Below are positions 1-64,000 of a DNA stretch of 64,000 nucleotides, in pieces. The DNA is taken from contig JAHCRH010000001.1 in NCBI GenBank assembly GCA_020148025.1, forward strand, positions 12,652-76,651, in the 5' to 3' direction. The translations under genes and the position numbers were made by a program. Under the pieces are notes generated by a model. That model ran no database searches. It was not told the DNA's origin and was given only the letters and a program-made list of their open reading frames with translations. Within the stretch, counting starts at the first letter, position 1, and the number at the start of each line of letters is the position of its first letter. The DNA is from Patescibacteria group bacterium. Its GTDB lineage: Bacteria; Patescibacteriota; Minisyncoccia; Minisyncoccales; JAHCRE01.

Positions 1-198
1 ATTGACCCCGATGTTATTAAAATTTTGAGATTGATTTTGAAAAAAGAGATGAGTTTTTTGGAAAAATTGAAAATCGAAAGAACTCATCAGAAAGTAATAA
101 AGGATATATCAGGAAACTATTTATCTTTTGTGAAAGAAGGTCAATTTTAATTTTTCTATTTAATATAGATAAAAGGTGTTAAAATAGAACTATGAAAA

Positions 199-323
199 GT
201 CGCGGCACGCGACGGTCGCTTTTGCGACCGCGCTAATACCGCTCCTTAAAACCCATCGGTTTTAATCTTTCCGCTACGGGAAAACGCCCACTGTTCACAC
301 ACAGCTCAGTTTTCCCGACCCAG
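199..323 (-). repeat. GC-rich palindromic element, family A copy (reverse orientation), upstream of the first ORF
   Basis: 'gtcgcggcacgcgacggtcgc...ctacgggaaaacgcccactg...gttttcccgaccc'; near-identical to the 44634-44733 copy. Confidence 0.65.
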
Positions 324-373
324 GGGCCCGCTTTAGCGGGAGGGTGGTGGGTGGGTTGTAGTCTGATTTTTCT

Positions 374-2029
374 ATGAAAAATAAATTGGCAATTTTCCTT
401 ATTTTTTTGACCGCTGCCTTGGGAGCCGCTGGTTTTTGGTATTATCAAAGAAACATCTATTCAAAAGATATTTTGAAATTGGAGATTTTCGGCCCAGAAA
501 CAGCTGAATTGATGGAAGAGATCGAATATATCGTCAAATATAAAAACAATGGCAATGTTAGGTTAGAGGAGGCCAGGCTTATTTTTGAATATCCAGAACA
601 TTCTATAGTGCTAGAAAATGAATTAAGAAAAGAAAAACCGCTCGACGATATTTATCCGGGAGAAGAAAAAACACTTAATTTTAAAGCTAGATTATTCGGG
701 AAAAAAGATGAATCCAAAATAGCTAAAGCTTGGCTAAGTTATCGGCCCAAAAATCTAAATGCTCGTTACGAATCAGAAACTTCCTTGACCACTATAATAA
801 AGAAGGTCCCGATAACCTTTGAACTTGATCTCCCCTCCAAAATTGAGTCAGGAAAGGAGATTCGATTTAGATTGAATTATTTTTCCAATGTCAATTATCC
901 TCTTTCCAACCTAAGGATAAGAATTGAATATCCTTCTGGCTTCGAGTTTTTAGAATCTAAACCCAAGACTTTGGAAGAAACTGAATGGGAGATTGGTCTT
1001 TTAAATCCAGCTGTAGGAGGGAGAATTGAGGTTTTAGGTAAAATCCAGGGAGAGGTTGGAGAATCAAAAATTTTCTGGGCTGAGCTTGGCCAGTGGCAGG
1101 AAGGAGAACTTGTTTTATTGAAAACAGTTAGTTGGGGAGTGGAGATTATTAAACCACTTTTGTATATTTTTCAAGAAATTAATGGAAATCCAAAGTATAT
1201 TGCTACTCCCGGCGACCTTTTGGATTATCGAATTTTCTTTAAGAATATTGGAGAGAGAGTTTTAGAAAATTTATTTTTAATGGTCAAATTAGAAAGTGAG
1301 ACTTTAGATTTCGACACCCTTAAAGTTGAACCCGATCGATTTGAAAGAATAGAAAATAAGATTATTTGGAACTACACAATGCTTTCTGATCTCAGGAGAC
1401 TGCCCCCAATGGCTGAAGGTAAAGTTGAGTTTTGGATAAAAGTAAAAGATGATTTTTCTCCCGATTTCAAAAATCCGGAAATCAAAACCGTAATTTCTTT
1501 AGATGGATTTAAAGAAGAATTCAACACCAAAATCAATTCAAAATTAGAAATTCTTCAAAAAGGATATTTTGAAGATGGAGTCTTTGGTAATTCTGGCCCC
1601 ATTCCTCCGAGAGTAGGAGAAACGACTACCTATAGTATAATCTGGCAAGCTAAAAATCATTATAACGATGTCAAAAATGTAAAGGTTAAAGCAACCTTGC
1701 CACTAGAAGTTAAATTGACTGGTAAAATTTTTCCTGAAGAGCAATCTTCAAAATTTGCTTTTGATTCTGAATCTCGGGAAATTGTCTGGGAAATCGGAGA
1801 TTTAGAGTCAGCTACAGGAGTTTCTGATGGTGGACCAAATGTTGCTTTTCAAGTATCCCTCACACCCACCGCCAGTCAGAGAGGTCAAATAGCAACTTTA
1901 ATTAATACAGCTAAGATTTCAGGCGAGGACCAATGGACGGAAGCAACCCTAGAAACAACAGCCGAAGCCATTGGCACCACTTTGCCAGACGATGAGACCA
2001 TAAGCGAGGAACAAGGGATTATTCGGTAA
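374..2029 (+). CDS. hypothetical surface protein, N-terminal TM anchor followed by beta-rich repeat domains
   Basis: 551 aa ORF; N-terminal hydrophobic helix 'LAIFLIFLTAALGAAGFWYY'; repeated Ig/DUF11-like segments; function unknown. Confidence 0.55.
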   Translation: MKNKLAIFLIFLTAALGAAGFWYYQRNIYSKDILKLEIFGPETAELMEEIEYIVKYKNNGNVRLEEARLIFEYPEHSIVLENELRKEKPLDDIYPGEEKTLNFKARLFGKKDESKIAKAWLSYRPKNLNARYESETSLTTIIKKVPITFELDLPSKIESGKEIRFRLNYFSNVNYPLSNLRIRIEYPSGFEFLESKPKTLEETEWEIGLLNPAVGGRIEVLGKIQGEVGESKIFWAELGQWQEGELVLLKTVSWGVEIIKPLLYIFQEINGNPKYIATPGDLLDYRIFFKNIGERVLENLFLMVKLESETLDFDTLKVEPDRFERIENKIIWNYTMLSDLRRLPPMAEGKVEFWIKVKDDFSPDFKNPEIKTVISLDGFKEEFNTKINSKLEILQKGYFEDGVFGNSGPIPPRVGETTTYSIIWQAKNHYNDVKNVKVKATLPLEVKLTGKIFPEEQSSKFAFDSESREIVWEIGDLESATGVSDGGPNVAFQVSLTPTASQRGQIATLINTAKISGEDQWTEATLETTAEAIGTTLPDDETISEEQGIIR

Positions 2030-2038
2030 TTCTAATTT

Positions 2039-3367
2039 ATGAATAATCTAATGAATAAAATTATCTCTCTTTGTAAAAGGCGGGGATTTGTTTTTCAATC
2101 GTCGGAAATTTATGGCGGCTTTAGTTCTTGTTATGATTTCGGACCCCTTGGAGTAGAAATGAAAAATAATATTAAGCGAGTTTGGTGGGATGAGATGATA
2201 AAGAATCATGAGAATATTGTTGGATTGGATGCGGCAATTTTAATGAAACCCGAGATTTGGAAGGCTTCAGGGCATTTAACCGCCGGCTTTGCTGATACTT
2301 TAGTCGAATGCAAGTCCTGCCACAAGAGATATAGAGCTGATGAGGTAGATAGTAAAGTTTGCCCAGAATGTGGGGGGGAATTAACCAAACCAAGAAAGTT
2401 TAATTTAATGATGAAAACTTTTGTTGGACCAGTTGAAGAAGACGCCGCAACAACTTATTTAAGAGCCGAGACCTGTCAAGGGATCTATGTTAATTTTGAA
2501 AATGTTTTAAATTCAATGAGGCTGAAAATCCCTTTTGGAATCGCCCAAATTGGAAAATCCTTTAGAAATGAAATCACCCCAAAAGATTTTATTTTTCGAA
2601 CCCGAGAATTCGAACAAATGGAGATGCAATGGTTCTGCCATCCAAAAACGGCAGCAAAATATTTTAATTATTGGATAAAAGAAAGATTGAATTGGTATTT
2701 AAATTTGGGGATTAAAAAAGAAAATTTGAGAATAAAAGAACATAAAAAAGAGGAACTTCCCCATTACGCCAAAGCCGGAACTGATATTGAATACCATTTC
2801 CCCTTCGGCTGGAGAGAGATCGAAGGAATTCATAACCGGGGTGATTGGGATTTATCTAATCACGCCAAAAACAGCGGAAAAGATTTAAGTTATTATAATG
2901 AGGAAACTAAAGAAAAATACATTCCTTATATTATTGAGACTTCAGGTGGAGTTGATAGAAGTTTTTTTGTCTTCTTAATTGATGCCTATCAAGAGATAAA
3001 AGGGGGTAGAACTGAAACAACAAAAGCGGCGAAGGAAATAGAAATTTTACTTAAGCTTGACAAGAAATTAACTCCAATTAAAGTTGCGGTACTACCATTG
3101 GTTAGAAATAAACCAAACATAGTAAAAAAAGCTAAGGAGGTTTACGAAATGTTAAAACCTCATTTTATGTGCCAATACGATGAATTAGGTTCAATTGGTA
3201 GAAGATATCGAAGACAAGACGAGATTGCAACTATATATGCCGTAACCATTGATTTTGAAACTTTGGAAAAAGAAGATGTCACCATTAGAGATCGCGACAC
3301 AATGAAACAGGAAAGAGTAAAAATTAAAGATTTGATTAGTGTTTTAAAAGAAAAATTAGGGTTCTAA
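2039..3367 (+). CDS. glyQS: glycine--tRNA ligase (dimeric GlyQS type)
   Basis: 442 aa; N-terminus 'RRGFVFQSSEIYGG...YDFGPLG', class II aaRS core and anticodon-binding C-terminal domain. Confidence 0.9.
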   Translation: MNNLMNKIISLCKRRGFVFQSSEIYGGFSSCYDFGPLGVEMKNNIKRVWWDEMIKNHENIVGLDAAILMKPEIWKASGHLTAGFADTLVECKSCHKRYRADEVDSKVCPECGGELTKPRKFNLMMKTFVGPVEEDAATTYLRAETCQGIYVNFENVLNSMRLKIPFGIAQIGKSFRNEITPKDFIFRTREFEQMEMQWFCHPKTAAKYFNYWIKERLNWYLNLGIKKENLRIKEHKKEELPHYAKAGTDIEYHFPFGWREIEGIHNRGDWDLSNHAKNSGKDLSYYNEETKEKYIPYIIETSGGVDRSFFVFLIDAYQEIKGGRTETTKAAKEIEILLKLDKKLTPIKVAVLPLVRNKPNIVKKAKEVYEMLKPHFMCQYDELGSIGRRYRRQDEIATIYAVTIDFETLEKEDVTIRDRDTMKQERVKIKDLISVLKEKLGF

Positions 3368-3383
3368 TTTGAATTTAAGTTAA

Positions 3384-3413
3384 AGCGAAAGTTCGAGTCC
3401 TACCGCCGGAGCA
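3384..3413 (+). other. tRNA 3'-end fragment (T-loop 'GTTCGAGTCC' plus acceptor-like 'CGCCGGAG'), no upstream tRNA body
   Basis: sequence 'gttcgagtcctaccgccggagca' immediately after the glyQS stop; upstream is AT-rich coding sequence with no cloverleaf. Confidence 0.3.
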
Positions 3414-3442
3414 ATTATATAATGTCATTATAGAATTCAAAT

Positions 3443-3478
3443 AATCGCCTTTTGGGCGGTTTTTTGGTAGAATAGAAT
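3443..3478 (+). promoter_or_regulatory. R2 module: short hairpin plus T-run followed by TGnTAGAAT extended -10 (terminator-promoter unit)
   Basis: 'aatcgccttttgggcggttttttggtagaat'; same module recurs at 4861-4893 and 5833-5865. Confidence 0.4.
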
Positions 3479-3516
3479 GAGAGTCGGCATAATTTGATAA
3501 CAAAAATATAATTACT

Positions 3517-3678
3517 ATGAAGAACCAAAAAATAGTAGGAATTTTATTGGCGTTAACAGGAGCCTTCTTAATGTGGAATGGTAGTATTTTGGGAGAAAAT
3601 ACTACAGGTATTGCAACTATCATAGGTATTGTCGGGTTGATCTTAATAGCTACATCACGGAAAGCCAAAAAATTCTAA
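3517..3678 (+). CDS. small membrane protein (53 aa, one TM helix)
   Basis: ATG about 3517 to TAA about 3676-3678; 'MKNQKIVGILLALTGAFLMWNG...IGIVGLILIATSRKAKKF'; preferred over the antisense track ORF 3375..3668. Confidence 0.4.
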   Translation: MKNQKIVGILLALTGAFLMWNGSILGENTTGIATIIGIVGLILIATSRKAKKF

Positions 3679-3713
3679 ATCAACAAATTATTAACAGGCA
3701 GCTGCTACTAAAC

Positions 3714-3741
3714 AGGTTCTAACATCGTCCCATCTGGGGAG
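3714..3741 (+). repeat. R1 motif copy 1 (AGGTTCTAACATCGTCC...GGGGAGC)
   Basis: 'aggttctaacatcgtcccatctggggagc', directly followed by TATAAT and a small ORF. Confidence 0.6.
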
Positions 3742-3763
3742 CAAATAGTGTATAATTATATCT

Positions 3764-3883
3764 ATGGCAAAAAGAAGAAAAGGAATAGGAAAGAGAAAGA
3801 AGTCTCATTCAAAAAAGACCAAAAAACGGCTTGCGATAAAGCGTGAAATGTTGGCAAAAAGGGACAGCAAACGGCGCAAGTAG
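3764..3883 (+). CDS. very basic 39-aa peptide (Lys/Arg-rich)
   Basis: 'MAKRRKGIGKRKKSHSKKTKKRLAIKREMLAKRDSKRRK'; TATAAT 8 nt upstream; below the ORF-track size cutoff. Confidence 0.3.
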   Translation: MAKRRKGIGKRKKSHSKKTKKRLAIKREMLAKRDSKRRK

Positions 3884-3920
3884 ATCTATTTTTCTATGTA
3901 ACCAGAATGTGCCTGAAAAT

Positions 3921-3980
3921 AGGTTCTAACATCGTCCACTACTTACAAAAAAGGTTCGAAGACTGTTAAGGGTGGGGAGC
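3921..3980 (+). repeat. R1 motif copy 2 (carries a 36-nt internal insertion)
   Basis: 'aggttctaacatcgtcca...ggttcgaagactgttaagggtggggagc'. Confidence 0.55.
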
Positions 3981-3996
3981 TTTTTTATTTCCGCCC

Positions 3997-4017
3997 GCCC
4001 CGAGAGTTTTTCTCGGG
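3997..4017 (+). repeat. R3 hairpin 'CCCCGAGAGTTTTTCTCGGGG'; part of the left 40-bp direct repeat flanking the ncRNA unit
   Basis: left direct repeat 3978-4020, matching 4329-4372 at about 38 of 42 positions. Confidence 0.6.
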
Positions 4018-4042
4018 GTTTTGAATTTATACCCATAAACCC

Positions 4043-4070
4043 TTGACAAGTTCTGTGGGTTTGCTATAAT
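4043..4070 (+). promoter_or_regulatory. near-consensus sigma70-type promoter TTGACA-16-TATAAT
   Basis: 'ttgacaagttctgtgggtttgctataat'. Confidence 0.6.
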
Positions 4071-4077
4071 AGAGGCG

Positions 4078-4337
4078 TATAGGGTAAAAGCTCTGTACCG
4101 AAAGGACCATTCGGACACAGGACGGATAGTCTTGGGTAATTTAAAAGGCTTACTTATTGAAAGCGAGTACTTCTGGAAAAGATTCCAATGAATTCTTCCA
4201 CGGGGGAGCCTGTGCTCCTATGTGGAAAATGGGTTCAGAGAAGACGTACAGAAGTACAGATGAACAAGTAGGTAGGATAAGCCTCTTTTTTACTCACATG
4301 GGGTGCGTCACTAAGATTCACCCCTTACTCTTTTTTA
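4078..4337 (+). ncRNA. candidate structured small RNA of about 260 nt, family not identified
   Basis: consensus promoter upstream; internal hairpins (ccgaa/ttcgg, ggagc/gctcc); ends in intrinsic terminator 'ggggtgcgtcactaagattcacccc' plus T-run; no convincing protein frame. Confidence 0.4.
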
Positions 4338-4347
4338 TTTCCGTCGC

Positions 4348-4368
4348 TCCGAGAGTTTTTCTCTCGGG
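4348..4368 (+). repeat. R3 hairpin copy 2 (right direct repeat of the ncRNA unit)
   Basis: 'ccgagagtttttctctcgg' within 4329-4372. Confidence 0.55.
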
Positions 4369-4400
4369 TTTCTTTGTATTACCCGATTAAGGAAACTAAA

Positions 4401-4434
4401 ACAAAAACCCCGCAAGAATTTTGCGGGGTTTGTT
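4401..4434. terminator. bidirectional intrinsic terminator
   Basis: 'aaaaccccgcaagaattttgcggggtttgtt': GC stem with an A-run and T-run on opposite sides. Confidence 0.6.
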
Positions 4435-4443
4435 CGTTCTGGA

Positions 4444-4623
4444 TTAGCGTTCGAATCTTCGAGTTCTTCGTTTAGCATGACAGTCTCTACAGTAAAGTGG
4501 TCTATCTCCCGATGGTTCAAATGGAAGTTCGGTTATTTCTTTTCCGCAATCAGAACATTTCCAATTTCCCTTGAACATCTTTCGAGGGAAATCTCTATTG
4601 GATTCAAATTTTTTGAAGGCCAT
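4444..4623 (-). CDS. small zinc-ribbon protein (59 aa, CxxC...CxxC)
   Basis: reverse-strand ORF 'MAFKKFESNRDFPRKMFKGNWKCSDCGKEITELPFEPSGDRPLYCRDCHAKRRTRRFER'; 60 codons counted; ends at the bidirectional terminator. Confidence 0.5.
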   Translation of the reverse strand: MAFKKFESNRDFPRKMFKGNWKCSDCGKEITELPFEPSGDRPLYCRDCHAKRRTRRFER

Positions 4624-4821
4624 AAATAAATGTTATTTAGTGATTAAAGGTAAAAAGCGACCTTTATGACTCTTAAGTCGCTCTACTTATTTAGGCCCCG
4701 TTAATTTTTTGAAATTACTAAAGACTTACTTTAAGATACCTCGACTTATAAATCTAAAATCATTATACTCCTTATTTTTAATAAGTCAAGTTGATGTATT
4801 GACCAAGTGGTTTTACTAACT

Positions 4822-4850
4822 AGTTTCTAACATCGTCCACCCAGGGGAGC
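4822..4850 (+). repeat. R1 motif copy 3
   Basis: 'agtttctaacatcgtccacccaggggagc', followed by the R2 module 4861-4893. Confidence 0.6.
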
Positions 4851-4935
4851 TCCGTTCAGAAAATCGCCAAGAAGGCGATTTTTTAGTAGAATGTTTTAAA
4901 GGTCATATAAAATAATTTATAAGCAACCAAAAAAT

Positions 4936-5160
4936 ATGAAAGATGAAACAAAAACAGCAATACTTACAGCTGTTCTCATGATAGGATTGATAATAATTTT
5001 TAAGAACGTAATATACAAACCACTGAATGTGGTGCCCTTATATTTAATTCCAGTGTTTCTTTATATTGGATACATAACAAGGAGAGTTGGTGCTAATCTT
5101 TGGATTGGTATGACTCTATTCATCACGTTGGCAATGGCTGTATTGCATGCTTTCTTTTAG
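4936..5160 (+). CDS. small membrane protein (74 aa, 2-3 TM helices)
   Basis: hydrophobic segments 'ILTAVLMIGLIIIF', 'LYLIPVFLYIGYI', 'LWIGMTLFITLAMAVL'. Confidence 0.5.
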   Translation: MKDETKTAILTAVLMIGLIIIFKNVIYKPLNVVPLYLIPVFLYIGYITRRVGANLWIGMTLFITLAMAVLHAFF

Positions 5161-5186
5161 AGTTTTTTTATTGTTTAGGTAAAAAA

Positions 5187-5687
5187 ATGCAGAGGAATAA
5201 CCTTTATGAAGAAAAGATATCCTCGAAGTGGTGGATGACGGGTATATTGACCGCTTTTACAGCTGGACTTCTTTTCGTATTGGTCTATCAAATTTTGGTA
5301 GGATCAATTGGTACTCGTCCTGCTCCAAACTTGTTTTTCCTACTTATGTTTCTATTGTTTTTAGGAGTGGTGATTAATTTTAGTAGGCTAAGCATTAGAA
5401 TAACTCACCTGTCTGTCAGGGTCAGTTATGGAATTTTTAAGCACACAATCCCCTGGGAGAATATTAAGAATTGTTATATAGACGAAGTTTCAACAATTAG
5501 ATATGGGGGTTGGGGCATACGCATAGGCAGAGTTAAGGGAAAATGTAGATTAGTGTATAATGTTATAGGAGCCCCTCGAGTTGTGCTTTCATTGAAGAAA
5601 GGTAAATTTAAAGAGTTTGTTTTTTCAACTGAAAAACCAAAAGAAGTAATGAATATAATCAGGCAACGGAGAGGTAGCGACTCTTGA
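5187..5687 (+). CDS. membrane protein with bacterial PH (bPH/DUF304-like) domain
   Basis: two N-terminal TM helices then 'YGIFKHTIPWENIKNCYIDE...RYGGWGIRIG'; start taken at internal ATG about 5187 of the track ORF 5100..5687. Confidence 0.5.
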   Translation: MQRNNLYEEKISSKWWMTGILTAFTAGLLFVLVYQILVGSIGTRPAPNLFFLLMFLLFLGVVINFSRLSIRITHLSVRVSYGIFKHTIPWENIKNCYIDEVSTIRYGGWGIRIGRVKGKCRLVYNVIGAPRVVLSLKKGKFKEFVFSTEKPKEVMNIIRQRRGSDS

Positions 5688-5798
5688 ATTAGCAGATCTC
5701 GGAATTTATAGAGATGATGACTGGTAAGTTGGGGTATAAGAACTAATGTTGATACTTAACTGAACCGACTCAATACTCGGTAAATTCTTCCAAAACCA

Positions 5799-5826
5799 AG
5801 TTCTAATATTGTACCATCCCTGGAGC
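5799..5826 (+). repeat. R1 motif copy 4 (diverged)
   Basis: 'aagttctaatattgtaccatccctggagc', followed by R2 at 5833-5865. Confidence 0.5.
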
Positions 5827-5875
5827 ACACAAAAATCGCCAAGAAGGCGGTTTTTTGGTAAAATAAAAATGTTTT

Positions 5876-6622
5876 ATGAAAGAAAGATATAAAAAACATG
5901 ATAAAAATAAAATGATTTGTTTCGATTTAGAAGGCGTATTAGTTAGTGGATTGGAGAAGGAGGGAGTTGTGATTCGTACAAATTCTTATACCTTGCTAAG
6001 TAAATTTTCTGGAAAAGAAAGTGAAAATCAAAGGTTATTAGAACAATTTTTAAAAGATAAAATCTCTCAAGAAAAATATGTATTAAATTCCGTAGCTTTA
6101 TGGAAAGGACTGCCAGTGGAAAAATTGAATGAAATTATTCCGTATCTTAGATTTACAACAAATGCAAAATTGGTTTGCGATTATTTAAGTCAACACGGAT
6201 ACAATCTCAGCACTATTTCCAACGGATTTTCTTTTATTACAAATTCTGTTGCAACCACATTAGGTTTAAAGTATGCTGTTTCCAATAAGCTGGAGGTCAA
6301 AAATAAAAAACTAACAGGTAGAATTGAATATGGACTAATTTTTAAGAACGAAAAGAAAGAAATAGAAAAAATTAACCCTCTTATAAAGAGCGGTTCTAAA
6401 GTTTACGCATTAAAATTACTTCTCAAAAAAGAGGAGCTAAACCCATCAAATGTTATTGTCTTCGGTGATTATCCAAATGATATAGAAATAATGAGATTTG
6501 TTAAAGATAGCCATGGAGTGGGCATCGCTTTTAATGCCGTCGAGCAAGTAAAGAAAATTGCAAGCCTATCTATAGACTCAAATGATTTAAAGATAATTTT
6601 AGAATATATAAAGCAATGGTGA
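5876..6622 (+). CDS. HAD-superfamily hydrolase (phosphoserine phosphatase-like)
   Basis: motif I 'ICFDLEGVL' (DxDx[TV]) and motif IV 'GDYPNDIEIM'. Confidence 0.7.
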   Translation: MKERYKKHDKNKMICFDLEGVLVSGLEKEGVVIRTNSYTLLSKFSGKESENQRLLEQFLKDKISQEKYVLNSVALWKGLPVEKLNEIIPYLRFTTNAKLVCDYLSQHGYNLSTISNGFSFITNSVATTLGLKYAVSNKLEVKNKKLTGRIEYGLIFKNEKKEIEKINPLIKSGSKVYALKLLLKKEELNPSNVIVFGDYPNDIEIMRFVKDSHGVGIAFNAVEQVKKIASLSIDSNDLKIILEYIKQW

Positions 6623-6714
6623 ATAGCGGGGTGGGGTAGATTAAATAGTTGCTAATACTTGTTTTATTTGCTGGAACATAATCTTAGGGCTATCAACAAA
6701 ATCCTCCCATCTCA

Positions 6715-6766
6715 AGGTTCTAAAATCGTCCGATAGACCGAGCCACTGCCCGAGAGTTTTTCTCGG
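6715..6766 (+). repeat. R1 motif copy 5 fused to R3 hairpin copy 3
   Basis: 'aggttctaaaatcgtccgatagaccgagccactgcccgagagtttttctcgg'. Confidence 0.5.
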
Positions 6767-6780
6767 ATAATCTATATATA

Positions 6781-6868
6781 AAAAAGGAGCTAAGCTCCTT
6801 TTTGTATAGCTTCTTTTTTGTTCCTGCTTATCCCCGCCGGGTCTTCGTCCGGCGGGCTTTGTTTTTTT
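6781..6868 (+). terminator. two consecutive intrinsic terminators
   Basis: 'ggagctaagctcc' plus T-run, then 'ccgccgggtcttcgtccggcgg' plus a T-run. Confidence 0.55.
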
Positions 6869-6897
6869 AAAAACTTTAAACTATAATTAAATAAACC

Positions 6898-8163
6898 ATG
6901 TTCAAAAAAACCATTCTAAAAAATGGTTTGCGGATTATTACTTTTCCTATGAAGAATACTCGAGCTTTGACTCTTTTGATTTTGGTGGCAACTGGCTCAA
7001 AATACGAAAAAAAAGAAAACAATGGAATTTCTCATTTATTAGAGCACATGGCCTTTAAAGGAACAAAAAAGAGACCCCAGACAATAGATATTGCCAAAGA
7101 ATTGGATAGGGTCGGTGGTCTTTATAATGCTTTCACTGGCAAAGAATCGATGGGATTTTGGGTAAAAGTTGGAGCAACTCATTTTGATTTAGCCACTGAT
7201 GTTTTGTCAGACATGGTTTTTAATTCTTTATTTAAAAAAGAAGAAATTGCAAAAGAAAAAAAAGTGATCTTCGAGGAAATCAATATGATGAAAGATAGTC
7301 CTTCAAGATATGTTTTAGAGCTGTGGGGAAAATTATTATATGGTGATCAGCCAGCTGGCTGGCCAATTGCAGGCGAAAAGAAAACAATTGAAAAAATTTC
7401 AAGAAAAGAAATTTTAGATTATTTTAAAAATCAATTTGGAGCAAAAAATATTGTGATTTCTTTAACTGGAAATTTTAAAGAAAAGAAAGCCATCTCAAAG
7501 ATTAAAAGTTTTTTCGGGCGCTTAAAAAAAATAAAACCTATTTTTAAAAAGCCAACAATTGAAATTCAAAAAAAACCTGAAGTTTTAATTAATTTTAAAG
7601 AAACTGATCAGGCTCATTTGTGTCTTGGAGTAAGAACTTTCGACATATTTCAACCAGAAAGATATCCTTTGGCTGTGATGTCTGTGATTTTGGGAGGGAT
7701 TATGAGCTCTCGGCTTTTTATAAAAGTTCGGGAAAAAAGAAGTTTGGCTTATTATATTAGAACATTCCCTCAACATTATACGGATACAGGTTTCCTGGTC
7801 ACTCATACAGGGATAGATAATAAAAGAGTTGAAGAGGCAATAAAGATTATTCTAAATGAATATAGTGATCTTAAAACAAAAAAAGTTTCCAAAAGAGAAC
7901 TTAAAAAAGCAAAAGAAAACATTAAAGGCCGTCTTTATTTAGGATTAGAAACTTCTGATGCCTGGGCAACTTTTTTGGGGAGTCAAGAAATTTTAAAAAA
8001 AGAAATTTCAACTCCTGTGAAAGAGTGTAAAAGAATTGATAAAGTTAGCCAAGCCGATGTTTTAAAGGTAGCAAAAAATCTTTTCCGGCCAGAAAAATTA
8101 AATTTAGCCTTAATTGGTCCATTTAAAGATAAAGAGAAATTTAAAAAACTATTAAGAATATGA
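6898..8163 (+). CDS. M16-family zinc peptidase (insulinase/pitrilysin-like)
   Basis: inverted zinc motif 'HLLEHMAFKGT' (HxxEH); about 420 aa two-domain fold. Confidence 0.85.
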   Translation: MFKKTILKNGLRIITFPMKNTRALTLLILVATGSKYEKKENNGISHLLEHMAFKGTKKRPQTIDIAKELDRVGGLYNAFTGKESMGFWVKVGATHFDLATDVLSDMVFNSLFKKEEIAKEKKVIFEEINMMKDSPSRYVLELWGKLLYGDQPAGWPIAGEKKTIEKISRKEILDYFKNQFGAKNIVISLTGNFKEKKAISKIKSFFGRLKKIKPIFKKPTIEIQKKPEVLINFKETDQAHLCLGVRTFDIFQPERYPLAVMSVILGGIMSSRLFIKVREKRSLAYYIRTFPQHYTDTGFLVTHTGIDNKRVEEAIKIILNEYSDLKTKKVSKRELKKAKENIKGRLYLGLETSDAWATFLGSQEILKKEISTPVKECKRIDKVSQADVLKVAKNLFRPEKLNLALIGPFKDKEKFKKLLRI

Positions 8164-9185
8164 ATCAGAACAGGCTCTTAGATATTTCTTGGGAGACAAT
8201 TTTTAAAATTCTTTTTGCTGTTATTTGCCTTTATTTTCTTTATTTAATTAGAAATGTTCTTATCTGGTTTATCTTTGCTGTAATAATTTCAGTCTTATTT
8301 GAACCCTTGATTGATTTTTTGACAAAACGGAAGATCCCCAGATTAATCTCGGTTGTTCTCATCTATTTTATTATTTTTGGATTAATTGCTCTTTCGATTT
8401 ATTTTACTGTTTCCATATTTACTTCTGAGATTCGTCAATTTACAAAAGTTTTGCCCCAATATTTTGAAAAAATTTCTCCACCCTTAAAAGCATTAGGTTT
8501 CAGGGCTTTTGAAAATATAGAAGAATTTATAGACTTATTAAGTAAAAATCTGGAAAGAATGGCTGACACCATTTTTAGTGCTATAGCTGCTATTTTTGGA
8601 GGAATTTTGGCAACTCTTTCAATTTTTTCGATTTCCCTCTTTCTTTCTTTAGAGGGAAAGCCAATCCAAAAAGCTCTGGGCCTTATTTTCCCCCAAAAAT
8701 ATGAAGCCTCTTTGCTAGATCTTTGGTCAAGATGTAAAATTAGAGTTTCCGGTTGGTTTCTATCAAGAATTTCTGGTTGTCTTTTTGTTGGAATTTCAAG
8801 CTTCGTTGCTTTTTCTCTTTTTAATACAAAATATCCTTTTTCATTGGGATTTTTAGCGGGTATTCTTAATTTCCTGCCAATAGTTGGGCCGATTATTACT
8901 GGAATTATCATTTTTATAATAGTTTCTTTAGATAATCTTTGGCAGGCAATTTTTGTATTAATCGTCTTTATCTTAATTCAGCAAATTGAGAATAATATCA
9001 TTTTGCCGGCCCTAACAAAAAAATTTGTTGGTTTGCCACCGGTTATAGTTTTATTAGCCTTAACAGTAGGAGGAATCTTATGGGGAATCTGGGGGGCAAT
9101 CTTGGCTATTCCATTTTTTGGAATTTTATTTGAATTTTTTAAAGAGTTTTTACAAAAGAAGAAAGAGAAAGCAGAAATTCTTTAA
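8160..9185 (+). CDS. AI-2E family transporter (PerM/UPF0118)
   Basis: multi-TM; conserved C-terminal 'LIQQIENNIILPALTKKFVGLPPV...GGILWGIWGAILAIP'. Confidence 0.85.
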   Translation: MNQNRLLDISWETIFKILFAVICLYFLYLIRNVLIWFIFAVIISVLFEPLIDFLTKRKIPRLISVVLIYFIIFGLIALSIYFTVSIFTSEIRQFTKVLPQYFEKISPPLKALGFRAFENIEEFIDLLSKNLERMADTIFSAIAAIFGGILATLSIFSISLFLSLEGKPIQKALGLIFPQKYEASLLDLWSRCKIRVSGWFLSRISGCLFVGISSFVAFSLFNTKYPFSLGFLAGILNFLPIVGPIITGIIIFIIVSLDNLWQAIFVLIVFILIQQIENNIILPALTKKFVGLPPVIVLLALTVGGILWGIWGAILAIPFFGILFEFFKEFLQKKKEKAEIL

Positions 9186-9332
9186 ATGGCTATTTTATAC
9201 ATCGTTGCAACTCCAATTGGGAATTTAGAGGATATTTCTGTAAGCGCCCTCCGAATTTTAAAGGAGGTTGATTTAATTTTATGTGAAGATACAGGGGTGA
9301 CAAAGAAATTGTTGGATCGCAATTTGAGATAA
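9186..9332 (+). pseudogene. rsmI: N-terminal 48-codon remnant of 16S rRNA 2'-O-methyltransferase RsmI
   Basis: '[48 protein letters not shown]' matches the RsmI N-terminus; the rest of the roughly 230-280 aa enzyme is absent. Confidence 0.55.
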
Positions 9333-9425
9333 TTTATTAAAAAAATTGATGAGGTGATAAAAAAAATCGAAAAAGAGAAAATAAAAGGAGAATTTGTAGT
9401 GATTATAAATAAATAAAATACATCA

Positions 9426-10958
9426 ATGAAAAAATTTTATGTAACCACAGCTATTGATTATGTGAATGCTCCTCCTCATTGCGGGCATGCTTTGGAGAAA
9501 ATTCAGACAGATGCGATAGCTCGTTATCATCGGCTTTTGGATGAGGAAGTTTTATTTTTGACTGGAACCGATGAAAATAGTCTCAAAAATGTTCAGGCAG
9601 CAAAGAAAGAAGGAATTCCTACAAAGAAATTGGTAGATAGAAACTCTAAGAAATTTTATGAATTGAAGAAAGTTCTGAATTTGTCTTTCGATGATTTCAT
9701 AAGAACCACTGAGGAACGCCATATTAAGGGGGCTCAAAAATTATGGTTAGCTTGCAAAAAGGATATTTATAAAAAAACTTATAGAGGGCTCTATTGTATA
9801 GGGTGTGAAGAATTTTACAAAGAGAGTGAGCTTGAAGATGGTCTTTGTCCTGAACACAAGACAAAACTCGAATTAGTAGAGGAGGAGAATTACTTTTTCC
9901 GACTTTCGAAACATCGAGATGAATTAGAAAAGATTATTAAAAACGATGAAATTAAAGTCACCCCCGAGTCAAGAAAAAACGAAATCCTTAGTTTTATCAA
10001 GTCGGGCTTGGAAGATATTTGTATTTCTCGCTCAGCAGAGCGGGCTCACGGATGGGGGATTGATGTTCCTGGAGATCCAACTCAAAAAATTTGGGTTTGG
10101 CTGGAGGCACTTTCAAATTATATCAATGGAGTGGAGTATGCTACTGATGAAAAAAAGTTTAAGAAATGGTGGCCGGCTGATTTACATGTAATCGGGAAAG
10201 GGATCTCCAGATTCCATTGTATATATTGGCCTGCATTTTTACTTTCGGCAAAATTACCCTTGCCAAAGAAAATTTTCGTCCACGGCTATTTAACTGTTGG
10301 TGGGCAAAAAATGTCAAAGAGTTTGGGAAATATTGTTGATCCGTTTGAATTAGTTGAAAAATATGGGACAGATAGCGTTCGATATTTTCTCTTGCGGGAA
10401 ATCCCTTCAGCTGAAGATGGTGACTTTACCTATGAGAAATTTGAAAAAAGATATAATTCAGATTTGGCAAAAGGTCTGGGAAATTTAGTAGCCAGAACCT
10501 TAACAATGGTTGAGAAATATTGTGATGGCAAAGTGCCTGAGATTGATAAAGATCCAGATAGTCATCCATTAAGAATTGATACAAAAATCCACAACTGGAA
10601 AAAGTCTTGGGCAGATGTAGATAAACACGTGCCGAATTTCCAATTCAATGAAGCACTTTCTTCGATCTGGAAATTCATCACTGAGGCCGATAGATATATC
10701 GAAGAAAATAGACCTTGGGATTTGGCAAAAGAGGGAAAAATCAAGGAATTGAATTGGATATTATATGGTTTGCTAAACGCCATTCATCAAATTGCCTGGC
10801 AAATTTATATTTTTATACCAGAAACTTCTGTAAAAATTGCCAAAGCTCTAAAATTAGAAAAATTATTGGTGAAAGACCCGAAGGAGAAAGATAGCTGGAC
10901 TAATATTAGACCAGGAACCGAGGTCAAAGAAATCAAACCATTGTTTCCTAAGGTATAA
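9426..10958 (+). CDS. metG: methionine--tRNA ligase
   Basis: HIGH-type 'NAPPHCGHALE', zinc knuckles 'CIGCEEF...CPEH', 'KMSKSLGN'. Confidence 0.9.
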   Translation: MKKFYVTTAIDYVNAPPHCGHALEKIQTDAIARYHRLLDEEVLFLTGTDENSLKNVQAAKKEGIPTKKLVDRNSKKFYELKKVLNLSFDDFIRTTEERHIKGAQKLWLACKKDIYKKTYRGLYCIGCEEFYKESELEDGLCPEHKTKLELVEEENYFFRLSKHRDELEKIIKNDEIKVTPESRKNEILSFIKSGLEDICISRSAERAHGWGIDVPGDPTQKIWVWLEALSNYINGVEYATDEKKFKKWWPADLHVIGKGISRFHCIYWPAFLLSAKLPLPKKIFVHGYLTVGGQKMSKSLGNIVDPFELVEKYGTDSVRYFLLREIPSAEDGDFTYEKFEKRYNSDLAKGLGNLVARTLTMVEKYCDGKVPEIDKDPDSHPLRIDTKIHNWKKSWADVDKHVPNFQFNEALSSIWKFITEADRYIEENRPWDLAKEGKIKELNWILYGLLNAIHQIAWQIYIFIPETSVKIAKALKLEKLLVKDPKEKDSWTNIRPGTEVKEIKPLFPKV

Positions 10959-10961
10959 ATT

Positions 10962-11828
10962 ATGCTTATCGATACCCATGCTCACTTGAATTTTTCGGCT
11001 TTTAAAGATGATGCCGACGAAGTTATTCGTCGGTCTTTAGAAAACGATATCTGGATGATAAATGTGGGATCAAATTACGAAACCTCAAAAAGAGCAATAG
11101 AAATTGCCGATAGATATGGAAAGGGAGTTTTTGCTGCCATTGGCCTTCATCCAATAAATTTGCACACGGGATTAGTGAAGATAAAAGTTGACGATAAAGA
11201 AGGTGTTCATTTTGAAAAAGAATTTGATTTTGAAAATTACAAAGAGTTAGCCCGTTCGGCAGGCCCAGGGCAAGCCAAATCAAAAATTGTAGCCATTGGC
11301 GAAATTGGATTGGATTATTATTGGCGGCCCAAAACTACTAAAAAGAAAGAATTATTTAAACAAAAACAAAAAGAATTGCTTCTAGAAGAACTGAGATTAG
11401 CCCGAGAGTTGGAGCTACCAGTAATTTTTCACTGTCGAATGGCACACGATGACTTAATCGAAACCCTAACTAATTTGGACTGCGATTTCTACGATCGTAG
11501 AAATCGCAGTCAGATCTCGGGAGTGATTCACTGTTTTACCGGAAATTGGGAGCAGGCTCAAAAATTTCTGGAAATGGGGTTTCATCTTGGTTTTAATGGA
11601 ATAATTTTTAAATTAGATCTTGATGAAATAGTCAAAAAAACGCCCCTTGAGAAAATCTTAATTGAAACCGATTGTCCCTATCTTCCGCCTCCGCAATTTG
11701 AAAATCAAAGAAACGAACCGCTTTATGTTAAATATATTGCCAAAGAAATCGCCAAAATAAGAAATATAAGCTTTGAAAAAGTTGCTGAAATTACCACAAA
11801 AAACGCTAAAGAATTATTTGAAATTTGA
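10962..11828 (+). CDS. tatD: TatD-family metal-dependent DNase/hydrolase
   Basis: 'MLIDTHAHLNF' and TIM-barrel hydrolase pattern. Confidence 0.9.
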   Translation: MLIDTHAHLNFSAFKDDADEVIRRSLENDIWMINVGSNYETSKRAIEIADRYGKGVFAAIGLHPINLHTGLVKIKVDDKEGVHFEKEFDFENYKELARSAGPGQAKSKIVAIGEIGLDYYWRPKTTKKKELFKQKQKELLLEELRLARELELPVIFHCRMAHDDLIETLTNLDCDFYDRRNRSQISGVIHCFTGNWEQAQKFLEMGFHLGFNGIIFKLDLDEIVKKTPLEKILIETDCPYLPPPQFENQRNEPLYVKYIAKEIAKIRNISFEKVAEITTKNAKELFEI

Positions 11829-11890
11829 TTTTTTGGATTTCTTGAGTTAATCTAAGGTAGAATAGAAAAGTTCTTTAAAGAGGGAAAAAA

Positions 11891-12415
11891 ATGGGGAAAA
11901 AAATAAGGATCACAATTATGGGCTCCCATGGTACAGGAAAGACTACTCTAGCTAAAGCTCTAGCTAAAAGGCTGAATTTTACTTATATCCAGGATGTAGT
12001 TAGAGAAGAAGCGGTAAAGAAAGGATTCATAATCAATGAAAATACGCCTCCCGAAGTTCAACTATGGCTTTTAATGCGACAGTGGGAACTGGAAACAACT
12101 ACTCCCGGCGGCTGGGTTGCTGATAAATCTTTATTCGATTACCTTGTCTATGGAAATTTAGTATTAAAAGACGAAGCTGTAAAAAGAGTAATCAGGAAAA
12201 TTGTTCAACGAAATGCTAAGTATGACTTCGTCTTTTATCTTCCTATTGAATTTCCAATGGAAGAAGACGGGATTAGAAGCATTGATCCAAAGTTTCGAGG
12301 AGAGATTGACCACCTTTTCAGGAAATGTCTAGATGAATTTGGTGTCAAATATATCGTCCTTTCGGGATCCGTTGAAGAGCGAATAGAGCAAGCTTTAGCC
12401 CATATAAGAAAATAG
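11891..12415 (+). CDS. P-loop NTPase (AAA_28/NadR-like small kinase family)
   Basis: Walker A 'GSHGTGKTT'; 174 aa. Confidence 0.55.
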   Translation: MGKKIRITIMGSHGTGKTTLAKALAKRLNFTYIQDVVREEAVKKGFIINENTPPEVQLWLLMRQWELETTTPGGWVADKSLFDYLVYGNLVLKDEAVKRVIRKIVQRNAKYDFVFYLPIEFPMEEDGIRSIDPKFRGEIDHLFRKCLDEFGVKYIVLSGSVEERIEQALAHIRK

Positions 12416-12464
12416 AAGCTCTTTAAATATCTAAGTTAAAAAAGCCAGCTGAGCTGGCATTTTT

Positions 12465-13574
12465 TTATTTAAAGCACTTCCAATATTTTTTGAGAATCTC
12501 CTTTAGTTTTTGAACTATTTCCTTTGTTTCCCCTAATTTCGAATTTTTTGGTGGCCCCCCACCAAATTTGGTGGGGGGGTTTATTTTAATTGGTAAATCT
12601 ATTAATCCCGTAATTAAAGCTGTCCAGGCTAAAGGTAAAATTTCTTGATTATAACCTGAAGCAATTAAATCAATTTCTTTCTCTTGACAAACTTTATCTG
12701 CTAATTTTCTTACATTTTCTCCAATCATTTTTAATCCTTCCAAAGTTAAACCAAGATTGGTTAGACCATCGGCAAAATAAGGATCAGAGCCACCATACCT
12801 GATTATTATTTCTGGTTCAAACTCTTCAGCTATTGGGAAAATTATTTTTTCAAAAATATGTTGATAAGCATCATCACCAGCACCGGGAGATAAAGGAATA
12901 TTTAGAGTAAAGCCTTTTCCCCTCCCGTCGCCGATTTCATCCATGAAACCTGTTCCAGGATAAATTGTTCTTGGATCCTGATGAATATCTATAAATAAAA
13001 CCTGATTCTCGGTATAAAATGCTTCTGTCGTTCCATTTCCGGCATGGGCATCAGTATCTAAAATTAAAATTTTCTTGAGACCTTTTTTGAGTAAGTTTTG
13101 GGCACAAATTGCAACATCATTATAAACACAAAATCCCTCTCCTTTTTCTCTTTTGGCATGATGAAGGCCCCCGCCAATTGCTATAGCTTTTTTGAACCTA
13201 CCTTCGAAAACCAATTCCCCGGCCAACAAGGAAGCACCAACAGCTATTCTTGTAGCTTTTTCAATTCCTCTTGGCAAATAACCAGTGGAGGGGTCTAAAT
13301 TATCGACGGTGGCATATTGAAAAATGTTTGGCAAAATAATTCCCTCAGACGCTTTCTTCATCGCCTCAATATATTCTTGGCTATGAAATAACTTCAAATC
13401 TTCTTCAGTTGCAGGTTCTGGTTTAATTTCCTCAAAATAATCTTTGAAGTCTGGCAACTTTTCCTTTATAAAGTTAAGAAAAATTTCAAATCTCTCACTG
13501 GTAAAAGGATGATATTTTCCAAAACTATATTTTTTTATTTCTGGATTATAAATCAGAGCAGTTCTTTGTTTCAT
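12465..13574 (-). CDS. histone deacetylase-family protein (AcuC / acetylpolyamine amidohydrolase-like)
   Basis: 'ILDTDAHAGNGTTEAF', 'GGGLHHAKR'; C-terminal region carries a GC palindrome insertion (12541-12585). Confidence 0.85.
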   Translation of the reverse strand: MKQRTALIYNPEIKKYSFGKYHPFTSERFEIFLNFIKEKLPDFKDYFEEIKPEPATEEDLKLFHSQEYIEAMKKASEGIILPNIFQYATVDNLDPSTGYLPRGIEKATRIAVGASLLAGELVFEGRFKKAIAIGGGLHHAKREKGEGFCVYNDVAICAQNLLKKGLKKILILDTDAHAGNGTTEAFYTENQVLFIDIHQDPRTIYPGTGFMDEIGDGRGKGFTLNIPLSPGAGDDAYQHIFEKIIFPIAEEFEPEIIIRYGGSDPYFADGLTNLGLTLEGLKMIGENVRKLADKVCQEKEIDLIASGYNQEILPLAWTALITGLIDLPIKINPPTKFGGGPPKNSKLGETKEIVQKLKEILKKYWKCFK

Positions 13575-13640
13575 TTTTACATTATATTTTAAATAAATTC
13601 TTTACTCAATCAGTTTCAAAAGCAGAGTTTTTCTGATAAA

Positions 13641-16157
13641 ATGAAAAATATGGAATACAAGCCGCGAAAAATAGAAAAGAAATGGCAAAGGATGTGGGAG
13701 AAAACAGGGATTTTTAAGGCAAGAGACTCCCTCTTTTTGCCAGCGAAGCGAAAAAGAGGGGGGCTAAAATTTTATATTTTGGACATGTTTCCCTATCCAT
13801 CAGCTCAAGGTTTGCATGTCGGTCATCCAAGAGGTTATATTACTACCGATGTTTTCGCTCATTTTATGAGAAGGAAGGGTTTTAATATTTTGCATCCAAT
13901 GGGTTGGGATGCCTTTGGTCTGCCAACTGAAAACTATGCCATAAAAACCGGGATCCATCCAGAAATTATTACCAAAAGAAATATCAAACGAATGAAAAAA
14001 CAACTTAAATTGATCGGTCTGGGCTATGATTGGTCAAGGGAAATAAACACAACTGACCCGGAATACTATAAATGGACTCAACAGATTTTTCTTCTACTTT
14101 ACAAAATGGGTTTGGCTTACGAAGCAACCTTGCCTATTAATTGGTGTCCTTCTTGTAAGACAGGTTTAGCCAACGAAGAAGTGATTGAAGGAAGGTGTGA
14201 GAGGTGTGGGACCGAAGTGATAAAAAAAGATCTAAGACAATGGGTTTTAAAGATTACCGTCTTCTCTGATAAGTTATTAAAAGATTTAGATTTGCTTGAT
14301 TGGCCAGAGAAAATTAAAGAGATGCAGAGAAATTGGATTGGAAGGTCAGAGGGGTGGGAGATTAAATTTAAAGTAGCGACAACTGACAAGCGACAAGAAA
14401 CAAGTATTAAAGTTTTTACTACAAGGACAGACACACTTTTTGGTTGTACTTATCTAGTTTTAGCTCCAGAGCATCAAATAATTCAAAAGCTTAAAGATCA
14501 AATCTTAAATTTCAAATCTGTTGAAAGATATATTGAAAAGTCAAAGAAAAAAACTGAGAGAGAAAGAATAAGCAAGGTGAAAGAGAAAGCTGGAATAGAA
14601 ATTAAGGGGATTAAAGCAGTAAACCCAGTAAATGGCAGAGCTATTCCTATTTTCGTGGCTGATTACGTTCTAATTCATTACGGGACAGGAGCCATTATGG
14701 CTGTTCCTGCCCACGATCAAAGAGATTTTGATTTTGCTAAAAAATACAATTTACCAGTAATCGAAGTCATCAAGCCCTATTATGTAAAAGAAGAATTACC
14801 CAAAGAAACTCCTTTAGTGATTTCTGATGGAAGATTTGAAAAAGCTTATGAAGGAGAAGGAATTTTAATTAACTCTGGTCGTTTTATTGGGATGAAATCG
14901 AAAATTGCTCGAGAAAGGATAGGGGAGTGGTTGACTAAGAAGAATTTAGCCAAAAAAGCTATATATTTTAAATTGAGGGATTGGATTTTTTCGAGACAGA
15001 GATACTGGGGAGAGCCCATTCCAATAGTTCATTGTCAAAAGTGTGGAATTGTTCCCTTAGGAAAAAAAGATTTACCTTTGAAACTGCCAAGAGTTAAAAA
15101 ATATCAGCCCACTGGAACTGGAGAATCTCCCTTAGCTGCAATCAAAAAATGGGTTAATACCAAATGTCCAAAATGTAAAGGTCCAGCCAAGAGAGAAACA
15201 AATACAATGCCCCAGTGGGCAGGTTCGTGTTGGTACTTTATTGCTTATCTCTTAGATAAAAATAAAGAATTTGCTTGGAATAAAAGAAAGATAAATTATT
15301 GGCTGCCAGTAGATTTGTATGTTGGGGGAGCTGAGCATGCCGTTTTGCATTTGCTTTATGCCAGGTTTTGGACAAAAGTTCTCTATGATGCCGGTTTAAT
15401 AAAATTCAAAGAACCGTTTTTAAAACTCAGGACTCTTGGTTTAATTTTGGCTCCGGATGGCCAGAAAATGTCAAAATCAAGAGGAAATGTGATTTTGCCT
15501 GATAAAATAATCGAAGAATATGGAGCTGACGCTTTTAGATTATACGAGATGTTTATGGGTCCATTTGATGAAGCAATAAATTGGAATGTTCAAGGGATAG
15601 TTGGAATGAGAAGATTTCTTGAAAAAGTCTGGAAACTGTTCGATGGACAAAAATCAATCGTTCCAATTAAAGAAGATAAAGAGTTAGAAAAATTAGTTCA
15701 CAAAACAATTAAAAAAGTAACCGAAGATATTGAGAATTTCAGATTCAACACAGCCATTTCTGCCTTAATGATTTTAGTAAATAATTTTCAGGGGAAAAAT
15801 TATGGCGTTTGGTATTTAAAAACATTACTTTTACTTTTGGCTCCTTTTGCTCCTCATATAGTAGAAGAATTGTGGCAAAAATATTTTGTTGAAAAACCAG
15901 AATTTAAGATTAACCGCTCAATTCACAACCAGCCCTGGCCAAAATACGATCCTAAATTAGTAAAAGAAGAAATGATTACTTTAGTTATCCAGGTGAATGG
16001 TAAGGTTCGAGATAAAATAGAAGTTAAGGCCGATATATCTGAGAAAAAAGCTAAAAAACTCGCAACTTCCCGTGAAAAAATCAAAAAACGGATAAAAGAC
16101 AAAAAAATCAAAAAAGTATTTTTTGTCCCCGGAAAATTAATTAATATCGTTGTATAA
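13641..16157 (+). CDS. leuS: leucine--tRNA ligase
   Basis: 'PYPSAQGLHVGHPRGY', 'KMSKSRGN', 838 aa. Confidence 0.95.
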   Translation: MKNMEYKPRKIEKKWQRMWEKTGIFKARDSLFLPAKRKRGGLKFYILDMFPYPSAQGLHVGHPRGYITTDVFAHFMRRKGFNILHPMGWDAFGLPTENYAIKTGIHPEIITKRNIKRMKKQLKLIGLGYDWSREINTTDPEYYKWTQQIFLLLYKMGLAYEATLPINWCPSCKTGLANEEVIEGRCERCGTEVIKKDLRQWVLKITVFSDKLLKDLDLLDWPEKIKEMQRNWIGRSEGWEIKFKVATTDKRQETSIKVFTTRTDTLFGCTYLVLAPEHQIIQKLKDQILNFKSVERYIEKSKKKTERERISKVKEKAGIEIKGIKAVNPVNGRAIPIFVADYVLIHYGTGAIMAVPAHDQRDFDFAKKYNLPVIEVIKPYYVKEELPKETPLVISDGRFEKAYEGEGILINSGRFIGMKSKIARERIGEWLTKKNLAKKAIYFKLRDWIFSRQRYWGEPIPIVHCQKCGIVPLGKKDLPLKLPRVKKYQPTGTGESPLAAIKKWVNTKCPKCKGPAKRETNTMPQWAGSCWYFIAYLLDKNKEFAWNKRKINYWLPVDLYVGGAEHAVLHLLYARFWTKVLYDAGLIKFKEPFLKLRTLGLILAPDGQKMSKSRGNVILPDKIIEEYGADAFRLYEMFMGPFDEAINWNVQGIVGMRRFLEKVWKLFDGQKSIVPIKEDKELEKLVHKTIKKVTEDIENFRFNTAISALMILVNNFQGKNYGVWYLKTLLLLLAPFAPHIVEELWQKYFVEKPEFKINRSIHNQPWPKYDPKLVKEEMITLVIQVNGKVRDKIEVKADISEKKAKKLATSREKIKKRIKDKKIKKVFFVPGKLINIVV

Positions 16158-16159
16158 AT

Positions 16160-16594
16160 ATGAACGAAAAATATCCAACTGTTCATGTAGATCCAGTAAT
16201 TATTACCAAAGATTATAGAGTTGTTTTGGCTCTAAGAGCTAAAGGTATAGAAGGAGGTGGTAAATGGCATTTGCCTGGAGGACAAGTTTTGTATGGCGAC
16301 ATTATTTTAGATGCACTGAAAAGACCTACCCTAAGAAAAACTGGATTAAAAATCGATTTTTATTATGATTCTGAAAAAGAGTCTTTAGTGAATGCCTACA
16401 GCAACCCCAAAAGAGATAGAAGGGGACATTTTGTTGCACTAGTTTTTCTGTGCAAATTAGTTGGAGGGGATTTAAAACCTGGAGAAAATATACAAGATGT
16501 GAAATTTTTCTCTAAACAAGAATTGAAAAACCTAGACATAGGTTGGGATCATAGAGAAATGATTGAAGATGCCTTTAAAAAACTTAGTATATAA
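16160..16594 (+). CDS. NUDIX hydrolase
   Basis: 'GGKWHLPGGQVLYGDIILDALKRPTLRKTGL' Nudix-box-like region. Confidence 0.7.
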   Translation: MNEKYPTVHVDPVIITKDYRVVLALRAKGIEGGGKWHLPGGQVLYGDIILDALKRPTLRKTGLKIDFYYDSEKESLVNAYSNPKRDRRGHFVALVFLCKLVGGDLKPGENIQDVKFFSKQELKNLDIGWDHREMIEDAFKKLSI

Positions 16595-16895
16595 AATGAG
16601 TTTTAAACAATTTTTAAAACCAGACTGGAGAAAGATTGTTTTATCAATAATAATTTTTCTATTTCTTTTTATTTATGGGATTCCGTGGTGTATAGATCCT
16701 AGCGAAGAAGGATGGTTGAGACGTCCGGATCCAGAATATTGGGGCTGTCATAGTGAGTGGCATAGACAGTTTCATTTTATTCCCGATTGGCCTATTGGCC
16801 ATCTTGGGATCTCCTTTTTTGTTTCTGCATTGATTTCTTATTTCATTTCCTGTCTCATAATCTGGATTTACGATAAGATAAGAAAAAAATCTTGA
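16563..16895 (+). CDS. hypothetical small membrane protein (likely starts at internal ATG near 16596)
   Basis: TM segments 'IVLSIIIFLFLFIYGIPW' and 'GISFFVSALISYFISCLIIWIY'. Confidence 0.4.
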   Translation: MKMPLKNLVYKMSFKQFLKPDWRKIVLSIIIFLFLFIYGIPWCIDPSEEGWLRRPDPEYWGCHSEWHRQFHFIPDWPIGHLGISFFVSALISYFISCLIIWIYDKIRKKS

Positions 16896-16948
16896 TTTTT
16901 AATAGAAGGGTTGCTAAAATAGAATAGGAACTTGAAAAGTGAAAAATA

Positions 16949-17257
16949 ATGAGAATGAAAAGGAGAGAAAAGGTGAAATGGAGGTGGGAATTAGAGGAAC
17001 CAAAAAAGGAGATAATTGTCCCGACCCTGAAAGAGAAAATTGAACTCGGCCTATCTGACCAAGAATGTATATTGATCTGTTTTACAAAATACCCAAATAG
17101 CCAATGCTTTAGAGAACGTAATGCCCAGCCACTTTGTAGTTTATGCCCTAAATCTAAAAAGATAAAAACAGAAGAAGAATTGGCAAAAGAAATCGAGATC
17201 CTGCTAGCAAAAACAATGAAAAAGTTAGTTCGTAAAAGACGTTATCGCAGGCGTTAA
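16949..17257 (+). CDS. hypothetical basic protein with Cys-rich segment
   Basis: 102 aa ORF followed by an intrinsic terminator. Confidence 0.4.
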   Translation: MRMKRREKVKWRWELEEPKKEIIVPTLKEKIELGLSDQECILICFTKYPNSQCFRERNAQPLCSLCPKSKKIKTEEELAKEIEILLAKTMKKLVRKRRYRRR

Positions 17258-17285
17258 AAATTGATTTAACGCCTTTTTTATTTCT
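17248..17285 (+). terminator. intrinsic terminator
   Basis: 'ggcgttaaaaattgatttaacgcc' plus T-run. Confidence 0.55.
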
Positions 17286-17330
17286 TCTGTTCTTTTTTAA
17301 AATTAAATGTTAAAATAAAAAATCAAATTT

Positions 17331-19151
17331 ATGTGCGGAATAGTAGGTTTCTTCGGAAACAATAATAATATAGAAATTGGACTCGATGTTTTAAAAAGAT
17401 TGGAGTATAGGGGATATGATTCAGCTGGCTTAGCTTTTTTTAACTCAGAAAAAAAAGAAATTTTTTGTTTAAAAACTGCGGGAAGGATAAATTTATTAGA
17501 AAAGAAACTTAAGGAATCTAAATTTGATTTTAATGGGAATCCTTCAATTTTTCATACGAGATGGGCAACCCATGGAGAAGTAACCGATGAGAACGCTCAT
17601 CCTCACTTCGACTGTCAAAAAAATATTTTTTTGGTTCACAATGGGATCATTGAAAATTATAGGGAATTAAAGGAAAAGTTGATTAAAGAGGGTCATCAAT
17701 TTTCATCTGAGACAGACACCGAAGTTTTATCTCATTTAATTGAAAAGTTCTTTCAAGGGAATTTGGAAGAGGCAGTAAGAAAAGCTCTGAGATTAGTAAA
17801 GGGGACCTATGCAATTTGTGTAATTTCTCGTCAGGATCCTCAAAAAATCGTTGCTGCCCGTTTATCTTCTCCTCTCTTAATAGGGTTAAACGGCAAGGAA
17901 TACATTGTAGCTTCTGATCCAGCAGCAATCGTTCCTTTTACAAGAAAAATAATAAACCTCGACGATTATGAAATAGCTGTTATCTCTCCAGAAAAATTTT
18001 TCATTCTTAAAGAAAAAATTCCGGAAGAGATAGAATTTACCCTTGAAGAAGCCGAGAGAGGGGGCTATTCTCATTTCATGCTGAAAGAAATAATGGAACA
18101 GCCAGAAAGTTTAGAAAACTCTCGAAGGGGAAGATTGATTTTGGAAACGGGTCAGGCAAAGTTGGGAGGATTAGAAAGCGTTAAAGAAAAATTAAGAAGG
18201 ATTAAGAGACTGATTATTGTTGCTTGCGGAACTGCTTACCATGCTGCTTTAGTGGGTAAATACATGTTAGAAGAATATGCCAGAATTCCAGTTGAGGTTG
18301 AGGTGGCCTCTGAATTTCGTTACAAAAAACCAATTTTAGATAAAAACACAGCAGTTTTAGCCATTTCCCAAAGCGGTGAAACAGCTGATACATCGGCAGC
18401 AATTAAAGAAGCAAAAGAAAAAGGGGTATTAACTCTGGGAATTGTAAATGTTGTTGGTTCTTCGATTGCTAGAGAAACAATAGCCGGAGTTTACAATCAT
18501 GCCGGACCTGAAATTGGGGTAGCCTCAACCAAAGCCTTTACTTCCCAGCTTGAAATTTTAGCTCTCTTAACTTTGTTTTTAGGAAGGCAAAGGGAAATGT
18601 CATTGGTAATTGGCCAAAGGATTGCCAGAGAAATTTTAAAAATTTCTGATTTGGTAAAAGAGGTTTTAGAAAATTCTTCGCAAATTGAAAAATTGGCAGA
18701 AAAATATAAAAACTATAATAACTTTTTATTTCTTGGCAGAAAATACAATTTTCCAGTCGCCTTAGAAGGAGCTTTAAAGCTCAAAGAAATTTCTTATATC
18801 CATGCCGAAGGCTATGGAGCTGGAGAAATGAAACACGGACCAATTGCCTTAATTGATGAAAATTTCCCGACTTTTGCTATTTGCCCTTCAGATTCAGTTT
18901 ATGATAAAATGCTTTCTAATATCGAAGAAATTAGAACAAGGAAAGGTAAACTGATTGCCTTAGCAACAAAAGGAAATAAAAAAATTCAAGAGTCAGCAGA
19001 TGATGTAATTTATATTCCAAAGACTTTGGAGATGTTAACTCCAATTTTAAGTGTTATCCCCTTGCAACTTTTCGCCTACTACCTAGGACTATTAAGAGGA
19101 TGTGATGTTGACAAGCCTAGGAATCTTGCTAAATCAGTTACAGTAGAATAA
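17331..19151 (+). CDS. glmS: glutamine--fructose-6-phosphate aminotransferase
   Basis: N-terminal nucleophile 'MCGIVGF', two SIS domains, C-terminal '...KSVTVE'. Confidence 0.95.
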   Translation: MCGIVGFFGNNNNIEIGLDVLKRLEYRGYDSAGLAFFNSEKKEIFCLKTAGRINLLEKKLKESKFDFNGNPSIFHTRWATHGEVTDENAHPHFDCQKNIFLVHNGIIENYRELKEKLIKEGHQFSSETDTEVLSHLIEKFFQGNLEEAVRKALRLVKGTYAICVISRQDPQKIVAARLSSPLLIGLNGKEYIVASDPAAIVPFTRKIINLDDYEIAVISPEKFFILKEKIPEEIEFTLEEAERGGYSHFMLKEIMEQPESLENSRRGRLILETGQAKLGGLESVKEKLRRIKRLIIVACGTAYHAALVGKYMLEEYARIPVEVEVASEFRYKKPILDKNTAVLAISQSGETADTSAAIKEAKEKGVLTLGIVNVVGSSIARETIAGVYNHAGPEIGVASTKAFTSQLEILALLTLFLGRQREMSLVIGQRIAREILKISDLVKEVLENSSQIEKLAEKYKNYNNFLFLGRKYNFPVALEGALKLKEISYIHAEGYGAGEMKHGPIALIDENFPTFAICPSDSVYDKMLSNIEEIRTRKGKLIALATKGNKKIQESADDVIYIPKTLEMLTPILSVIPLQLFAYYLGLLRGCDVDKPRNLAKSVTVE

Positions 19152-19170
19152 AATTAGAAATTAGAAAAAT

Positions 19171-20808
19171 ATGGAAAAAATAATTTTAATTGGAGGAAAA
19201 GCTGGTCAGGGTTCAGCCCTCACCTCTTATTTTATAGGAAAGATATTTTGTAGTTTGGGATATTATGTTTTTAATTACCGGGATTACCCTTCTTTAATAA
19301 GAGGAGGGCATAATTTTAATGTTCTGAGAATTTCTGACAAGCCGGTTTATTCTCACAAAAACAAATACGACATTATCTTGGCCTTAGACCAGAAAACTAT
19401 CGATTTACATCAAAAAGACTTAAATAAAAACGGTTTCGTTATTGGAGACAAAACTTTAAAGGCAAAGAAACTATGTTCAATCGATCTAAAATCCATTCTA
19501 AGCAGATTAAAAGCGCCCAAAATTTTAGAAGCCGATATTTTAGTAGGTTTTCTTTTTAAACATTTTGGAGTTAATAAAAAAATTTTATTAAAAGCTGCAG
19601 AAAAACAATTTAGAGAGAAAGCAAAATTGGTAAAAAAAACAATAGAAGAGGGATATGATTTGGCCAAAACGAAAGGAAAACTAAAAAAGATAGGTCCAGC
19701 CAAATATTTCATCTCTGGGAACGAAGCAATAAGCATAGGAGCTTTGGCTGCAGGCCTTGATATTTACATTGCCTATCCAATGACACCAGCTACTCATGTC
19801 TTGCATTTCTTGGCCAAAAGACAACTGGAACATAATATTTTAGTATTACAATTGGAGAACGAAACTGGAATAGCAAATGCAGCTGTGGGAGCTTCTTTTG
19901 CTGGGGCTAAAGTAATGGTTGGAACCTCTGGAGGCGGCTTTGCTTTAATGACCGAAGCCTTGAGTTTAGCCGGTATGTCGGAACTACCTTTAGTAGTCTA
20001 TTTAGCTCAAAGAACAGCTCCTGCTTCTGGAGTTCCAACCTACACTGCCCAGGGCGATCTAAAATTTGCTTTAAATAGTGGCCACGGTGAATTTCCAAGG
20101 ATTGTTGTTGCTCCCGGGGATCCGCAGGAAGCTATAATAAGAGCCCAAGAAGCTTTCTATCTATCTTCAAGATATAGAACTCTGGCAATTCTTTTGGGTG
20201 ATAAACATTTAGGAGAAAGCAATTATAGTTTTGATGAAATTAAAAAATCTCCGATAGGTAATCAAAGATTTCTCTTAAAAAATCCTTCAAAAAATTACAA
20301 AGGTTATCAAATTACCAAGACCGGAGTTTCTCCTAGAGCAGTTCCGGGCCAGGGTCCTTTTGTTCGTGCTACCAGTTACGAACATAACGAATACGGAAAT
20401 ACGATTGAAGACCCCGACTGGATAGTTAAAATGAACAACAAGCGCTTAAAAAAAATTAGACATCTGGTGCGAGATATAAAGAAGTTTAACCCCGTTACTG
20501 TATATGGTAAAGGAAAAAATCTGATAATTGGTTGGGGGTCGACTAAAGGAGCAATAATTGATGCAATCTCCGAACTCAATAATTTTAGGTTTTTGCAAAT
20601 TTCTTATCTTAGCCCGTTCCCAAAAGAAAAAGTGGCGAAAGAAATTAAAAAATCTCAGAAAATAATTCTGGTAGAAAATAATGCAACCGGCTTATTAGGT
20701 GATGTAATTGCTGAACAAACCGGTCTAATTATCAAAGATAAAGTTTTAAAATATGATGCCAGACCCTTTACCCCTTCTGATATTATTAGGGGTATTAAAA
20801 AATTATGA
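19171..20808 (+). CDS. 2-oxoacid:ferredoxin oxidoreductase, fused gamma-alpha subunit
   Basis: 545 aa; 'GGKAGQG' gamma-domain N-terminus followed by an alpha domain. Confidence 0.8.
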   Translation: MEKIILIGGKAGQGSALTSYFIGKIFCSLGYYVFNYRDYPSLIRGGHNFNVLRISDKPVYSHKNKYDIILALDQKTIDLHQKDLNKNGFVIGDKTLKAKKLCSIDLKSILSRLKAPKILEADILVGFLFKHFGVNKKILLKAAEKQFREKAKLVKKTIEEGYDLAKTKGKLKKIGPAKYFISGNEAISIGALAAGLDIYIAYPMTPATHVLHFLAKRQLEHNILVLQLENETGIANAAVGASFAGAKVMVGTSGGGFALMTEALSLAGMSELPLVVYLAQRTAPASGVPTYTAQGDLKFALNSGHGEFPRIVVAPGDPQEAIIRAQEAFYLSSRYRTLAILLGDKHLGESNYSFDEIKKSPIGNQRFLLKNPSKNYKGYQITKTGVSPRAVPGQGPFVRATSYEHNEYGNTIEDPDWIVKMNNKRLKKIRHLVRDIKKFNPVTVYGKGKNLIIGWGSTKGAIIDAISELNNFRFLQISYLSPFPKEKVAKEIKKSQKIILVENNATGLLGDVIAEQTGLIIKDKVLKYDARPFTPSDIIRGIKKL

Positions 20809-21674
20809 AAATTGAAAAATTAAGCACAAAAGAAGAAATTACTTGGTGTCCTGGATGTTCGAATAACGGAATTTTACAAGCTTCAAAAGAAGCGATAGTT
20901 GGTTTAGTAAATAAAAATAAAATTAAAGCCAAAGATGTTACAATTGTTACTGGCGTTGGTTGTAGCCCCAAAATTTTTGACTATGTCAATGTAAATGGGT
21001 TTTATGGACTTCACGGTAGAGTCTTACCTGTTTGTCTGGGCATAAAAAATGGTAATCCAAAATTAACAGTCATTGGTTTTGCCGGAGATGGGGGTACTTA
21101 TGCGGAAGGGATCGCCCACTTTATTCATGCCTGCCGCTACAATGCAAATTTTACAATGATTGTTCATAATAATCAGGTTTTTTCCTTAACCACTGGTCAG
21201 GCTACTCCTACTTCAGAAAAAGGATTTGTTGATGGTTCCACTCCCTTAGGGATAAAAGAGAAGCCATTGAATCCAATTGTCCTGGCCTTAGAAAGCGGAG
21301 CAAGTTTTGTAGCCAGGGGTTATGCTTTAGATGTTCCTCATTTGAAAAATCTTATAAAACAGGCAATAGCGCATAAGGGGTTTGCTTTTGTTGATGTCTT
21401 GCAACCCTGCTTGATATTTCATAATACTACTCCTTATTTTCAAAAAAATATTTACAAGTTAGACAAAAGCCACGATATTTCAGATCTTGAAAGAGCTTTA
21501 CAGAAAGCCAAAGAATGGGACTATTGTTTCGATAAGGACACTAAAATCCCCATTGGCATTTTTTACAAAAAAAGAAAGCCAACCTTTGAAGAGCAATGGC
21601 CCCAATTGAAAAAACCCTGGTATAATATTAAAAGAGAGATAGATTGGGAAAGGATTATCGAAAAGTTTAAATAG
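20805..21674 (+). CDS. 2-oxoacid:ferredoxin oxidoreductase beta subunit (TPP-binding)
   Basis: 'WCPGCSNNGIL', 'GFAGDGGTYAEG'; 4-bp overlap with the alpha gene. Confidence 0.85.
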   Translation: MKIEKLSTKEEITWCPGCSNNGILQASKEAIVGLVNKNKIKAKDVTIVTGVGCSPKIFDYVNVNGFYGLHGRVLPVCLGIKNGNPKLTVIGFAGDGGTYAEGIAHFIHACRYNANFTMIVHNNQVFSLTTGQATPTSEKGFVDGSTPLGIKEKPLNPIVLALESGASFVARGYALDVPHLKNLIKQAIAHKGFAFVDVLQPCLIFHNTTPYFQKNIYKLDKSHDISDLERALQKAKEWDYCFDKDTKIPIGIFYKKRKPTFEEQWPQLKKPWYNIKREIDWERIIEKFK

Positions 21675-21685
21675 TTTTTAAATCA

Positions 21686-22927
21686 ATGGTAAAAGCTGTG
21701 ATTTTAGCTGCGGGTTCTTCATCTAGGTTTTGGCCCTTGAATGTTCAACATAAGGGTCTTTTTAAAATAATTGGTCGACCCTTAATTTGGTATACAATTG
21801 AAAATTTAAGAAAAAACGGAATAAAAGAATTAATAATTGTTCAAGGACAAAAAAAAGACATAGAAAAAGAATTAAAAAATTATAAATTCCAGAATTTAAA
21901 GACAAAATATGTTATTCAAAAAAAACCTCTGGGGACTGGAGACGCTCTCAAGCGAGCTAAAGCATTTATTAAAGATAAATTTATTCTCTTATACGGTGAT
22001 GATTTCTACAGCGAGGAAGATATAAAAAAATGTCTAAAGAAAAAACCCTGTATTTTAATAAAACAGGTGCAAAATCCCAATAATTTTGGACAGGTAGTTG
22101 TCCAAAAAAATCGGGTTAAAAAATTAATTGAAAAACCGAAAAAGAAAGTTTCAAGGCTGGTTAATACCGGCCTTTATCTTTTAGATAAATCAATTTTCGA
22201 TTTTAAAATAAGAAAATCTAAAAGGAAAGAATATGAACTCATTGATTTTGTTAAAGAATTAATAAAAAAAGAAAAATTGTATTTTAAGATTGCAAAAAAC
22301 TGGATTCCAATTTCTTATCCCTGGGATTTGTTTAATGTTAATAAATTTTTATTAAATAAAATTAAAAGAAAGATTTTTGGAAAAGTAGAAAAATACACTA
22401 CTCTCAAAGGGAAAATAATCGTTGGCAAAAAAACAATAATAAAGAATGGAACTTATATCGAAGGACCAGTTTATATCGGAAATAATTGTCAAATTGGGCC
22501 TAGCTGTTATATAAGGAAGTTCACTTCAATTGGTGATAATTGTAATATTGGTCAAGCAGTGGAAATAAAAAATTCCATTATTGGTGATAATTCAAGGGTA
22601 TCTCATTTAAGCTATTTGGGAGATTCCATAATAGGGCCAAATTGTAACTTAGGAGCTGGAACAATTATGGCTAATCTCAGATTCGATTCCAAGACAGTAA
22701 AAGCGAAAATTCGTGGCAAATTGATAGATACTGGAAGAAAAAAATTAGGCTGTATTCTAGGAGATAATGTTAAAACAGGAATTAACGTCTCTTTAATGCC
22801 AGGAGTTTTAATAGGATCTGATTGTCAAATCGGGCCTGACTCTTTAGTTTTCAAAAATATTAAAGATAATACGATTTATTACACCCGCCAAAGTTTAAAG
22901 AAACTCAAGCGGACAAGAAAAACTTGA
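21686..22927 (+). CDS. sugar-phosphate nucleotidyltransferase fused to left-handed beta-helix acyltransferase domain (GlmU-like, archaeal type)
   Basis: 'VILAAGSSSRFWP' NTP-transferase motif; C-terminal hexapeptide repeats. Confidence 0.7.
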   Translation: MVKAVILAAGSSSRFWPLNVQHKGLFKIIGRPLIWYTIENLRKNGIKELIIVQGQKKDIEKELKNYKFQNLKTKYVIQKKPLGTGDALKRAKAFIKDKFILLYGDDFYSEEDIKKCLKKKPCILIKQVQNPNNFGQVVVQKNRVKKLIEKPKKKVSRLVNTGLYLLDKSIFDFKIRKSKRKEYELIDFVKELIKKEKLYFKIAKNWIPISYPWDLFNVNKFLLNKIKRKIFGKVEKYTTLKGKIIVGKKTIIKNGTYIEGPVYIGNNCQIGPSCYIRKFTSIGDNCNIGQAVEIKNSIIGDNSRVSHLSYLGDSIIGPNCNLGAGTIMANLRFDSKTVKAKIRGKLIDTGRKKLGCILGDNVKTGINVSLMPGVLIGSDCQIGPDSLVFKNIKDNTIYYTRQSLKKLKRTRKT

Positions 22928-23028
22928 AGAATTAAAGTAAAAAACTTGATGTGGATAACTTAATCTGCTATAATTGAGATGTCTTTGAAAAAATCAGGGA
23001 CTATGAAACAAAGAAAGAAGGAAACTAG

Positions 23029-23184
23029 ATGACTGAAAAAAAGATGAAGGATGGAAGACGAGCGATAACAAAAGAAGAGGCAATCAAAAACTTTAAATTC
23101 CTACCAAAAGGACTCAAGAGAAGAATATTAGCTTCGCCAGAGCTGACTGAAGCCGAAAAGGCCGAACTGCGTTTTGGCTACTAA
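23029..23184 (+). CDS. small hypothetical protein (51 aa)
   Basis: 'MTEKKMKDGRRAITKEEAIKNFKFLPKGLKRRILASPELTEAEKAELRFGY'; weak RBS 'aaggaa'. Confidence 0.25.
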   Translation: MTEKKMKDGRRAITKEEAIKNFKFLPKGLKRRILASPELTEAEKAELRFGY

Positions 23185-23369
23185 TGCCAATAAAAAAACA
23201 AATCAATCCCCCTTTTTTCTTTCAAAATAAAATTGCTCTTTTAATTGCTCCTTAAAAATTTTCTTTTAATCAAAGGCATTAGTCAAAATTGGTTTAACGC
23301 CTATTTTTTTTAGGCTTGACTAATTTTGAAAGAAATGATAAAAAGAAAATAGCTCATAAGAAATATGAT

Positions 23370-23500
23370 CTCGAATTGGGTCGTGATTGAGTGAATGTGC
23401 CGCGAGTCACGGACTCGTAATGTGAGGTAAGAGGATGCCGACGCCCTCCTTATCCATTCCTCTGGCCGAGGCTCCCGCCCACGAGAAAATTGATTCCTGA
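23370..23500 (+). other. GC-rich structured block in an AT-rich spacer (possible ncRNA, leader or repeat element)
   Basis: 'gggtcgtgattgagtgaatgtgccgcgagtcacggactcg...ggccgaggctcccgcccacgag', followed by a hairpin terminator at 23500-23542. Confidence 0.3.
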
Positions 23501-23575
23501 AAGGCGTTCAACAATAAAACTTACGAACGCCTATTTTTTATTTAATTCAGAACTTAAAAATGTTAAGATAAAAAA

Positions 23576-24595
23576 ATGAAAAAGAAGAATCAAAAGTTTA
23601 CTTATCGAGACCTTCAATCCCAGTCCGCCACCGCCCGCGAGCGGACTCGCGGGCGGGCGAGCGGCGGGCCGATGGGGGGCGGATATGTAATTGGAGTAGA
23701 TGGAGGAGGAACAAAAACAATTGCTGCTTTGGCTAATTTAAAAGGAAAGATTTTGAAACTGGCAAAAACTGGGCCTTCAAATTTGAGGAACGTTGGAATA
23801 AAAAAAGCAGCTGAAAATATTGCTTTAGCAATTAAAAAAGTTTTGCCAAAGAAAGGAAAAATTTTATCTACTTTTATAGCTTTGGCAGCAGTTGAAGAAG
23901 AGTATAAATTCAAAAAAGAAAGAATCAAAAAAGAGATTTTAAAAGAAAAAGGAGTTTCTAAAATTTCAAAAGGAAAAATAGAAATTGGTTCAGATCAAGT
24001 TATAGCTTTTAGAGCAGGAACTGATGACAAAGATGGCGTTGTTCTAATTTCAGGCACGGGTTGTGTAGCTCGTGGCTGGAAAGGGAATAAAGAAGCAAAA
24101 GTTTCAGGTTGGGGTTGGTTAGATGATGAGGGTTCTGGATTTTGGGCGGGTCAAAGGGGTTTCCAGGCAGTTTTAAAAGAATTAGATGGTCGAGGGCCAA
24201 AAACTAAAATTACGAAATTAATTTTTAAGGAATGGAAATTGAAAAATAAAGAGGACCTTCTAAAAAAAGTTTATTCAAAAAATTCAATTCGCCAGGTTTC
24301 TTGTATCTCAAGAATCGTTGATAAAGCTGCTGAGGAAGGGGATAAAATTGCCAAAAGTATAATGAAAGAAGCTGGAAAGCAATTAGCTCAAGCTACCATT
24401 TCGGTAATTAAAAAATTAAATTTCAAAAATCAGAAATTCCCCTTAGTTTTGGTTGGCAGAATGTTTAGGTCGAAGGTTGTTTTAAAGAAAGTTAAATCTC
24501 AAGTGAAAAAAATTGCTCCAAGAGTGAAATTTATTCGGCCCAAAAAAGAACCAGTACTTGGGGCAGTAAAATTGGCTATTGAAAATTTAAAATAA
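23576..24595 (+). CDS. BadF/BadG/BcrA/BcrD-type ATPase (N-acetylglucosamine kinase-like)
   Basis: 'GVDGGGTKT'; likely true start at internal Met near 23672; the N-terminal 32 codons are a GC-rich perfect palindrome 'ccgcccgcgagcggactcgcgggcgg'. Confidence 0.7.
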   Translation: MKKKNQKFTYRDLQSQSATARERTRGRASGGPMGGGYVIGVDGGGTKTIAALANLKGKILKLAKTGPSNLRNVGIKKAAENIALAIKKVLPKKGKILSTFIALAAVEEEYKFKKERIKKEILKEKGVSKISKGKIEIGSDQVIAFRAGTDDKDGVVLISGTGCVARGWKGNKEAKVSGWGWLDDEGSGFWAGQRGFQAVLKELDGRGPKTKITKLIFKEWKLKNKEDLLKKVYSKNSIRQVSCISRIVDKAAEEGDKIAKSIMKEAGKQLAQATISVIKKLNFKNQKFPLVLVGRMFRSKVVLKKVKSQVKKIAPRVKFIRPKKEPVLGAVKLAIENLK

Positions 24596-24602
24596 ATCAG
24601 TT

Positions 24603-24655
24603 CGAGAGCTGTTCTCGGGATTAACTACAAAAAAGCCCTTAAAGGGCTTTTTTGT
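24603..24655. terminator. hairpin terminators between the kinase gene and tRNA-Leu
   Basis: 'cgagagctgttctcggg' and 'aaaaagcccttaaagggctttttt'. Confidence 0.5.
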
Positions 24656-24741
24656 TGGTGCCGCCGGTGGGAGTTGAACCCACATGAGGTTTCCCTCATG
24701 CGATTTTGAGTCGCACGCGTAATCCATTCCGCCACGGCGGC
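24656..24741 (-). tRNA. tRNA-Leu (anticodon CAA), encoded CCA
   Basis: reverse complement 'gccgccgtggcggaatgg...gactCAAaatc...gggttcaactcccaccggcggcacca'; long variable arm; 86 nt. Confidence 0.8.
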
Positions 24742-24783
24742 CTATTCTTAATTTATCAATTTTAAAACCAGTCGTCAATTTTA

Positions 24784-26841
24784 CTATTTTTCAAAACCAC
24801 ATTCTTTATTTGAACATTTTATTTGACCTCTTTTAGTTTTTATCAGTAGTGCTACGCATTTTGGACATTTTTCGCCAGTCGGTCTATCCCATAAGGCAAA
24901 ATCACATTCCGGCCAATTTGAGCAGCCATAAAAAATTTTTCCTTTTTTGGTTCTTTTTTGGGCTACTTCTCCTTTTTTACATTTCGGACATTTTATCCCT
25001 AAAGTTTCTTTTTTAAGGGGCTCAGTGTATTTACATTTTGGATATTTCGGACAAGCATAAAATCTTCCAAATTTTCCAAGCCTAATTATCATCTGCGAGC
25101 CACACTTGGGACAGATTTTCTCAGTTTTTTCGATCAAATCTTTCTTTGAAATTTCTTTTTCTTTTTGTTTAAGATTCTCTTCAAAGGGATTATAGAATTC
25201 TTTTAAAACCTTAACCCATTTTTCTTTTCCTTCGGCAATTTCATCCAGATCTTTCTCCATTTCGGCGGTGAATTCAATATCAACGATTTTCGGAAAATGA
25301 CTCACTAAAAGATCATTGACCACAGTTCCGATTTCTGTTGGTCCAAATCTCTTTTTTTCATCTTTCTCAATATAGTTTCTTTGCTGAATCGTAGATAATA
25401 TTGGAGCATAAGTTGAGGGCCGGCCAATTCCATTTTTTTCTAGTGCTCGAATCAAAGTGGCCTCAGTGTATCTTGGCGGAGGTTGGGTAAAGTGCTGAGA
25501 GGGAATTAATTCGATAAGTTTTAGAACTTCTTCAATTTCAAGTGGCGGCAATTCTTTTTCTTCGAATTTAATGGGATAGACTTTTAGGAATCCATCGAAT
25601 TTTAAAATTTGCCCCGTGGCCCGAAAAGTATAACTTGTCGCTTGCCGCTTGCCACTTGTCGTTAACACATCAACCGTTGTTGAATCAAAAATAGCTTGAG
25701 CCATCTGGCAGCCAATAAATCTCCGCCAGATTAAATCATAGAGCCGGGAACTGTTCTCATCCAATTTTAGTTTCTCAAGAATTTTGCTAGGATAGGTGGG
25801 TCTTATGGCTTCGTGAGCCTCCTGGACTTTTCCTTTGGCTTTATATTTTCTTAGGAAACCTGCCCAATACTCTTCACCATAGTGATTAATGATAAATTTT
25901 TTAGCTGCGAATAAAGACAGATTAGAAAGATTTAAAGAATCGGTTCTATGATAGGTGATATGTCCTTTTTCATAAAGATTCTGAGCGACCCGCATTGTTA
26001 ATTTGGCTGGCCAGTGAAATCTTTGCCAGGCTTCTTGCTGAAGGGTGCTAGTTGTAAAAGGAGGTAGGGGATTTCTTTTTGTTTCTTTTTTTTCGATATT
26101 AATTACTTTATATTCGGCCTCTTTTAAATCTTTTAAAATTTTATCTGCCTCCTTTTTTGTTTTAATTCCCAATTTTGTGATAGCTTTCCCATCTTTTTTA
26201 ATCAAAATCGCTTCAAATTCAGTTGGCAGAGGCCCGTCCTCTTCCAGTTTTTTTAGATGGACGGTGATTTTCCAGTATTCCTGAGGGACAAAGTTTTTAA
26301 TTTCTCTTTCTCTTTCCACCACTAATCTTACGGTCACTGATTGAACTCTTCCTGCTGACAACCCTCTGGCTATTTTTTTCCATAAAAAAGGAGAAAGCTT
26401 ATAGCCGACAATTCTATCTAAAATCCTTCTGGTCTGTTGGGCATCAACCAAATCCATATCAATTTTTCTCGGATTCTTCAGAGCCTCCTCAATTGCCGAT
26501 TTGGTAATTTCGTGAAAAACAATTCTTTGATAAGGATTTTTTCCGTCCAAATTCAAAGTTTGAGTTAGGTGCCAGGCAATAGCTTCTCCTTCTCGATCGC
26601 TATCGGTAGCTAAAATGGTTAATTTTGATTTTTCAGTGAGTTTTTTTAAGAACTGAATTACCTTTTTAGATTTTGGAGTAATAAGATATTCTGGCTTAAA
26701 ATCCTGCTCAATATCCACCCCAAATTTCTTTTGAGGCAAATCGCGAATATGTCCAAAAGTGGCGGCAACTTGATAATCTTTGCCAAGAAATTTTTTAAGA
26801 GTTTTTGATTTTGTAGGGCTTTCAACTACTACAAGTTTCAT
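24784..26841 (-). CDS. topA: DNA topoisomerase I
   Basis: TOPRIM N-terminus 'MKLVVVESPTKSKTLKKFLG...ATFGHIRDLP'; C-terminal Zn ribbons (CPKC...CPKC). Confidence 0.95.
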   Translation of the reverse strand: MKLVVVESPTKSKTLKKFLGKDYQVAATFGHIRDLPQKKFGVDIEQDFKPEYLITPKSKKVIQFLKKLTEKSKLTILATDSDREGEAIAWHLTQTLNLDGKNPYQRIVFHEITKSAIEEALKNPRKIDMDLVDAQQTRRILDRIVGYKLSPFLWKKIARGLSAGRVQSVTVRLVVEREREIKNFVPQEYWKITVHLKKLEEDGPLPTEFEAILIKKDGKAITKLGIKTKKEADKILKDLKEAEYKVINIEKKETKRNPLPPFTTSTLQQEAWQRFHWPAKLTMRVAQNLYEKGHITYHRTDSLNLSNLSLFAAKKFIINHYGEEYWAGFLRKYKAKGKVQEAHEAIRPTYPSKILEKLKLDENSSRLYDLIWRRFIGCQMAQAIFDSTTVDVLTTSGKRQATSYTFRATGQILKFDGFLKVYPIKFEEKELPPLEIEEVLKLIELIPSQHFTQPPPRYTEATLIRALEKNGIGRPSTYAPILSTIQQRNYIEKDEKKRFGPTEIGTVVNDLLVSHFPKIVDIEFTAEMEKDLDEIAEGKEKWVKVLKEFYNPFEENLKQKEKEISKKDLIEKTEKICPKCGSQMIIRLGKFGRFYACPKYPKCKYTEPLKKETLGIKCPKCKKGEVAQKRTKKGKIFYGCSNWPECDFALWDRPTGEKCPKCVALLIKTKRGQIKCSNKECGFEK

Positions 26842-26846
26842 AATTT

Positions 26847-27746
26847 TTAGCGCTTCATTGTATAAATACTCCCCCCTAAATTTCTTACTTTACCTTTTAT
26901 TTCCATTATCGCAAGTGTACTCGCCACTGTCGCAGCTTCAAGTTTTGTTTTCTCAATAATTTTATCAATATACAAGGCATCTTCTTTTAGGGCTTCTAAA
27001 ATTAAATTTTCCTCTAAAGTTTCTCCTTCAACGAGAACAGTTCTCGTTGATTTTATTGGTAAGTTTAATTCTTTTAAAATATCGTTGGCGCTTTCTACTA
27101 GTTTGGCTCCTTTTTTAATCAAGAGATGACAACCTTTTGAATTTGAGGAATGAATTGACCCGGGAATAGCAAAAATCTTCCGATTCTGTGTTTTTGCCCA
27201 ATCAGCAGTGATTAAGGCTCCAGATTTTTGTTTTGCTTCAATAACTAAAACCCCTAAACTTAATCCAGAAATTATTCTATTTCTTTGAGGGAAACTAAAT
27301 TGAGTTCCTCGAGTCCCGGGTTCATATTCAGAAATTAAACAGCCGCCTAATTCTAAAATTTTTTTAGCTAATTTTAGATTAGATTAAGGGTAAATGATTT
27401 TTTCATCAAGTCCAGTGCCCAAAACAGCAATTGTCCTTTTCCCTCTCTCGATTGTTGCCTGGTGAACAAAAGTATCAATGCCAGGAGCTAAACCCGAAAC
27501 AATAGTCAATCCGGCTTCGGCTAAGTCTCCGGCAATTTCTAAAGCAATTCTTTTTCCATAGGGAGAAAATCTTCTAGTGCCAACAATTGCAAAACGAGAT
27601 TCTTCCCGCCACAGGCGAGGCTCGTCCATGTGGGCGGCGGCCTTTAATTTACCTAGATAATAAAGAATTTTTGGTGGATTTTTAATCTTCTTTAAAAGTT
27701 TTGGATAATTTTTGTCATTTAAATCGATAGTTTTAATATCTTCCAT
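26847..27746 (-). pseudogene. dprA: DNA processing protein DprA/Smf interrupted by one in-frame TAA
   Basis: N-terminal 120 codons (27384-27746), in-frame TAA at 27384-27386, then 87 codons 'LGGCLISEYEPGT...FPQRNRIISGLSLGVLVIEAKQKSGALITA...AIPG', contiguous with the C-terminal 91 codons (26847-27122). Confidence 0.6.
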
Positions 27747-27752
27747 ACTTTA

Positions 27753-27781
27753 TTGACATATTTATTGGTTTATCATAAATT
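27753..27781 (+). promoter_or_regulatory. putative promoter TTGACA-17-TAAATT in a divergent region
   Basis: 'ttgacatatttattggtttatcataaatt'. Confidence 0.35.
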
Positions 27782-27823
27782 AAAGACAGAGATTTAACAA
27801 GTTTGATATAAGGGTGAAAAAAA

Positions 27824-28048
27824 TTGGTAGCGGAGAATGAAAATCTACAACGGGAAATGGAAGAAAGGGTGTTACAAATCTTAAAAAAGAATCCCAACAA
27901 ATTGGTTTCTATTAGCGGTTGGGATTTCATCGGCATCGATTGGGAAGTAATTAAGTCCATGGGGAAAAGAGGGCTTATTAAAATCCATCCTTTTCCACAA
28001 GGAAGCGCGATATTCATAGGTTTGAATGAACAAAATCGCCAATTTTAA
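27824..28048 (+). CDS. hypothetical small protein (74 aa)
   Basis: ORF with upstream promoter-like element. Confidence 0.35.
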   Translation: MVAENENLQREMEERVLQILKKNPNKLVSISGWDFIGIDWEVIKSMGKRGLIKIHPFPQGSAIFIGLNEQNRQF

Positions 28049-28073
28049 CTATAATTAAAAAGAGGAGGGAAAG

Positions 28074-28202
28074 ATGGCTAAAGTCTGCTTTTGTGGTGAG
28101 CCCGCACATGCCAAGGGTCTTTGCGAGAAGCATTACCGGCAGAGTTATCGAAGAAGACCTCAAGTAAGAATTCGACAGAGAATCCGGCGAAAATTCCGAT
28201 AG
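28074..28202 (+). CDS. small Cys/His-containing basic peptide (42 aa)
   Basis: strong RBS 'gaggaggg'; 'MAKVCFCGEPAHAKGLCEKHYRQSYRRRPQVRIRQRIRRKFR'; followed by a terminator. Confidence 0.45.
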   Translation: MAKVCFCGEPAHAKGLCEKHYRQSYRRRPQVRIRQRIRRKFR

Positions 28203-28245
28203 CACCTTAAAATAACGCCTTTCAAGGCGTTTATTTTTATTTTAA
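28203..28245. terminator. bidirectional intrinsic terminator
   Basis: 'aacgcctttcaaggcgtt' plus T-run. Confidence 0.6.
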
Positions 28246-30243
28246 CTTTAATTTCTCAACGGCTTCGGATATCATCTGGCAATACAGATTTAGGCCGACT
28301 TGGTTGATGTTTCCTGACTGTTCTCTCCCCAGAATATTTCCAGCTCCTCGAATTTCCAAATCTTTTAAGGCAATCTTATATCCTGATCCCAAAGCTTCAG
28401 CTTCTTTTAAAGCATCTAATCTCATTTTAGCTTTTTCAGAAAGATTCTGGCCATACAAGAAGAAGGCGAAAGCCTGGGCGTGAGATCTGCCAACCCTTCC
28501 TCTTATTTGATATGCCTCAGCTAAACCTAATCTTGTTCCATCAGCAACAATTAAGGTATTAACATTGGGAAAATCAAGACCGTTTTCAATTATAGTTGTT
28601 GCTACTAGCACATCAAGAGTTTTATTCTGGAATTTAGTCATTACTTTTATTAATTCTTTCTCTTTTAATCTGCCATGGGCAATGCCAATCTTTGCCACGG
28701 GGACAAGTTTTCCCAAAAGATTTTTGACTACTCTAATTGTTTCAATTCTGTTGTGTAGATAATATATTTGACCCTCTCTAGAAATTTCGTTTTCAATCGC
28801 CTCTTTAATAACTTTCTCTGACCAGGGTAAAATAAAAGTTTTAACCGGTAATCGGCCTACTGGTGGAGTTTGGATTAAAGAAATTTTCTTCAAAGAAGAT
28901 AGGGCTAAATATAAAGTTCTGGGAATGGGAGTGGCAGAGAGTGAAAGAATATCAAGAGACGAGCGCATTTTTCTTAATTTTTCTTTTTGTTTGACTCCAA
29001 ATCTTTGTTCGTCATCAATAACTAAAATCCCTAAGTTTTTAAATGCCACATCTTTGGATAAAATTCGGTGAGTGCCAATTATGATGTCGATTTTTCCTTC
29101 TCTTAATTCCTTGGTTATTTCCTTCTGCTCTCTTTTTGATTGTAATCTTGAAAGTAAATTGATTTTAACTGGAAGATTTTTTAACCTTTCTTTGAAATTT
29201 TGAAAATGCTGATTGGCTAAAATTGTTGTCGGGCAAATCATTACTGCCTGGAAGCCTGAGCTCACAACCCTTATCATTGTTCTTAAGGCAATTTCAGTTT
29301 TTCCAAAACCGACATCACCACAAATTAATCTATCTATTGGTTGATTTTTTTCTAAATCTTTTTCTATTTCTTCAATTACCTGGAGTTGATCCGGAGTTTC
29401 AGTATATTGAAAACTCGATGCCAGTTGCGAATCAATTTCATTAGAAGGTAAATAGGGAGGACGGCTGGTAAGCTCTCGTTCGGCGTAGATTTCTAAGAGC
29501 TCTTTGGCTAATTTCTCAGCTCCTTCCTTAATTTTTTTCTTTGTTCTCTGCCAAAGAGGACTGCCTAATCTGGAAATTTTTGGCTGAACAAAACCTATGT
29601 ATCTTGATAATTTTCTCTCCAATCCCACCGGAACATATAATTTGTCCCCCTGGGCGTATTCTAGGACATAATATTGTTGTTGATTGCTTGCCCCGTCGCC
29701 GAGCAGCAGCGAGGTGTTTTCGGGGTTAATTGTTAATCGCTGATTATAAATTCCAATGCCATGATCCAAATGAACCAAAAGGTCCCCTGTTTTTAAATGG
29801 CCTAACTGAGAATAAATTTTTTGATATTTTAGTTTTTTCTTTAGTCTTTCTTTTGCCTCTTTTTCATTTTTGAGTTCGATTTTTAATCTCTCAATTTCTA
29901 AAATTTTATTCCCTAAAAATTCAAATCTTAAAGGAAAATTCAAATTTATTGGAAAAACATCAATGATTCCTCCTCTTTGAGAAAATTCACCAATATCTCC
30001 GACATTATAAACTTTTTCATAACCTAGTTCGTCTAATTTTCTTAAAAACTGAGAAAAATGAAAAATTTGATTTCTTTCTAAAATTAAAGTGTTATCTTGC
30101 CACCAACTTTGAGTTTTTCTTATTTTTAAAATTTTTTCAAAATTTTCTTCAAACCAGAGATTACCTCTTTCTAAAAAATAGGGGATGATACTAACGATTA
30201 ATACCTTATTTAGATTTTCTTCTTTTAGCATCTTTAGCCCCAC
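28237..30243 (-). CDS. mfd: transcription-repair coupling factor Mfd, short form of 668 aa
   Basis: 'RGGIIDVFP', SF2 helicase motifs 'GDVGFGKTE', 'DEQRFGV', TRG motif region; lacks much of the canonical N-terminus. Confidence 0.8.
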   Translation of the reverse strand: MGLKMLKEENLNKVLIVSIIPYFLERGNLWFEENFEKILKIRKTQSWWQDNTLILERNQIFHFSQFLRKLDELGYEKVYNVGDIGEFSQRGGIIDVFPINLNFPLRFEFLGNKILEIERLKIELKNEKEAKERLKKKLKYQKIYSQLGHLKTGDLLVHLDHGIGIYNQRLTINPENTSLLLGDGASNQQQYYVLEYAQGDKLYVPVGLERKLSRYIGFVQPKISRLGSPLWQRTKKKIKEGAEKLAKELLEIYAERELTSRPPYLPSNEIDSQLASSFQYTETPDQLQVIEEIEKDLEKNQPIDRLICGDVGFGKTEIALRTMIRVVSSGFQAVMICPTTILANQHFQNFKERLKNLPVKINLLSRLQSKREQKEITKELREGKIDIIIGTHRILSKDVAFKNLGILVIDDEQRFGVKQKEKLRKMRSSLDILSLSATPIPRTLYLALSSLKKISLIQTPPVGRLPVKTFILPWSEKVIKEAIENEISREGQIYYLHNRIETIRVVKNLLGKLVPVAKIGIAHGRLKEKELIKVMTKFQNKTLDVLVATTIIENGLDFPNVNTLIVADGTRLGLAEAYQIRGRVGRSHAQAFAFFLYGQNLSEKAKMRLDALKEAEALGSGYKIALKDLEIRGAGNILGREQSGNINQVGLNLYCQMISEAVEKLKLK

Positions 30244-30267
30244 ACCAATAAGATTGATAGTGGGGTC

Positions 30268-30296
30268 TTGACAAATTAAATTTTATTTTTTATAAT
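30268..30296 (+). promoter_or_regulatory. consensus promoter TTGACA-17-TATAAT
   Basis: 'ttgacaaattaaattttattttttataat'. Confidence 0.65.
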
Positions 30297-30302
30297 ATAA
30301 AT

Positions 30303-30560
30303 TAAGAAAGGTTTTGCCTTGCAGCCTATCTGTGAGTGGCTCCGCCTGTTGAAATTTCTTTGAAATTTTAACAGATGAAAAAAGTAAGGTTATCCCTCCT
30401 GAAAACCTTACAGAGCTCATTAGCTATGGTTGAGGAGCAATCTTCTTTTAATTATAGCGCTCGCCCCGTAGTAAATTTTTACTGTGGGGTGTGAAGCTCG
30501 TGGTGAAATACTTATGTATTTTTACTACGGGGCTCGCAGATAGACTGGAGGGCAGAATTA
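30303..30560 (+). ncRNA. structured RNA or long 5' leader of about 260 nt (6S-like or riboswitch/attenuator-like; unidentified)
   Basis: closing helix 5' 'cctatctgtgag' with 3' 'ctcgcagatag'; three mutually exclusive pairing segments 'gccccgtagtaaa', 'tactgtgggg', 'tttactacggggc'; no terminator before ORF 30709. Confidence 0.4.
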
Positions 30561-30708
30561 GTTATTAGTTGTTAGATTTTAGTTTGTAGTTCTTTTAAAA
30601 TTCAATGGCTCTTATGGGTAGGAACTGGATTGGTAGAATTTCTAATTTCAAATTTCTAATACCTAATAATCTGGTTTCTACTCATAGGAGCAGAAGGAGA
30701 AATGAAGA

Positions 30709-31239
30709 ATGTCTGAAGAAAAAGAGAAGATTCAAGAAAAACTGCGCGAATTGTGGAAAAGTCACAAGAAATATCAGGAAAAATTTCCGGGAGTAAAGAG
30801 AGAAGTGAAGTATATAATGATACCAATGAAAGGACTCTCGCTATTTTGGAAAAGAGGAAGCGACGGAAAGTTAATTAAAACGCCAGCAGTTGGAGGAATA
30901 AAAGAGCAAAATAATTCTTCTCAAGTGGAAATAATGATCGTTATTGCCGAAGAAATACCAAAAAAATTCCAGCGTTACGTTGTATATCATGAATGGGTGG
31001 AAGCAATCAGCGTCAGCGAACGTACTTTAAGAGAAGAAGATTGTCTCGCTAGTCTTTTCCTTCACGCAAGTGCTACAGAAGCAGAAATTGAGTTAGCTAA
31101 GAAGGAGTTATCCAAAGAGGAGTTTAATTCTTATCTTCTATGGCGTCTACGAAAAGAACTAGATAGTCCAATCCTTCGTCGAAAAAGTTCTTTGAAAATA
31201 AAACTTCTCGCACGCTTGGGGCACTTAATAGATCGGTAG
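30709..31239 (+). CDS. hypothetical protein (176 aa)
   Basis: good RBS 'aggaga' 8 nt upstream. Confidence 0.5.
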   Translation: MSEEKEKIQEKLRELWKSHKKYQEKFPGVKREVKYIMIPMKGLSLFWKRGSDGKLIKTPAVGGIKEQNNSSQVEIMIVIAEEIPKKFQRYVVYHEWVEAISVSERTLREEDCLASLFLHASATEAEIELAKKELSKEEFNSYLLWRLRKELDSPILRRKSSLKIKLLARLGHLIDR

Positions 31240-31247
31240 CCCCTTTT

Positions 31248-31847
31248 TTATTTATTAAACTCATTCATTGTCTTTTCGATTCCTTCTATTATCGCCACCT
31301 CAATTGCCTGGCAAGTTCGTTTAATAACTTCTTTTAAAAGTTTCTCCTCTTTTTTAGTAAATTTTTGAAGAAGAAAACTCTCTAGGGTTTTAGGGTCTAG
31401 GGTATAGGGTTTAGGTTTAATTCCGATTCTGAAACGGACAAAGTTTTTTGTTCCCAACTCATCAGTTATTGATTGAATTCCTTTGTGGCCAGCTGCTCCC
31501 CGATTTTTGATAATTTTCATTTTTCCTAAAGGCAGATCGATATCGTCGTGAACAATAATTAGGTTATTAGGGTCTAGGGTATAGGGTTTAGTTAATAATT
31601 TTACTGCTTTTCCGGAATTGTTCATAAAGGTCTGGGGTTTAGCTAAGATAACTTTCTTCTTATCCAATCTACCTTCTGAAATTAAAGAATTGAATTTTTT
31701 AGAAAATCTAAATTTTGGGAATTTCTTTTCCTTTGCAAATTGATTGACAACTCGAAAACCAAGGTTGTGCCGAGTCCTAATATATTTTCTTCCTGGATTG
31801 CCCAGACCAACAATGAGTGTCATATTAACATTTAAACATATTAACAT
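31248..31847 (-). CDS. pth: peptidyl-tRNA hydrolase
   Basis: 'MTLIVGLGNPGRKYIRTRHNLGF', 'IVHDDIDLPLGK'; contains two identical 25-bp copies of a repeat. Confidence 0.9.
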   Translation of the reverse strand: MLICLNVNMTLIVGLGNPGRKYIRTRHNLGFRVVNQFAKEKKFPKFRFSKKFNSLISEGRLDKKKVILAKPQTFMNNSGKAVKLLTKPYTLDPNNLIIVHDDIDLPLGKMKIIKNRGAAGHKGIQSITDELGTKNFVRFRIGIKPKPYTLDPKTLESFLLQKFTKKEEKLLKEVIKRTCQAIEVAIIEGIEKTMNEFNK

Positions 31848-31960
31848 CTAAACATTTTTAATTTATGTTTAGACGTTTACGTATTTATATGAGATCGGTT
31901 AGTTAATTATATCATTCCTCTTGCAGAATAAAAAAACTTTGGTATAATGAGATAAATCTT

Positions 31961-32515
31961 ATGCTAAAGCTGAAAAATTTTTTCATATTCATCTGGGATA
32001 TACTAAAAATTATTTTCCTTGCCTTGGTGATAGTTGTTCCGATCCGCTATTTTTTGTTTCAACCTTTTTTAGTTAAAGGTCAGTCAATGGAACCTACTTT
32101 TCAAAATAGCGATTATCTAATTATTGATGAAATTTCTTACCGATTCAGAGAACCCGAAAGGGGAGAGGTGGTAGTTTTTAAATATCCTCAAAATCCCTCT
32201 CAGCGCTTCATTAAAAGAATCATTGGTTTGCCTGGGGAAACAGTAGAAATAAAGGAGGGTAAAGTAATAATAATCAAAGATGATAAAACTCAAGTATTAG
32301 ATGAATCCAGCTATCTCCCCAAAGCTTTAAAGACTTCCGGCAATCTCCGAATTACCTTGGCTGAAAATGAATTCTTTGTCTTAGGAGATAACCGGAGGCT
32401 TTCAGCTGATTCCAGGAGCTGGGGGCCATTGTTTAGGGAGAATATTATTGGCCGGGTATTCTTCAGAGCCTGGCCAATTACAGCTTTAGCTTTAATTAAA
32501 GAACCAAGTTATTAA
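31961..32515 (+). CDS. lepB: signal peptidase I
   Basis: 'GQSMEPTF', 'RIIGLPGE', 'VLGDNRRLSADSR'. Confidence 0.9.
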   Translation: MLKLKNFFIFIWDILKIIFLALVIVVPIRYFLFQPFLVKGQSMEPTFQNSDYLIIDEISYRFREPERGEVVVFKYPQNPSQRFIKRIIGLPGETVEIKEGKVIIIKDDKTQVLDESSYLPKALKTSGNLRITLAENEFFVLGDNRRLSADSRSWGPLFRENIIGRVFFRAWPITALALIKEPSY

Positions 32516-32587
32516 ATATTAGATGTTAGGTGTTAGATATTGGACAAAATTATCTAAAATCCAGAATCCAATATCTAAAATCCAATT

Positions 32588-33859
32588 ATGACAAGGCCAA
32601 AGTTTCAAGCCCCGACAGGAATGCACGATATTATATTTACCGAGCAAGGCTATTTTAAAAAAATTTATAATATCGTAGAGAATATTGCCAATTTCTATCG
32701 ATTCGAAAAAATTGATACTCCGATTTTGGAGGAGACTGAGTTGTTTTCAAAAGGAATTGGTCTTTCTACTGATATTGTCCAAAAACAGATGTATGGTCTC
32801 CGAACCAAAGGTGGGGATTCCTTGACTTTAAGACCGGAGGGAACGGCTCCAATAGTCAGAGCTTTCATTGAAAAGGGAATGTTTAATCTTCCTCAGCCAG
32901 TGAAACTTTGGTATTCTGGTCCCTTTTTTCGCTATGAACGTCCTCAAGCTGGTAGATATCGCCAATTTCATCAATTTGGATTTGAAGTTTTGGGAGAAAG
33001 GAACCCGATAATTGATGCTCAGATTATTCAAATTTTTTTCCAAATTTTAAAAAGTCTCAAATTGAAAAATTTAATCATTGAAGTAAATAGCATTGGAGAT
33101 TCTCAGTGTAGGCCTTATTATAAAAAACTTTTAACAAGCTATTTTAGATCAAGAGAGTCCAGTTTATGTGCTAATTGCCGGAGAAGGTTAAGAGAGAATC
33201 CTTTAAGAATTTTAGACTGTAAAGAAGAGAAATGTCAGCCAATTAAAGCTCAGGCCCCTCAGCTAATTGATCATCTTTGCAAGGAATGTCATTGGCATTT
33301 TAAGGAAGTTTTGGAGTTTCTAGATGAGCTAGAGATCCCCTATCAATTAAATCCCTATTTAGTTCGAGGATTAGATTATTATACTAAAACGGTCTTCGAG
33401 ATTTTCGAAGATACTGAAGAAGGTCGAAAACAGGGAGCATTAGTTGGGGGAGGGAGATATGATGCTTTAGTTAAACTTTTGGGTAGAAAAGATGTTCCTG
33501 CCTGTGGCGGATCGGCTGGAATTGAAAGAATTGTAAATTTAATGAAGGGAAAAAAAATAAGACTTCGTTCATTTCCTAAACCTAAAATATTTTTAGCTCA
33601 GATTGGTAATTTGGCCAAACGTAAGAGTTTAAAAATTATTGAAGAGTTTAGAAAAGCGAAAATTGAAGTTGCTGAATCTTTTGGCCGAGATTCTTTAAGG
33701 GCTCAATTAAACAGAGCCAATCGAATAGGAGTAAAATTTACCCTAATTTTAGGACAAAAGGAGGCTTTGGAAGGAACGATAATGGTTCGAAATATGAAGA
33801 CTGGAAGCCAGAAAATAGTAAAGTTAGATAAAATAGTTAAGGTGATGAAAAAAGGCTGA
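32588..33859 (+). CDS. hisS: histidine--tRNA ligase
   Basis: class II motifs, 'GMHDI', 'GGGRYD'. Confidence 0.9.
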   Translation: MTRPKFQAPTGMHDIIFTEQGYFKKIYNIVENIANFYRFEKIDTPILEETELFSKGIGLSTDIVQKQMYGLRTKGGDSLTLRPEGTAPIVRAFIEKGMFNLPQPVKLWYSGPFFRYERPQAGRYRQFHQFGFEVLGERNPIIDAQIIQIFFQILKSLKLKNLIIEVNSIGDSQCRPYYKKLLTSYFRSRESSLCANCRRRLRENPLRILDCKEEKCQPIKAQAPQLIDHLCKECHWHFKEVLEFLDELEIPYQLNPYLVRGLDYYTKTVFEIFEDTEEGRKQGALVGGGRYDALVKLLGRKDVPACGGSAGIERIVNLMKGKKIRLRSFPKPKIFLAQIGNLAKRKSLKIIEEFRKAKIEVAESFGRDSLRAQLNRANRIGVKFTLILGQKEALEGTIMVRNMKTGSQKIVKLDKIVKVMKKG

Positions 33860-33924
33860 AGAAAAGTTAATTTTAACATGCTAACATCCTAACATTTTAA
33901 CAAAAACAAACTCTCAATGTTTAA

Positions 33925-34284
33925 ATGTTAATATGTTTAAATGTTTTGATGATGGCCGATTGCCTATTTTGCAAAATTATCAAGAAAAAACTTCCCTCAG
34001 ATATTGTCTATGAGTCAGATTCGGTTATTGCTTTTAAGGATATTAATCCTAAGGCCCCGGTACATCTTTTAATTTTGCCAAAGGAACATATTCCTTCGGT
34101 GAATCATTTAAAAAAAGAAGACAGAGAATTAATGGGGGAATTAATACTTGTGGCTCAGAAAATCGCTAAAGAGAAAAAATTAAAAGGATACAAATTAATA
34201 ATTAATGTCGGTCGAGGAGGTGGTCAGCTAATTGACCATTTACATTTACATTTACTGAGTGGAAAACTATTAGAATTACCTTAA
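33925..34284 (+). CDS. HIT-family protein (HinT-like)
   Basis: histidine triad 'HLHLHLL'; start probably at internal Met 'MADCLFCKI' near 33952. Confidence 0.85.
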   Translation: MLICLNVLMMADCLFCKIIKKKLPSDIVYESDSVIAFKDINPKAPVHLLILPKEHIPSVNHLKKEDRELMGELILVAQKIAKEKKLKGYKLIINVGRGGGQLIDHLHLHLLSGKLLELP

Positions 34285-34297
34285 CAATTTTAAATTT

Positions 34298-34534
34298 ATG
34301 GCTTTAAAAATTCATCGTAGAGGAAAAGAAAGCTCTCACAGTTTAGTTCGCCGCTTCACAAAGGGTATAAAAGAAAGCGGGATTTTGGTTCGGAAAAGAA
34401 AAATAAGATTTAAACGAAGAAGAAAATCTGGGGAAGCCAAAAAAAGAGCAGCCCTTAGAAGAGAAGAATTAAAAAAAGAATACGAGAGATTGAGAAAATT
34501 AGGAAAACTTAAAAATAAGCGTTCGAGAAGCTAA
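34298..34534 (+). CDS. rpsU: small basic protein, probable ribosomal protein S21
   Basis: 'LVRRFTKGIKESGILVRKRKIRFKRRRK...KKRAALRRE' resembles the S21 pattern. Confidence 0.45.
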   Translation: MALKIHRRGKESSHSLVRRFTKGIKESGILVRKRKIRFKRRRKSGEAKKRAALRREELKKEYERLRKLGKLKNKRSRS

Positions 34535-34535
34535 T

Positions 34536-34695
34536 TTTTAGGAGAAGCGCTCGGCAACTAAATTTTCAAAGTATCGGCTATCCGAATCCCAGCGAGATTC
34601 GGTATCCTGCGTTCTCGGCCCGTTGTCCGCCAGAGGCAGAACCATGCCAACAGGCCTCCGAAAGCTACTTTGAAAATTGTTGCCTCACTCTAGGT
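34536..34695. repeat. GC-rich MITE-like element, family C, with terminal inverted repeats
   Basis: TIRs 'gcaactaaattttcaaagta' / 'tactttgaaaattgttgc'; core 'gaaccatgcc...ggcctccgaa' shared with 39645-39800. Confidence 0.55.
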
Positions 34696-34735
34696 TCCAT
34701 CCTAAAAATTACTTTCCTCGCTTTAACGACAAGAA

Positions 34736-35266
34736 ATGACCCTAAAAGAAAAAATTCAAGAAGATTTTAAAAAAATCTTAAAGGAGAAAAAAGAAATTGA
34801 AATTTCAACTTTAAGGATGTTAAATGCTGCTATCTTAAATCGGGAGAAAGAAAAGAGATATAAATTAAGCAAGGAAAAACCAGATTTAAAAGAAAAAGAT
34901 TTAGAAAAAGAGAGTCAACTCATAGATGAAGAGACAATCGAGGTAATCTTTTCTGAAGTAAAAAAAAGAAAAGAGGCAATAGTAGAATTTGAAAAAGGCA
35001 AAAGACTACAACCCCCCCTCCACCCTACAAGGAAAAAACATATATCGGACTTGGTAGAAAAGGAAAAAAAAGAAATGGAAATTTTAAAGAAATATTTACC
35101 AGAGCTTCTTTCAGAAGAAGAGATTAAGAAATTGGCAAAAGAAGTAATTGAGAAATTTGGAGCTAAAGATTTCGGCAGGGTAATGGGTCAATTAATGCCC
35201 AAAGTTAAAGGCAAGGCAGAAGGAGGTACGGTTAGCAAGGTTGTTAAAGAGTTATTAGGCTCTTAA
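34736..35266 (+). CDS. GatB/YqeY domain protein
   Basis: 'LRMLNAAI...', C-terminal 'GQLMPKVKGKAEGGTVSKVVKELL'; carries a C-rich in-frame insertion 'QPPLHPTRKK'. Confidence 0.75.
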   Translation: MTLKEKIQEDFKKILKEKKEIEISTLRMLNAAILNREKEKRYKLSKEKPDLKEKDLEKESQLIDEETIEVIFSEVKKRKEAIVEFEKGKRLQPPLHPTRKKHISDLVEKEKKEMEILKKYLPELLSEEEIKKLAKEVIEKFGAKDFGRVMGQLMPKVKGKAEGGTVSKVVKELLGS

Positions 35267-35322
35267 TCGAAATATATTAAATAGTTAAATTTGCTATTGC
35301 GAGAAAAGTTTTTAAATATATT

Positions 35323-35763
35323 ATGATTGAAATTAATAATTTAACTACCAATCCGATTGACGGAAATTTTTTAAAGAAAGTTGCCCAAAAAGTTTTGAAA
35401 GATGAAAGAAAGGAAAAATCAGAATTATCTATTGCTTTAATTGGTCAAGGAAGAATGAGGAAGTTGAATAAGAGATATCGGGGGAAAAATCGAGTGACCG
35501 ATGTCCTCGCTTTTGGGCAAAATCAAAAATCAAAATTTGTTATTCCTCCTGGCAAAAAATCAGGACTTGGTGAAGTAGTTATCTGTTCAAGAGAAGTGAA
35601 AAAAAATGCTCAGAGATTTGGATCAACTTTTGAAAGAGAATTAGCTGCCTGTTTAATCCATGGAATTTTGCATCTTTTAAGATATAACCATGAAAAATCT
35701 GAAAAAGCGGCTAAAGAAATGGAGGAAAAACAAAATTATTATCTAAGTAAATTCGAGTTTTAA
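35323..35763 (+). CDS. ybeY: rRNA maturation RNase YbeY
   Basis: 'HGILHLLRYNHE' metal-binding motif. Confidence 0.9.
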   Translation: MIEINNLTTNPIDGNFLKKVAQKVLKDERKEKSELSIALIGQGRMRKLNKRYRGKNRVTDVLAFGQNQKSKFVIPPGKKSGLGEVVICSREVKKNAQRFGSTFERELAACLIHGILHLLRYNHEKSEKAAKEMEEKQNYYLSKFEF

Positions 35764-35766
35764 TTT

Positions 35767-36969
35767 ATGGCTCGGATCATAACCGGTTTAGATATTGGAA
35801 CAAGAACTATAAAAACTTTGATCTGCCAAAAAAAATCAAGTGAATTGGATCTTGAGGTTTTGGGTCAGAGTAAAGAAATTTCCTCTGGTGTAAGAAAAGG
35901 AGTAGTGATTAATATTGGAGAGGTTGCTGAGATTATTAAATCTTCTATTGATAAAACTCAAGAAATTTCTAATAAAAAAATTAAATCAGTTTTTGTTAAT
36001 GTTGGGGGAGCTCATATTTTTTCTACCACTTCTCACGGTCTAATCTCAGTCTCGCGAGCCGATCAGAAAATATCTCAGGAAGATATTGAGAGGGTACTTC
36101 AGGCCGCTCAGACTTTTTCTCTTCCTTCAAATAAAGAAATTTTGTCAGTTTTCCCCAAGGAATTCACCCTTGATAACGAGAAAGGGATAAAAGAACCTTT
36201 AGGAATGAAAGGAGTAAGGTTGGAGGTAGGAGTTTTAGTTCTCGGAGGTTTTTCTCCTTATTTAAAAAATTTGACTCAGGCTGTTTTAGATGCCGGTGTC
36301 CAAATTGATGATTTGATTTTAACTCCCTTAGCTAGTTCGAGAGCAGTCTTGACTCCCCGAGAAAAAGAATTAGGGGTGGCTCTTTTGGATATTGGGGCAG
36401 GAACTACTGGGTTAGCTGTATTTGAAGAAGGTGATTTAATTCAGACAACCATTTTGCCAATTGGTTCAGCTCATATTACCAATGATATTGCTATTGGTCT
36501 TAGATGTGATATTGATACGGCTGAAAAAATAAAATTAGAATCAGGTGCTTGCATTTTCAAAGGGGTTGATAAAAAGAAAAAAATTGAGACCATTTCTGGA
36601 GAGATCTTGATTTTTTCTCAGAAGATGTTAAGTCGAGTTATTGAAGCTAGAGTTTCTGAAATTTTTGAAGAGATAAACAAAGAATTGAAAAAAATTTCCC
36701 GTCGAGCTTTACTTCCCGGAGGCACAGTTTTAACTGGTGGGGGAGCAAAGTTGCCAAAGATTAAAGATTTAGCTAAAAAAGAATTAAGGTTGCCTTGTCG
36801 AATTGGAGTTCCTCAGGGTTTTTCTTCTCCTTTGGAAGATCCAGAACTATCAACTGTTTGTGGTTTAGTTCTTTTGGGAGCCGATCTTGAGACTGAAAGA
36901 ACTTTTCCTGCTTTTGGGAAAGAAATTACTTCTCGATTAAAAAAGATATTTAAAATTTTTTTACCTTAA
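35767..36969 (+). CDS. ftsA: cell division protein FtsA
   Basis: 'ITGLDIGTRTIKTLI', actin-fold ATPase, 400 aa. Confidence 0.8.
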   Translation: MARIITGLDIGTRTIKTLICQKKSSELDLEVLGQSKEISSGVRKGVVINIGEVAEIIKSSIDKTQEISNKKIKSVFVNVGGAHIFSTTSHGLISVSRADQKISQEDIERVLQAAQTFSLPSNKEILSVFPKEFTLDNEKGIKEPLGMKGVRLEVGVLVLGGFSPYLKNLTQAVLDAGVQIDDLILTPLASSRAVLTPREKELGVALLDIGAGTTGLAVFEEGDLIQTTILPIGSAHITNDIAIGLRCDIDTAEKIKLESGACIFKGVDKKKKIETISGEILIFSQKMLSRVIEARVSEIFEEINKELKKISRRALLPGGTVLTGGGAKLPKIKDLAKKELRLPCRIGVPQGFSSPLEDPELSTVCGLVLLGADLETERTFPAFGKEITSRLKKIFKIFLP

Positions 36970-37015
36970 ATATCTTTATCTTTTTTAAAATAAATGTTAG
37001 AATAGGTTTGAATTA

Positions 37016-37070
37016 TTGACACTTCGGCGGCCTCAGTGTCAACCCTGAGCGAAGCCGAATGGGTTGACTT
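37016..37070 (+). repeat. GC-rich palindromic element, family B copy
   Basis: 'ttgacacttcggcggcctcagtgtcaaccctgagcgaagccgaatgggttgac'; homologous copies at 41050-41110 (reverse) and 61372-61450. Confidence 0.55.
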
Positions 37071-37266
37071 TCGAGGAATAAAATTCTAAAATGATTAAAT
37101 ATTATCTGTAAAAGGTTGACTATCTTTTTAATTTTAATAAAATAAGAATATAACACTTTAAACTTGAATTATGAATTGAGAATTATGAATTAGGAATACA
37201 TCGCCTCTGGGCGTTATAGCTTTAACGATTCATTATTCTTGATTCATTATTCATAATTCTAAATTT

Positions 37267-38466
37267 ATGGCAGAAAAAAAGAAATTTGTGAGGGAAAAAC
37301 CTCATGTTAATATCGGCACTATCGGTCACGTTGATCATGGAAAAACTACTTTGGTATCGGCCATCTTACACATTTTACATTTGAAAAATCCTGAGATAGT
37401 GGAAAAATCAGTGGATCAAATTGATGCTGCTCCGGAAGAAAAAGCAAGGGGACTGACAATTTCTGTTTCCCACCTAGAATATAAAACCGAGAAGCGCCAC
37501 TACGCCCACATTGATTGTCCTGGCCATGCCGACTACATCAAGAATATGATTACTGGGGCGGCTCAAATGGATGGAGCAATTTTGGTTGTTTCAGCTCCCG
37601 ACGGTCCAATGCCTCAGACCAGAGAGCATATTCTACTCGCTCGTCAGGTTGGCTTACCAGCATTAGTGGTATTTTTAAACAAATGTGATGCGGTGGATGA
37701 TCCAGAGATTATTGATTTAGTTGAGTCTGAAATTCGAGAACTTCTCAAAAAATATGATTATCCCGGAGATAAGATTCCAGTAATTCGGGGGTCAGCTCTA
37801 AAGGCTTTGGGGGTAAAATCTCCAGATGATGAGGCGGCTAAACCAATTTTAGATTTAATTAAGGCTGTAGATGACCATATTCCTGAACCAGTTCGGGAAA
37901 CAGATAAACCATTTTTGATGGCAATTGAAGATGTTTTTTCAATTGCCGGAAGAGGTACCGTACCTACTGGAAGAATTGAGAGAGGAATAGTGAAACCAAA
38001 CGATGAAGTTGAATTAGTTGGTTTCCAACCAACCAAAAAGACGGTAGCAGTCAGCATTGAGATGTTTAATAAAATTCTTGATGAAGGACGAGCTGGAGAT
38101 AATGTGGGAATATTACTTAGAGGTCTTAAAAAAGAGGAAGTAGAGAGAGGTCAGGTGCTGGCTAAACCGGGTTCAATCACCCCTCATACAGAATTCGAAG
38201 GCGAGGTTTATGTTTTAGCCAAAGAAGAAGGCGGTCGTCATACTCCTTTCTTTTCTGGTTACAAACCCCAGCTTTATTTCAGAACTACTGATGTAACCGG
38301 AGAAGTTACCTTGCCAGAGGGCACTGAAATGGTTATGCCAGGCGATACAGTAAATTTGAAGATCAAGTTAATTGCTCCAATTGCCCTAGAAGAAAAACAG
38401 AGATTCGCTATCAGGGAGGGAGGAAAAACAGTTGGAGCAGGAGTAGTGACCAAGATTGTTAAATAG
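37267..38466 (+). CDS. tuf: elongation factor Tu
   Basis: '[10 protein letters not shown]', 'DCPGHADY', 'NKCD'. Confidence 0.97.
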
Positions 38467-38572
38467 GGTCTAGAATCTAGGTTTTTAGTAATAGAAATAT
38501 TTATTAAATTTTAAAAAATTGACTATACCCTAAACCCTAAAAACCTAAACCCTAATTTAGTGTTCTTTTAAG

Positions 38573-38917
38573 ATGATGGCCCGGAAGAAAACTACTGAAG
38601 TTACAGAGGGAGTTAAGCAAAAGATTCGAATTAAATTGAGGGCTTATGATCATAAAGTCCTTGATAATAGTGCTCGCCAGATTGTCGAGACAGCTTTGCG
38701 TTATGGGGTAGAGGTTTCAGGCCCTGTGCCTTTACCAACCGAAATTCACAAATATACTGTAAATCGATCCACTTTTATTCATAAAGATGCTCGGGAACAA
38801 TTTGAAATTAGGATTCATAAAAGATTAGTTGATATTTTAAATCCCAATTCTAAAGTAATTGATGCTTTAATGACTTTAAACCTACCCGCCGGAGTTGACA
38901 TCGAGATCAAGATGTAA
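38573..38917 (+). CDS. rpsJ: ribosomal protein S10
   Basis: '[15 protein letters not shown]'. Confidence 0.95.
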
Positions 38918-39051
38918 TTTTTACAAAAATAAATTTTTAGTATATAATTAAAATGTTGAGAATTAATGAATTTTAAAATTTAAGTATTTATATAAAATAA
39001 CCGTGGTGAAAACCGGGTTATCACCCGGTTTTCAATTATCAAAGAATTTTA

Positions 39052-39642
39052 ATGAAATTTATTCTCGGATTAAAATTAGAGATGAGTCAGATTTTTGATG
39101 AAAAAGGAAAAGTAATTCCAATAACTTTAATTGAGACCGGTCCTTGTTATATCACTCAAATAAGAACAAAAGAGAAAGATGATTACGAAGCTATTCAGAT
39201 TGGGTTTAAAAAATTAAAAGCGAAAAAAGTAAAAAAACCACAGAAAGAAAAACCCTTTAGATATTTACGAGAATTCAAAGACGATGTGTCAAAATATAAA
39301 GTAGGACAAGAAATTGATGTTTCGTTTTTTCAAGAAGGAGAGAAAGTCTCGGTTTCAGGTTTTAGTAAAGGTAAGGGTTTCGCCGGTGTAGTTAAAAGAT
39401 GGCATTTTGCTGGTGGACCGGGTAGCCATGGGCTAAAGCACGAACTGAGAACTCCTGGTTCAGTTGGATCGCGTTGGCCTCAAAGAGTACTTAAAGGAAA
39501 GAAAATGCCCGGAAGAATGGGTTATAAAAGAGTGACTATAAAAAATTTAGAGATAGTTAAAATTGATAAAGAAAAGAATCTAATGGCTGTGAAGGGTGCA
39601 ATTCCTGGAAGAAGAGGGACATTATTGGAAATTAGAGGATAA
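39052..39642 (+). CDS. rplC: ribosomal protein L3
   Basis: 'GKGFAGVVKRWHFAGGPGSHG'. Confidence 0.95.
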   Translation: MKFILGLKLEMSQIFDEKGKVIPITLIETGPCYITQIRTKEKDDYEAIQIGFKKLKAKKVKKPQKEKPFRYLREFKDDVSKYKVGQEIDVSFFQEGEKVSVSGFSKGKGFAGVVKRWHFAGGPGSHGLKHELRTPGSVGSRWPQRVLKGKKMPGRMGYKRVTIKNLEIVKIDKEKNLMAVKGAIPGRRGTLLEIRG

Positions 39643-39644
39643 TT

Positions 39645-39800
39645 GCTCGCCGTTTGTCACGAAGAGACAACAATCAATTTTCCCAGCGAGAAAATTGTTG
39701 TTCGTTTCTCGGCCTCGCTCTTCGAGCTAAAGCTCGAAACCATGCCCGCTCGGCCTCCGAAGCGCTCTTCTTAGCCAAACGGCTCGCTTAATGGTTGTTC
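39645..39800. repeat. GC-rich element, family C copy (internal hairpin 'gacaacaatcaattttc...gaaaattgttgttc')
   Basis: shares 'gaaaccatgcccgctcggcctccgaagcg' with 34536-34695. Confidence 0.5.
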
Positions 39801-39994
39801 AGAAACTACACTCCTTGCTTAAAGGTTTTTATTCGTATATTCGTAAAAATTCGTAATTCGTAGGAAAATAAAAAAATGGGCATTTAGCGTCCGCCCGATA
39901 ACAAATCAATTCATGCTTGTTGATACTTACCCCGATAGTATACCCGCCTTCGGCGGATAACTACGGGGCAAGCAATCAAAAAGATAATCCAAAT

Positions 39995-40639
39995 ATGTTA
40001 ATTGATACATATAATCAAGATGGCAAAAAAATTGGACAAACGAGATTACCAAAGGAAATTTTTGACGTCCCGCTAAATCCTGATTTGGTCCATCAGATCG
40101 CTGTTTCTCAGATGGCAAACAGAAGAAAAGTTGTTGCCCATACTAAAACAAGAGCTGAAGTGAGAGGAGGAGGTAGAAAACCTTGGCGGCAAAAAGGAAC
40201 AGGGAGAGCCAGACATGGTTCAATTCGCTCGCCCATTTGGCGAGGTGGTGGAGTGACTTTTGGGCCAAGAAAAGAAAAAGTTTTTAAAAAGAAAACTCCC
40301 AAAAAAATGAGAAGAAAAGCCCTATTTATGGTTTTATCAGCTAAAGCAAAGGAGAAATTACTTATTCCTTTAGATTTTTTGAAAATTGAAAAACCAAAAA
40401 CAAAATTAATAGCTGAAATAATAGAGAACCTGAGATCGAAAATCAAAGATTTTAAAAAAGGAAGTATTCTTATTGCCCTTCCTCAAAAGGATAAGAATAT
40501 AATAAGGGCGGCCAGAAATATCCCCAATCTTCAGACCATTGAAGCTCGCAATCTTAATGTTTTAGATTTACTTTCATTTAAATATTTATTAACACCAAAA
40601 GAAGCGATAAAAGTAATAAAAGGAACATTTTTAAAGTAA
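39995..40639 (+). CDS. rplD: ribosomal protein L4
   Basis: 'MLIDTYNQDGKK...' ; the track ORF from 39917 includes a GC-rich upstream extension. Confidence 0.9.
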   Translation: MLIDTYNQDGKKIGQTRLPKEIFDVPLNPDLVHQIAVSQMANRRKVVAHTKTRAEVRGGGRKPWRQKGTGRARHGSIRSPIWRGGGVTFGPRKEKVFKKKTPKKMRRKALFMVLSAKAKEKLLIPLDFLKIEKPKTKLIAEIIENLRSKIKDFKKGSILIALPQKDKNIIRAARNIPNLQTIEARNLNVLDLLSFKYLLTPKEAIKVIKGTFLK

Positions 40640-40640
40640 A

Positions 40641-41045
40641 ATGGCTCTGCGAGATTTTTTCAAAAAAAAGAAACTGGAAGAAAAGAAGGTTAAACCGAGG
40701 GAAAAGCCGATTGAAAAGATTCCAACTCCTAAACCAAAGTCCGAAAAACGAACTCCTAAAAGAAGCGAAGCCTACCGAATTTTGAAAACCCCTCATATTA
40801 CTGAGAAAGCCACTGATTTGGCAAGAAAGAATCAATATGTTTTTAGAATTTGGGAAAGGGCGAATAAAGTTGAGGTTAAAAAAGCGATTGAAGATCTCTA
40901 TAAAGTTGAGGTAATCGATGTGAAAATTATTAAAGTTCCAGCCAAGAGAAGAAGATTTGGTAGAATTTCAGGCTGGAAAAAGGGATATAAAAAAGCAATT
41001 GTTAAAATAAAGGAAGATCAGAAGATTGAGCTTTTCCCAAAATAA
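40641..41045 (+). CDS. rplW: ribosomal protein L23 with basic N-terminal extension
   Basis: 'ILKTPHITEKATDL...'. Confidence 0.9.
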   Translation: MALRDFFKKKKLEEKKVKPREKPIEKIPTPKPKSEKRTPKRSEAYRILKTPHITEKATDLARKNQYVFRIWERANKVEVKKAIEDLYKVEVIDVKIIKVPAKRRRFGRISGWKKGYKKAIVKIKEDQKIELFPK

Positions 41046-41139
41046 AAAATTAACCCATTCGACAAGCTCAGAGTTAATGCTGAGCAACGTCGAAGCATTA
41101 ACCGAAGCGCATAACAAATTATGTGTCCGGTGAAATCAA

Positions 41140-41934
41140 ATGAAAAAAGCTGTTACTTACAAGAAAATATTAACTAAAAAAGAACCTGAAAAAAGGCTGC
41201 TTTTGGCATTTAAAAAAAGGGCAGGAAGAGCAAAATCGGGTCGAATAACCGTCCGTCATCGGGGAAGGGGAGCAAAAAGACTTTATCGAATAATCGATTT
41301 TGGCCAGGAAAAAATCGATACTCCGGCAAAAGTCATTGCTTTAGAGTATGATCCTTATCGGACCGGTTACATTGCCCTTTTAGAATATGCTGACGGAGAA
41401 AAGAGATACATTTTAGCCCCTCAGGATTTAAAAGTGGGAGATCAAATTATCATTTCGGAAAAAGCCGAGATCAAACTGGGAAATCGAATGAAATTAAAAA
41501 ATATTCCACCGGGTACCTTGATTTGTAATATTGAGATTGTCCCTGGTAAAGGAGGAAAATTAGTTAGGGGCGCCGGGACAGCAGCAAAAGTTTTAGCTAT
41601 AGAGGGCGGATATACTCATCTCGAAATGCCCTCGAAAGAAATTAGAAAGGTTTCTGAAGAATGTTTTGCTTCCATTGGTGGTGTTTCTCGACCAGAGCAT
41701 CGGTTTAGAATTTTAGGAAAGGCCGGCAGAGTTCGTCATTTAAGACGGCGACCAGTGGTTCGAGGAGCAGCAATGAATCCTTATGACCATCCTCATGGGG
41801 GGAGGGGAGGAGGAAAGAGGCCGATTGGATTAAAACACCCAAAGACTCCCTGGGGAAAACCAGCCAGGGGAGTAAAAACTAGAAAAAGGAAACAGACAGA
41901 TAAATACATCATTCAAAGAAGAAAAAAGAAATAA
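41140..41934 (+). CDS. rplB: ribosomal protein L2
   Basis: '[18 protein letters not shown]'. Confidence 0.95.
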
Positions 41935-41935
41935 T

Positions 41936-42250
41936 ATGGCAAGAAGTTTAAAAAAAGGTCCTTTTGTTGACCAAAAATTGCTTAAAAAAATGAAGAAGCT
42001 GGAGCCGAGAACTAAGGAGATTATTAAAACCTGGGCTCGGGATTCAGTCATTACCCCTGAAATGGTTGGTTTTACTTTTGGAGTTCATAACGGAAAAGAA
42101 CATATCCCAGTTCATATCACTGAAGAAATGGTTGGCCACCGGCTCGGTGAGTTTGCCCCGACTACTAGATTTTCCAGACACGGAGGAAAAATACAAAGAG
42201 AACTTGAGAAAAAATCGGGTCGAAAAGAAGCCGAAAAATTAAAAAAATAG
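41936..42250 (+). CDS. rpsS: ribosomal protein S19 with C-terminal extension
   Basis: '[11 protein letters not shown]', '[23 protein letters not shown]'. Confidence 0.95.
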
Positions 42251-42333
42251 TCAGTAGGGTTTAGCCAATAGGGTTTAGCCAATAGAGTGGAAGAAATTAG
42301 ACCCTAGACCCTAGACCCTAGACTCTAGACTCT

Positions 42334-42861
42334 ATGAAAGTTACTGCTAAACTTCGCTATTTACGGATTGCTCCTCGAAAAGTAAGATTAGTGGCTGATT
42401 TAATCAGAGGAAAAAGAGTTTCTGAAGCTTTAACTTTACTTGGATTCCTGCCAAAAAGAGCCACCACTTCTTTAATTAAACTTTTAAAACAGGCCATTGC
42501 TAATGCCAAGAACAACTTTCAATTAGCTGAATCAAATCTTTATATTTATAAAATTTTTGTTGACGAAGGACCAAAACTAAAGAGGTGGAGGCCAAGAGCC
42601 CGCGGTCAAGCCCTTGAAATCCAGAAAAAAACTTCCCACATAACCCTTATTTTAAATGAGATCGAGAAAAAACCAAGAAAGATTAAAAAGGTAAGAAAAG
42701 TTGAGAAAGCAAAAAAAATTAAAAAGGTTCCAAAAATGAAAAAACCCCCGAAGGAAGGCAAACCTCCTACGGGGCGGGCAAAATTAAGACCAGAGTTGGA
42801 AACACCCAAACCAAAAATTGAAAGGGGAATTAGAAGAATCTTTAGACGAAAAGCCTTCTAA
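42334..42861 (+). CDS. rplV: ribosomal protein L22 with Lys-rich C-terminal tail
   Basis: 'LRIAPRKVRLVADLIRGK'. Confidence 0.9.
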   Translation: MKVTAKLRYLRIAPRKVRLVADLIRGKRVSEALTLLGFLPKRATTSLIKLLKQAIANAKNNFQLAESNLYIYKIFVDEGPKLKRWRPRARGQALEIQKKTSHITLILNEIEKKPRKIKKVRKVEKAKKIKKVPKMKKPPKEGKPPTGRAKLRPELETPKPKIERGIRRIFRRKAF

Positions 42862-42943
42862 CCGAAGCCGTTGTACGAATTTACGAATTTGCGGCTTCGG
42901 ATACGAATAAATTATTCGTATAAATTCGTAATTCGTAGGAACT

Positions 42944-43603
42944 ATGACTCATAAAGTTCATCCTAAAATTTTTCGGATAAGAAAAATAACTGACTGGTAT
43001 TCTCGGGGCTTTTATGAAAAAAAATTTTCAGAGCATTTGAAAGAAGATTTTGAAATTAGAGAATTTTTAAAAAAGAAATTAGCAAAATGTGCAGTTGATC
43101 GAATTGAACTTGAAAGATTCCCAACCAAAGTAAATGTGATTATTTTTACTGCCAGACCGGGTTTAGTTATTGGTCGGCGAGGGGAAGGAATTGAGGCATT
43201 AAGGGGAAGATTGGAAAGAAAAATTCTAAAAAAGAATAAGAAAAAAGCCACTATTGGCCCACAGGAATTAAAAATAGAAATTAGGGGAATTAAGGATCCC
43301 TGGCTTTCCGCCAGTCTTTCTGCCCAATGGATTGCCCAACAAATTGAAAATCGAGTTCGTTACCGAAGAGTTTTAAAACGGGCTTTAGGTAGAATTGTGT
43401 CTCGTAAGGAGGTTCAAGGGGCAAGAGTGGAGGTATCCGGGAGATTGGACGGAGTAGAGATTGCCCGAACTGAATGGTTAAAAAAAGGAAGATTGCCTCG
43501 CCAGACTATCAGAGCTGATATTGATTATTCTCAGGCCAGGGCTTATTGTAGATATGGAGTAGTAGGGGTGAAAGTTTGGATTTATAAAGGAGAGAAGTTT
43601 TAA
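42944..43603 (+). CDS. rpsC: ribosomal protein S3
   Basis: 'VHPKIFRI', KH domain. Confidence 0.95.
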
Positions 43604-43607
43604 AAAT

Positions 43608-44012
43608 ATGCTCTATCCCAAAAAGGTTAAACATAGAAAATGGATGAAAGGTCGCAGTAAAGGCATTGAAACTCGAGGTACTGAGTTGGTTTTTGGTACT
43701 TTTGGCTTAAAATCCCTGGAAACCTGCTGGGTTACTTCTCGTCAAATTGAGGCAGCCAGAAGGGCAATTATTAGATATTTGAAAAAAGGGGGAAAACTTT
43801 GGATCAGAATTTTTCCTCAAAAACCGGTAACAACTAAAGGGACCGAGGTTCCTATGGGTGGAGGAAAAGGAAAAGTCTCCCATTATGTTTTTCCCATAAA
43901 ACCCGGTCGAATTATTTTTGAGATAGAGGGGATAACTGAAAAAGAAGCCCGAGAGGCTTTAAGAAAAGCTAGTGATAAGTTGCCAGTGAAAACAAAGTTT
44001 ATTAAAAGATAG
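43608..44012 (+). CDS. rplP: ribosomal protein L16
   Basis: '[16 protein letters not shown]'. Confidence 0.95.
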
Positions 44013-44022
44013 CTTACTAATT

Positions 44023-44208
44023 ATGAAGGCTAGAGAATTACGCCAAAAATCAAAAGCTGAACTTCAAAAAATTCTTTGGAATAAACGAGAGAAATTAAGA
44101 GATACTCGTTTTAATTTAGCTTCCGGAAAAATCAAAAACGTTCGGGAGATCAGAAAATTAAAAAGAGACATTGCCAGAATACTCACCCTGTTAAAAAGTA
44201 ACCAGTAA
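44023..44208 (+). CDS. rpmC: ribosomal protein L29
   Basis: 'ELRQKSKAEL...'. Confidence 0.85.
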   Translation: MKARELRQKSKAELQKILWNKREKLRDTRFNLASGKIKNVREIRKLKRDIARILTLLKSNQ

Positions 44209-44280
44209 TCCGTAATGGGTAACGAGGAAAAGTTCGCCGAAGGTGAACATTAATTACCGATTACTAATTACTAAATTTCT

Positions 44281-44517
44281 ATGCCTAAAAAAAGATTAAA
44301 AGGAACAGTGATATCAGATAAAATGGAAAAAACAGTGGTGGTGGAAATTGAACGGATTAAAGAACATCCAAAATATAAGAGGAGATATAAAGTCCATAAA
44401 AAATATAAAGCCCATGATGAAAAGAGTGAATATAAGATTGGAGACAAAGTGATAATTGAAGAATGTAGGCCAATAAGTAAAGAGAAAAGGTGGAGAGTAA
44501 TAAGAAAATTAGAATAA
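44281..44517 (+). CDS. rpsQ: ribosomal protein S17
   Basis: '[14 protein letters not shown]'. Confidence 0.9.
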
Positions 44518-44597
44518 TGAATAATGAATAATGAATTATGAATTATGAGAACGATATATCCTTATTCTTTATTCCTAATTCGTAATTCTCAGTTTTT

Positions 44598-44810
44598 ATG
44601 ATACAACCAAGAACAATGTTAAAAGTAGCTGATGTCGCGGCACGCGATCGCTTCGCTCCGCTAACACCGCTCCTTGAAACCTTGCGGTTTCAATACTTCC
44701 ACTACGGGAAAACACCCAGTTTTCCCGACCCCTTTCTATTATCAGCTACTTTTGATAGTATTTATTACTACTTTTTAAATAAAATTAAGTTTATTCTAAA
44801 AATAAAATGA
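44598..44810 (+). other. upstream ORF made of a duplicated rplN start (12 codons) fused to a family-A repeat element; its TGA overlaps the rplN ATG
   Basis: 44598-44633 'atgatacaaccaagaacaatgttaaaagtagctgat' versus 44807-44842 'atgatacaacctaggactatgctaaaagtagctgat'; four differences, all synonymous. Confidence 0.5.
44634..44733 (-). repeat. GC-rich palindromic element, family A copy (reverse orientation)
   Basis: 'gtcgcggcacgcga...ctacgggaaaacacccagttttcccgacccc'. Confidence 0.7.
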
Positions 44811-45178
44811 TACAACCTAGGACTATGCTAAAAGTAGCTGATAATACTGGTGCTAAAATCGTTCAATGTTTTAGAGTTTTAGGTGGTACTCGTAAAAGAT
44901 ATGCCCGAATTGGTGATATTATTGTTGGCACTGTAAAAGAAGCTGAGCCGAGAAGACTGGTAAAAAAACACGATATTGTCAGGGCAGTAATAGTTCGTCA
45001 AAAAAAAGCTTATCGAAGATCTGACGGAAGTTATATTCGATTTGACGATAATGCCATCGTAATTTTAGAAGGGAAAACAAAAGACCCAAAAGGGGGGAGA
45101 ATCACTGGACCAGCGCCTAGAGAATTAAAAGAGAAAGGATTTGAAAAAATAGCGGGATTAGCTGAAGAATTAGTATAA
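44807..45178 (+). CDS. rplN: ribosomal protein L14
   Basis: '[17 protein letters not shown]'. Confidence 0.95.
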
Positions 45179-45259
45179 AGTTTAGATACTAGATAGTAGA
45201 TGCTAGATATTGGATGTTAATCATTAGAAATCTAATATCTAATATCCAAAATCCAATTT

Positions 45260-45565
45260 ATGAAAATTCATAAAGGCGATACAGTCTTAATAATTTCGGG
45301 TAAGTATCGTGGCAAAAAGAGTAAAGTTTTAAAAGCCTTTCCAAAAGAGCAAAGATTTTTAATTGAAGGAGTTAATTTAAGAAAAAAGCATATCAGATCA
45401 AGAAAGGAGGGAGAAAAAGGTCAAATTGTTGAGTTGCCCGCCCCTATTTACATTTCCAATATCAAGCTTATTTGTCCGAAATGCAAAAAAGCAACTAAGG
45501 TAGGGTATAAAATCGAAGGGAATAAAAAAGACCGTATTTGTAAAAAATGCGGACAGAAAATATAA
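45260..45565 (+). CDS. rplX: ribosomal protein L24 with C-terminal CxxC...CxxC zinc-ribbon extension
   Basis: KOW 'GDTVLIISGKYRGK'; tail 'CPKCKKATKV...CKKCGQKI'. Confidence 0.9.
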   Translation: MKIHKGDTVLIISGKYRGKKSKVLKAFPKEQRFLIEGVNLRKKHIRSRKEGEKGQIVELPAPIYISNIKLICPKCKKATKVGYKIEGNKKDRICKKCGQKI

Positions 45566-45588
45566 ATCATACTAACATCTATGCTTAA

Positions 45589-46152
45589 ATGAAAATTACG
45601 CGCCTCAAAGACAAATATATTAAAGAAGTCATTCCAGCTATGCAGGGAAAGTTTGGCTATCGCAGCGTTATGACTGTTCCTAAAATTGAGAAAGTGGTGG
45701 TGAATACTGGTTTTGGTAGACTGATTGCTGGAAAAACCTCCGAAGATCAAAAGAAAATTTACAAAGCTGTTTTAAATGATTTAACCCTAATCACCGGTCA
45801 GAGAGCAGTTTTAACCAGGGCAAAAAAATCAATTTCCGGCTTCAAAATCCGTCAAGGAATGCCAGTTGGCGCCCAGGTTTCTTTACGAGGAGAAAGAATG
45901 TTTGATTTTTTAGAAAGATTAATTCATATTGCCCTTCCTAGATCTCGAGATTTCCGGGGGATTGATTCTAAATCTTTTGACCGGGAAGGAAATTTAACCA
46001 CTGCTATAAAAGAACATATTGCCTTTCCGGAGATATCTCCTGAAAAAGTAAAAAATATTTTTAGTTTTGAAATAACAGTGGTGACAACAGCAAGAAGCAG
46101 GGAAGAGGGAATAGAATTATTAAAATTATTGGGCTTTCCGATTAAAACTTAA
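45589..46152 (+). CDS. rplE: ribosomal protein L5
   Basis: L5 fold, 187 aa. Confidence 0.95.
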
Positions 46153-46154
46153 AT

Positions 46155-46340
46155 ATGTCCACTAAAGCTCAGATAGTAAAATCAAAAAAGAAACCGAAGT
46201 TTTCAACGCGAATTGTTCGTCGTTGTTTTCGCTGTGGTCGAAAGAGAGGATACATGAGAAAATTTGGATTATGTAGGATTTGTTTCAGAGAATTAGCAAA
46301 CAAAGGATTAATTCCAGGAGTAAAAAAAAGTAGCTGGTAA
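46155..46340 (+). CDS. rpsZ: ribosomal protein S14, zinc-binding Z type
   Basis: '[23 protein letters not shown]'. Confidence 0.9.
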
Positions 46341-46410
46341 AAGACAATGAACAATGAGCAACGGACAATGAACAAAATATTTTTAATCCCCGTTTCCTGT
46401 TCTTTGTCTA

Positions 46411-46815
46411 TTGTTTACTGAAATTATGACTGATCCAATAACTGATATGTTAAATCGAATAAGAAATGCCCAGGCCGTTTCCCACCCCACGGTCAATATT
46501 CCTTTTTCCCAAATTAAATATAAAATTATTCAAATCTTGGCAAAGGAGGGATTTATTGAAAAATTTGAAAAAAAAGGGAAGAAAGCAAAAAAAACTATCA
46601 GAATCACCTTAAAATATATCGGAAAAACTCCCGCTATTTCTGCCCTAAAAAGAATTTCAAAACCCAGTCAAAGAATCTACTTTCCCTATAAAAAAATTAA
46701 AAAAGTTCGAGGAGGTTATGGAATAACCATAGTTTCAACCTCCAAGGGTTTAATGGGTAATAAAGAGGCGAGAAAGAAAAAGTTGGGAGGGGAGGTAATT
46801 TGTGAAATTTGGTAA
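46411..46815 (+). CDS. rpsH: ribosomal protein S8
   Basis: 'DPITDMLNRIRNA'. Confidence 0.95.
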   Translation: MFTEIMTDPITDMLNRIRNAQAVSHPTVNIPFSQIKYKIIQILAKEGFIEKFEKKGKKAKKTIRITLKYIGKTPAISALKRISKPSQRIYFPYKKIKKVRGGYGITIVSTSKGLMGNKEARKKKLGGEVICEIW

Positions 46816-46847
46816 AAATTAGAAATACCGCCCCATATCGGAGAGAG

Positions 46848-46990
46848 GTCGGGAGAACCCTCCGGTTCTCCCGTATAGGAAAACAGCGAGCGAAGCTCGC
46901 GTTAGAAACCGAGGGTTTCTAAAGAGCGAGCCCGAAGCGACCCGCCCAGGGCGGGGAGCACCAGAACTTTGTTCTGGAGAGGGCGAGCGA
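46848..46990 (+). repeat. GC-rich palindromic element, family A copy (diverged), between rpsH and rplF
   Basis: 'ggtcgggagaaccctccggttctcccgtataggaaaacagcgagcgaagc...accagaactttgttctgg'. Confidence 0.55.
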
Positions 46991-47000
46991 TTAACCAACC

Positions 47001-47591
47001 ATGTCAAGAATAGGCAAAAAACCAATTAAGATACCGGAAGAAGTAGAAGTAAAAATTAATGGAAATCTGGTGACTATTAAAGGTCCTAAAGGGGAGCAAT
47101 GCCTGAAAATCCGACCGGAGATTAAAGTTGAAATAAAAAACTACATACCCCCCCACCCCTCTCCCCCCAAAAGCGCAGGCCCCTCGGGAAAGATTTTAGT
47201 AGTTACTCCTCGAATTGAGACTAAAAAAACTAAGGCTTTTTGGGGTTTGACCCGATCCCTTTTGGCTAATAAAATTTTTGGGGTAATTACAGGGTACGAA
47301 AAAAAATTAGTAATCGAGGGCTTGGGGTTTAAAGCCAATATTGAGGGGGAAGATTTAGTTTTGCGAGTTGGTTTTACTCATCCGGTAAAAATAGAAGCTC
47401 CCCAAGGGATCAAATTTTCAGTTGATAAAACCGTTATTACGGTTTCAGGAATTAATAAAGAACTGGTTGGTCAAGTTGCTGCAAAAATAAGAAAAGTTCA
47501 TCCCCCCGAGCCCTATAAGGGAAAAGGAATTAAATATCTTGGGGAAATAATTAAAAGAAAGCCAGGGAAGAGAGTAGTAACCGCTGGCTAA
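47001..47591 (+). CDS. rplF: ribosomal protein L6, carrying an in-frame GC/Pro-rich insertion
   Basis: L6 repeats; insert '[18 protein letters not shown]' encoded by 'cccccccacccctctcccccc'. Confidence 0.9.
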
Positions 47592-47608
47592 GCCCGAAAT
47601 TTCTAAAA

Positions 47609-48016
47609 ATGAAAAGAAAATTAAAAAAAGAAGCAAGATATAGAGGTCATAAAAGGGTACGAGCTAAAATTTCAGGTTCTGCTAATCGGCCGCGGCTTTG
47701 TGTTTTTCGATCAAACAAACATATGTATGCTCAACTAATTGATGATGAAAAGGGAATAACATTAGCTGTAGCTTCTAACTTGGAATTTAAAAAGCCCACT
47801 GTTCGCCCACAGCAGAAAATAAAAACTAAAAATAAAAAGGTAGAAAAAAAACTTTCTGGTAAAATTGGGACAGCTTATGAAGTTGGAAAACTAATTGCCA
47901 AAAAAGCCTTAAAAAAGAAAATAAAAAAAGTAGTTTTCGATCGAGGAGGTTACAAATACCATGGACGCGTAAAAGCTTTGGCGGAGGGTGCAAGGGAAGA
48001 GGGCCTCCGATTTTAA
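47609..48016 (+). CDS. rplR: ribosomal protein L18
   Basis: '[18 protein letters not shown]'. Confidence 0.9.
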
Positions 48017-48025
48017 ATTTTTAAT

Positions 48026-48526
48026 ATGTTTAGAAAAATCATTAAAGAAAAACCAAAAGAAGAGTTCGAATCCAAACTTCTTGATTTAGCTCGTGTTACC
48101 CGAGTTACCGCAGGCGGTAAACATTTTCGATTTCGGGCAGTAATGGTGATTGGAAATAAGAATGGAGAAGTTGGGGTAGGAGTAGCTAAAGGTTCAGATG
48201 TCGCCCAGGCAGTAGAAAGGGCAACGAGATTAGCTAAGAAAAATTTAATTGAAGTGCCAATCATCGATGATACAATTGAGCACGAAGTTTTCGCAAAATT
48301 TGGAGCGGCTAAGGTTTTACTTAAACCCCAAAGAAAAGGAAGAGGGCTGGTGGCGGGCGGTACCGTCAGAGTTATTTGCACTTTAGCTGGAATAAAAAAT
48401 ATTTCTTCAAAAGTTTTAGGAGCTACAAGTAACAAAATCAACAATGCTAGAGCAACAATTAAAGCCCTGAAGGAACTTAAAGCAACAAGTAACAGGCAAC
48501 AAGCAACAAGGAGTGTTAAAAAATAA
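48026..48526 (+). CDS. rpsE: ribosomal protein S5
   Basis: 'VTRVTAGGKHFRFRAVMVIGN'; C-terminus contains a '(caacaag)' heptamer repeat. Confidence 0.95.
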   Translation: MFRKIIKEKPKEEFESKLLDLARVTRVTAGGKHFRFRAVMVIGNKNGEVGVGVAKGSDVAQAVERATRLAKKNLIEVPIIDDTIEHEVFAKFGAAKVLLKPQRKGRGLVAGGTVRVICTLAGIKNISSKVLGATSNKINNARATIKALKELKATSNRQQATRSVKK

Positions 48527-48567
48527 ACCCCTTCTTGTCTCTTGTCTCTTGTCTCTTGTCTCTTGTA

Positions 48568-49011
48568 ATGCAATTACATCAATCACGTTCAAAACATAAA
48601 TTAAAAAAGAGAAAGCGTGTAGGCCGGGGAGGGAAACGTGGTACTTATTCTGGTCGGGGAATAAAAGGTCAAAGGGCTCGAGCTGGTCGAAAGCTGAAAC
48701 CTGTAATTCGAGAGTTAATAAAAAGATACGCAAAGTTAAGGGGATATAGATTCAAACCTCTGGAACAAAAGCTAGATGTGATTAATATTGAGACCCTTGG
48801 GAAAAAATTTAAAGCAGGCTCGGTGATTAATCCTCAAACCTTGCTTAAACTTAGATTAATCCGTAGAATAAAAGGGAAGATGCCAAAAGTAAAAATTTTA
48901 GGGAGGGGAGAAATAAAAAAGGCTTTAGTTATTGAAGGGTGTGAGATTTCAAAAAGTGCTAAAGAGAAAATCAAAAAAGCAGGCGGCAAAATTACAGGGT
49001 CTAGGGACTAG
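48568..49011 (+). CDS. rplO: ribosomal protein L15 (directly after S5; no L30 gene)
   Basis: 'KLKKRKRVGRGGKRGTYSGRG'; the track ORF from 48535 runs through the (ctcttgt)x4 repeat. Confidence 0.9.
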   Translation: MQLHQSRSKHKLKKRKRVGRGGKRGTYSGRGIKGQRARAGRKLKPVIRELIKRYAKLRGYRFKPLEQKLDVINIETLGKKFKAGSVINPQTLLKLRLIRRIKGKMPKVKILGRGEIKKALVIEGCEISKSAKEKIKKAGGKITGSRD

Positions 49012-49082
49012 GGTCTAGCCATTAGGTTCTAGTAAAAAAACGATAAATCCTAAACCCTATACCCTGAACCCTAAGCTAAAAT

Positions 49083-50366
49083 ATGTGGTTCCAAAAAGTT
49101 ATTCAGATTTTTAAAATAAGAGAATTGAGAAACAAAATTTTTTTTGTTTTAGGAACTTTGGTTGTTTTTCGGCTAATGGCTAATATCCCTATCCCCGGGA
49201 TTAGTGCCGAGGACTTAAGAGCTTTTTTTGAACAATTTCAGCTTTTTGGCCTTTTAAATATTTTTACCGGTGGAGCTCTGGATAAACTTTCAATTGTTAT
49301 GTTAGGATTGGGGCCTTACATTACTGCTGTCATTATTTTACAACTTTTAACGATGATTTTTCCCCAGCTGGAGCGGCTTTATCGGGAAGAGGGGGGGGCG
49401 GGACGTCAGAAATTTAATCAATATGGAAGGATTCTAACCGTTCCTCTGGCAATGCTTCAGGGATATGCAATGTTGACTTTATTTCAACGCCAAGGAGTAA
49501 TTGGGTCTCTTTCTCCTATTTTGCTTTTCACTTCGATTTTGACTATTACGGCTGGAGCCTTATTTTTAATGTGGCTTGGGGAATTAATTTCTGAAAAAGG
49601 AATTGGCGATGGTGTTTCCCTTTTAATTTTCGCTGGTATAGTCTCCTCTGTTCCAGTGAGTGTTCAGCAAGTTTATTTTGACCTCAAGACGGGTCCTTTT
49701 AAAATCCCAGCCTATTTACTCTTTTTTAGTATGGCTTTATTGATTATTGCCGGAGTCGTTTTAATCAATGAGGCTAGACGAAATATTCCAGTTTCTTATG
49801 CCAAAAGAGTTCGAGGAACGAAAATGTATGGTGGAGTTTCAACCTTCCTACCATTGAATGTTAATCCAGCTGGAGTGATGCCAATAATTTTTGCCCTATC
49901 GATTTTAACTTTTCCTGGAATGATCGCCAACTTTTTAGTAGGAGCTGGTGGAACCATTGGAAATATTGCCCAAAACATAAGTAATTTGCTTCAAAACCCT
50001 TGGGTTTATGGAATTTTGTACTTTTTATTAGTTGTTATCTTTGTTTATTTTTATACCGCTGTAACTTTTGATCCAAAGGCTATCTCTGAAAATCTCCAAA
50101 AAATGGGCGGATTTGTTCCAGGGATAAGACCAGGCACTTCAACGGCCAATCATTTATCTTATATTTTAAACCGAGTTTTGCTTATTGGAGCCTTATTTTT
50201 AGGAGTAATTGCGGTTATGCCTTCAGTTGTGGGCGGAATAACCAAGGTAATGGTTTTTCAATTTTTGATCGGAGGAACTTCTTTGCTAATTGTTGTTTCA
50301 GTGGTTTTGGAGACTGTACGTCAGATCAATGCCCAACTTCAGATGAGAGAATATGAAACTTTCTAA
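49083..50366 (+). CDS. secY: preprotein translocase subunit SecY
   Basis: 10-TM SecY, 427 aa. Confidence 0.95.
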   Translation: MWFQKVIQIFKIRELRNKIFFVLGTLVVFRLMANIPIPGISAEDLRAFFEQFQLFGLLNIFTGGALDKLSIVMLGLGPYITAVIILQLLTMIFPQLERLYREEGGAGRQKFNQYGRILTVPLAMLQGYAMLTLFQRQGVIGSLSPILLFTSILTITAGALFLMWLGELISEKGIGDGVSLLIFAGIVSSVPVSVQQVYFDLKTGPFKIPAYLLFFSMALLIIAGVVLINEARRNIPVSYAKRVRGTKMYGGVSTFLPLNVNPAGVMPIIFALSILTFPGMIANFLVGAGGTIGNIAQNISNLLQNPWVYGILYFLLVVIFVYFYTAVTFDPKAISENLQKMGGFVPGIRPGTSTANHLSYILNRVLLIGALFLGVIAVMPSVVGGITKVMVFQFLIGGTSLLIVVSVVLETVRQINAQLQMREYETF

Positions 50367-50418
50367 CCCTAAGAGTACAACACTACGAGAACAGTTCTCG
50401 TAGTGATTTGATTAATGT

Positions 50419-51114
50419 ATGAAAAAACCGTTTGTGATAATTATATTAGGACCCCCTGGGTCAGGAAAAGGGACTCAGGCTGAACTTCTAGAAGAAAAAT
50501 TAAATCTTTATCACTTAAATACAAGCGGAATTATTGTTGCCAATTTATTAAATGCTAAAAAGAGTGACTTTGTAAAAGTTGGAGGCAAAAAATATTTTCT
50601 CCTGGAAGAAAAAAAGTTGCGAGAATCAGGAAAATTAATGAGCCCTCCTTTAATAGCCTTTTGGATTAAAAATAAGATTAGAGAATTGGCCAAGGGAGGA
50701 AAGGGAATAGTAGCTTCTAGTTCTCCAAGGACTCTTTATGAGGGAGAGGAAATTATTCCTCTCTTTAAAAAATTATATGGGAGCTCTAGTATAAAAATAA
50801 TTTTAATTGAATTGAGTGAAAAAGAGTCGATTCGTAGGAATTGGTATCGAAGGACATGCAAATTAATGCGCCACCCAATTTTATACACAAAAGAAACTGC
50901 CAAACTTACGAAATGTCCTCTCGATGGCTCAAAATTAGTTATTCGCAAAGATGATACTCCAAAAACTATTAAAGTTAGATTAATGGAGTATAAAAAGCGA
51001 ACTTTCCCCTTAGTCAGTTATTTCAAAAAACAAGGTTTAAAAGTAAAGAAAGTAGATGGTAAACAATCGGTTGAAAAAGTTTTTAAAGACATCTTAAAAG
51101 CAATCAAAATCTAA
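50419..51114 (+). CDS. adk: adenylate kinase
   Basis: 'ILGPPGSGKGTQA'. Confidence 0.9.
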   Translation: MKKPFVIIILGPPGSGKGTQAELLEEKLNLYHLNTSGIIVANLLNAKKSDFVKVGGKKYFLLEEKKLRESGKLMSPPLIAFWIKNKIRELAKGGKGIVASSSPRTLYEGEEIIPLFKKLYGSSSIKIILIELSEKESIRRNWYRRTCKLMRHPILYTKETAKLTKCPLDGSKLVIRKDDTPKTIKVRLMEYKKRTFPLVSYFKKQGLKVKKVDGKQSVEKVFKDILKAIKI

Positions 51115-51143
51115 TGTTCAAAACCCGACGTTGAACATATTCT

Positions 51144-51959
51144 TTGAGATTGACAGAGACCCGGTCTCTGTTGGATGAAATGATTTCTATCAAATCAAAA
51201 AAGGAAATTGAGATAATGAGAGAGGGTGGTAAAATTCTGGCAAAAATTATGAAAGAGTTAGAAAAGATGGTCAGACCAGGAATTACCACCAAAAAATTGG
51301 ATAGGCTCGCTGAGAGCCTTATTTTAAAATATGGGAAATGCTCATTTGAAGGTTATAATGGTTTCCCGACTTGTCTTTGTACCTCAATAAATGAAGAAAT
51401 TGTTCACGGCGTCCCATCCAATAGAATTTTGAAAGAAGGAGATATTATTTCTCTTGACCTTGGTTTTTTTTACAAAGGATTTCATTCTGACATGGCAGTC
51501 ACTTTAGCAGTTGGAAAAGTGAAGCCTGAACTTTTGAAATTAATTAAGGTGACAAAAAAAGCTTTAAAGAGAGCCTTAAGAAAAGTTCGGCCGGGAAATA
51601 CTTTTGGTGATATTGGAAACAGTATTCAGAGATATGTTGAGGGTCAGGGATTTAATGTAATTAGGGAGCTTTGTGGTCATGGAATTGGCAAAGATCTACA
51701 CGAAGACCCTCAAGTATTGAATTATGGCAAAAGAAGGACCGGGCCTGAGCTTGTCGAGGGTATGACATTCTGCATTGAGCCTATGGTATCAACGGGAGAT
51801 TTCAGAATAAAGAAAACAACCCCGAAGCAGAGCAAGCTCGCTACGGGGCAAGAAAATGGCTATAGTTATCAAACTGTTGATGGTTCAATATCGGCCCATT
51901 TTGAACATACAGTGGCAGTAACAAAAAATGGAGTAGAGATCTTGACAATTTCAAAATAA
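51144..51959 (+). CDS. map: methionine aminopeptidase type I
   Basis: 'MISIKSKKEIEIMREGG', metal ligands; start probably at internal Met near 51180. Confidence 0.9.
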   Translation: MRLTETRSLLDEMISIKSKKEIEIMREGGKILAKIMKELEKMVRPGITTKKLDRLAESLILKYGKCSFEGYNGFPTCLCTSINEEIVHGVPSNRILKEGDIISLDLGFFYKGFHSDMAVTLAVGKVKPELLKLIKVTKKALKRALRKVRPGNTFGDIGNSIQRYVEGQGFNVIRELCGHGIGKDLHEDPQVLNYGKRRTGPELVEGMTFCIEPMVSTGDFRIKKTTPKQSKLATGQENGYSYQTVDGSISAHFEHTVAVTKNGVEILTISK

Positions 51960-52034
51960 CAACTATAAAGGGGCGTTTCAGAAAACTGATTCGCCCATTT
52001 TTTGTTTTATAATTTTTTATGCTAAAATAATTTA

Positions 52035-52820
52035 ATGCCAGACTACAACCCACCCACCACGTCCTCCCATTCTTCGCTTCGCTCAGAACGAGCCCCTGTT
52101 TATTTATCTGTTATTATCCCTGCCTATAATGAGGAAGAGAGATTACCAGAGACTTTGCGAGAGATTGATAAATATTTAAAGACAAAAGATTATGAATCTG
52201 AAATTATTGTTGTTTCTGATGGTTCAACCGATAGAACGGTTGAGGTTGTTAAAAATTTGATGCCAGAAATTAAAAACCTGAGATTAATTGAATTTGAAAA
52301 AAAGAGGGGAAAGGGATTTGGAGTTCGTCAGGGAATGTTAAAAGCCTCAGGAAAATATCGGGTTTTTACTGATGCTGATAATTCAACCTCAATCGATCAG
52401 ATTGAGAAAATGTGGCCGGAATTTGAGTCAGGTTTCGATATCGTCATTGGTTCAAGAGATATAAAAGGAGCTGTAATTGCCGTTCCCCAGACCTGGTTTA
52501 GAAGAAGATTAGGGGACATTTTTAATTTAATTTCGCAGGTAATTTCTGGTCTCTTGGGGATCTGGGATACTCAATGTGGATTTAAGGGGTTTACTAAAAA
52601 AGCGGCAGAGGATATTTTTTCAAAGGCGACGATTGATCGTTTCGCCTTTGATGTTGAGGTTTTAATTCTGGCAAAAAAACTTGGATATAAATTCAAGGAA
52701 ATCCCGGTAGTCTGGATAAATGACCCAGGAAGCAAAGTGAAATTCAGATCAATGGTAGAGATGTTAATTGATGTATTCAAAATAAGATTAAATTTTATTA
52801 AAAATATATATAAAATCTGA
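52035..52820 (+). CDS. family 2 glycosyltransferase (dolichyl-phosphate sugar synthase-like)
   Basis: 'LSVIIPAYNEE', 'DADN'; GC-rich N-terminal extension. Confidence 0.8.
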   Translation: MPDYNPPTTSSHSSLRSERAPVYLSVIIPAYNEEERLPETLREIDKYLKTKDYESEIIVVSDGSTDRTVEVVKNLMPEIKNLRLIEFEKKRGKGFGVRQGMLKASGKYRVFTDADNSTSIDQIEKMWPEFESGFDIVIGSRDIKGAVIAVPQTWFRRRLGDIFNLISQVISGLLGIWDTQCGFKGFTKKAAEDIFSKATIDRFAFDVEVLILAKKLGYKFKEIPVVWINDPGSKVKFRSMVEMLIDVFKIRLNFIKNIYKI

Positions 52821-52821
52821 T

Positions 52822-53865
52822 ATGAAACCTAAAAAAAAGACCAAAGGTAAAATAAGATTCCCATCTGAGCTTCGATTTGATTTGGTTTCGAGAGATTGGG
52901 TTATCATTGCAACTGGCAGGGCTAGAAGGCCGGAAACCTTCAAAAGAGAAAAGAGATTCAAAAAAGTACCTCCTCGTAAGACTTGTCCCTTCTGCCAAAT
53001 TAAAAATTTAGAAAACCCCCTACTTATTTTTGCTCAAGGAAAAAAAATCCCCGGTCAAAAAATTCCTAAGAATTGGACAACGATTATTATTCCAAATAAA
53101 TTTCCTGCTCTTTTTCCTCACCCTAAATTAAACAAAAAGATTGAAGGTGGTCTTTATCAGACAATGAATGCAGTGGGTTTTCATGAAATAGTGGTTACTG
53201 AAAATCATAAAAGGTCAATAGGTCAGTTTAAGGTAGAGGAGGTAAAAGAAGTTATTGATGCCTATTACAAGAGATATTCAGAATTGATGAAAAAACCATT
53301 TGTAAATTATGTTTCTATATTTCACAACCATGGGGCTGAAGCAGGAGCTTCAATCTTTCATCCCCATTCTCAAATCATCACCACCCCTCTTATTGATGTC
53401 GATTTAAGCAGGGCTCTTTTTAATTCAAAGAAATATTTCAAGACTCATAAAAAATGCGTTTATTGTCAAATGGGTAAATGGGAAAGGAAAACCCAAAAGA
53501 GGATTGTTTTTGAAAATGAAGATTTTTTAGTTTTATGTCCTTTTGCCTCAAAGGCCGCCTTCCAAATTATAATCTCTCCAAAAAAACACTCAGCCTATTT
53601 TGAAAGAATAACTGAAAGAGAAAAATGGACTTTGGCCGAAGCCTTCAAGATGGCCTTGGGTAAACTTTATAAGGCCCTAAATGATCCGGCTTATAACTTT
53701 TATTTACACACTGCCCCCTGTGATGGAAAGAAGTATGATCATTATCACTGGCACTGGACGATTTTACCAAAAACATCAATTTGGGCAGGATTTGAAATTG
53801 GAACAAGAATGGAGATTTCCACCATTGAGCCAGAGAAAGCAGCCGAATATTTGAGAAAACAATAA
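52822..53865 (+). CDS. galT: galactose-1-phosphate uridylyltransferase
   Basis: 'FHPHSQI' HIT-like motif; zinc Cys/His 'CPFCQ'. Confidence 0.8.
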   Translation: MKPKKKTKGKIRFPSELRFDLVSRDWVIIATGRARRPETFKREKRFKKVPPRKTCPFCQIKNLENPLLIFAQGKKIPGQKIPKNWTTIIIPNKFPALFPHPKLNKKIEGGLYQTMNAVGFHEIVVTENHKRSIGQFKVEEVKEVIDAYYKRYSELMKKPFVNYVSIFHNHGAEAGASIFHPHSQIITTPLIDVDLSRALFNSKKYFKTHKKCVYCQMGKWERKTQKRIVFENEDFLVLCPFASKAAFQIIISPKKHSAYFERITEREKWTLAEAFKMALGKLYKALNDPAYNFYLHTAPCDGKKYDHYHWHWTILPKTSIWAGFEIGTRMEISTIEPEKAAEYLRKQ

Positions 53866-53869
53866 ATTT

Positions 53870-54682
53870 TTGATAATGGGCCAAAAAAGTTTCACTCTAA
53901 TTGAGCTTATGGTAGTTATTGCCATTGTTGGATTAATTGCCAGTATTGTTTTGGTTAGTTTAAGAGGAGCAAGGCAAAGAGCAAGAATTGCTGCCGGTAT
54001 GCAGTTTTCTGATTCCCTAAGAGCTGGCTTATCTGATGCTATAACTGGTTGGTGGAGCCTTGATGAAGGAACAGGAAATACAGCTGGAGATACTTGGGGA
54101 GGAAATAATGGAACAATTTATGGCGACAATTACTGGACAACAGAAGGGATAAGAGAAGGAGCTCTGAGTTGTAGTGGAAATGATTATGTCAGGATTAATA
54201 ATGTTCAAGTTGATACTGCAAGTGGAGCCCAAAATACGGTTGAGTTTTGGATGAATTGGACTGGTACTAACAGTCAGATGCCAATGGGTTGGGACATTTA
54301 TGACCTGTGGTTAATAGACGGTTGTTTTGGTTTTAATACATCAGAAAATAATGCTTTAGGAGTTTCCTGGGATGGCTTAGTTAATAACTGGATTCATGTT
54401 GCTGCAATTTTTTACAACGGAGCGCCATCAAGCACAAATAATGAATTATATATCAATGGAAAAAAGCAAAGTATTTATTGGTGTCGTGGTAGCGGAGGTT
54501 CCTCTAGCAGCGTGACTACAACAGTTCAAATAAGCGGGTGGCCCACCAATGCCGCTTATCGTTTCAGCGGTCTTATTGATGAATTCAAGATTTATAACCG
54601 AGGCCTTACTGCTTTAGAAATTCAAAAGAGATATGCCGAAGGGTTGGAGAAATATAAGGACTTTGTCTTAAAAAAGCTCTGA
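53870..54682 (+). CDS. type IV pilin-like protein with C-terminal LamG_3 (concanavalin-A-like lectin) domain
   Basis: prepilin N-terminus 'GQKSFTLIELMVVIAIVGLIASIV'; LamG_3 signature 'GLIDEFKIYNRGLTALEI'. Confidence 0.7.
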   Translation: MIMGQKSFTLIELMVVIAIVGLIASIVLVSLRGARQRARIAAGMQFSDSLRAGLSDAITGWWSLDEGTGNTAGDTWGGNNGTIYGDNYWTTEGIREGALSCSGNDYVRINNVQVDTASGAQNTVEFWMNWTGTNSQMPMGWDIYDLWLIDGCFGFNTSENNALGVSWDGLVNNWIHVAAIFYNGAPSSTNNELYINGKKQSIYWCRGSGGSSSSVTTTVQISGWPTNAAYRFSGLIDEFKIYNRGLTALEIQKRYAEGLEKYKDFVLKKL

Positions 54683-54687
54683 TTGAA

Positions 54688-55236
54688 GTGTTTAAACGAA
54701 TCTTTAAATATCTTCTGATGATGCAACAAAAATCATTCACTCTCATCGAACTTTTAGTAGTCATTGCCATTATCGGGCTTTTAGCTTCGATTGTGTTTAT
54801 TAGTCTGGCAGGGGTAAGGGCAAGAGCAAGGGATGCCAGAATTCTTCTTGATTTAAGACAAATTAAAACTATAGCCGCAATGATTAACAGTGATTATAAT
54901 TCCTATGCTAATTTGTGTGCTGTCGATTTGACTCTTAACGAAAATGCCCCCGCTCCTTATGGAAAACAGCTAGAGTTAATTGAAGACGATCTTACCAAAC
55001 AGCAAGGGAGGTCACCTCTTATTATGCTTTGCGTTGCTGCTACCTCTAGGTATTGTGTATCCGCAGTTTCATCTACTTTTGATTTCATTTCAGAAGATTA
55101 TCACTCTTGGTTTTGTACGGACTCTGATGGGAGGAGTGAGTTTAGATTTTACTGCTGGGACGAGTCCACTGACACCCCTACTGATAGATGCCTAGAACAC
55201 AAAGCATTTCCTCCACCCCCACCCCCACCTCCATAA
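54688..55236 (+). CDS. type IV pilin-like protein, Cys-rich, C-terminal poly-Pro tail
   Basis: 'QQKSFTLIELLVVIAIIGLLASIV'; ends 'FPPPPPPPP' from (ccaccc)n. Confidence 0.7.
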   Translation: MFKRIFKYLLMMQQKSFTLIELLVVIAIIGLLASIVFISLAGVRARARDARILLDLRQIKTIAAMINSDYNSYANLCAVDLTLNENAPAPYGKQLELIEDDLTKQQGRSPLIMLCVAATSRYCVSAVSSTFDFISEDYHSWFCTDSDGRSEFRFYCWDESTDTPTDRCLEHKAFPPPPPPPP

Positions 55237-55300
55237 AGCAGTGTCAGTTGGTATTACACAAGGAAAATAGAAAATAAGGTTATTCTCATTTTTTTAATTT

Positions 55301-56056
55301 ATGAAACCATTAATTGTAGCAAATTGGAAATGCAACCCTCAAACTCTAAAAGGAGCTAAGCTCCTTTTTAATTCGATAAAAAGAGGAATGAAAAAAATTA
55401 GGAATGTCGAGGTGGTAATTTGCCCCCCCTTTGTATATTTATTGACAAGCGACAAGCGACAAGCGACAAAGATAAAATTAGGTGGACAGAACTGTTTTTG
55501 GAAGGGAAAAGGACCCTTTACTGGAGAAGTTTCCCCAAAGCAGCTTTTAAATTTTGGCTGCAAATATGTAATTTTAGGGCATTCCGAAAGGAGAATCTAT
55601 TTCGATGAGACCGATGAAATGATAAATAAAAAAATAAAGGCTGCGATATCAGTAAAATTAAATCCAATTTTTTGTATTGGGGAAACTAAAGAGGAACGAG
55701 AAAAAGGCCAGACTCAAAGTATTTTAAAGTCTCAGATCGAAAAAGGTCTTAAGAAAGTTTCAAAAAAGGAGATCGAAAAGATTACAATTGCCTACGAGCC
55801 CGCCTGGGCGATTGGAACTGGAAAACCTTGTGACACTGAAGAAGCCCAAAAAATGAGTTTGCTTATTAGAAAGATGATGGCTAGAAAATATTCTCTTTCG
55901 ATTGCTAAGAAACTAAGAATGATTTACGGAGGCAGTGTCAATAGTAAAAATGCCAGAGACTATATAAAAGAAGCCGATTTCCAGGGACTTTTAATTGGCG
56001 GAGCCTCTTTAGATCCCAAAGAGTTTATTAAAATTGTGAAAACAATTTCTGCGTAG
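55301..56056 (+). CDS. tpiA: triosephosphate isomerase
   Basis: 'ANWKCN', 'GHSERR', 'AYEPAWAIGTG'; contains (gacaagc)x3 tandem repeat. Confidence 0.95.
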   Translation: MKPLIVANWKCNPQTLKGAKLLFNSIKRGMKKIRNVEVVICPPFVYLLTSDKRQATKIKLGGQNCFWKGKGPFTGEVSPKQLLNFGCKYVILGHSERRIYFDETDEMINKKIKAAISVKLNPIFCIGETKEEREKGQTQSILKSQIEKGLKKVSKKEIEKITIAYEPAWAIGTGKPCDTEEAQKMSLLIRKMMARKYSLSIAKKLRMIYGGSVNSKNARDYIKEADFQGLLIGGASLDPKEFIKIVKTISA

Positions 56057-56143
56057 CTGTTAAATCTCAGAAGTGTCAATAGAGTTAAACTCTAATTTAA
56101 AAGCTTGACTTTTTTGTGCTTTTTAGTATTTTAATAGAATAGT

Positions 56144-56824
56144 ATGGATAAATTTTTAAAAGGTTATTTTTATAATCCCACTCGAGGAAATTTGAAAATC
56201 AAGGAGGTGATGGAGGAAATGTTAAGCTACATGAAGGAGAAACCAGAAAAGTTTTACGATATTATTGTTGGTTGTGATTCTTCCTCTGGAGAGAAATTCA
56301 ATTTCCCAGTGGCAGTGGTTATTTTAAGAGTAGGGGAAGGAGGGAGATTTTTTCTTAAAAAAATAAATTATCCTCCATCTCTAAGAAAAAAATTTTCCAA
56401 TTGGAAAATGCGAGTTTTGGAAGAAGTTTTATTATCCTGTGAATTAGCTCTATTCTTAAGAGAGAACTTTGAGAAAAAGATAAAAAGTGAATCAAATGCT
56501 TTTGATAAAAAGCCAGAAGGGGGTCGGGAAAACTGGGTGTTTTCCCGTGGTGGAAACAGGGAGGCTGAAAGCCGACCGCCAGAACCGCAAGGTTCTGGGG
56601 AGCTGAGCGAAGCGAGCCCAAAGGGCAAGCGCCAGCCGAAGGCTGGAGAAGCGAAGCAACCTTTTAATTATCAACTTCGTTATATTCATGCTGATATTGG
56701 AGAGCACGGTCAGACAAGAGATATGATAAAAGAAGTTACTGGTTTAATCCGGGGAAATGGCTTTGAGCCAAAGATTAAACCAGAGTCCTATGTAGCTTCA
56801 ACGGTGGCTGATAGATACAGCTAA
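56144..56824 (+). CDS. YkuK/DUF458-family RNase H-like protein carrying an in-frame family-A element insertion of about 150 nt
   Basis: 'IIVGCDSS' ; insertion encodes 'PEGGRENWVFSRGGNREAESRPPEPQGSGELSEASPKGKRQPKAGEAKQP'. Confidence 0.6.
   Translation: MDKFLKGYFYNPTRGNLKIKEVMEEMLSYMKEKPEKFYDIIVGCDSSSGEKFNFPVAVVILRVGEGGRFFLKKINYPPSLRKKFSNWKMRVLEEVLLSCELALFLRENFEKKIKSESNAFDKKPEGGRENWVFSRGGNREAESRPPEPQGSGELSEASPKGKRQPKAGEAKQPFNYQLRYIHADIGEHGQTRDMIKEVTGLIRGNGFEPKIKPESYVASTVADRYS
56517..56660 (+). repeat. GC-rich palindromic element, family A copy, inside the ykuK-like ORF
   Basis: 'gggtcgggaaaactgggtgttttcccgtggtggaaacagggagg...ccagaaccgcaaggttctgg...gcgaagcg'. Confidence 0.7.
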
Positions 56825-56925
56825 TTAGTATGTAGTATGTAGATAGTAGATGGTTGAGCCGCCTTTTTGGCGGCCCTTTAACTTATTTGAAAAAATCTTC
56901 TTATTTAGTAAGATTAGAATAGAAA

Positions 56926-58707
56926 ATGATTTCTAAAGACTTGCGAAAAAATTTTTTAGATTTTTTTGAAAAAAGAGGACACAAAATTGTGGCCTCCGGT
57001 TCGCTTTTACCGTCTGACCCTACTGTTTTGTTTACTACCGCTGGCATGCAGCAGTTTACTTTATATTTGGCAGGGGGAAGAGATCCTATCGAGAGGTTTG
57101 GAACAAGACACTTGGCTTCTTGTCAGAAATGTTTTAGGACCGATGACATAGATAAAGTAGGTGACGATATCCATCACACCTTTTTTGAAATGTTGGGAAA
57201 TTGGTCAATTGGTCAAGACCAAGAAAAAGGTTATTTTAAAAAAAGAATGATTAAATACGCCTTAGAATTTTTGGTTGGTGTTTTAAATATAGATAAAAAT
57301 AGAATTTGGGTAACTATTTTTAAAGGAGAAAAAAACATACCAAAAGATGAAAGGTCAAAAAAAATTTGGCAGGAAAACGGAGTTTTGAGAGAAAGAATAG
57401 GAGAATTTGGTATAGAGGAAAATTTCTGGGGACCGGTTGGGAAAACAGGTCCCTGCGGTCCTACTTCAGAAGTTTTTTATGATAGGGGAAAAGAATTTGG
57501 TTGCAAAAATCCTGACTGTGGTCCAAATTGCCATCATTGTCAACGTTTTGTAGAAATTTGGAATTTGGTTTTTATGGAATATATCAAAGATGAAGATGGA
57601 AATTGTCGACTTTTGTCTCAAAAGAACATAGATACTGGAATTGGATTTGAAAGATTGGTCGCCATTTTACAAAAAAAACCCTCAGCTTATGAAACTGATC
57701 TTTTCTTGCCAATCATTCAAGAATTGGGAAAAATTTCCTTTAAAAAATACGAAGAAGAAAAAAGAAACTTCAGAATTTTAGCCGATCATATTAGAGGAAC
57801 AGTTTTTTTGATTGCAGAAGGAATTTTCCCTTCAAATGTGGAGAGGGGATATGTTTTGCGAAGAATTTTAAGAAGAGCAATCAGATTCGGAAGGTTATTA
57901 AATCTACCTAAAAACTTTCTAATTCCCTTGGCTCAAAAAGTTATTGAAATTTACGAAGACACTTACCCTGAAGTGAAATCTAAAGAGACAGATATTTTAA
58001 CAATTTTACAAAATGAAGAAGAGAAATTTGAAAAAACCTTAGAAAAAGGTTTAAAACAATTTGAAAAGATTTCAGCTAAAGGAGATATCTCAGGAATTGA
58101 TGCCTTTCATCTCTTTGATACCTATGGGTTTCCTTTAGAATTGACTCAAGAATTAGCAAAAGAAAGAAAATTGGAAATTGATATTGAAGGATTTAAAGAA
58201 GCCTTTGAAGAACATCGGGAAATTTCTCGGGCAGGAGCAGAGAAAAAATTTGGAGGTGTAGGAAAGGAGGCAAGTTTCGAAGCTACTAAACTTCATACCG
58301 CAACTCATTTACTCCACACTGCCTTAAAAAAAATTTTAGGTCCCCATATTAGACAAATGGGTTCAGATATTACCTCCAAAAGACTTCGGTTTGATTTTTC
58401 CCATCCCCAAAAAATGACAGCTGAAGAGATTAAAAAAATTGAAGACTTGGTTAATCAAAAGATAAAAGAAGATTTAGTAGTTAAAAAAGAGGAGATGCGA
58501 TATGAAGAGGCGATAAAATCAGGCGCTTTAGCTTTTTTTAAGGAAAAGTACCCTGAAATTGTTAAAGTTTATTCAATTGGTAACTTTTCAAAAGAAATTT
58601 GTGCTGGCCCTCATATCAATAGAACTTCAGAACTTGGTAAATTTAAAATCGTTAAAGAAGAGTCATCTGGTGCGGGAATCAGAAGAATAAAAGCTATTTT
58701 AGAATAA
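56926..58707 (+). CDS. alaS: alanine--tRNA ligase, short form (catalytic plus editing domains, no C-Ala domain)
   Basis: 'FTTAGMQQF', editing 'HTATHLLH'. Confidence 0.85.
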   Translation: MISKDLRKNFLDFFEKRGHKIVASGSLLPSDPTVLFTTAGMQQFTLYLAGGRDPIERFGTRHLASCQKCFRTDDIDKVGDDIHHTFFEMLGNWSIGQDQEKGYFKKRMIKYALEFLVGVLNIDKNRIWVTIFKGEKNIPKDERSKKIWQENGVLRERIGEFGIEENFWGPVGKTGPCGPTSEVFYDRGKEFGCKNPDCGPNCHHCQRFVEIWNLVFMEYIKDEDGNCRLLSQKNIDTGIGFERLVAILQKKPSAYETDLFLPIIQELGKISFKKYEEEKRNFRILADHIRGTVFLIAEGIFPSNVERGYVLRRILRRAIRFGRLLNLPKNFLIPLAQKVIEIYEDTYPEVKSKETDILTILQNEEEKFEKTLEKGLKQFEKISAKGDISGIDAFHLFDTYGFPLELTQELAKERKLEIDIEGFKEAFEEHREISRAGAEKKFGGVGKEASFEATKLHTATHLLHTALKKILGPHIRQMGSDITSKRLRFDFSHPQKMTAEEIKKIEDLVNQKIKEDLVVKKEEMRYEEAIKSGALAFFKEKYPEIVKVYSIGNFSKEICAGPHINRTSELGKFKIVKEESSGAGIRRIKAILE

Positions 58708-58736
58708 AATTTCTATTTTGTGATATAATTAAAAGG

Positions 58737-59933
58737 ATGAAAGTCAAATTTCCTTTTTCGAAAGAAATCAAGCCGGAATATTTTTTAGCCTTAGATGTCG
58801 GGACCGAAGCAGTAAAGGCTTTAATTTTTTCTTCCCCTGCTCGCTCTGGCAAAAGCAGAAAAGAGGAAGGTGAAAAAATCATTGTCCGTGGGGCTTCTAC
58901 TCAATATTTCGAGCAATTTGGAGTTTTCAATACTAAGGGTCTTGGAGAAGAAATTCTCAAAAAAGCAATTTCAAAAGTAATTGAAGAAGTTCAGAAGAAG
59001 GCTCAGATAAAGACAGATGCTCTTTTTCTTGGTTTACCAGCTAATATTTTGAGAGGAAGAGTGGTGTCTCAAAATTTTAGAAGGAAAAATCAAAAAGAAA
59101 TTATTAGCGAGATCGAAAAGAGTCAAATTTATAAAGAGGTTTCAAATTCGGTTAAAGAAAAACTCTCTCAAGAATTCGCTCGAGAAGTAGGCCTCTTACC
59201 CAGAGATTTCTATTTTTCTAATCTAAAAATTCTGGAAATAAAGATTGATGGTTATGAAGTTTCTTCAATTCAGAGATTGAGCGGTAAAAATCTTGATTTT
59301 AAAGTTTTAGCTGTTTTTTTGTCAAGATATTATTTGGAGAAGGTCAAGAAGATTTGCCAAGATTTAGATTTAAAAATTTCTAAAATAATCCATCAGGCTG
59401 AAAATCTGCCCCTTTTTTTTCAAGACAAGAAGATAAATGCTATTTTCCTTGATATTGGCGGAGAATTAACAAAAATTTTTTTGGTGGAAAAGGGAAAACT
59501 AAAGAAAACCTCTGAATTTAAAAAGGGAGGGGTCGATTTTACTCGGAAGCTTTCCCAGATTTTAGGATTAAGTTTCCAAGAGGCAAGAGTTTTAAAACAC
59601 AATTATTCCCAGTTACTTTTGTCAGGAAAAACAAGAAAAAAGGTTAAAGAGATTTTTTCTGCTAATCTTCAAGATTGGTTTAAAAATTTAGAAGAAACTT
59701 TAAAGAAATTCTCCAAGAAATTATTTCCCTCTAATATTTTTCTTTTTGGTGGGGGAAGTCTCTTGCCAGAAATTCCAGAAATTTTAGAAAAAGGTGATTG
59801 GGCTGACTTTCCTTTTGTTTTCAAACCAAAGGTGAGACTTATCTATCCTAACGAGTTAAAGAATATTGAAGATAAAACTCAGGGTCTTAACAGTCCTCAA
59901 GAAATTTCCCTTCTTTTAATTTCTTATGAATAG
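58737..59933 (+). CDS. actin-fold ATPase, PilM-like / FtsA-like
   Basis: 'YFLALDVGTEAVKALIF', 'IFLFGGGSLLPEI'. Confidence 0.5.
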   Translation: MKVKFPFSKEIKPEYFLALDVGTEAVKALIFSSPARSGKSRKEEGEKIIVRGASTQYFEQFGVFNTKGLGEEILKKAISKVIEEVQKKAQIKTDALFLGLPANILRGRVVSQNFRRKNQKEIISEIEKSQIYKEVSNSVKEKLSQEFAREVGLLPRDFYFSNLKILEIKIDGYEVSSIQRLSGKNLDFKVLAVFLSRYYLEKVKKICQDLDLKISKIIHQAENLPLFFQDKKINAIFLDIGGELTKIFLVEKGKLKKTSEFKKGGVDFTRKLSQILGLSFQEARVLKHNYSQLLLSGKTRKKVKEIFSANLQDWFKNLEETLKKFSKKLFPSNIFLFGGGSLLPEIPEILEKGDWADFPFVFKPKVRLIYPNELKNIEDKTQGLNSPQEISLLLISYE

Positions 59934-61125
59934 AAAAATTTTTTTTGATATTTTGCCACCCAAAAAATTTGTCCAAAAGAAGATTAAAGAACAGAGAGTA
60001 TCTCGTTTTGGAGTATTTAAAAAAGGTTTGATTTTCGCTTGTTTATCTTTGATTTTACTGGGAATTATCGGCTATTTTGCTTTAGCTAAAGTAGAAATTG
60101 AGATTTGGCCGGAAACTGAGATTTTAAATTTTAATAAAGAGATTACCGCTAGCACTAAGACTTTTCAAGTAAATTTCTTGGAAGGGAGCATACCTGCAAG
60201 AATTTTTGAAATTGAAGAAAGTGCTTCCCAGGAATTTCCCTCTTCTGGCAAAATTGAAAAGAAAGCTGAGGGTACGATTCGAGTTTATAATAATTATCAT
60301 CTCTTAGTAGCTCTAAGGTCAGGAACTCGATTTCAGCCTCCTTTTGAGAAGGTGCTCTATTTTTGTTCACCTCAAAAAATAGTTATTCCGGCTAAAAGTT
60401 ATCTTGATATTAAGATAATTGCCTGTCGTCCTGGTGAAGGTGAAAAATATAATATTGGACCTTCTAAATTTTCTGTTCCCGGACTCAGTGGTACCGATTT
60501 GTTCTTTTATATTCATGGAGAGTCTTTTGAACCAATGACAGGAGGTGGAACAATCTCTCAAGTCACCGAAGATGATTTAGAAAGGGCAAAAAACATTTTA
60601 ACTGAAACGGCATTTACTCGAATAAATGAATCTTTAAAGAGCAAAATTCCAACTGACTTCATCCCGTTGGAGGAAGCAATAAAAGGAGAGATCTTAGAAA
60701 CTTTTCCAGAGGTTGAGCTAGGCGCTGAAGTTCAATCCTTTGAAGTTAAAGTAAAAGTAAAATCTAAAACCCTGGTTTTTAAAAAATCTGATCTCGAGAA
60801 TTTTGCTAAAGAATTTATTTCAGCCCAAATTCCAAAAGATAAGAAACTTCAGACCGAAAGTCTAAAAATTGACTTCCAAGCAGAATCAACCGACCTTGAA
60901 TCAGAAAAAACTGTTTTAAATTTAAAGTTCTCAGCCAAAATTTACTTGGATATTGACTCCTCTTTTCTTAGAGAGAACTTAAAAGGGAAGTCTTTGGAGG
61001 AGACTAAAATTATTTTAGAAAATCAAGCAGACATTATTAAAGCTCAAATAAGTGCTTGGCCATTTTGGGTAAGAAAAATTCCTCAGGATATTGAAAAAAT
61101 CGAATTGAAAATAAATTTGGATTAA
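59926..61125 (+). CDS. hypothetical membrane-anchored protein (possible pilus assembly partner)
   Basis: N-terminal TM 'LIFACLSLILLGIIGYFALA'. Confidence 0.45.
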   Translation: MNRKIFFDILPPKKFVQKKIKEQRVSRFGVFKKGLIFACLSLILLGIIGYFALAKVEIEIWPETEILNFNKEITASTKTFQVNFLEGSIPARIFEIEESASQEFPSSGKIEKKAEGTIRVYNNYHLLVALRSGTRFQPPFEKVLYFCSPQKIVIPAKSYLDIKIIACRPGEGEKYNIGPSKFSVPGLSGTDLFFYIHGESFEPMTGGGTISQVTEDDLERAKNILTETAFTRINESLKSKIPTDFIPLEEAIKGEILETFPEVELGAEVQSFEVKVKVKSKTLVFKKSDLENFAKEFISAQIPKDKKLQTESLKIDFQAESTDLESEKTVLNLKFSAKIYLDIDSSFLRENLKGKSLEETKIILENQADIIKAQISAWPFWVRKIPQDIEKIELKINLD

Positions 61126-61218
61126 AGCGAGCAAGACGCGCTCCGCAATGGCAGAAGAGATAATTCTTGTTTGATGGGATAAATAAATATTTTTTAGAAC
61201 TTTAATCCAAATTTCAGA

Positions 61219-61450
61219 AAGGGGTCGGGAAAACTAGGTGTTTTCCCGTATAGGAAGACAGGGAGGAGCGAAGCGACGACCGCCAGAAACCGAGAGGTGT
61301 CTGGGGAGCGGAGCGAAGGTCGCCAAGGGCGACCGCTCGAGCGAAGCGCGAGGGAGGAGAGCGACAATATTGATGCTTCGACAGAGGCTCAGCATTAACC
61401 CTGAGGACATTCGGCTGAGCTCAGTCGAAGCCCTTGTCGAATGGGTTGAC
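61219..61450 (+). repeat. composite GC-rich element: family A copy (61219-61374) followed by a family B copy (61372-61450)
   Basis: 'ggggtcgggaaaactaggtgttttcccgtataggaagacagggagg...' then 'gctcagcattaaccctgagg...gtcgaatgggttgac'. Confidence 0.65.
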
Positions 61451-61487
61451 TAAATTATAAATTTTTGCTATCTTAAACAATTACAAG

Positions 61488-61709
61488 ATGAATCCCCAGA
61501 AAAAAATTTTGCGAGAAAAAGGTAAAGTAATAGAGGCTTTACCTAGTACCCATTTTCGTGTCGTCTTAGATGATGGGAAAGAAATAATTGCCCATCTGGC
61601 CGGTAAATTGAGGATTTACCGAATTAAAGTTTTACCGGGAGATCGAGTAACGGTGGAGATTAGTCCTTATGATAAAAAAAGGGGGAGAATTGTTTACAGA
61701 GGAAAATAA
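61488..61709 (+). CDS. infA: translation initiation factor IF-1
   Basis: S1-like 'KGKVIEALPSTHFRVVLDDGKEIIAHLAGKLR'. Confidence 0.95.
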   Translation: MNPQKKILREKGKVIEALPSTHFRVVLDDGKEIIAHLAGKLRIYRIKVLPGDRVTVEISPYDKKRGRIVYRGK

Positions 61710-61712
61710 AGC

Positions 61713-61826
61713 ATGAAGGTTAGATCATCAGTTAAAAAAATTTGTAAATACTGTAAAATAGTCCGAAGAAAAGGGCGAATTTATGTTATTTGTAAAAACC
61801 CTAAACATAAGCAAAGACAAGGATAA
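61713..61826 (+). CDS. rpmJ: ribosomal protein L36
   Basis: '[37 protein letters not shown]', 37 aa. Confidence 0.9.
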
Positions 61827-61831
61827 AAAAT

Positions 61832-62221
61832 ATGCCACGTATTGCCGGAGTTAATATCCCGGAACAAAAACAAATAGAGATTGCTCTAACCTATATTTAT
61901 GGAATAGGTCTTTCTTTGAGTAAGAGGATTTTAGCTGAAGTTGGAATTGAAGGTCGGCGCCGGGCTAAAGATTTGACGCCCGAAGAGATTTCTCGACTTA
62001 AAGGAAATATCGAAAAAAAATATAAAATTGAGGGAGGACTTAAAAGAGAGATAATGATGAATGTTAAAAGATTAAAGGATATAGGAACCTTTCGAGGGAT
62101 TCGTCATATTAAGGGATTACCAGTAAGGGGTCAAAGAACCCGGACTAATACCCGGACGGTCAGAGGAAATGTAAGAAAAACGGTAGGTTCGGGAAGAAAA
62201 CCACCGCCCGCCCCCAAGTAA
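61832..62221 (+). CDS. rpsM: ribosomal protein S13
   Basis: '[10 protein letters not shown]'. Confidence 0.95.
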
Positions 62222-62324
62222 AAATCATTTTAACATACTAACATACTAACATCCTAACATCTTAACATATCAAAATACTTTTTTTTGTTTAAATGTTAAA
62301 ATGTTTAAATGTTAAGATGAGATT

Positions 62325-62777
62325 ATGGGTAAAAAAAGAATTATCAAAAAAACTGAAGAAGAGCTTCTAAAAGAAAGAGCAAGAGTCGAGGCGGCTTTAA
62401 AAAAAGAAATTAAAGTTCAGGCTCCTCAAAAAATCAAGGAGGGAAAGGTTTATATTTTTTCTTCTTATAATAATACAATAATGACTTTAACTGGTCCTCA
62501 AGGAAATACTCTTACCTGGGCCAGCGCTGGTAATGTTGGATTTAAGGGAACAAAGAAAGGTACTCCTTTTGCGGCCTCTAAAGTGGCTGAGGTTTTAGTT
62601 CAGCGAGCCAAAAAATTAGGAATAGATAAGGTCGAAATTTTAGTAAAGGGTATAGGTTCTGGTCGAGAATCAGCCATAAGGTCTTTGGCTAATCGGGGTT
62701 TAGATATTATTTCAATTCAGGATGTTACCCCCATTCCTCATAATGGATGTCGACCGCCAAAAGTAAGAAGAGTATAA
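62325..62777 (+). CDS. rpsK: ribosomal protein S11
   Basis: S11 core, C-terminal 'HNGCRPPK'. Confidence 0.95.
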
Positions 62778-62778
62778 T

Positions 62779-63408
62779 ATGCAAAATAAAAAATGCAGAA
62801 TCTGTCGAAGATTGGGTGCAAAACTTTTTTTAAAAGGGGAAAAATGTTTGTCTCCAAAATGTCCAATGGTAAAAAGGCCTTATCCGCCGGGACAGAAAAG
62901 AAAAAGAAGATTAAGGACTCTTTCTGAATATGGGAAGGAATTGAGAGAAAAACAAAAATTAAAAAATTGGTATAATTTGGAGGAGCGTCAATTTAAGAGA
63001 TATGTAGAGCAAGCTTTGGAATCTCGAGGAAAAGCGGAAGATAATGTAACATTTCTGATTAAGAAATTAGAAAGTCGTTTAGATAATGTAATTTTTCGAT
63101 TGGGATTCGCTTCCTCTCGGGCTCAAGCCCGCCAATTAGTTAATCACGGCCATTTTTCAATTGATGGAAAAGCAGTTGATATCCCCAGCTATCAACTAAA
63201 GAAAGGAAATAAAATTACCCTTCACCCAACTTCTCGAGAAAAAAATATTTTCCAAAATCTTCAAACCAAATTAAAAAAATATCAACCTCCTTCTTGGCTT
63301 TCCCTGGACATCAAAACCTTGACAGGGGAAGTTATCGCTTCCCCTTCCTTAGAAGAGGTTGCTCCCCCAGCTGAAATTCCAATCATTTTTGAATTTTATT
63401 CACGATAA
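62779..63408 (+). CDS. rpsD: ribosomal protein S4
   Basis: zinc knuckle 'CRICRRLG...CLSPKC'; S4 domain. Confidence 0.95.
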   Translation: MQNKKCRICRRLGAKLFLKGEKCLSPKCPMVKRPYPPGQKRKRRLRTLSEYGKELREKQKLKNWYNLEERQFKRYVEQALESRGKAEDNVTFLIKKLESRLDNVIFRLGFASSRAQARQLVNHGHFSIDGKAVDIPSYQLKKGNKITLHPTSREKNIFQNLQTKLKKYQPPSWLSLDIKTLTGEVIASPSLEEVAPPAEIPIIFEFYSR

Positions 63409-63422
63409 CAATCAATAAACTT

Positions 63423-64000
63423 ATGATTCCTCTTCCTCTTCCACCTAAAATTATTGAAAAAAAAGGAAATCGAGCTTCCTTTAAGATTGAAGCTTTATAT
63501 CCCGGTTATGGAGTAACTATTGGTAATTCTCTCCGGAGAGTTTTACTTTCTTCTTTATCAGGAGCGGCAGTTACTCAAGTGAAAATTAAAGGCGCTCAAC
63601 ATGAATTTTCAACTATTTCAGGAGCGAGGGAAGATGTAATTTCAATTCTTCTAAACTTGAAGCAATTAAGATTTAAGATTTATACCGATGAATCCCAAAA
63701 GGCAACTCTCAAAATTAAAGGCGAAAAAGAAGTTAAGGGAGCCGATTTCAAATTACCTTCCCAGGTTGAATTGGTAAACAAAAATGTCCCTATTGCTACT
63801 TTAACTAATAAAAATGCTGAGCTTGAAATGGAAATCCAAATTGAAAAAGGAATAGGTTACCTTCCAGTCGAAAGAAGAAAAAAGGGAAAATTGGAAATAG
63901 GGGTAATTGCCTTAGATGCCATTTTTACTCCGGTAAGAAGGGTAGCCTGTCGGGTGGAAAATATGAGAGTGGGGGAGAGGACTGATTTTGACCGATTAAT
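63423..64000 (+). CDS. rpoA: DNA-directed RNA polymerase alpha subunit (N-terminal part; runs off the window end)
   Basis: 'GVTIGNSLRRVLLSSLSGAAVT'. Confidence 0.9.
   Translation, partial: MIPLPLPPKIIEKKGNRASFKIEALYPGYGVTIGNSLRRVLLSSLSGAAVTQVKIKGAQHEFSTISGAREDVISILLNLKQLRFKIYTDESQKATLKIKGEKEVKGADFKLPSQVELVNKNVPIATLTNKNAELEMEIQIEKGIGYLPVERRKKGKLEIGVIALDAIFTPVRRVACRVENMRVGERTDFDRL

Follow-up and report, generated by a model that had tools for sequence, protein, structure and literature searches.

How does a ribosomal protein gene come to carry its own beginning twice? Within the window, as we call the whole stretch of 64,000 nucleotides analysed here, nucleotides 1-36 of rplN occur as ATGATACAACCAAGAACAATGTTAAAAGTAGCTGAT at 44598-44633 and again as ATGATACAACCTAGGACTATGCTAAAAGTAGCTGAT at 44807-44842, 209 nt from start to start. 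As an earlier note on this DNA had claimed, the start is duplicated with synonymous differences only: four positions differ between the copies (cca/cct, aga/agg, aca/act, tta/cta) and every one is silent. These differences all lie within nt 12-22 of rplN, and nt 23-36 are identical. By our own estimate, a 36-mer with at most four mismatches would occur by chance anywhere in 64 kb of this composition with a probability of about 5e-4. Since the copies are, moreover, only 209 nt apart and the repeat begins exactly at the ATG, we do not regard it as a chance match. The upstream ORF opened by the first copy was likewise confirmed; it comprises 70 codons and its TGA overlaps the rplN ATG (ATGA). The features of the locus are as follows.

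44281 to 44517, forward strand: rpsQ (ribosomal protein S17), the ORF upstream of the insertion; Pfam Ribosomal_S17 matches its orthologue in another strain (L001).
44518 to 44597, forward strand: S17-L14 spacer in the native position, AT-rich, with short tandem and inverted repeats.
44598 to 44633, forward strand: upstream copy X, read as the displaced original rplN nt 1-36 (12 codons), native start codon included.
44598 to 44810, forward strand: upstream ORF (uORF) of 70 codons, opening at the displaced start and crossing both the module and the AT-rich leader; its stop TGA overlaps the rplN ATG.
44634 to 44736, forward strand: GC-rich 'family A' module, which opens with the small palindrome GTCGCG..CGCGA and ends in ACCCCTTTC.
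44674 to 44693: hairpin H1 of the module, arms TTGAAACC/GGTTTCAA.
44705 to 44727: hairpin H2 of the module, arms CGGGAAAAC/GTTTTCCCG.
44737 to 44753, reverse strand: X', which matches rplN nt 24-40 perfectly in inverted orientation; the insertion point falls within the match, with 13 nt before it and 4 nt after.
44754 to 44806, forward strand: new AT-rich leader before the functional rplN start, without a Shine-Dalgarno motif, as for most genes here.
44757 to 44775, reverse strand: second, degenerate inverted copy of rplN nt 24-42, 74% complementary and weak alone.
44807 to 45178, forward strand: intact rplN (ribosomal protein L14), 123 aa; Pfam Ribosomal_L14 in homologues.

A collapsed or misjoined repeat might give the same picture, and the earlier note had listed such an assembly artefact among the outcomes that would refute its reading. 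One ENA scaffold does stop 75 nt into rplN, right behind the second copy. However, the same arrangement is present in an ENA metagenome scaffold (L004, 99.93% identity over 4286 nt) and in an NCBI MAG of a diverged strain (L001, dS ~0.08), which has its own substitutions and a nested 36-nt insert that keeps the frame. In total, the rplN-insertion allele is found in three assemblies from different pipelines and projects. Moreover, the two copies differ at four or six sites, so that reads can be placed uniquely. The artefact was thus not borne out, and we consider it barely conceivable.

The history of the locus was read from the S17-L14 spacers of related genomes, a comparison that the earlier note had proposed. 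One relative, L016, provides an empty site: its alignment to L001 (92%) runs from S17 through the spacer to rplN nt 35-36, where L001 diverges into the module. Other relatives have short S17-L14 spacers without the module. The spacer of L001 contains a different type of repeat from that of the window and is homologous to the native spacer of L016. This colinearity identifies the upstream copy as the original start of rplN, which has kept its place behind the native S17-L14 spacer. The upstream copy also resembles the native rplN starts of the relatives (CCAAGAACAATGTTA, with ATGTTA in every relative), and it is the downstream copy that is the odd one. The insert after rplN nt 36 measures 209 nt and comprises a 103-nt GC-rich module with three hairpins, the 17-nt inverted copy, the AT-rich leader and the second nt 1-36. 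The comparison shows that a small non-coding GC-rich hairpin module was inserted after rplN nt 36, and that the second nt 1-36 and the new AT-rich leader came with the insertion or were created by it. Because of this second copy, an intact rplN lies downstream. The peculiar insertion history that the earlier note had offered as one of two explanations is thus supported, both by the filled and empty sites at rplN and by a second case at another gene, described below.

No similarity was detected between the new leader (53 nt) and the native S17-L14 spacers of seven relatives, and a promoter and terminator scan gave no site above shuffled background. A TTGATA-17-TTAAAT pair was spotted by eye in this leader; it failed the criteria of the scan.

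The stretch between module and gene, previously described as a 73-nt AT-rich spacer, is indeed AT-rich but is not featureless, as it holds both the perfect 17-nt and the degenerate inverted copies of rplN. Besides the gene itself, the window contains one such match to the 17-mer of X', where 0.02 would be expected by chance. X' can pair with the upstream copy, closing the module, or alternatively with the real gene. The rplN module folds into a long closing stem and three hairpins (z = -7 in folding), and compensatory changes are found in both H1 and H2 across the module copies. These changes were listed arm by arm; in the MAFFT alignment, hairpins whose loops are 3 nt and 4 nt long were shifted against each other. 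No Rfam family covers the module, whether in the window, at 44400-44900 with E up to 10, or at 14 related loci; at the gathering score of Rfam 15, one tRNA is the sole match in the window.

The arrangement of X' resembles that of an internal guide, with the complement of the 3' side followed by that of the 5' side. In addition, joining upstream nt 36 to 44843 yields exactly L14, and a strong hairpin begins at what would be the take-off site. These features would suit a scheme in which the 209 nt are removed as a self-splicing intron or skipped in a gene-60/byp-like bypass from GAT to GAT, with L14 made from the upstream ATG. However, covariance models gave no match to a group I or group II intron, a ribozyme or another relevant structured RNA in 44400-44900 at E up to 10. 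GAT codons do match at 44631 and 44840, but the take-off codon is followed by GTC and not by the stop of a programmed bypass. The gap of 209 nt also compares poorly with tens of nucleotides, about 50 nt in the known cases (T4 gene 60, yeast mitochondrial byps). Finally, the downstream copy has its own ATG, so that nothing needs to be removed. Taken together, removal or bypass appears highly improbable. Two other candidates were rejected at this stage. A guide-RNA (omega-RNA-like) reading fails, as the downstream gene copy itself would be the target. A diversity-generating retroelement was dropped, the repeat being only 36 nt and no reverse transcriptase occurring among the ten proteins scanned; its adenine signature is uninformative here (three differences at A and one at T, tta/cta), nearly all third positions being A.

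Five copies of the module lie in the window. The four others are listed below; a mini module also lies within the L6 gene.

192 to 380, forward strand: copy c1; the native ATGAAAA of gene 374..2029 is retained at 192-198 and is followed by a 182-nt insert (199-380).
46830 to 46990, reverse strand: copy c5, a diverged family member filling the S8-L6 spacer; its H2 is CGGGAGAACC/GGTTCTCCCG.
56514 to 56700, reverse strand: copy c3, an in-frame insertion in an RNase H-like (PF04308) gene (56144..56824), whose Pfam match is split into two stretches.
61200 to 61440, reverse strand: copy c4, between the ORF 59926..61125 and infA.

The c1 insert contains a mini GC module besides the module of family A, and it also includes the re-created start, CTATGAAAA. 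The corresponding empty site is seen in a sister strain (L028) and also in L029-L032. Judged from these alignments, c1 is a recent insertion after nt 7 of its target gene, with the gene start re-created once more. Whether other copies of the element carry duplicated gene starts, a point raised by the earlier note, is thus answered by gene 374..2029. Copy c1 lacks an inverted copy of its target; its leftover start opens a mere 14-codon ORF that stops inside the module, and a 4-nt microhomology (CTAT) lies at the edge of a shortened copy of the leader. In c4, the right end of the module directly adjoins 61200-61214, which is a perfect inverted copy of the last 15 nt of the neighbouring ORF (61113-61127).

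Outside the window, 20 module copies were found at 18 further loci, and 15 adjoin a tRNA gene on the opposite strand. In 11 of the tRNA-linked copies, an exact 13-20-nt duplicate of the tRNA 3' end, running from the T-stem/T-loop boundary to the 3' end, abuts the left end of the module. Modules linked to tRNA genes occur in several Patescibacteria lineages, with tandem accretion at tRNA-Gln genes in a Falkowbacteria MAG. Since c1 is missing from the sister strain, we conclude that the module is a member of a family of repeats mobile in Patescibacteria. A Pfam scan of ten window proteins detected no recombinase, transposase or reverse transcriptase, viral contigs gave no match to the module, and no autonomous relative of it was found.

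The layout that recurs consists of a displaced gene fragment, the module, an inverted copy of the uninterrupted target, a spacer and the intact gene. The duplication ranges from 9 to 36 nt among the copies. Layout and variable length would seem to point to an insertion that is replicative, that proceeds by template switching, or that uses staggered breaks of variable spacing, and not to a fixed-stagger transposase.

The second rplN start could have been made from the first or could have been brought in. The downstream copy has four synonymous changes within 11 nt and the upstream copy has none, more than simple in-place divergence predicts; by our own estimate, with dS since insertion at ~0.1-0.2, in-place divergence would produce such clustering with a probability below 0.01. 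One alternative is that the element carried its own rplN start, either as a small circle (module, X', leader, rplN nt 1-36) integrating via a single crossover in nt 23-36, or as an allele passed between diverged strains by homologous recombination, with the crossover inside the upstream copy. The differences would then be synonymous because the copies stem from functional rplN genes of different lineages. Such an origin is consistent with the confinement of all four differences to nt 12-22 next to an identical nt 23-36. It also agrees with a native-looking upstream copy and a foreign-looking downstream copy, whose four atypical codons (CCT AGG ACT .. CTA) include AGG and CTA, minor codons of this genome. 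Furthermore, each of the two strains has its own version of the upstream copy (ATA CAA versus ATT CAG) behind unrelated spacers, and downstream nt 1-36 are the same in L001. Integrative elements leave the same layout at tRNA 3' ends, the boundary of the tRNA-linked copies falling at the T-stem/T-loop junction, and a homologue of DprA, a natural-transformation protein, is present though split. However, the recent c1 has ATTTTTCT, the first nucleotides of the native leader, before its re-created start, which argues that c1 is a duplication made in place. The ten window proteins scanned include no integrase, and viral contigs contain no match. Among the relatives sampled, no uninterrupted native rplN has codons of the downstream type (start ATGATACAACCTAGGACTATGCTA), and the 14-nt block of identity is short for RecA-type exchange. 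On balance, an rplN start carried by the element seems unlikely. Separately, a recent recombination tract over the element (44607-45093, with 3 substitutions and one indel) was considered and dropped, other parts of the operon being equally similar.

The uORF was also proposed in the earlier note to be under selection for its peptide. Its frame is open in 3% of composition-preserving shuffles, each of the other frames having 4-5 stops. In L001 it extends to 82 codons with its end unchanged, the nested 36-nt insertion preserving the frame and adding no stop. The upstream copy differs at 2 sites between the two insertion-bearing strains, both synonymous, where ~2.8 neutral changes would be expected at dS 0.077. 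The lack of non-synonymous changes in this copy has P roughly 0.1 under neutrality and is not significant. The rest of the peptide is unconserved, close strains differing in it by a 12-codon insertion and a K-to-E change. A search of 5.8 billion proteins found no homologue besides one identical copy, and the ORF is annotated as a protein in one public assembly. An exact scan of JGI metagenomes for the junction (rplN end plus module start) gave no matches and thus no further alleles for dN/dS; the reading frame is kept in the two strains, which are the only two independent alleles. Selection on the upstream peptide is therefore not supported. A role for the 70-aa product, either as a small protein with a function of its own or as a leader peptide in regulation, would accord with the synonymous-only differences in its first 12 codons and with the conservation of the ORF in two strains. 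However, those 12 codons are simply the L14 N-terminus, the remaining part is a translated repeat element altered by 12 codons and the K-to-E change between close strains, the peptide is without homologues, and the ORF is missing from all sampled relatives at 89-93% L14 identity. We thus regard a functional peptide as very unlikely. The changes in the downstream copy are synonymous because that copy is the real L14 N-terminus, and the uORF is most likely a by-product of the insertion and not a conserved peptide gene.

The frame of the uORF may nevertheless be kept open for a hand-over of ribosomes at the ATGA. In the strongest form of this idea, the uORF is a selected device for translational coupling, and L14 needs ribosomes that have initiated at the old ATG, melted the module on their way and started anew at the ATGA. 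This overlaps with the explanation that we prefer and differs in making the uORF necessary and not incidental. Selection on coupling would account for the open frame and the intact first codons. The rarity of an open frame among the shuffles and the nested L001 insertion that leaves it intact are in keeping with coupling, as is the native initiation context still in place. The overlap is of a type shared with other gene pairs here (4-nt start/stop overlaps occur elsewhere in the window, e.g. at 8160/8163 and 20805/20808). Between the strains (dS 0.077), 44607-45093, module and leader included, shows only 3 substitutions and one indel; other 300-nt windows of the operon are, however, equally little diverged. 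Moreover, the ATGA is intrinsic to rplN (Met-Ile), so that any ORF in that frame terminates there. The downstream ATG has an AT-rich unstructured leader of its own, as do most genes of this genome, which is poor in Shine-Dalgarno sites (SD-like 4-mer in 8/60 genes of the window). Only two independent alleles are available, and c1 functions without such an ORF. An obligatory coupling device is thus a tentative possibility. Because the leftover start of c1 yields only 14 codons ending inside the module, a hand-over would not be a general property of the family.

The rplN case is probably best explained as the insertion of a mobile element with a target duplication that repairs the gene, the uORF being a by-product. 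According to this explanation, L14 would be made from the downstream ATG. The old ATG probably initiates too, as this genome rarely uses Shine-Dalgarno sites and the native context is retained. Ribosomes starting there would traverse the module and stop at the TGA of the ATGA, on the rplN start. Such read-through would keep the mRNA translated across the insertion, and termination-reinitiation could pass ribosomes on to rplN. The synonymous-only pattern would then require no functional peptide, the downstream copy being under purifying selection as part of L14 and the upstream copy still being native-like. Nucleotides 20-36 of the upstream copy may additionally be held by pairing with X'.

A broader proposal, possible but doubtful at present, is that the module represents an undescribed non-autonomous mobile element of Patescibacteria, which enters the ends of conserved, often essential genes and copies the terminus to repair the damage, by a new target-templated or template-switching chemistry. 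It would enter tRNA genes where T-stem and T-loop meet, and protein genes, rplN among them, within their first codons. Its signature would be a direct duplicate at one flank and, at the opposite flank, the uninterrupted target copied in inverted orientation. The chemistry might involve single-stranded hairpin DNA or RNA, and would be neither that of a fixed-stagger transposase nor that of a classical integrase.

The locus indicates that a minimal-genome bacterium can survive a selfish repeat within an essential and highly expressed gene for a ribosomal protein when the gene start is re-created behind the element. It provides a concrete, testable case of an insertion-born uORF in a genome that hardly uses Shine-Dalgarno sites, useful for studying start-codon choice and translational coupling in operons of such organisms. 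That the same module adjoins tRNA genes in several CPR lineages, with a shared layout of direct and inverted copies of the target, points to a mechanism of insertion so far undescribed. For annotation, leftovers of this kind can mislead gene callers.

Among known systems, the Rickettsia palindromic elements (RPEs) are structured, non-coding, many-copy elements of ~100-150 nt, GC-richer than their AT-rich host and tolerated in frame in genes (PMC10969869). The module is likewise structured, multicopy, of the same size and GC-richer than its AT-rich host, and in-frame intragenic insertion is seen in the RNase H-like gene, where c3 is read as protein, and for the mini module in L6. Unlike RPEs, the inserts at rplN and gene 374 are not read as protein, the gene start being duplicated instead, and at rplN the real protein starts past the element. 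Further differences are the inverted target copy that comes with the element and the spread of the family across phylum-level lineages, mostly linked to tRNA genes. As with MITEs, the copies are dispersed (five in the window and 18 further loci), polymorphic in presence and absence (the empty rplN site) and without coding capacity. At rplN, the stem that closes the module is formed by target sequence (X and X') and not by terminal inverted repeats of the element; short matching ends that belong to the element itself are seen in some tRNA-linked copies, e.g. GAATCTCACGCG / CGCGTTAGATTC in L014. Nor is the target-site duplication short and fixed, measuring 9 nt at c1 (possibly more), 36 nt at rplN and 13-20 nt in the tRNA-linked copies.

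The GC clusters and byp elements of yeast mitochondria measure 30-55 nt and are translated or bypassed, with no duplication of gene starts. The module resembles them as a GC-rich hairpin element spreading in an AT-rich compact genome, coding regions included, but is longer and duplicates gene starts. The 4-nt stop/start overlap in a tightly packed ribosomal-protein operon recalls ATGA-coupled upstream ORFs; unlike the known ones, the rplN uORF is insertion-born, confined to two strains and encodes a translated repeat, and its coupling is putative.

A similar layout is found in integrative elements at tRNA 3' ends and in their non-autonomous derivatives, the CIME-type elements, where the element separates an intact gene from a displaced duplicate of its terminus. 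Direct repeats derived from the gene terminus, as in attL/attR pairs, flank the element at rplN, at gene 374 and in 11 tRNA-linked copies. The boundary of the latter, between T-stem and T-loop, is said (Williams 2002) to be a usual crossover sublocation, and the tandem accretion at tRNA-Gln genes in the Falkowbacteria MAG is a further resemblance. The divergence of an element-borne copy from the host copy outside a shared core fits rplN (nt 12-22 only) but not c1, whose new leader resembles the local one. Unlike integrative elements, the whole unit is only ~150-250 nt, and a scan of ten window proteins showed no integrase. The duplicate adjoins a three-hairpin module that is conserved, and the target is also found as an inverted copy. 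The 5' ends of protein genes are used too, and the c1 duplicate was seemingly made in place.

Finally, template switching by FoSTeS/MMBIR yields duplication-inverted segment-duplication products. The order seen here (direct copy, inserted DNA, inverted copy over the breakpoint, direct copy), the variable length of the duplication and the microhomology CTAT at c1 are all of this kind. In contrast to FoSTeS/MMBIR products, one defined, sharp-ended module lies at the junction in many genomes; this recurrence argues for a recurrent or dedicated process and not for a one-off accident.

The window sequence bears out a duplication described in the earlier note: the first 36 nt of rplN occur twice, at 44598-44633 (ATGATACAACCAAGAACAATGTTAAAAGTAGCTGAT, upstream copy) and at 44807-44842 (ATGATACAACCTAGGACTATGCTAAAAGTAGCTGAT, downstream copy). 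The repeat finder returned the copies as a 36-nt family with a spacing of 209 nt. As claimed there, they differ at four positions only, each synonymous; all four mismatches lie within nt 12-22 and none within nt 23-36. The upstream ATG opens a 70-codon ORF (uORF, 44598..44810) whose TGA does overlap the ATG of a 123-aa ORF (44807..45178). The latter encodes ribosomal protein L14, with best database matches to Patescibacteria/Nealsonbacteria L14 (up to 98% identity), and lies in an S10-spc ribosomal protein cluster. The duplicated start is therefore a real feature of this sequence.

The arrangement was also found in L004, an ENA metagenome scaffold containing both copies (99.93% identity across 4.3 kb), and in L001, an NCBI MAG of another strain. 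Across eleven ribosomal protein genes, that strain and the window show a synonymous divergence (dS) of 0.077. An assembly artefact, the objection raised beforehand, is ruled out by this recurrence. The downstream copy of L001 is identical to that of the window, and its upstream copy carries two further differences (ATT CAG for ATA CAA), both synonymous. The GC-rich hairpin repeat that follows the upstream copy, hereafter the module, is longer by 36 nt in L001; the uORF there has 82 codons and retains the ATGA end.

S17-L14 spacers were compared in relatives whose L14 is 89-93% identical. They are 14-179 nt long, with a single rplN start and no module. In one such relative, L016, the alignment with L001 (92% identity) starts at the end of S17, crosses a spacer whose repeat type the two have in common, and holds as far as nt 35-36 of rplN; beyond this point L016 goes on as rplN (AATACTGGT), whereas L001 enters the module (GTCGCGG). 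Since the alignment breaks there, the upstream copy is the native rplN start at its native location, and the inserted DNA occupies 44634-44842, which amounts to 209 nt in the window; in L001 it measures 245 nt. Consistent with this, the upstream codons CCA AGA ACA ATG TTA are those of the relatives (ATGTTA in 7/7); the downstream copy reads CCT AGG ACT ATG CTA, two of whose codons, AGG and CTA, are minor ones in this genome. The "peculiar insertion history" proposed as one explanation was thus right, and can be stated precisely as 209 nt inserted after nt 36.

A different type of filler occupies the same operon junction in another relative (L017-L019), where the 179-nt spacer (e.g. L017 1322-1500) strings together short GC hairpins that have UUCG or GAAG loops and ATATT between them. 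Some AT-rich spacers consist of TAACATnn units with a period of 8 nt and then the inverse of these units (TGTTTAAA), which gives long AT hairpins. Such spacers fill intergenic gaps and are exchanged between close strains; at the S17-L14 junction, the spacer of the window is unrelated to that of L001.

AT-rich spacers of the TAACATnn type:
Window 31818-31862
Window 33874-33952
Window 62223-62328
L001 2676-2755
L016 236-315

The rplN insert is composed of the following elements, with an AT-rich leader of ~30 nt between the last of them and the new rplN start.

Elements of the rplN insert:
44634-44736, module, 103 nt, GC-rich, with a small palindrome at the left end and two conserved hairpins
44737-44753, perfect inverted copy of rplN nt 24-40 (TATTATCAGCTACTTTT), directly after the module
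44757-44775, second inverted copy, degenerate

The arms of the conserved hairpins are TTGAAACC/GGTTTCAA and CGGGAAAAC/GTTTTCCCG. The perfect inverted copy includes the 13 nt preceding the insertion point and the 4 nt following it; because it spans this point, it must have been copied from uninterrupted rplN. In the predicted fold, as RNA or single-stranded DNA of either strand, a 16-18-bp stem forms between the upstream and inverted copies, and the three hairpins inside it make up a cloverleaf-like four-way junction (z-scores -5.5 to -7). Pairing of the inverted copy with the real rplN is equally conceivable (17 bp, with a 76-nt loop containing the rplN start).

Further copies of the module, and a mini GC-rich module of about 36-45 nt (GGGGCCCGC..AGCGGG..GGGTGGnGGGTGGG) seen at three places, are listed here.

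Module and mini-module copies:
About 199-372, c1, module copy
About 56514-56700, minus strand, c3, in frame within an RNase H-like gene with a Pfam match broken into two parts
About 61215-61440, minus strand, c4, right end abutting a perfect inverted copy of the neighbouring ORF's final 15 nt
About 46830-46990, minus strand, c5, diverged, filling the S8-L6 spacer
321-355, mini module, right of c1
47148-47195, mini module, in frame inside rplF (L6), encoding part of its product
L001 2865-2905, mini module nested in reverse in the hairpin-2 loop of the rplN element, adding exactly 36 nt

The earlier note had suggested looking for 5′ duplications of target genes at other copies, and c1 has one. 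In the sister strain (L028, from the same MAG as L001) and in three more distant relatives, RecO is followed by a spacer of 25-43 nt, after which comes ATGAAAAATAAA. In the window the spacer and ATGAAAA are the same, and a 182-nt insert follows them; it begins with GTCGCGGCACGCGA, as the rplN copy does, and ends with ATTTTTCT and a second ATGAAAA. Comparison of filled and empty sites thus shows an insertion into the first codons of a second protein gene, whose start was formed anew. The leftover start opens only a 14-codon ORF with its stop inside the module. This insertion postdates the split between the window strain and the L001/L028 strain. The module is a repeat family, and it is mobile.

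Other window features were noted in passing. Two GC-rich intergenic stretches (34590-34665 and 39700-39795) have in common TTCTCGGCC ... AACCATGCC ... GGCCTCCGAA(A)GC and could belong to a further repeat family or to a structured RNA that precedes genes; neither gave an Rfam hit at gathering score. A GC-rich, palindrome-rich stretch (23617-23680), in frame near the 5′ end of ORF 23576..24595, looks like another intragenic insertion. Upstream of this ORF, a 120-nt GC-rich intergenic region (23385-23510) may be a structured RNA, although Rfam did not recognise it at gathering score. A DprA (DNA processing protein A) homologue (26850-28017, minus strand) is split over three ORFs with a mid stop, which could reflect pseudogene formation, a frameshift or an error in the sequencing. 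The GC skew stays positive over nearly the whole window, the exception being the minus-strand block at 24.8-30.2 kb.

Selection on the upstream peptide, the other explanation proposed for the synonymous-only differences, is unsupported. Only synonymous changes can persist in the downstream copy because it encodes the real L14 N-terminus. The upstream copy shows no visible decay, and the time for decay is short: over 36 nt, neutrality predicts about 2.8 changes between the two strains, against 2 seen, and the chance of zero non-synonymous change under neutrality is roughly 0.1 (estimated from the dS of 0.077). Pairing with the inverted copy is a further constraint on its nt 20-36. After codon 12 the L001 peptide differs from that of the window by 12 gained codons and a K-to-E change, and a protein database search found no homologues of the uORF peptide. 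We therefore see no case for a functional peptide. What is odd is the downstream copy, where four changes within 11 nt are too many for ordinary divergence in place. The new copy may have been made by an error-prone process during insertion; it may derive from another lineage, element-borne or by homologous exchange with a crossover in nt 23-36; or the changes may have been selected, e.g. because they make the real gene pair less strongly with the inverted copy, as the T-to-C change at nt 22 removes three pairs.

The uORF could still matter through its translation. A loose Shine-Dalgarno 4-mer lies within 20 nt of the start in only 8/60 likely genes of the whole window, and gene starts sit in AT-rich sequence; the old rplN ATG, in its native context, is therefore likely to initiate. 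Its frame is stop-free through 173 nt, as in 3% of shuffles keeping the composition of the GC and AT parts, and the other two frames across the insert contain four and five stops. The nested 36-nt insertion in L001 preserves the frame, and four-nucleotide stop/start overlaps also occur between other window genes. With the frame open, ribosomes would remain on the mRNA through the inserted DNA and stop at the rplN start, allowing hand-over and protection from polarity. The data are consistent with selection for such a role. The evidence is modest, given that ATGA is intrinsic to Met-Ile, that there are two alleles only, and that c1 manages without such an ORF. Hand-over as a necessary function seems somewhat doubtful; that it simply happens is more probable.

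An exact-pattern scan for the region of the second conserved hairpin (H2) gave 18 loci. Ten come from species-representative genomes, whose titles name Saccharibacteria, Falkowbacteria, Berkelbacteria and unclassified Patescibacteria, and eight from metagenome contigs; viral contigs yielded none. At 15/18 loci a tRNA gene lies on the opposite strand within about 50-210 nt of the module. In 11 copies an exact 13-20-nt duplicate of the adjacent tRNA's 3′ end, reaching the T-stem/T-loop boundary, abuts the left end of the module. Next to the right end of tRNA-linked copies comes the T-loop together with the 3′ T-stem strand, copied in the sense orientation; read by eye, this is again an inverted copy spanning the junction. 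The common order is displaced fragment, module, inverted target copy, spacer and intact gene, the right end always facing the intact gene terminus. Hairpin arms differ among copies by compensatory changes (first hairpin, H1: TTAAAACC/GGTTTTAG, TTGGAAACC/GGTTTCCAA, ATAGAAACC/GGTTTCTAT and CCAGAACC/GGTTCTGG; H2: CGGGAAACC/GGTTTCCCG and CGGGAGAACC/GGTTCTCCCG).

In a Falkowbacteria MAG (L007 3780-4280; L010; L011 680-1500), tandem stacks of the module and of a second unit lie at tRNA-Gln genes, with a tRNA 3′ fragment ahead of each unit. These fragments end in CCA, which is encoded by the tRNA-Gln(ttg) gene and not by the adjacent tRNA-Gln(ctg).

For the movement of the element, we rank first, at about an even chance, duplication in place by staggered or template-switching insertion. 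The order of direct copy, insert, inverted copy spanning the breakpoint and direct copy is the signature of template switching in replication or repair, although a conserved, sharply bounded module implies a recurrent process. Integration of a form carrying its own gene terminus ranks second and is unlikely: the element layout and the T-arm boundary in tRNA genes suit an integrase-like process, but no recombinase was found among ten window proteins scanned against Pfam, and the c1 insertion seems to have copied local sequence. Other modes share the remaining probability; against a classical transposase, the duplication length varies from 9 to 36 nt. Neither Rfam, searched with the module from the window and related loci, nor a full-text literature search on related repeat elements returned a match to the wider pattern, in which a hairpin module shared across lineages inserts at gene termini, with a direct and an inverted copy of the target left behind. 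Compared with known systems, the module is a variant of the small non-autonomous repeat elements.

Follow-up and report, generated by a model that had tools for sequence, protein, structure and literature searches.

A conserved gene block between map and infA is an old feature of ribosomal gene order in a clade of Patescibacteria

Nine co-oriented genes, occupying about 9.5 kb, separate map (51180–51959) from infA (61488–61709) in the window, the 64,000-nucleotide stretch of Patescibacteria group bacterium DNA analysed here. They encode, in order, a family-2 glycosyltransferase (GT2), a GalT-like protein, two type IV pilins, TpiA, YkuK, a short AlaS, an FtsA/PilM-like ATPase and a membrane protein (Table 1). 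An earlier note on this DNA had described such a block, and its coordinates and gene content proved correct; its reading of the block as an insertion did not survive the synteny comparison, in which relatives share the arrangement as a clade state. The block is conserved, its genes keep one order and one strand, and its composition is native; it is a lineage feature reflecting an old conserved gene order, not a recent insertion. We consider it quite likely that this gene order is ancient and has been passed on vertically within a large clade of the ultra-small Patescibacteria (Paceibacteria type), with a fixed core, variable slots and several transcription units.

Table 1. Features of the map-to-infA interval and its flanks, in window coordinates.
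Feature	Position	Strand	Evidence
map (methionine aminopeptidase), left flank, end of S10-spc run	51180..51959	+	PF00557, 185 bits
Terminator-like hairpin (GGGCG..TCAG-AAAA-CTGA..CGCCC) then TTTTTTGTTTT, just past map stop	51971..52008	+	RNAfold -16.8 kcal/mol; predicted function
Extended -10 promoter-like TGCTAAAAT, 6 nt 5' of GT2 ATG	52020..52028	+	Motif
GT2, family-2 glycosyltransferase (polyprenyl-phosphate sugar transferase-like)	52035..52820	+	PF00535, 107 bits
galT-like hexose-1-phosphate uridylyltransferase	52822..53865	+	PF01087 + PF02744; TIGR00209 122.6 bits, cut-off 102.1
Pilin 1, modular type IV pilin, class III signal peptide (MGQKS/FTLIEL) + concanavalin-A/LamG lectin module	53876..54682	+	PF07963, 28 bits; PF13385 (Laminin_G_3), 48.8 bits
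Pilin 2, small type IV pilin (QKS/FTLIEL)	54688..55236	+	PF07963 (N_methyl), 32.9 bits; TIGR02532, 31.1 bits
tpiA, triosephosphate isomerase, core gene	55301..56056	+	PF00121, 296 bits
ykuK-type RNaseH-like protein	56144..56824	+	PF04308, 124.6 bits in two stretches, split in frame by repeat
159-nt (53-codon) GC-rich hairpin repeat, in-frame insertion within ykuK	56495..56653	+	Missing from 13 aligned orthologs; RNA fold z-score -3.4
alaS, short-form (593-aa) alanine-tRNA ligase, core gene	56926..58707	+	NF002436, 738.7 bits, cut-off 529, full length
Divergent FtsA/PilM-family actin-fold ATPase lacking a C-terminal membrane helix	58737..59933	+	PF14450, 46 bits
Bitopic membrane protein, TM helix at residues 28-52, predicted baseplate-J-like ectodomain, core gene	59926..61125	+	AF2 pLDDT 85.7; Foldseek
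GC-rich multi-hairpin repeat elements, membrane gene to infA	61215..61445	+	RNA fold z-score -3.7
Promoter-like TTGACT-17 nt-(TGc)TATCTT ahead of infA	61446..61474	+	Motif
infA, rpmJ (61713-61826), rpsM, rpsK, rpsD; right flank, alpha-operon start	61488..63408	+	Pfam; rpmJ by translation

Upstream of the block the genes run from rpsJ through rplO to secY, adk and map. Compared with the S10-spc-alpha cluster of the Firmicutes/Bacillus type (secY-adk-map-infA-rpmJ-rpsM-rpsK-rpsD-rpoA-rplQ), both flanks keep the same order and strand, but the window lacks the L30 gene (rpmD) between rpsE and rplO and carries the nine extra genes at the map/infA junction, three of which (tpiA, alaS and the membrane protein gene) the clade keeps there. 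Synteny was assessed by tblastn of 18 window proteins against 80 loci centred on map and drawn from GTDB species representatives; taxon sampling within the CPR is confined to these loci, the 80 best hits to map in a single scan. The 259-residue gene call for map is identical on one locus, L001. The three core genes were found in the same order and on the + strand in all 20 complete CPR (Paceibacteria-type) map-to-infA intervals, which span 4.3–9.0 kb. Other genes vary among these relatives (GT2 in 12 of 20, galT and ykuK in 15 each, the FtsA-like gene in 4), and the pilins are variable extras present in few loci. No direct map-infA junction was detected by tblastn in any CPR locus of this map-selected set; in the 24 non-CPR control loci infA directly follows map. 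Three more contigs, found via distant FtsA-like homologs, agree with the core arrangement; those retrieved with homologs of 41% identity keep the same order, and in one of them a LamG pilin gene separates galT from tpiA. Several CPR loci depart from this pattern: in L033 and L045 map is followed by alaS and dnaE in inverted orientation, L041 and L043 hold no recognisable core genes, other genes follow the membrane gene in L025, and L057 and L068 read galT-tpiA-pgk-recJ with no infA within 10 kb.

The clade concerned would comprise genomes of the Paceibacteria type that go under the names Nealsonbacteria, Staskawiczbacteria, Minisyncoccales and Parcubacteria. We suggest that in these genomes the junction between spc (...secY-adk-map) and alpha (infA-rpmJ-rpsM-rpsK-rpsD-rpoA...) holds a fixed core of tpiA, short alaS and the putative baseplate-J-like membrane protein gene, and that slots around it have been filled or emptied lineage by lineage with GT2, galT, lectin or plain pilins, a small membrane protein, ykuK, mnmA, the FtsA/PilM-like ATPase and toxin-antitoxin pairs.

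The two pilin-like genes reported earlier are genuine by both PF07963 and TIGR02532, the latter scoring 29 bits for pilin 1 against a cut-off of 16.3. An N-terminal methylation motif joined to PF13385 ranks with the most widespread architectures of modular pilins, and carbohydrate binding is predicted for it (PMC8179133). Pilin 1 has this architecture, as do modular lectin pilins such as Streptococcus sanguinis PilC (IPR012902 + PF13385), but it differs from these in having Ser rather than Gly at position -1 of the cleavage site (QKS/FTLIEL) and in being encoded among housekeeping genes instead of within a pil locus. In locus L084 the gene between galT and tpiA encodes a pilin that combines these two domains, and tblastn matches to pilin 1 follow galT in L004, L057 and L073. 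The two pilins of the window are probably structural subunits, one of them lectin-bearing and modular, encoded next to enzymes of sugar-nucleotide and lipid-sugar metabolism (in NCBIfam, GT2 itself gave only sub-threshold matches), with the pilus machine presumably encoded elsewhere.

The ATPase is a divergent FtsA/PilM paralog that is not closer to PilM than to FtsA. It scores 58 bits with the FtsA HMM and 21 bits with the PilM HMM, both below cut-off, and its predicted structure (AF2 pLDDT 87.9) retrieves FtsA at 1.5e-22 and PilM at 4e-19 in Foldseek. A second, canonical FtsA is encoded in the window at 35767–36969; the two proteins are 24% identical, and the canonical one ends in an amphipathic KKIFKIFL that the paralog lacks. 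Wherever the FtsA-like gene occurs among the 20 relatives, it lies between alaS and the membrane gene.

The membrane protein gene is always immediately upstream of infA in the 20 relatives. Its product has no significant match in Pfam or NCBIfam, and begins with a nearly invariant N-terminal tail (K-K-hydrophobic-hydrophobic-D-I-x-P-P). In Foldseek its model retrieves wedge/J proteins of phage baseplates (5e-7 to 1e-4), and its homologs give weak matches to PF04865 (11 of 35) and PF21110 (13 of 35). The family, so far uncharacterised, is very large, with 10,567 representatives at 50% identity, and its ectodomain is predicted to resemble phage baseplate J. The likeness is to the phage/tailocin family of T4 gp6, Mu gp47 and P2 gpJ (PF04865): the modelled ectodomain matches baseplate proteins of phi812, A-1(L), Mu, Pa193, XM1 and phiCD508 (Foldseek E 5e-7 to 9e-4) as well as BFVD baseplate-J proteins, and a 103-residue barrel fits the GlxA beta-barrel domain (PF21110) at an rmsd of 1.9 Å. 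Unlike baseplate J, however, the protein has a TM helix at its N-terminus as an anchor, its global TM-scores are low (about 0.2), and its gene lies outside any phage or tailocin cluster, in a position beside infA conserved in 20/20.

It is probable that the ATPase works together with the membrane protein. Their genes overlap by 8 nt, and one natural fusion of the two is found (P0468), which could be a frameshift artefact because the genes overlap; in most genomes the membrane protein gene has no adjacent FtsA-like gene. By analogy with PilN on PilM and FtsN on FtsA, the cytoplasmic N-terminal D-I-x-P-P peptide would dock on the FtsA-type ATPase. As in those systems, the ATPase has the same fold (TM 0.58–0.70 against structures of FtsA and PilM, among them the complexes 2ych, 5eou and 7q6i) and lacks a membrane-targeting helix of its own, and the next gene encodes an N-terminal peptide, a TM helix and an ectodomain. 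The differences are that the ATPase misses both curated HMM cut-offs, that the motif is [IVF][FYI]-D-I-x-P-P where PilN has INLLP, and that the predicted ectodomain is baseplate-J-like rather than of the PilN type or a SPOR domain. Peptide binding between FtsA and FtsN is documented (PMC7613929).

Promoter and terminator calls were made from motifs only. A terminator-like hairpin follows map in the window, missed by a simple terminator scan because of its internal bulge and loop, and the position of the promoter-like extended -10 beyond it predicts a leaderless or near-leaderless GT2 start. In the first 125 nt after map, TGNTANAAT is found on the + strand of only about a third of relatives (18 of 57), and on the - strand of 1 of 57; in 10 of 17 cases its distance from the ATG is 6–12 nt, often 6–8 nt, whichever gene comes next. 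TTGACN-17-TANNNT is present 25–200 nt upstream of infA in 23 of 24 loci, with counts of 0–1 upstream of other genes except ykuK (9 of 28) and a background of 0.079 per kb. An extended -10-like motif precedes ykuK in 21 of 28 loci, and the window has TTGACT-16-TATTTT there at 56105–56132. The block thus seems to carry its own promoters and, because of the motif before infA and the extended -10 and hairpin after map, probably forms its own transcription units instead of depending on obligate read-through from the ribosomal operons. These are most likely laid out head to tail on the ribosomal strand as GT2-galT-pilin-pilin-tpiA, ykuK, alaS-FtsA-like-membrane protein, and infA onward, with promoter-like sites ahead of ykuK and alaS and a putative clade-conserved sigma-70-type promoter ahead of infA.

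That a mobile or horizontally acquired 9.5-kb island was recently inserted into a contiguous map-infA junction, in this genome or near relatives, is very improbable. Repeats at the right edge and within ykuK, and accessory content that differs between relatives, would fit such an event, but these small elements are dispersed over other parts of the window and do not mark island ends, and no direct repeats bracket the block. The insertion reading is rejected because the relatives carry the block, the opposite of what it predicts; the core is present in 20/20 complete intervals, in relatives whose map proteins are only 53–66% identical to that of the window. The block proteins diverge over a comparable range (alaS 43–68%, tpiA 44–57%, membrane protein 31–45% identity), its GC content (0.354) equals that of the rest of the window, its tetranucleotide distance lies inside the window's range, and no integrase, transposase or tRNA was found in it. 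Nor is the block an assembly artefact. A metagenome-assembled genome with GC-rich repeats near the right junction might raise the suspicion that assembly or binning placed unrelated genes between the halves of the ribosomal cluster, and we regard this as scarcely credible: more than 20 MAGs, assembled independently in different studies, show the arrangement too, the closed 639,534-bp Nealsonbacteria chromosome CP179888.1 has the same gene order, and ENA scaffold_2200 is identical in arrangement at 100% identity, though it may originate from the same sample.

Less easily set aside, although unlikely, is one long read-through superoperon in which the block, lacking functional promoters and terminators of its own, relies on the S10/spc promoters and is transcribed along with the ribosomal-protein genes and infA-rpoA. 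Every gene from tuf through rpsD is on one strand, no strict TTGACN-17 promoter was found in the window's intergenic DNA from tuf to ykuK, and overall counts in a simple promoter and terminator scan, predicted terminators included, did not exceed those in shuffled sequence; in Bacillus subtilis, transcription is said to run through from one to another of the S10, spc and alpha units in this way. Against it stand the conserved infA motif, the strand-specific enrichment of the extended -10 after map, and the hairpin with its T-run. The read-through reading overlaps with that of separate units, because internal promoters do not exclude partial read-through, and spc transcripts could possibly extend into the block. 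Rather less probable is a type IV pilus module (pilins, PilM-like ATPase and PilN-like membrane protein) co-transcribed within the ribosomal superoperon, which, if real, would couple the supply of an attachment organelle to growth rate. Consistent with it are the two bona fide pilins, the co-orientation and short spacers throughout the block, PilM among the structural neighbours of the ATPase, the PilN-like design of a short conserved cytoplasmic peptide and one TM helix, and the finding that pilins are among the highest-expressed secreted-protein genes in Paceibacteria metatranscriptomes (PMC10936435). The reading as a pilus assembly module nevertheless loses ground, as the ATPase scores higher with FtsA than with PilM (21 bits against a PilM cut-off of 133) and its partner's predicted fold is baseplate-J-like and not the ferredoxin-like fold of PilN/PilO. 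The suggestion in the earlier note that the pilus genes may be co-transcribed with ribosomal proteins is weakened by the hairpin and extended -10 separating map from GT2 and by the conserved motif ahead of infA. Moreover, tpiA, ykuK and alaS stand between the pilins and the ATPase-membrane pair, the parts vary independently (pilins in few loci, FtsA-like in 4/20, membrane protein in 20/20), the terminator-like hairpin and promoter-like sites bound separate units, and no pilB, pilC, pilD or pilT is present among the window's annotated ORFs, and so none in the block.

The repeated elements noted earlier at the right edge of the block are real and have copies elsewhere in the window. They widen the spacer between the membrane gene and infA to 362 nt, compared with about 36–102 nt in relatives. 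The stretch 61215–61257 recurs at 56514–56555 and, reversed, at 44696–44737, the ykuK repeat has a 27-mer in common with 61223 and 44704, and 61387–61447 has short matches at 41052–41085. Rickettsia palindromic elements are small repeats placed in frame within protein-coding genes, and the ykuK repeat is likewise small, GC-rich, hairpin-forming and in frame in a variable loop, with intergenic copies besides. It differs from them in belonging to an unrelated sequence family, and many copies are flanked by long direct duplications of variable length (14–51 nt).

The nine plus-strand genes that separate map (51180-51959) from infA (61488-61709) are those that the earlier note had described, and ORF listing and profile searches bore out both their identities and their positions. 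On the left flank Pfam matches give the order tuf, rpsJ through rplO without rpmD, secY, adk, and map; on the right, a 362-nt spacer is followed by infA, rpmJ (recognized by translation), rpsM, rpsK, and rpsD. By Pfam, both flanks are collinear with the canonical orders rpsJ…rplO-secY-adk-map and infA-rpmJ-rpsM-rpsK-rpsD, and all genes of the flanks and of the block lie on the plus strand, and neighbouring genes within the block overlap by at most 8 nt and lie at most 101 nt apart. The distance from map to infA in the window is 9,528 nt, and the spc and alpha parts are not contiguous. As a separate observation, the rpmD gene (L30) is missing between rpsE and rplO (48526-48535), where the gap is 8 nt; absence of L30 is usual for the ultra-small bacteria of the CPR.

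Coordinates of the genes, signals, and repeats of the map-to-infA block and its surroundings
Feature	Position	Strand	Remark
Hairpin and T-run	51971-52008		-16.8 kcal/mol; upstream of post-map extended -10
Extended -10 TGCTAAAAT	52020-52028	+	6 nt before GT2 ATG
Family-2 glycosyltransferase (GT2)	52035-52820	+	
galT-like uridylyltransferase	52822-53865	+	
Pilin with LamG/concanavalin-A module	53876-54682	+	
Small pilin	54688-55236	+	
tpiA	55301-56056	+	
ykuK promoter-like site	56105-56132		motif scan
ykuK-type PF04308 protein	56144-56824	+	
alaS promoter-like site	56887-56914		motif scan
alaS, short form	56926-58707	+	NF002436, 739 bits
FtsA-like ATPase	58737-59933	+	
Membrane protein, 399 aa	59926-61125	+	no Pfam or NCBIfam match
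infA promoter-like site	61446-61474	+	TTGACN-17-TANNNT with TG extension
rpmJ	61713-61826	+	translation
Canonical ftsA	35767-36969		PF14450 111 bits; SHS2_FTSA (PF02491) 90 bits
GC-rich multi-hairpin repeat copies	56495-56653; 61215-61350; 44659-44737 (reverse); 231-296 (reverse)		also in loci L085-L103
Short-period repeats	31820-31870, 33874-33952, 62223-62328; 31383-31591, 42295-42320, 48987-49074		

For comparison, map homologs were aligned, the alignment was used to take map-centred loci with 10-kb flanks from GTDB species representatives for the 80 best map matches, the window's 18 proteins were searched against these loci by tblastn, and the ORFs of the map-to-infA interval were catalogued. 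Among these 80 best matches, 20 CPR loci, which carry the names Nealsonbacteria, Staskawiczbacteria, Minisyncoccales, Parcubacteria, Paceibacterota, or generic labels and whose map proteins are 53-66% identical to that of the window, contain a complete interval, 4.3-9.0 kb in length. In all 20 the interval holds tpiA, alaS, and the gene for the membrane protein, in unchanged order and strand, and we refer to these as the core. Patchy presence is confined to the accessory genes (GT2 in 12/20, galT in 15/20, ykuK in 15/20, and the FtsA-like gene in 4/20); also recurrent are genes for a small membrane protein of 152 aa (8 loci), mnmA (5), and a DedA protein (4), along with toxin-antitoxin pairs. 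No CPR locus in the 80-locus scan has infA directly 3' of map; 24 non-CPR loci of the same scan (Ignavibacteria, Firmicutes, Acidobacteriota, and Bacteroidota) do, with ~30-400 nt between the two genes. Searches with FtsA-like homologs, down to 41% identity, added three contigs with the order map-GT2-galT-(pilin)-tpiA-ykuK-(mnmA)-alaS-FtsA-like-membrane protein-infA-(rpmJ)-rpsM-rpsK-rpsD-rpoA-rplQ-rplM-rpsI; they include the closed 639,534-bp chromosome CP179888.1 and a contig on which galT and tpiA flank a LamG pilin, exactly as in the window. Some loci deviate, having alaS and dnaE inverted (L033, L045), no core genes (L041, L043), other genes 3' of the membrane gene (L025), or the order galT-tpiA-pgk-recJ with no infA within 10 kb (L057, L068). 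At one Staskawiczbacteria locus (L036, 12065-13710) alaS is split into ORFs of 65 and 476 aa, possibly by a frameshift or an assembly error.

The earlier note had taken the block for an insertion of pilin, PilM-like, and sugar-metabolism genes into the ribosomal superoperon. Because the core recurs throughout the relatives, the arrangement is instead a feature of the lineage, and both synteny and native composition rule out a recent insertion or island: GC content is 0.354 both for the block and for the remaining window sequence, the tetranucleotide distance of the block (0.18-0.21) falls inside the window's range, and GC3 is 0.24-0.34 for the block genes vs 0.23-0.32 for the other window genes. 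Profile searches found no integrase, transposase, or other mobility gene among the nine block ORFs, eight of which belong to other families and one to an uncharacterised membrane family; there is no tRNA target at the block, the only tRNA of the window being at 24659, 27 kb away, and a repeat search of the window found no repeat pair bracketing it. An assembly misjoin is likewise ruled out, as the same order is present on an ENA scaffold (100% identity) and on the closed CP179888.1. The flanks are those of a standard S10-spc-alpha cluster, and what differs is the junction, which is split by a fixed core in a clade-specific variant. The observation itself is confirmed, while its interpretation as an insertion or as a pilus operon is unsupported. 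Protein searches place Candidatus Nealsonbacteria as the closest named relatives of the source, a Patescibacteria MAG; the split junction can be seen in any Nealsonbacteria genome that has been annotated, and a new mechanism is unnecessary. In Paceibacteria a distance of 4-9 kb between the spc and alpha ribosomal parts is normal and should not lead annotators to call a misassembly or island. Full-text literature searches found no description of the gene order, the FtsA-like paralog, or the membrane family; the AGNOSTOS paper (PMC9132574) is not a relevant source, its subject being rpsF-rpsR in Pseudomonadales.

A simple promoter and terminator scan gave counts not above those of shuffled sequences and missed the hairpin after map, although it did return a weak terminator-like hairpin 3' of ykuK. 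As this generic scan was uninformative, motifs were counted comparatively across loci. The motif TTGACN-17 nt-TANNNT, with a plus-strand background of 0.079 per kb over 876 kb of CPR loci, precedes infA by 25-200 nt in 23 of 24 loci, the window included, ykuK in 9 of 28, and each remaining cluster gene in 0-1 loci. Among relatives, the infA -35 hexamer frequently overlaps the 3'-terminal codons of the gene for the membrane protein (…ATT GAC TAA). Immediately 3' of map, the extended -10 motif TGNTANAAT is found on the plus strand in 18/57 loci vs 1/57 on the opposite strand, and in 10 of 17 cases it sits 6-12 nt before the ATG of the next gene, GT2 or tpiA; this position suggests leaderless or near-leaderless mRNAs. 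Judged from these motifs, the most economical reading is that the spc/alpha boundary would hold several co-oriented units that are the obligate extension of neither ribosomal unit. Transcription from the ribosomal units may nonetheless read through the block. In the metatranscriptome table of PMC10936435 for the genome PMX_810_sub, map (00094) and infA (00369) have distant gene numbers, and the table yielded no usable co-expression result for the junction; a hypothetical gene adjoining infA is expressed at a similar level. Together with the fixed core, the clade-wide infA promoter motif provides a ready synteny marker, and a starting point for deriving a promoter consensus, for bacteria that do not grow in isolation; it is one of two lasting leads, the other being the pair of the FtsA-like and baseplate-J-like proteins.

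Both block pilins match the prepilin motif PF07963 (28.0 and 32.9 bits, cut-off 21.2) and TIGR02532 (29 and 31 bits, cut-off 16.3), and both read QKS-FTLIELxVVIAI, in which the cleavage site precedes a hydrophobic helix bearing Glu5. In each the residue at -1 is Ser instead of the usual Gly (QKS/FTLIEL; 53876-53900 and 54718-54745), and a pilin of locus L068 (11478-11520) reads NSS/FTLIEL. The first block pilin bears PF13385, and proteins that join the N-methylation motif to this domain are among the commonest modular pilins, with predicted carbohydrate binding (PMC8179133). Four loci (L004, L057, L073, L084) have LamG pilins in this slot or close to it, L030 carries this type after tpiA, and other pilins are present in L068, so that the slot is old and patchily retained. 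Since tblastn at 1e-4 probably misses divergent pilins, and a signal-peptide regular expression added only a few, the frequency of pilins in the block is a lower bound. Pilin genes, not necessarily those of this block, are reported to be among the most highly expressed genes for secreted proteins in Paceibacteria cultures (PMC10936435). The view that the block is a type IV pilus module finds no support in its other components: pilB, pilC, pilD, and pilT are absent from the nine block genes and from 28 other window ORFs scanned, the ATPase falls under the PilM cut-off, and its neighbour is not PilN or PilO. The idea of pili wired into ribosomal operons is not supported.

The ATPase was called PilM-like in the earlier note, a label that holds for the fold, which is of the FtsA/PilM type, and not for membership of the PilM family. 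The protein scores 21.1 bits against TIGR01175 (PilM; cut-off 133), 16.1 bits against PF11104 (PilM; cut-off 27), and, higher, 58 bits against TIGR01174 (FtsA; cut-off 175.85); it has no sequence match to the SHS2 (1C) domain PF02491. Its AlphaFold (AF2) model (pLDDT 87.9, pTM 0.86) retrieves FtsA at 1.5e-22 (TM 0.66-0.70) and PilM at 4e-19 (TM 0.58-0.67) with Foldseek, and its sequence profile matches PDB sequences of FtsA at 3e-15 and of PilM at 1e-10. The protein is 24% identical to the canonical FtsA, and it ends …SPQEISLLLISYE, inside the conserved fold, lacking the C-terminal amphipathic membrane-targeting helix expected of FtsA; the C-terminus of canonical FtsA is amphipathic (…SRLKKIFKIFLP, …KKIFKIFLP). 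The block ATPase is an FtsA/PilM-family paralog, its model showing the actin fold with 1C subdomain of that superfamily, and is assignable to neither FtsA nor PilM. The canonical ftsA immediately precedes tuf and the S10 operon, and no ftsZ adjoins it in the window.

The membrane gene overlaps the upstream FtsA-like gene by 8 nt. In the model of its product (pLDDT 85.7), a disordered cytoplasmic tail is followed by a TM helix (residues 28-52) and a beta-rich ectodomain that resembles phage baseplate wedge/J proteins in Foldseek searches of PDB and BFVD (5e-7 to 1e-4, with low global TM). Neither PilN nor PilO structures, whose periplasmic domains are ferredoxin-like, are among the significant Foldseek matches, and such an identity is rejected on the fold, which in the model resembles baseplate-J proteins instead. 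The window protein has no match to PF04865 (Baseplate_J) at the Pfam gathering score; 11 of 35 homologs match that family (best E-value 0.002), and about a third show weak PF04865 and PF21110 matches. At 50% identity the family has 10,567 representatives, of which 4,384 fall below 1e-30, and all named members are called hypothetical or uncharacterised.

An N-terminal K-K-[IVF]-[FYI]-D-I-x-P-P motif is nearly invariant in the family, whether or not an FtsA-like gene is adjacent. In P0468, a 757-aa protein from the representative library, an FtsA-like domain is fused to the membrane protein, the join falling exactly at …LLLSSYG / QKVIDILPP…; the fusion may be genuine, or it may reflect a frameshift, given that the two genes overlap. 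Both the motif and P0468 are compatible with binding of the membrane-protein tail by the ATPase, and by analogy with PilM-PilN and FtsA-FtsN (PMC7613929) we infer that the tail would dock on an FtsA-type ATPase. A broader reading, which we consider rather unlikely, is that the conserved gene immediately 5' of infA specifies an envelope component peculiar to Patescibacteria, TM-anchored and baseplate-J-like, whose invariant cytoplasmic D-I-x-P-P peptide would be held by the adjacent paralog where present and otherwise by canonical FtsA. It would form a divisome or surface-appendage anchoring module of ultra-small bacteria not recognised before, whose essential role and high expression would account for its place beside ribosomal genes. 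As the division and host-attachment machinery of CPR bacteria is poorly known, the ATPase-membrane protein pair is a concrete candidate for tests, and a baseplate-J-like family near essential genes, sometimes with a second FtsA/PilM-like ATPase, is the most useful lead from this locus.

The repeat elements reported at the right edge of the block are present, and the spacer between the membrane gene and infA is 362 nt vs ~36-102 nt in relatives, an excess due to the insertion of GC-rich multi-hairpin elements (61215-61445). Rfam searches returned one tRNA only (the window at the gathering threshold, and 61100-61500 at E≤1), with no ribosomal leader or known RNA in 61100-61500 to account for the spacer and no match for the repeat even at E≤1. 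The repeat consists of a shared 5' module, CAGAAAGGGGTCGGGAAAACTGGGTGTTTTCCCGTGGTGGAAA, and a second hairpin with compensatory changes at 4 pairs (covariation 0.123 vs 0.073 in shuffles, 0/500), and its exact 27-mer is found on 19 unrelated metagenome contigs. The copy within ykuK is a 159-nt, 53-codon in-frame insertion that is missing in 13 orthologs. Copies are often bordered by long direct duplications of adjacent DNA that vary in length (14, 17, 24, 34, 45, and 51 nt; L085, L087, L090, L095, and others). One reversed copy lies between duplicated rplN starts: the first 36 nt of rplN occur at 44598-44633 and again at 44807-44842, all four differences being synonymous, and the stop of a 70-codon upstream ORF overlaps the start codon of the true rplN (ATGA). 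Several other spacers, including rpsM-rpsK and rplO-secY, carry short-period repeats, made up of 8-nt TAACATnn units and units of the TAGGGTnTAGGGT type, which occur both as direct and as inverted copies.

Follow-up and report, generated by a model that had tools for sequence, protein, structure and literature searches.

The LamG pilin encoded in the window (the whole 64-kb stretch of DNA that was analysed) is a 268-aa prepilin in which, according to the structural model, a LamG/concanavalin-A-like beta-sandwich forms the pilin head in place of the usual one, a separate pilin beta-sheet module being absent. Its domain identities, its fold, its family membership and the conservation of Phe at +1 and Glu at +5 are established. 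By analogy with pilins described elsewhere, we consider it, with a probability of about 0.6, to be a low-abundance, tip-exposed adhesive type IV pilin that binds glycans, and an adhesive or tip-located role in carbohydrate binding, for example in host attachment, which the initial annotation had put forward, is the role that the comparisons made here support best. CPR/Patescibacteria attach to other microbes, how their hosts are recognised is poorly understood, and lectin-headed pilins are obvious candidates for host-recognition adhesins. The architecture is known and annotated in public databases, and the present find adds one member to it and no new principle; the serine at the predicted cleavage site, the replacement of the head and a LamG subtype common to a flagellin may be worth the notice of specialists.

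Gene, domains and head of the LamG pilin

An ORF is present on the plus strand at 53870-54682, as had been claimed, and the protein that it encodes is already deposited at NCBI (P0001, 268 aa, 100% identity) under the correct generic name 'prepilin-type N-terminal cleavage/methylation domain-containing protein [Patescibacteria group bacterium]'. The same 268-aa protein results from an ENA gene call made independently. The mechanical ORF begins at TTG 53870, and both the NCBI and the ENA calls begin at ATG 53876; the start was corrected to this ATG, which is the most likely one, the TTG probably not being used. Two prepilin-type N-termini were found in the 64-kb window, that of the LamG pilin and that of its downstream neighbour, and the codon-position composition (GC3), inspected as a check for horizontal transfer, is ordinary for both pilin genes. 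The features of the two genes are listed in Table 1.

Table 1. Coordinates in the window of the two prepilin genes and of the features predicted in their products.
Feature	Position	Strand	Evidence
LamG-headed prepilin gene, 268 aa plus stop	53876..54682	+	Pfam, NCBIfam, NCBI protein, ENA gene call
Leader peptide MGQKS, short and basic, Ser at -1 (codon AGT 53888-53890)	53876..53890	+	sequence; family column
Predicted mature N-terminus FTLIELMVV... and long alpha1 helix (residues 6-51), Glu at +5, Gly at +14	53891..54028	+	PF07963, TIGR02532, model, phmmer
LamG/concanavalin-A-like beta-sandwich (residues 56-240), modelled as pilin head	54041..54595	+	PF13385, model, Foldseek, profile matches
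C-terminal helix (residues 246-267), conserved EIQKxYAEGL	54611..54676	+	model, family consensus
Second prepilin, 172 aa from ATG 54718 (mechanical GTG start 54688), candidate major pilin	54718..55236	+	Pfam, NCBIfam, homologues, model
Poly-proline tail (PPPPPPPP, 8 Pro) at the C-terminus of the second pilin	55210..55233	+	sequence

The class III signal and prepilin helix that the initial annotation had recognised at the N-terminus are borne out by matches to PF07963 N_methyl (28.0 bits against a Pfam cut-off of 21.2) and to TIGR02532 (29.0 bits against an NCBIfam cut-off of 16.3), the N-terminal NCBIfam matches being of the GspG/GspH pseudopilin type, and by a helix modelled over residues 8-51. 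The remainder of the protein matches PF13385 Laminin_G_3 at residues 103-252 (E=1.1e-12, 48.8 bits against a gathering cut-off of 27.6), over profile positions 3-151 of 151. The string GLIDEFKIYNRGLTALEI, originally read as a LamG_3 signature, does lie inside this significant match and fits the family consensus GxIDEVRIYxxALxxxEI. Both Pfam families are thus above their curated cut-offs, and the AlphaFold model (pLDDT 89.4, pTM 0.84) likewise consists of alpha1 followed by a LamG/ConA-type beta-sandwich of more than a dozen strands at residues 56-240 and a C-terminal helix at residues 246-267. Among the weaker matches, NCBIfam TafC aligns with residues 172-257 (window 54389-54646) at E=2e-5, far below its cut-off; in the Tat-dependent fimbriae of haloarchaea, TafC is likewise a filament subunit that includes a LamG-like region.

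A Foldseek search against the PDB gave 221 hits with E<=0.001; those at the top are LamG-type jelly rolls with a probability of 1.0, namely AbnA domain 4 (a Geobacillus arabinanase), the lectin-like N-terminal subdomain of clostridial neurotoxin Hc and the lectin domain of a trans-sialidase. These top relatives of the head are non-catalytic modules that bind carbohydrates or gangliosides. Over positions 55-258, the family profile matches two solved LamG domains, 4QVS_A with E=1e-26 and 5HON with E=5e-20, and the LamG repeats of giant proteins match it from about 55 up to about 263-270. The C-terminal helix 246-267 is part of the LamG_3 repeat unit, and because the solved domains and the repeats of the giant proteins align from about position 55, all of the sequence after alpha1 represents one LamG unit. 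The gap between the end of alpha1 (residue 51) and the first LamG strand (residue 56) is about 4-5 residues long. The initial description as a pilin with a C-terminal LamG domain was therefore right as to the presence of LamG; the domain is not an add-on to a full pilin, since it begins about 5 residues past alpha1. A fixed packing of the helix on the head, with the sandwich seated on alpha1C, is suggested by the pTM of 0.84 and by the near-invariance of Phe44 (in alpha1C) and Trp60 in the 87-member alignment of the family.

Leader peptide and relatives of the LamG pilin

The hydrophobic N-terminus FTLIELMVVIAIVGLIASIVLV is present, with Phe at +1, Glu at +5 and a long alpha1. Phe, Thr, Leu, Ile and Glu stand in canonical order, and the cut is therefore predicted at MGQKS|FTLIE, which places Glu at +5; in phmmer alignments to solved pilins, residue 1 of the latter corresponds to Phe6 of the LamG pilin. 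The cut behind Phe that had been assigned earlier lies one residue too late.

In both pilins of the window the residue at -1 is Ser and not Gly or Ala (53888-53890 and 54733-54735), which is unusual because a 2023 review gives Gly or Ala as the invariable last residue of the leaders (PMC10191384). The -1 column of the LamG-pilin family (87 aligned members) holds Ser in 42, Ala in 23 and Gly in 19, so that Ser or Ala is found in 65 of the 87, while that of the small-pilin family to which the neighbour belongs (120 listed members) holds Gly in 109, Ser in eight and Ala in three, with the window copy and its closest relatives among the Ser-bearing members. A rough scan of pilin-like N-termini at other CPR loci gave 31 with Gly, four with Ala and one with Ser at this position. 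Since Ser, Ala and Gly alternate in one and the same column and both pilins of the organism use Ser, the alignments argue that Ser5|Phe6 may be a functional small-residue cleavage site; the peptidase of the lineage would accept Ser, because the neighbouring pilin, from a family with mostly Gly, has it as well. Phe at +1, Thr at +2, Ile at +4 and Glu at +5 are conserved in at least 85 of the 87 members (Phe and Glu in 86), and the conservation of Glu+5 and of the alpha1N assembly interface is in keeping with a polymerising subunit.

At least 244 homologues of the LamG pilin were retrieved; the majority are 260-290 aa long and combine the same two domains, and they come mostly from CPR bacteria. 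One longer relative (P0049, 361 aa) has a region of about 140 residues between alpha1 and LamG. The PF13385 superfamily as a whole is huge and functionally mixed, with 871,386 representatives at E<=0.001 in a profile search of a representative library, a result dominated by giant multi-LamG proteins. The closest relatives of the window protein carry a LamG subtype with the invariant motifs TVxFW..W.G, P(F/M)G(W), Y.L and GFNT, and the same subtype occurs in other contexts (P0063, P0036, P0023 and P0013), with 34-51% identity to the head encoded at 54041-54679. P0063 is a bacterial flagellin, in which Flagellin_N is followed by a LamG of this subtype, as the variable middle, and then by Flagellin_C. 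The subtype was also observed in a JGI 'flagellin-like' protein, whose hydrophobic N-terminal helix resembles an archaeal pilin signal, in a partial protein from an Aenigmatarchaeota MAG and in tandem-LamG proteins of Paenibacillus.

As judged from these sequences, the distribution hints that the LamG subtype may be a display module reused across filament types. A bolder proposal, which we regard as distinctly unlikely, is that the short CPR LamG pilins form a distinct subunit class, in which the LamG sandwich replaced the ancestral head and a relaxed peptidase cuts behind Ser or Ala, and that the subtype TVxFWxxWxG...MPFGW...YDL...FGFNT is a mobile 'display cassette' moving between type IV pilins, archaeal pilin-like proteins and the variable regions of flagellins. 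If it were true, different filaments would become the same kind of lectin fibre.

Proposed role, precedents and alternatives

We infer the following course of events. The hydrophobic alpha1N segment would insert the prepilin into the membrane, a prepilin peptidase would cut the five-residue leader MGQKS at Ser5|Phe6, and a type IV pilus machine, its genes lying elsewhere in the genome, would then extract the mature subunit (263 aa, 28.9 kDa). A small major pilin, for example the adjoining six-Cys pilin, would make up most of the filament, with the LamG subunit built in; because its head is bulky, this subunit would be rare and most likely placed at the tip, where its LamG domain may bind a glycan or polysaccharide carried by host cells or other surfaces. 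Homologues of pilB, pilT, pilM and pilC occur in most Patescibacteria phyla, and the patescibacterium TM7x has lectin-like minor pilins, its host binding being affected by sugars and host wall glycans (PMC11623550).

Both the architecture and its frequency in CPR bacteria are already in the literature, since Dataset S1 of Raynaud et al. (2021, PNAS) ranks IPR012902-PF13385 as the most frequent modular-pilin architecture, with 229 proteins; its representative in their Fig. 8 is A0A0G0IU57 of the CPR bacterium Ca. Magasanikbacteria, and PF13385 is cited there as a predicted carbohydrate-binding module (PMC8179133). The LamG pilin carries the same two signatures in the same order, that is, IPR012902 together with a domain that is not a pilus domain. 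Whereas the modular pilins so defined consist of a pilin module, a linker and a grafted module, the LamG pilin is without a complete pilin module. No IPR012902-PF13385 modular pilin from the CPR group has been experimentally characterised.

A proven lectin is known from PilC of S. sanguinis (PDB 7OA7/7OA8), whose ConA-like module binds glycans and which has been modelled in a tip complex (Shahin et al. 2023, PMC9934059). Like the LamG pilin, PilC combines a type IV pilin, its pilin moiety being unusually short, with a module of the ConA-like lectin/glucanase superfamily. PilC is, however, a protein of about 53 kDa with an extra Ig-like module, for which the LamG pilin (28.9 kDa, 268 aa) has no room, and it needs PilA for its stability and is encoded in a 22-kb pil cluster, whereas the LamG pilin gene is orphaned outside any pil cluster. 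PilC was absent from the best 60 sequence matches and from the best 50 fold matches of the LamG pilin, so that the analogy holds at the level of the superfamily only. Also from a CPR bacterium, TM7x (Nanosynbacter lyticus), are PilX1 and PilX2, with lectin-like beta-jelly-roll/propeller domains, a proposed role in host-glycan binding and non-canonical signals (Grossman et al. 2024 preprint, PMC11623550). The PilX1 domain is unrecognised by domain databases and the TM7x genes are located in pilus loci, unlike the LamG pilin; the phylum also differs, the names of neighbour-gene homologues suggesting a Parcubacteria/Nealsonbacteria-like organism for the window.

The best relatives of the head, 4QVS_A (from an S-layer domain-containing protein) and domain 4 of AbnA (5HON), cover the whole sandwich and are non-catalytic and associated with surfaces or carbohydrates, but they have about 20% identity and no pilin helix. 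Conversely, N. gonorrhoeae PilE (1AY2/2HI2) and the P. aeruginosa PAK pilin (1OQW) align with alpha1 from Phe1 and have Glu5 in common with it; such type IVa major pilins have a 4-5-stranded sheet on alpha1C and Gly at -1, where the LamG pilin has a beta-sandwich and Ser. The lollipop fold of type IVa major pilins is found in the neighbouring small pilin.

Several observations stand against the reading as a tip pilin. No PilB/PilT-type ATPase was found in the window, nor a platform protein PilC or a prepilin peptidase PilD among its ORFs of at least 110 aa, and the gene is isolated among housekeeping genes. The serine at -1 departs from the Gly/Ala rule (PMC10191384), PF13385 is of mixed function, and the adjacency to a small pilin is not kept in relatives. 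The orphan position of the gene and its relatives among housekeeping genes would also fit a surface-anchored binding protein that makes no long pilus, alpha1 tethering LamG in the membrane or in a short pseudopilus where it captures polysaccharides or nutrients; we consider this reading rather unlikely. It resembles T2SS pseudopili or the archaeal sugar-binding proteins with class III signals that are known as the 'bindosome' of Sulfolobus. The GspG/GspH type of the N-terminal matches agrees with it, the prevalence of Ser or Ala at -1 (65 of 87 family members) might reflect inefficient or divergent processing, and the accessory-domain pilins of TM7x are likewise without predicted PilD signals (PMC11623550). 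What counts against a mere tether is that 86 of 87 members retain Glu+5 together with the entire alpha1N interface, as expected of polymerising subunits, that the co-resident gene of the major-pilin type also has Ser at -1, and that T2SS secretins are not known from CPR bacteria.

If the subunit does polymerise, it might instead be the major repeating subunit of a filament of its own, a LamG-coated multivalent lectin fibre. The uniform compact design (alpha1 plus one rigid head, pTM 0.84), the conserved, presumed contact residues between alpha1C and the head, the tandem duplicates at the locus L008 and the flagellin P0063, which displays the same LamG subtype along a flagellar filament, speak for such a fibre, but the head, with about 210 residues after alpha1, exceeds the heads of known major pilins. 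Moreover, the adjoining gene encodes a canonical small pilin whose family has more than 6,000 matches, and bulky pilins have precedents as tip caps (PMC8179133, PMC9934059), which makes this reading very unlikely in our estimate. An enzyme on a pilin anchor, such as a glucanase or a sialidase-type glycoside hydrolase, might be expected from the hydrolases that exist in the ConA-like lectin/glucanase superfamily and from a weak sub-threshold Pfam match to a sialidase N-terminal domain (E=0.14). That match, besides being below the cut-off, is to a non-catalytic lectin domain, the best structural relatives are all binding modules, and a GH16-type E-x-D-x-(x)-E motif was not seen on reading the sequence; the enzymatic reading is extremely improbable and was rejected.

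Neighbouring pilin and genomic context

The next gene had been noted as encoding a second, Cys-rich pilin-like protein with a poly-Pro tail, and this description stands: the product matches PF07963 N_methyl with 32.9 bits, contains six Cys and ends in the proline run listed in Table 1. Of 8,000 candidates scored, more than 6,300 proved to be homologues, mostly of about 150 aa and from CPR bacteria wherever the source was named, and the six Cys are kept in 107 of the 120 listed homologues. A Pro-rich tail is common, among these listed homologues, only to the nearest relatives (PPPPPP in P0123 and PPGPIPPP in P0122). The model (pLDDT 91) displays the canonical lollipop, with alpha1 at residues 8-59, an alpha-beta-loop helix and a beta-sheet; its best PDB fold matches are weak ones to gonococcal pilin. 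It is plausible that this protein is a major pilin.

The window has a GC content of 35.5% and carries genes for ribosomal proteins, tRNA synthetases and other housekeeping functions typical of a CPR/Patescibacteria genome. Upstream of the pilin pair are genes for a GT2 glycosyltransferase and a GalT/HIT-type uridylyltransferase, with gaps of 1, 10 and 35 nt, and downstream of it are tpiA, an RNase-H-like gene, alaS, a divergent FtsA-like gene and a gene for a conserved CPR membrane protein. An operon shared with the upstream GT2 and GalT-like genes, as a hint of pilin glycosylation, was considered and dropped, as this synteny is not kept in relatives. Scans for promoters and terminators gave no more sites than in shuffled sequence. 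The stretch of about 9 kb (52035-61125) between map (51144-51959) and rpsM (61832) breaks the usual secY-adk-map-(infA-rpmJ)-rpsM order.

The LamG pilin and its relatives are placed among housekeeping genes, outside pilus clusters. An orthologue with 75% identity (L002, 10001-10804 of its locus) splits the normally adjacent pair pheS and pheT, from which it is separated by 0-1 nt; another relative (L004) lies beside gatB, a third (L006) follows ftsA-ftsZ-thioredoxin with a T2SSE ATPase 5 kb off, and a tandem pair (L008) lies between groEL and dnaG. Neither the adjacency to a small pilin nor the upstream sugar genes were kept as conserved partners at the loci of these relatives.

A tblastn search with a CPR T2SSE ATPase found no PilB/PilT-type (T2SSE) ATPase in the 64-kb window, which is only a fraction of the genome, and neither PilC nor PilD was found among its ORFs of at least 110 aa, whose translations were read, the unassigned ones being scanned against Pfam and NCBIfam. 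Two genes of the neighbourhood were examined and rejected as components of such a machine. The FtsA-like protein encoded at 58737-59933 matches PilM models with 16-21 bits against cut-offs of 27 and 133; it is a highly divergent actin-fold protein (PF14450, 46 bits) for which the ftsA model is far below its cut-off, a bona fide FtsA being encoded separately at 35767-36969. The 399-aa membrane protein encoded at 59926-61125, whose gene overlaps the FtsA-like gene by 8 nt, is not PilN; it falls into a conserved family in which every named member comes from a CPR bacterium, and a few of its homologues match Baseplate_J (PF04865).

Three further genes of the window deserve mention. The RNase-H-like protein encoded at 56144-56824 matches PF04308 (124.6 bits) in two stretches that, on reading the translation, seem to have about 60 residues of charged, low-complexity sequence inserted between them (approximately residues 120-178). 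A gene at 26847-27746 on the minus strand, named dprA (DNA-processing protein A, natural transformation) by eye from its translation, is one frame of about 299 codons with a single in-frame TAA at 27384-27386 after ...DEKIIYP, which could be a nonsense mutation, the mark of a pseudogene or a sequencing error. Finally, the gene at 374-2029 encodes a 551-aa protein with an N-terminal membrane segment and DUF7619/DUF11 repeats, which is probably another cell-surface protein.
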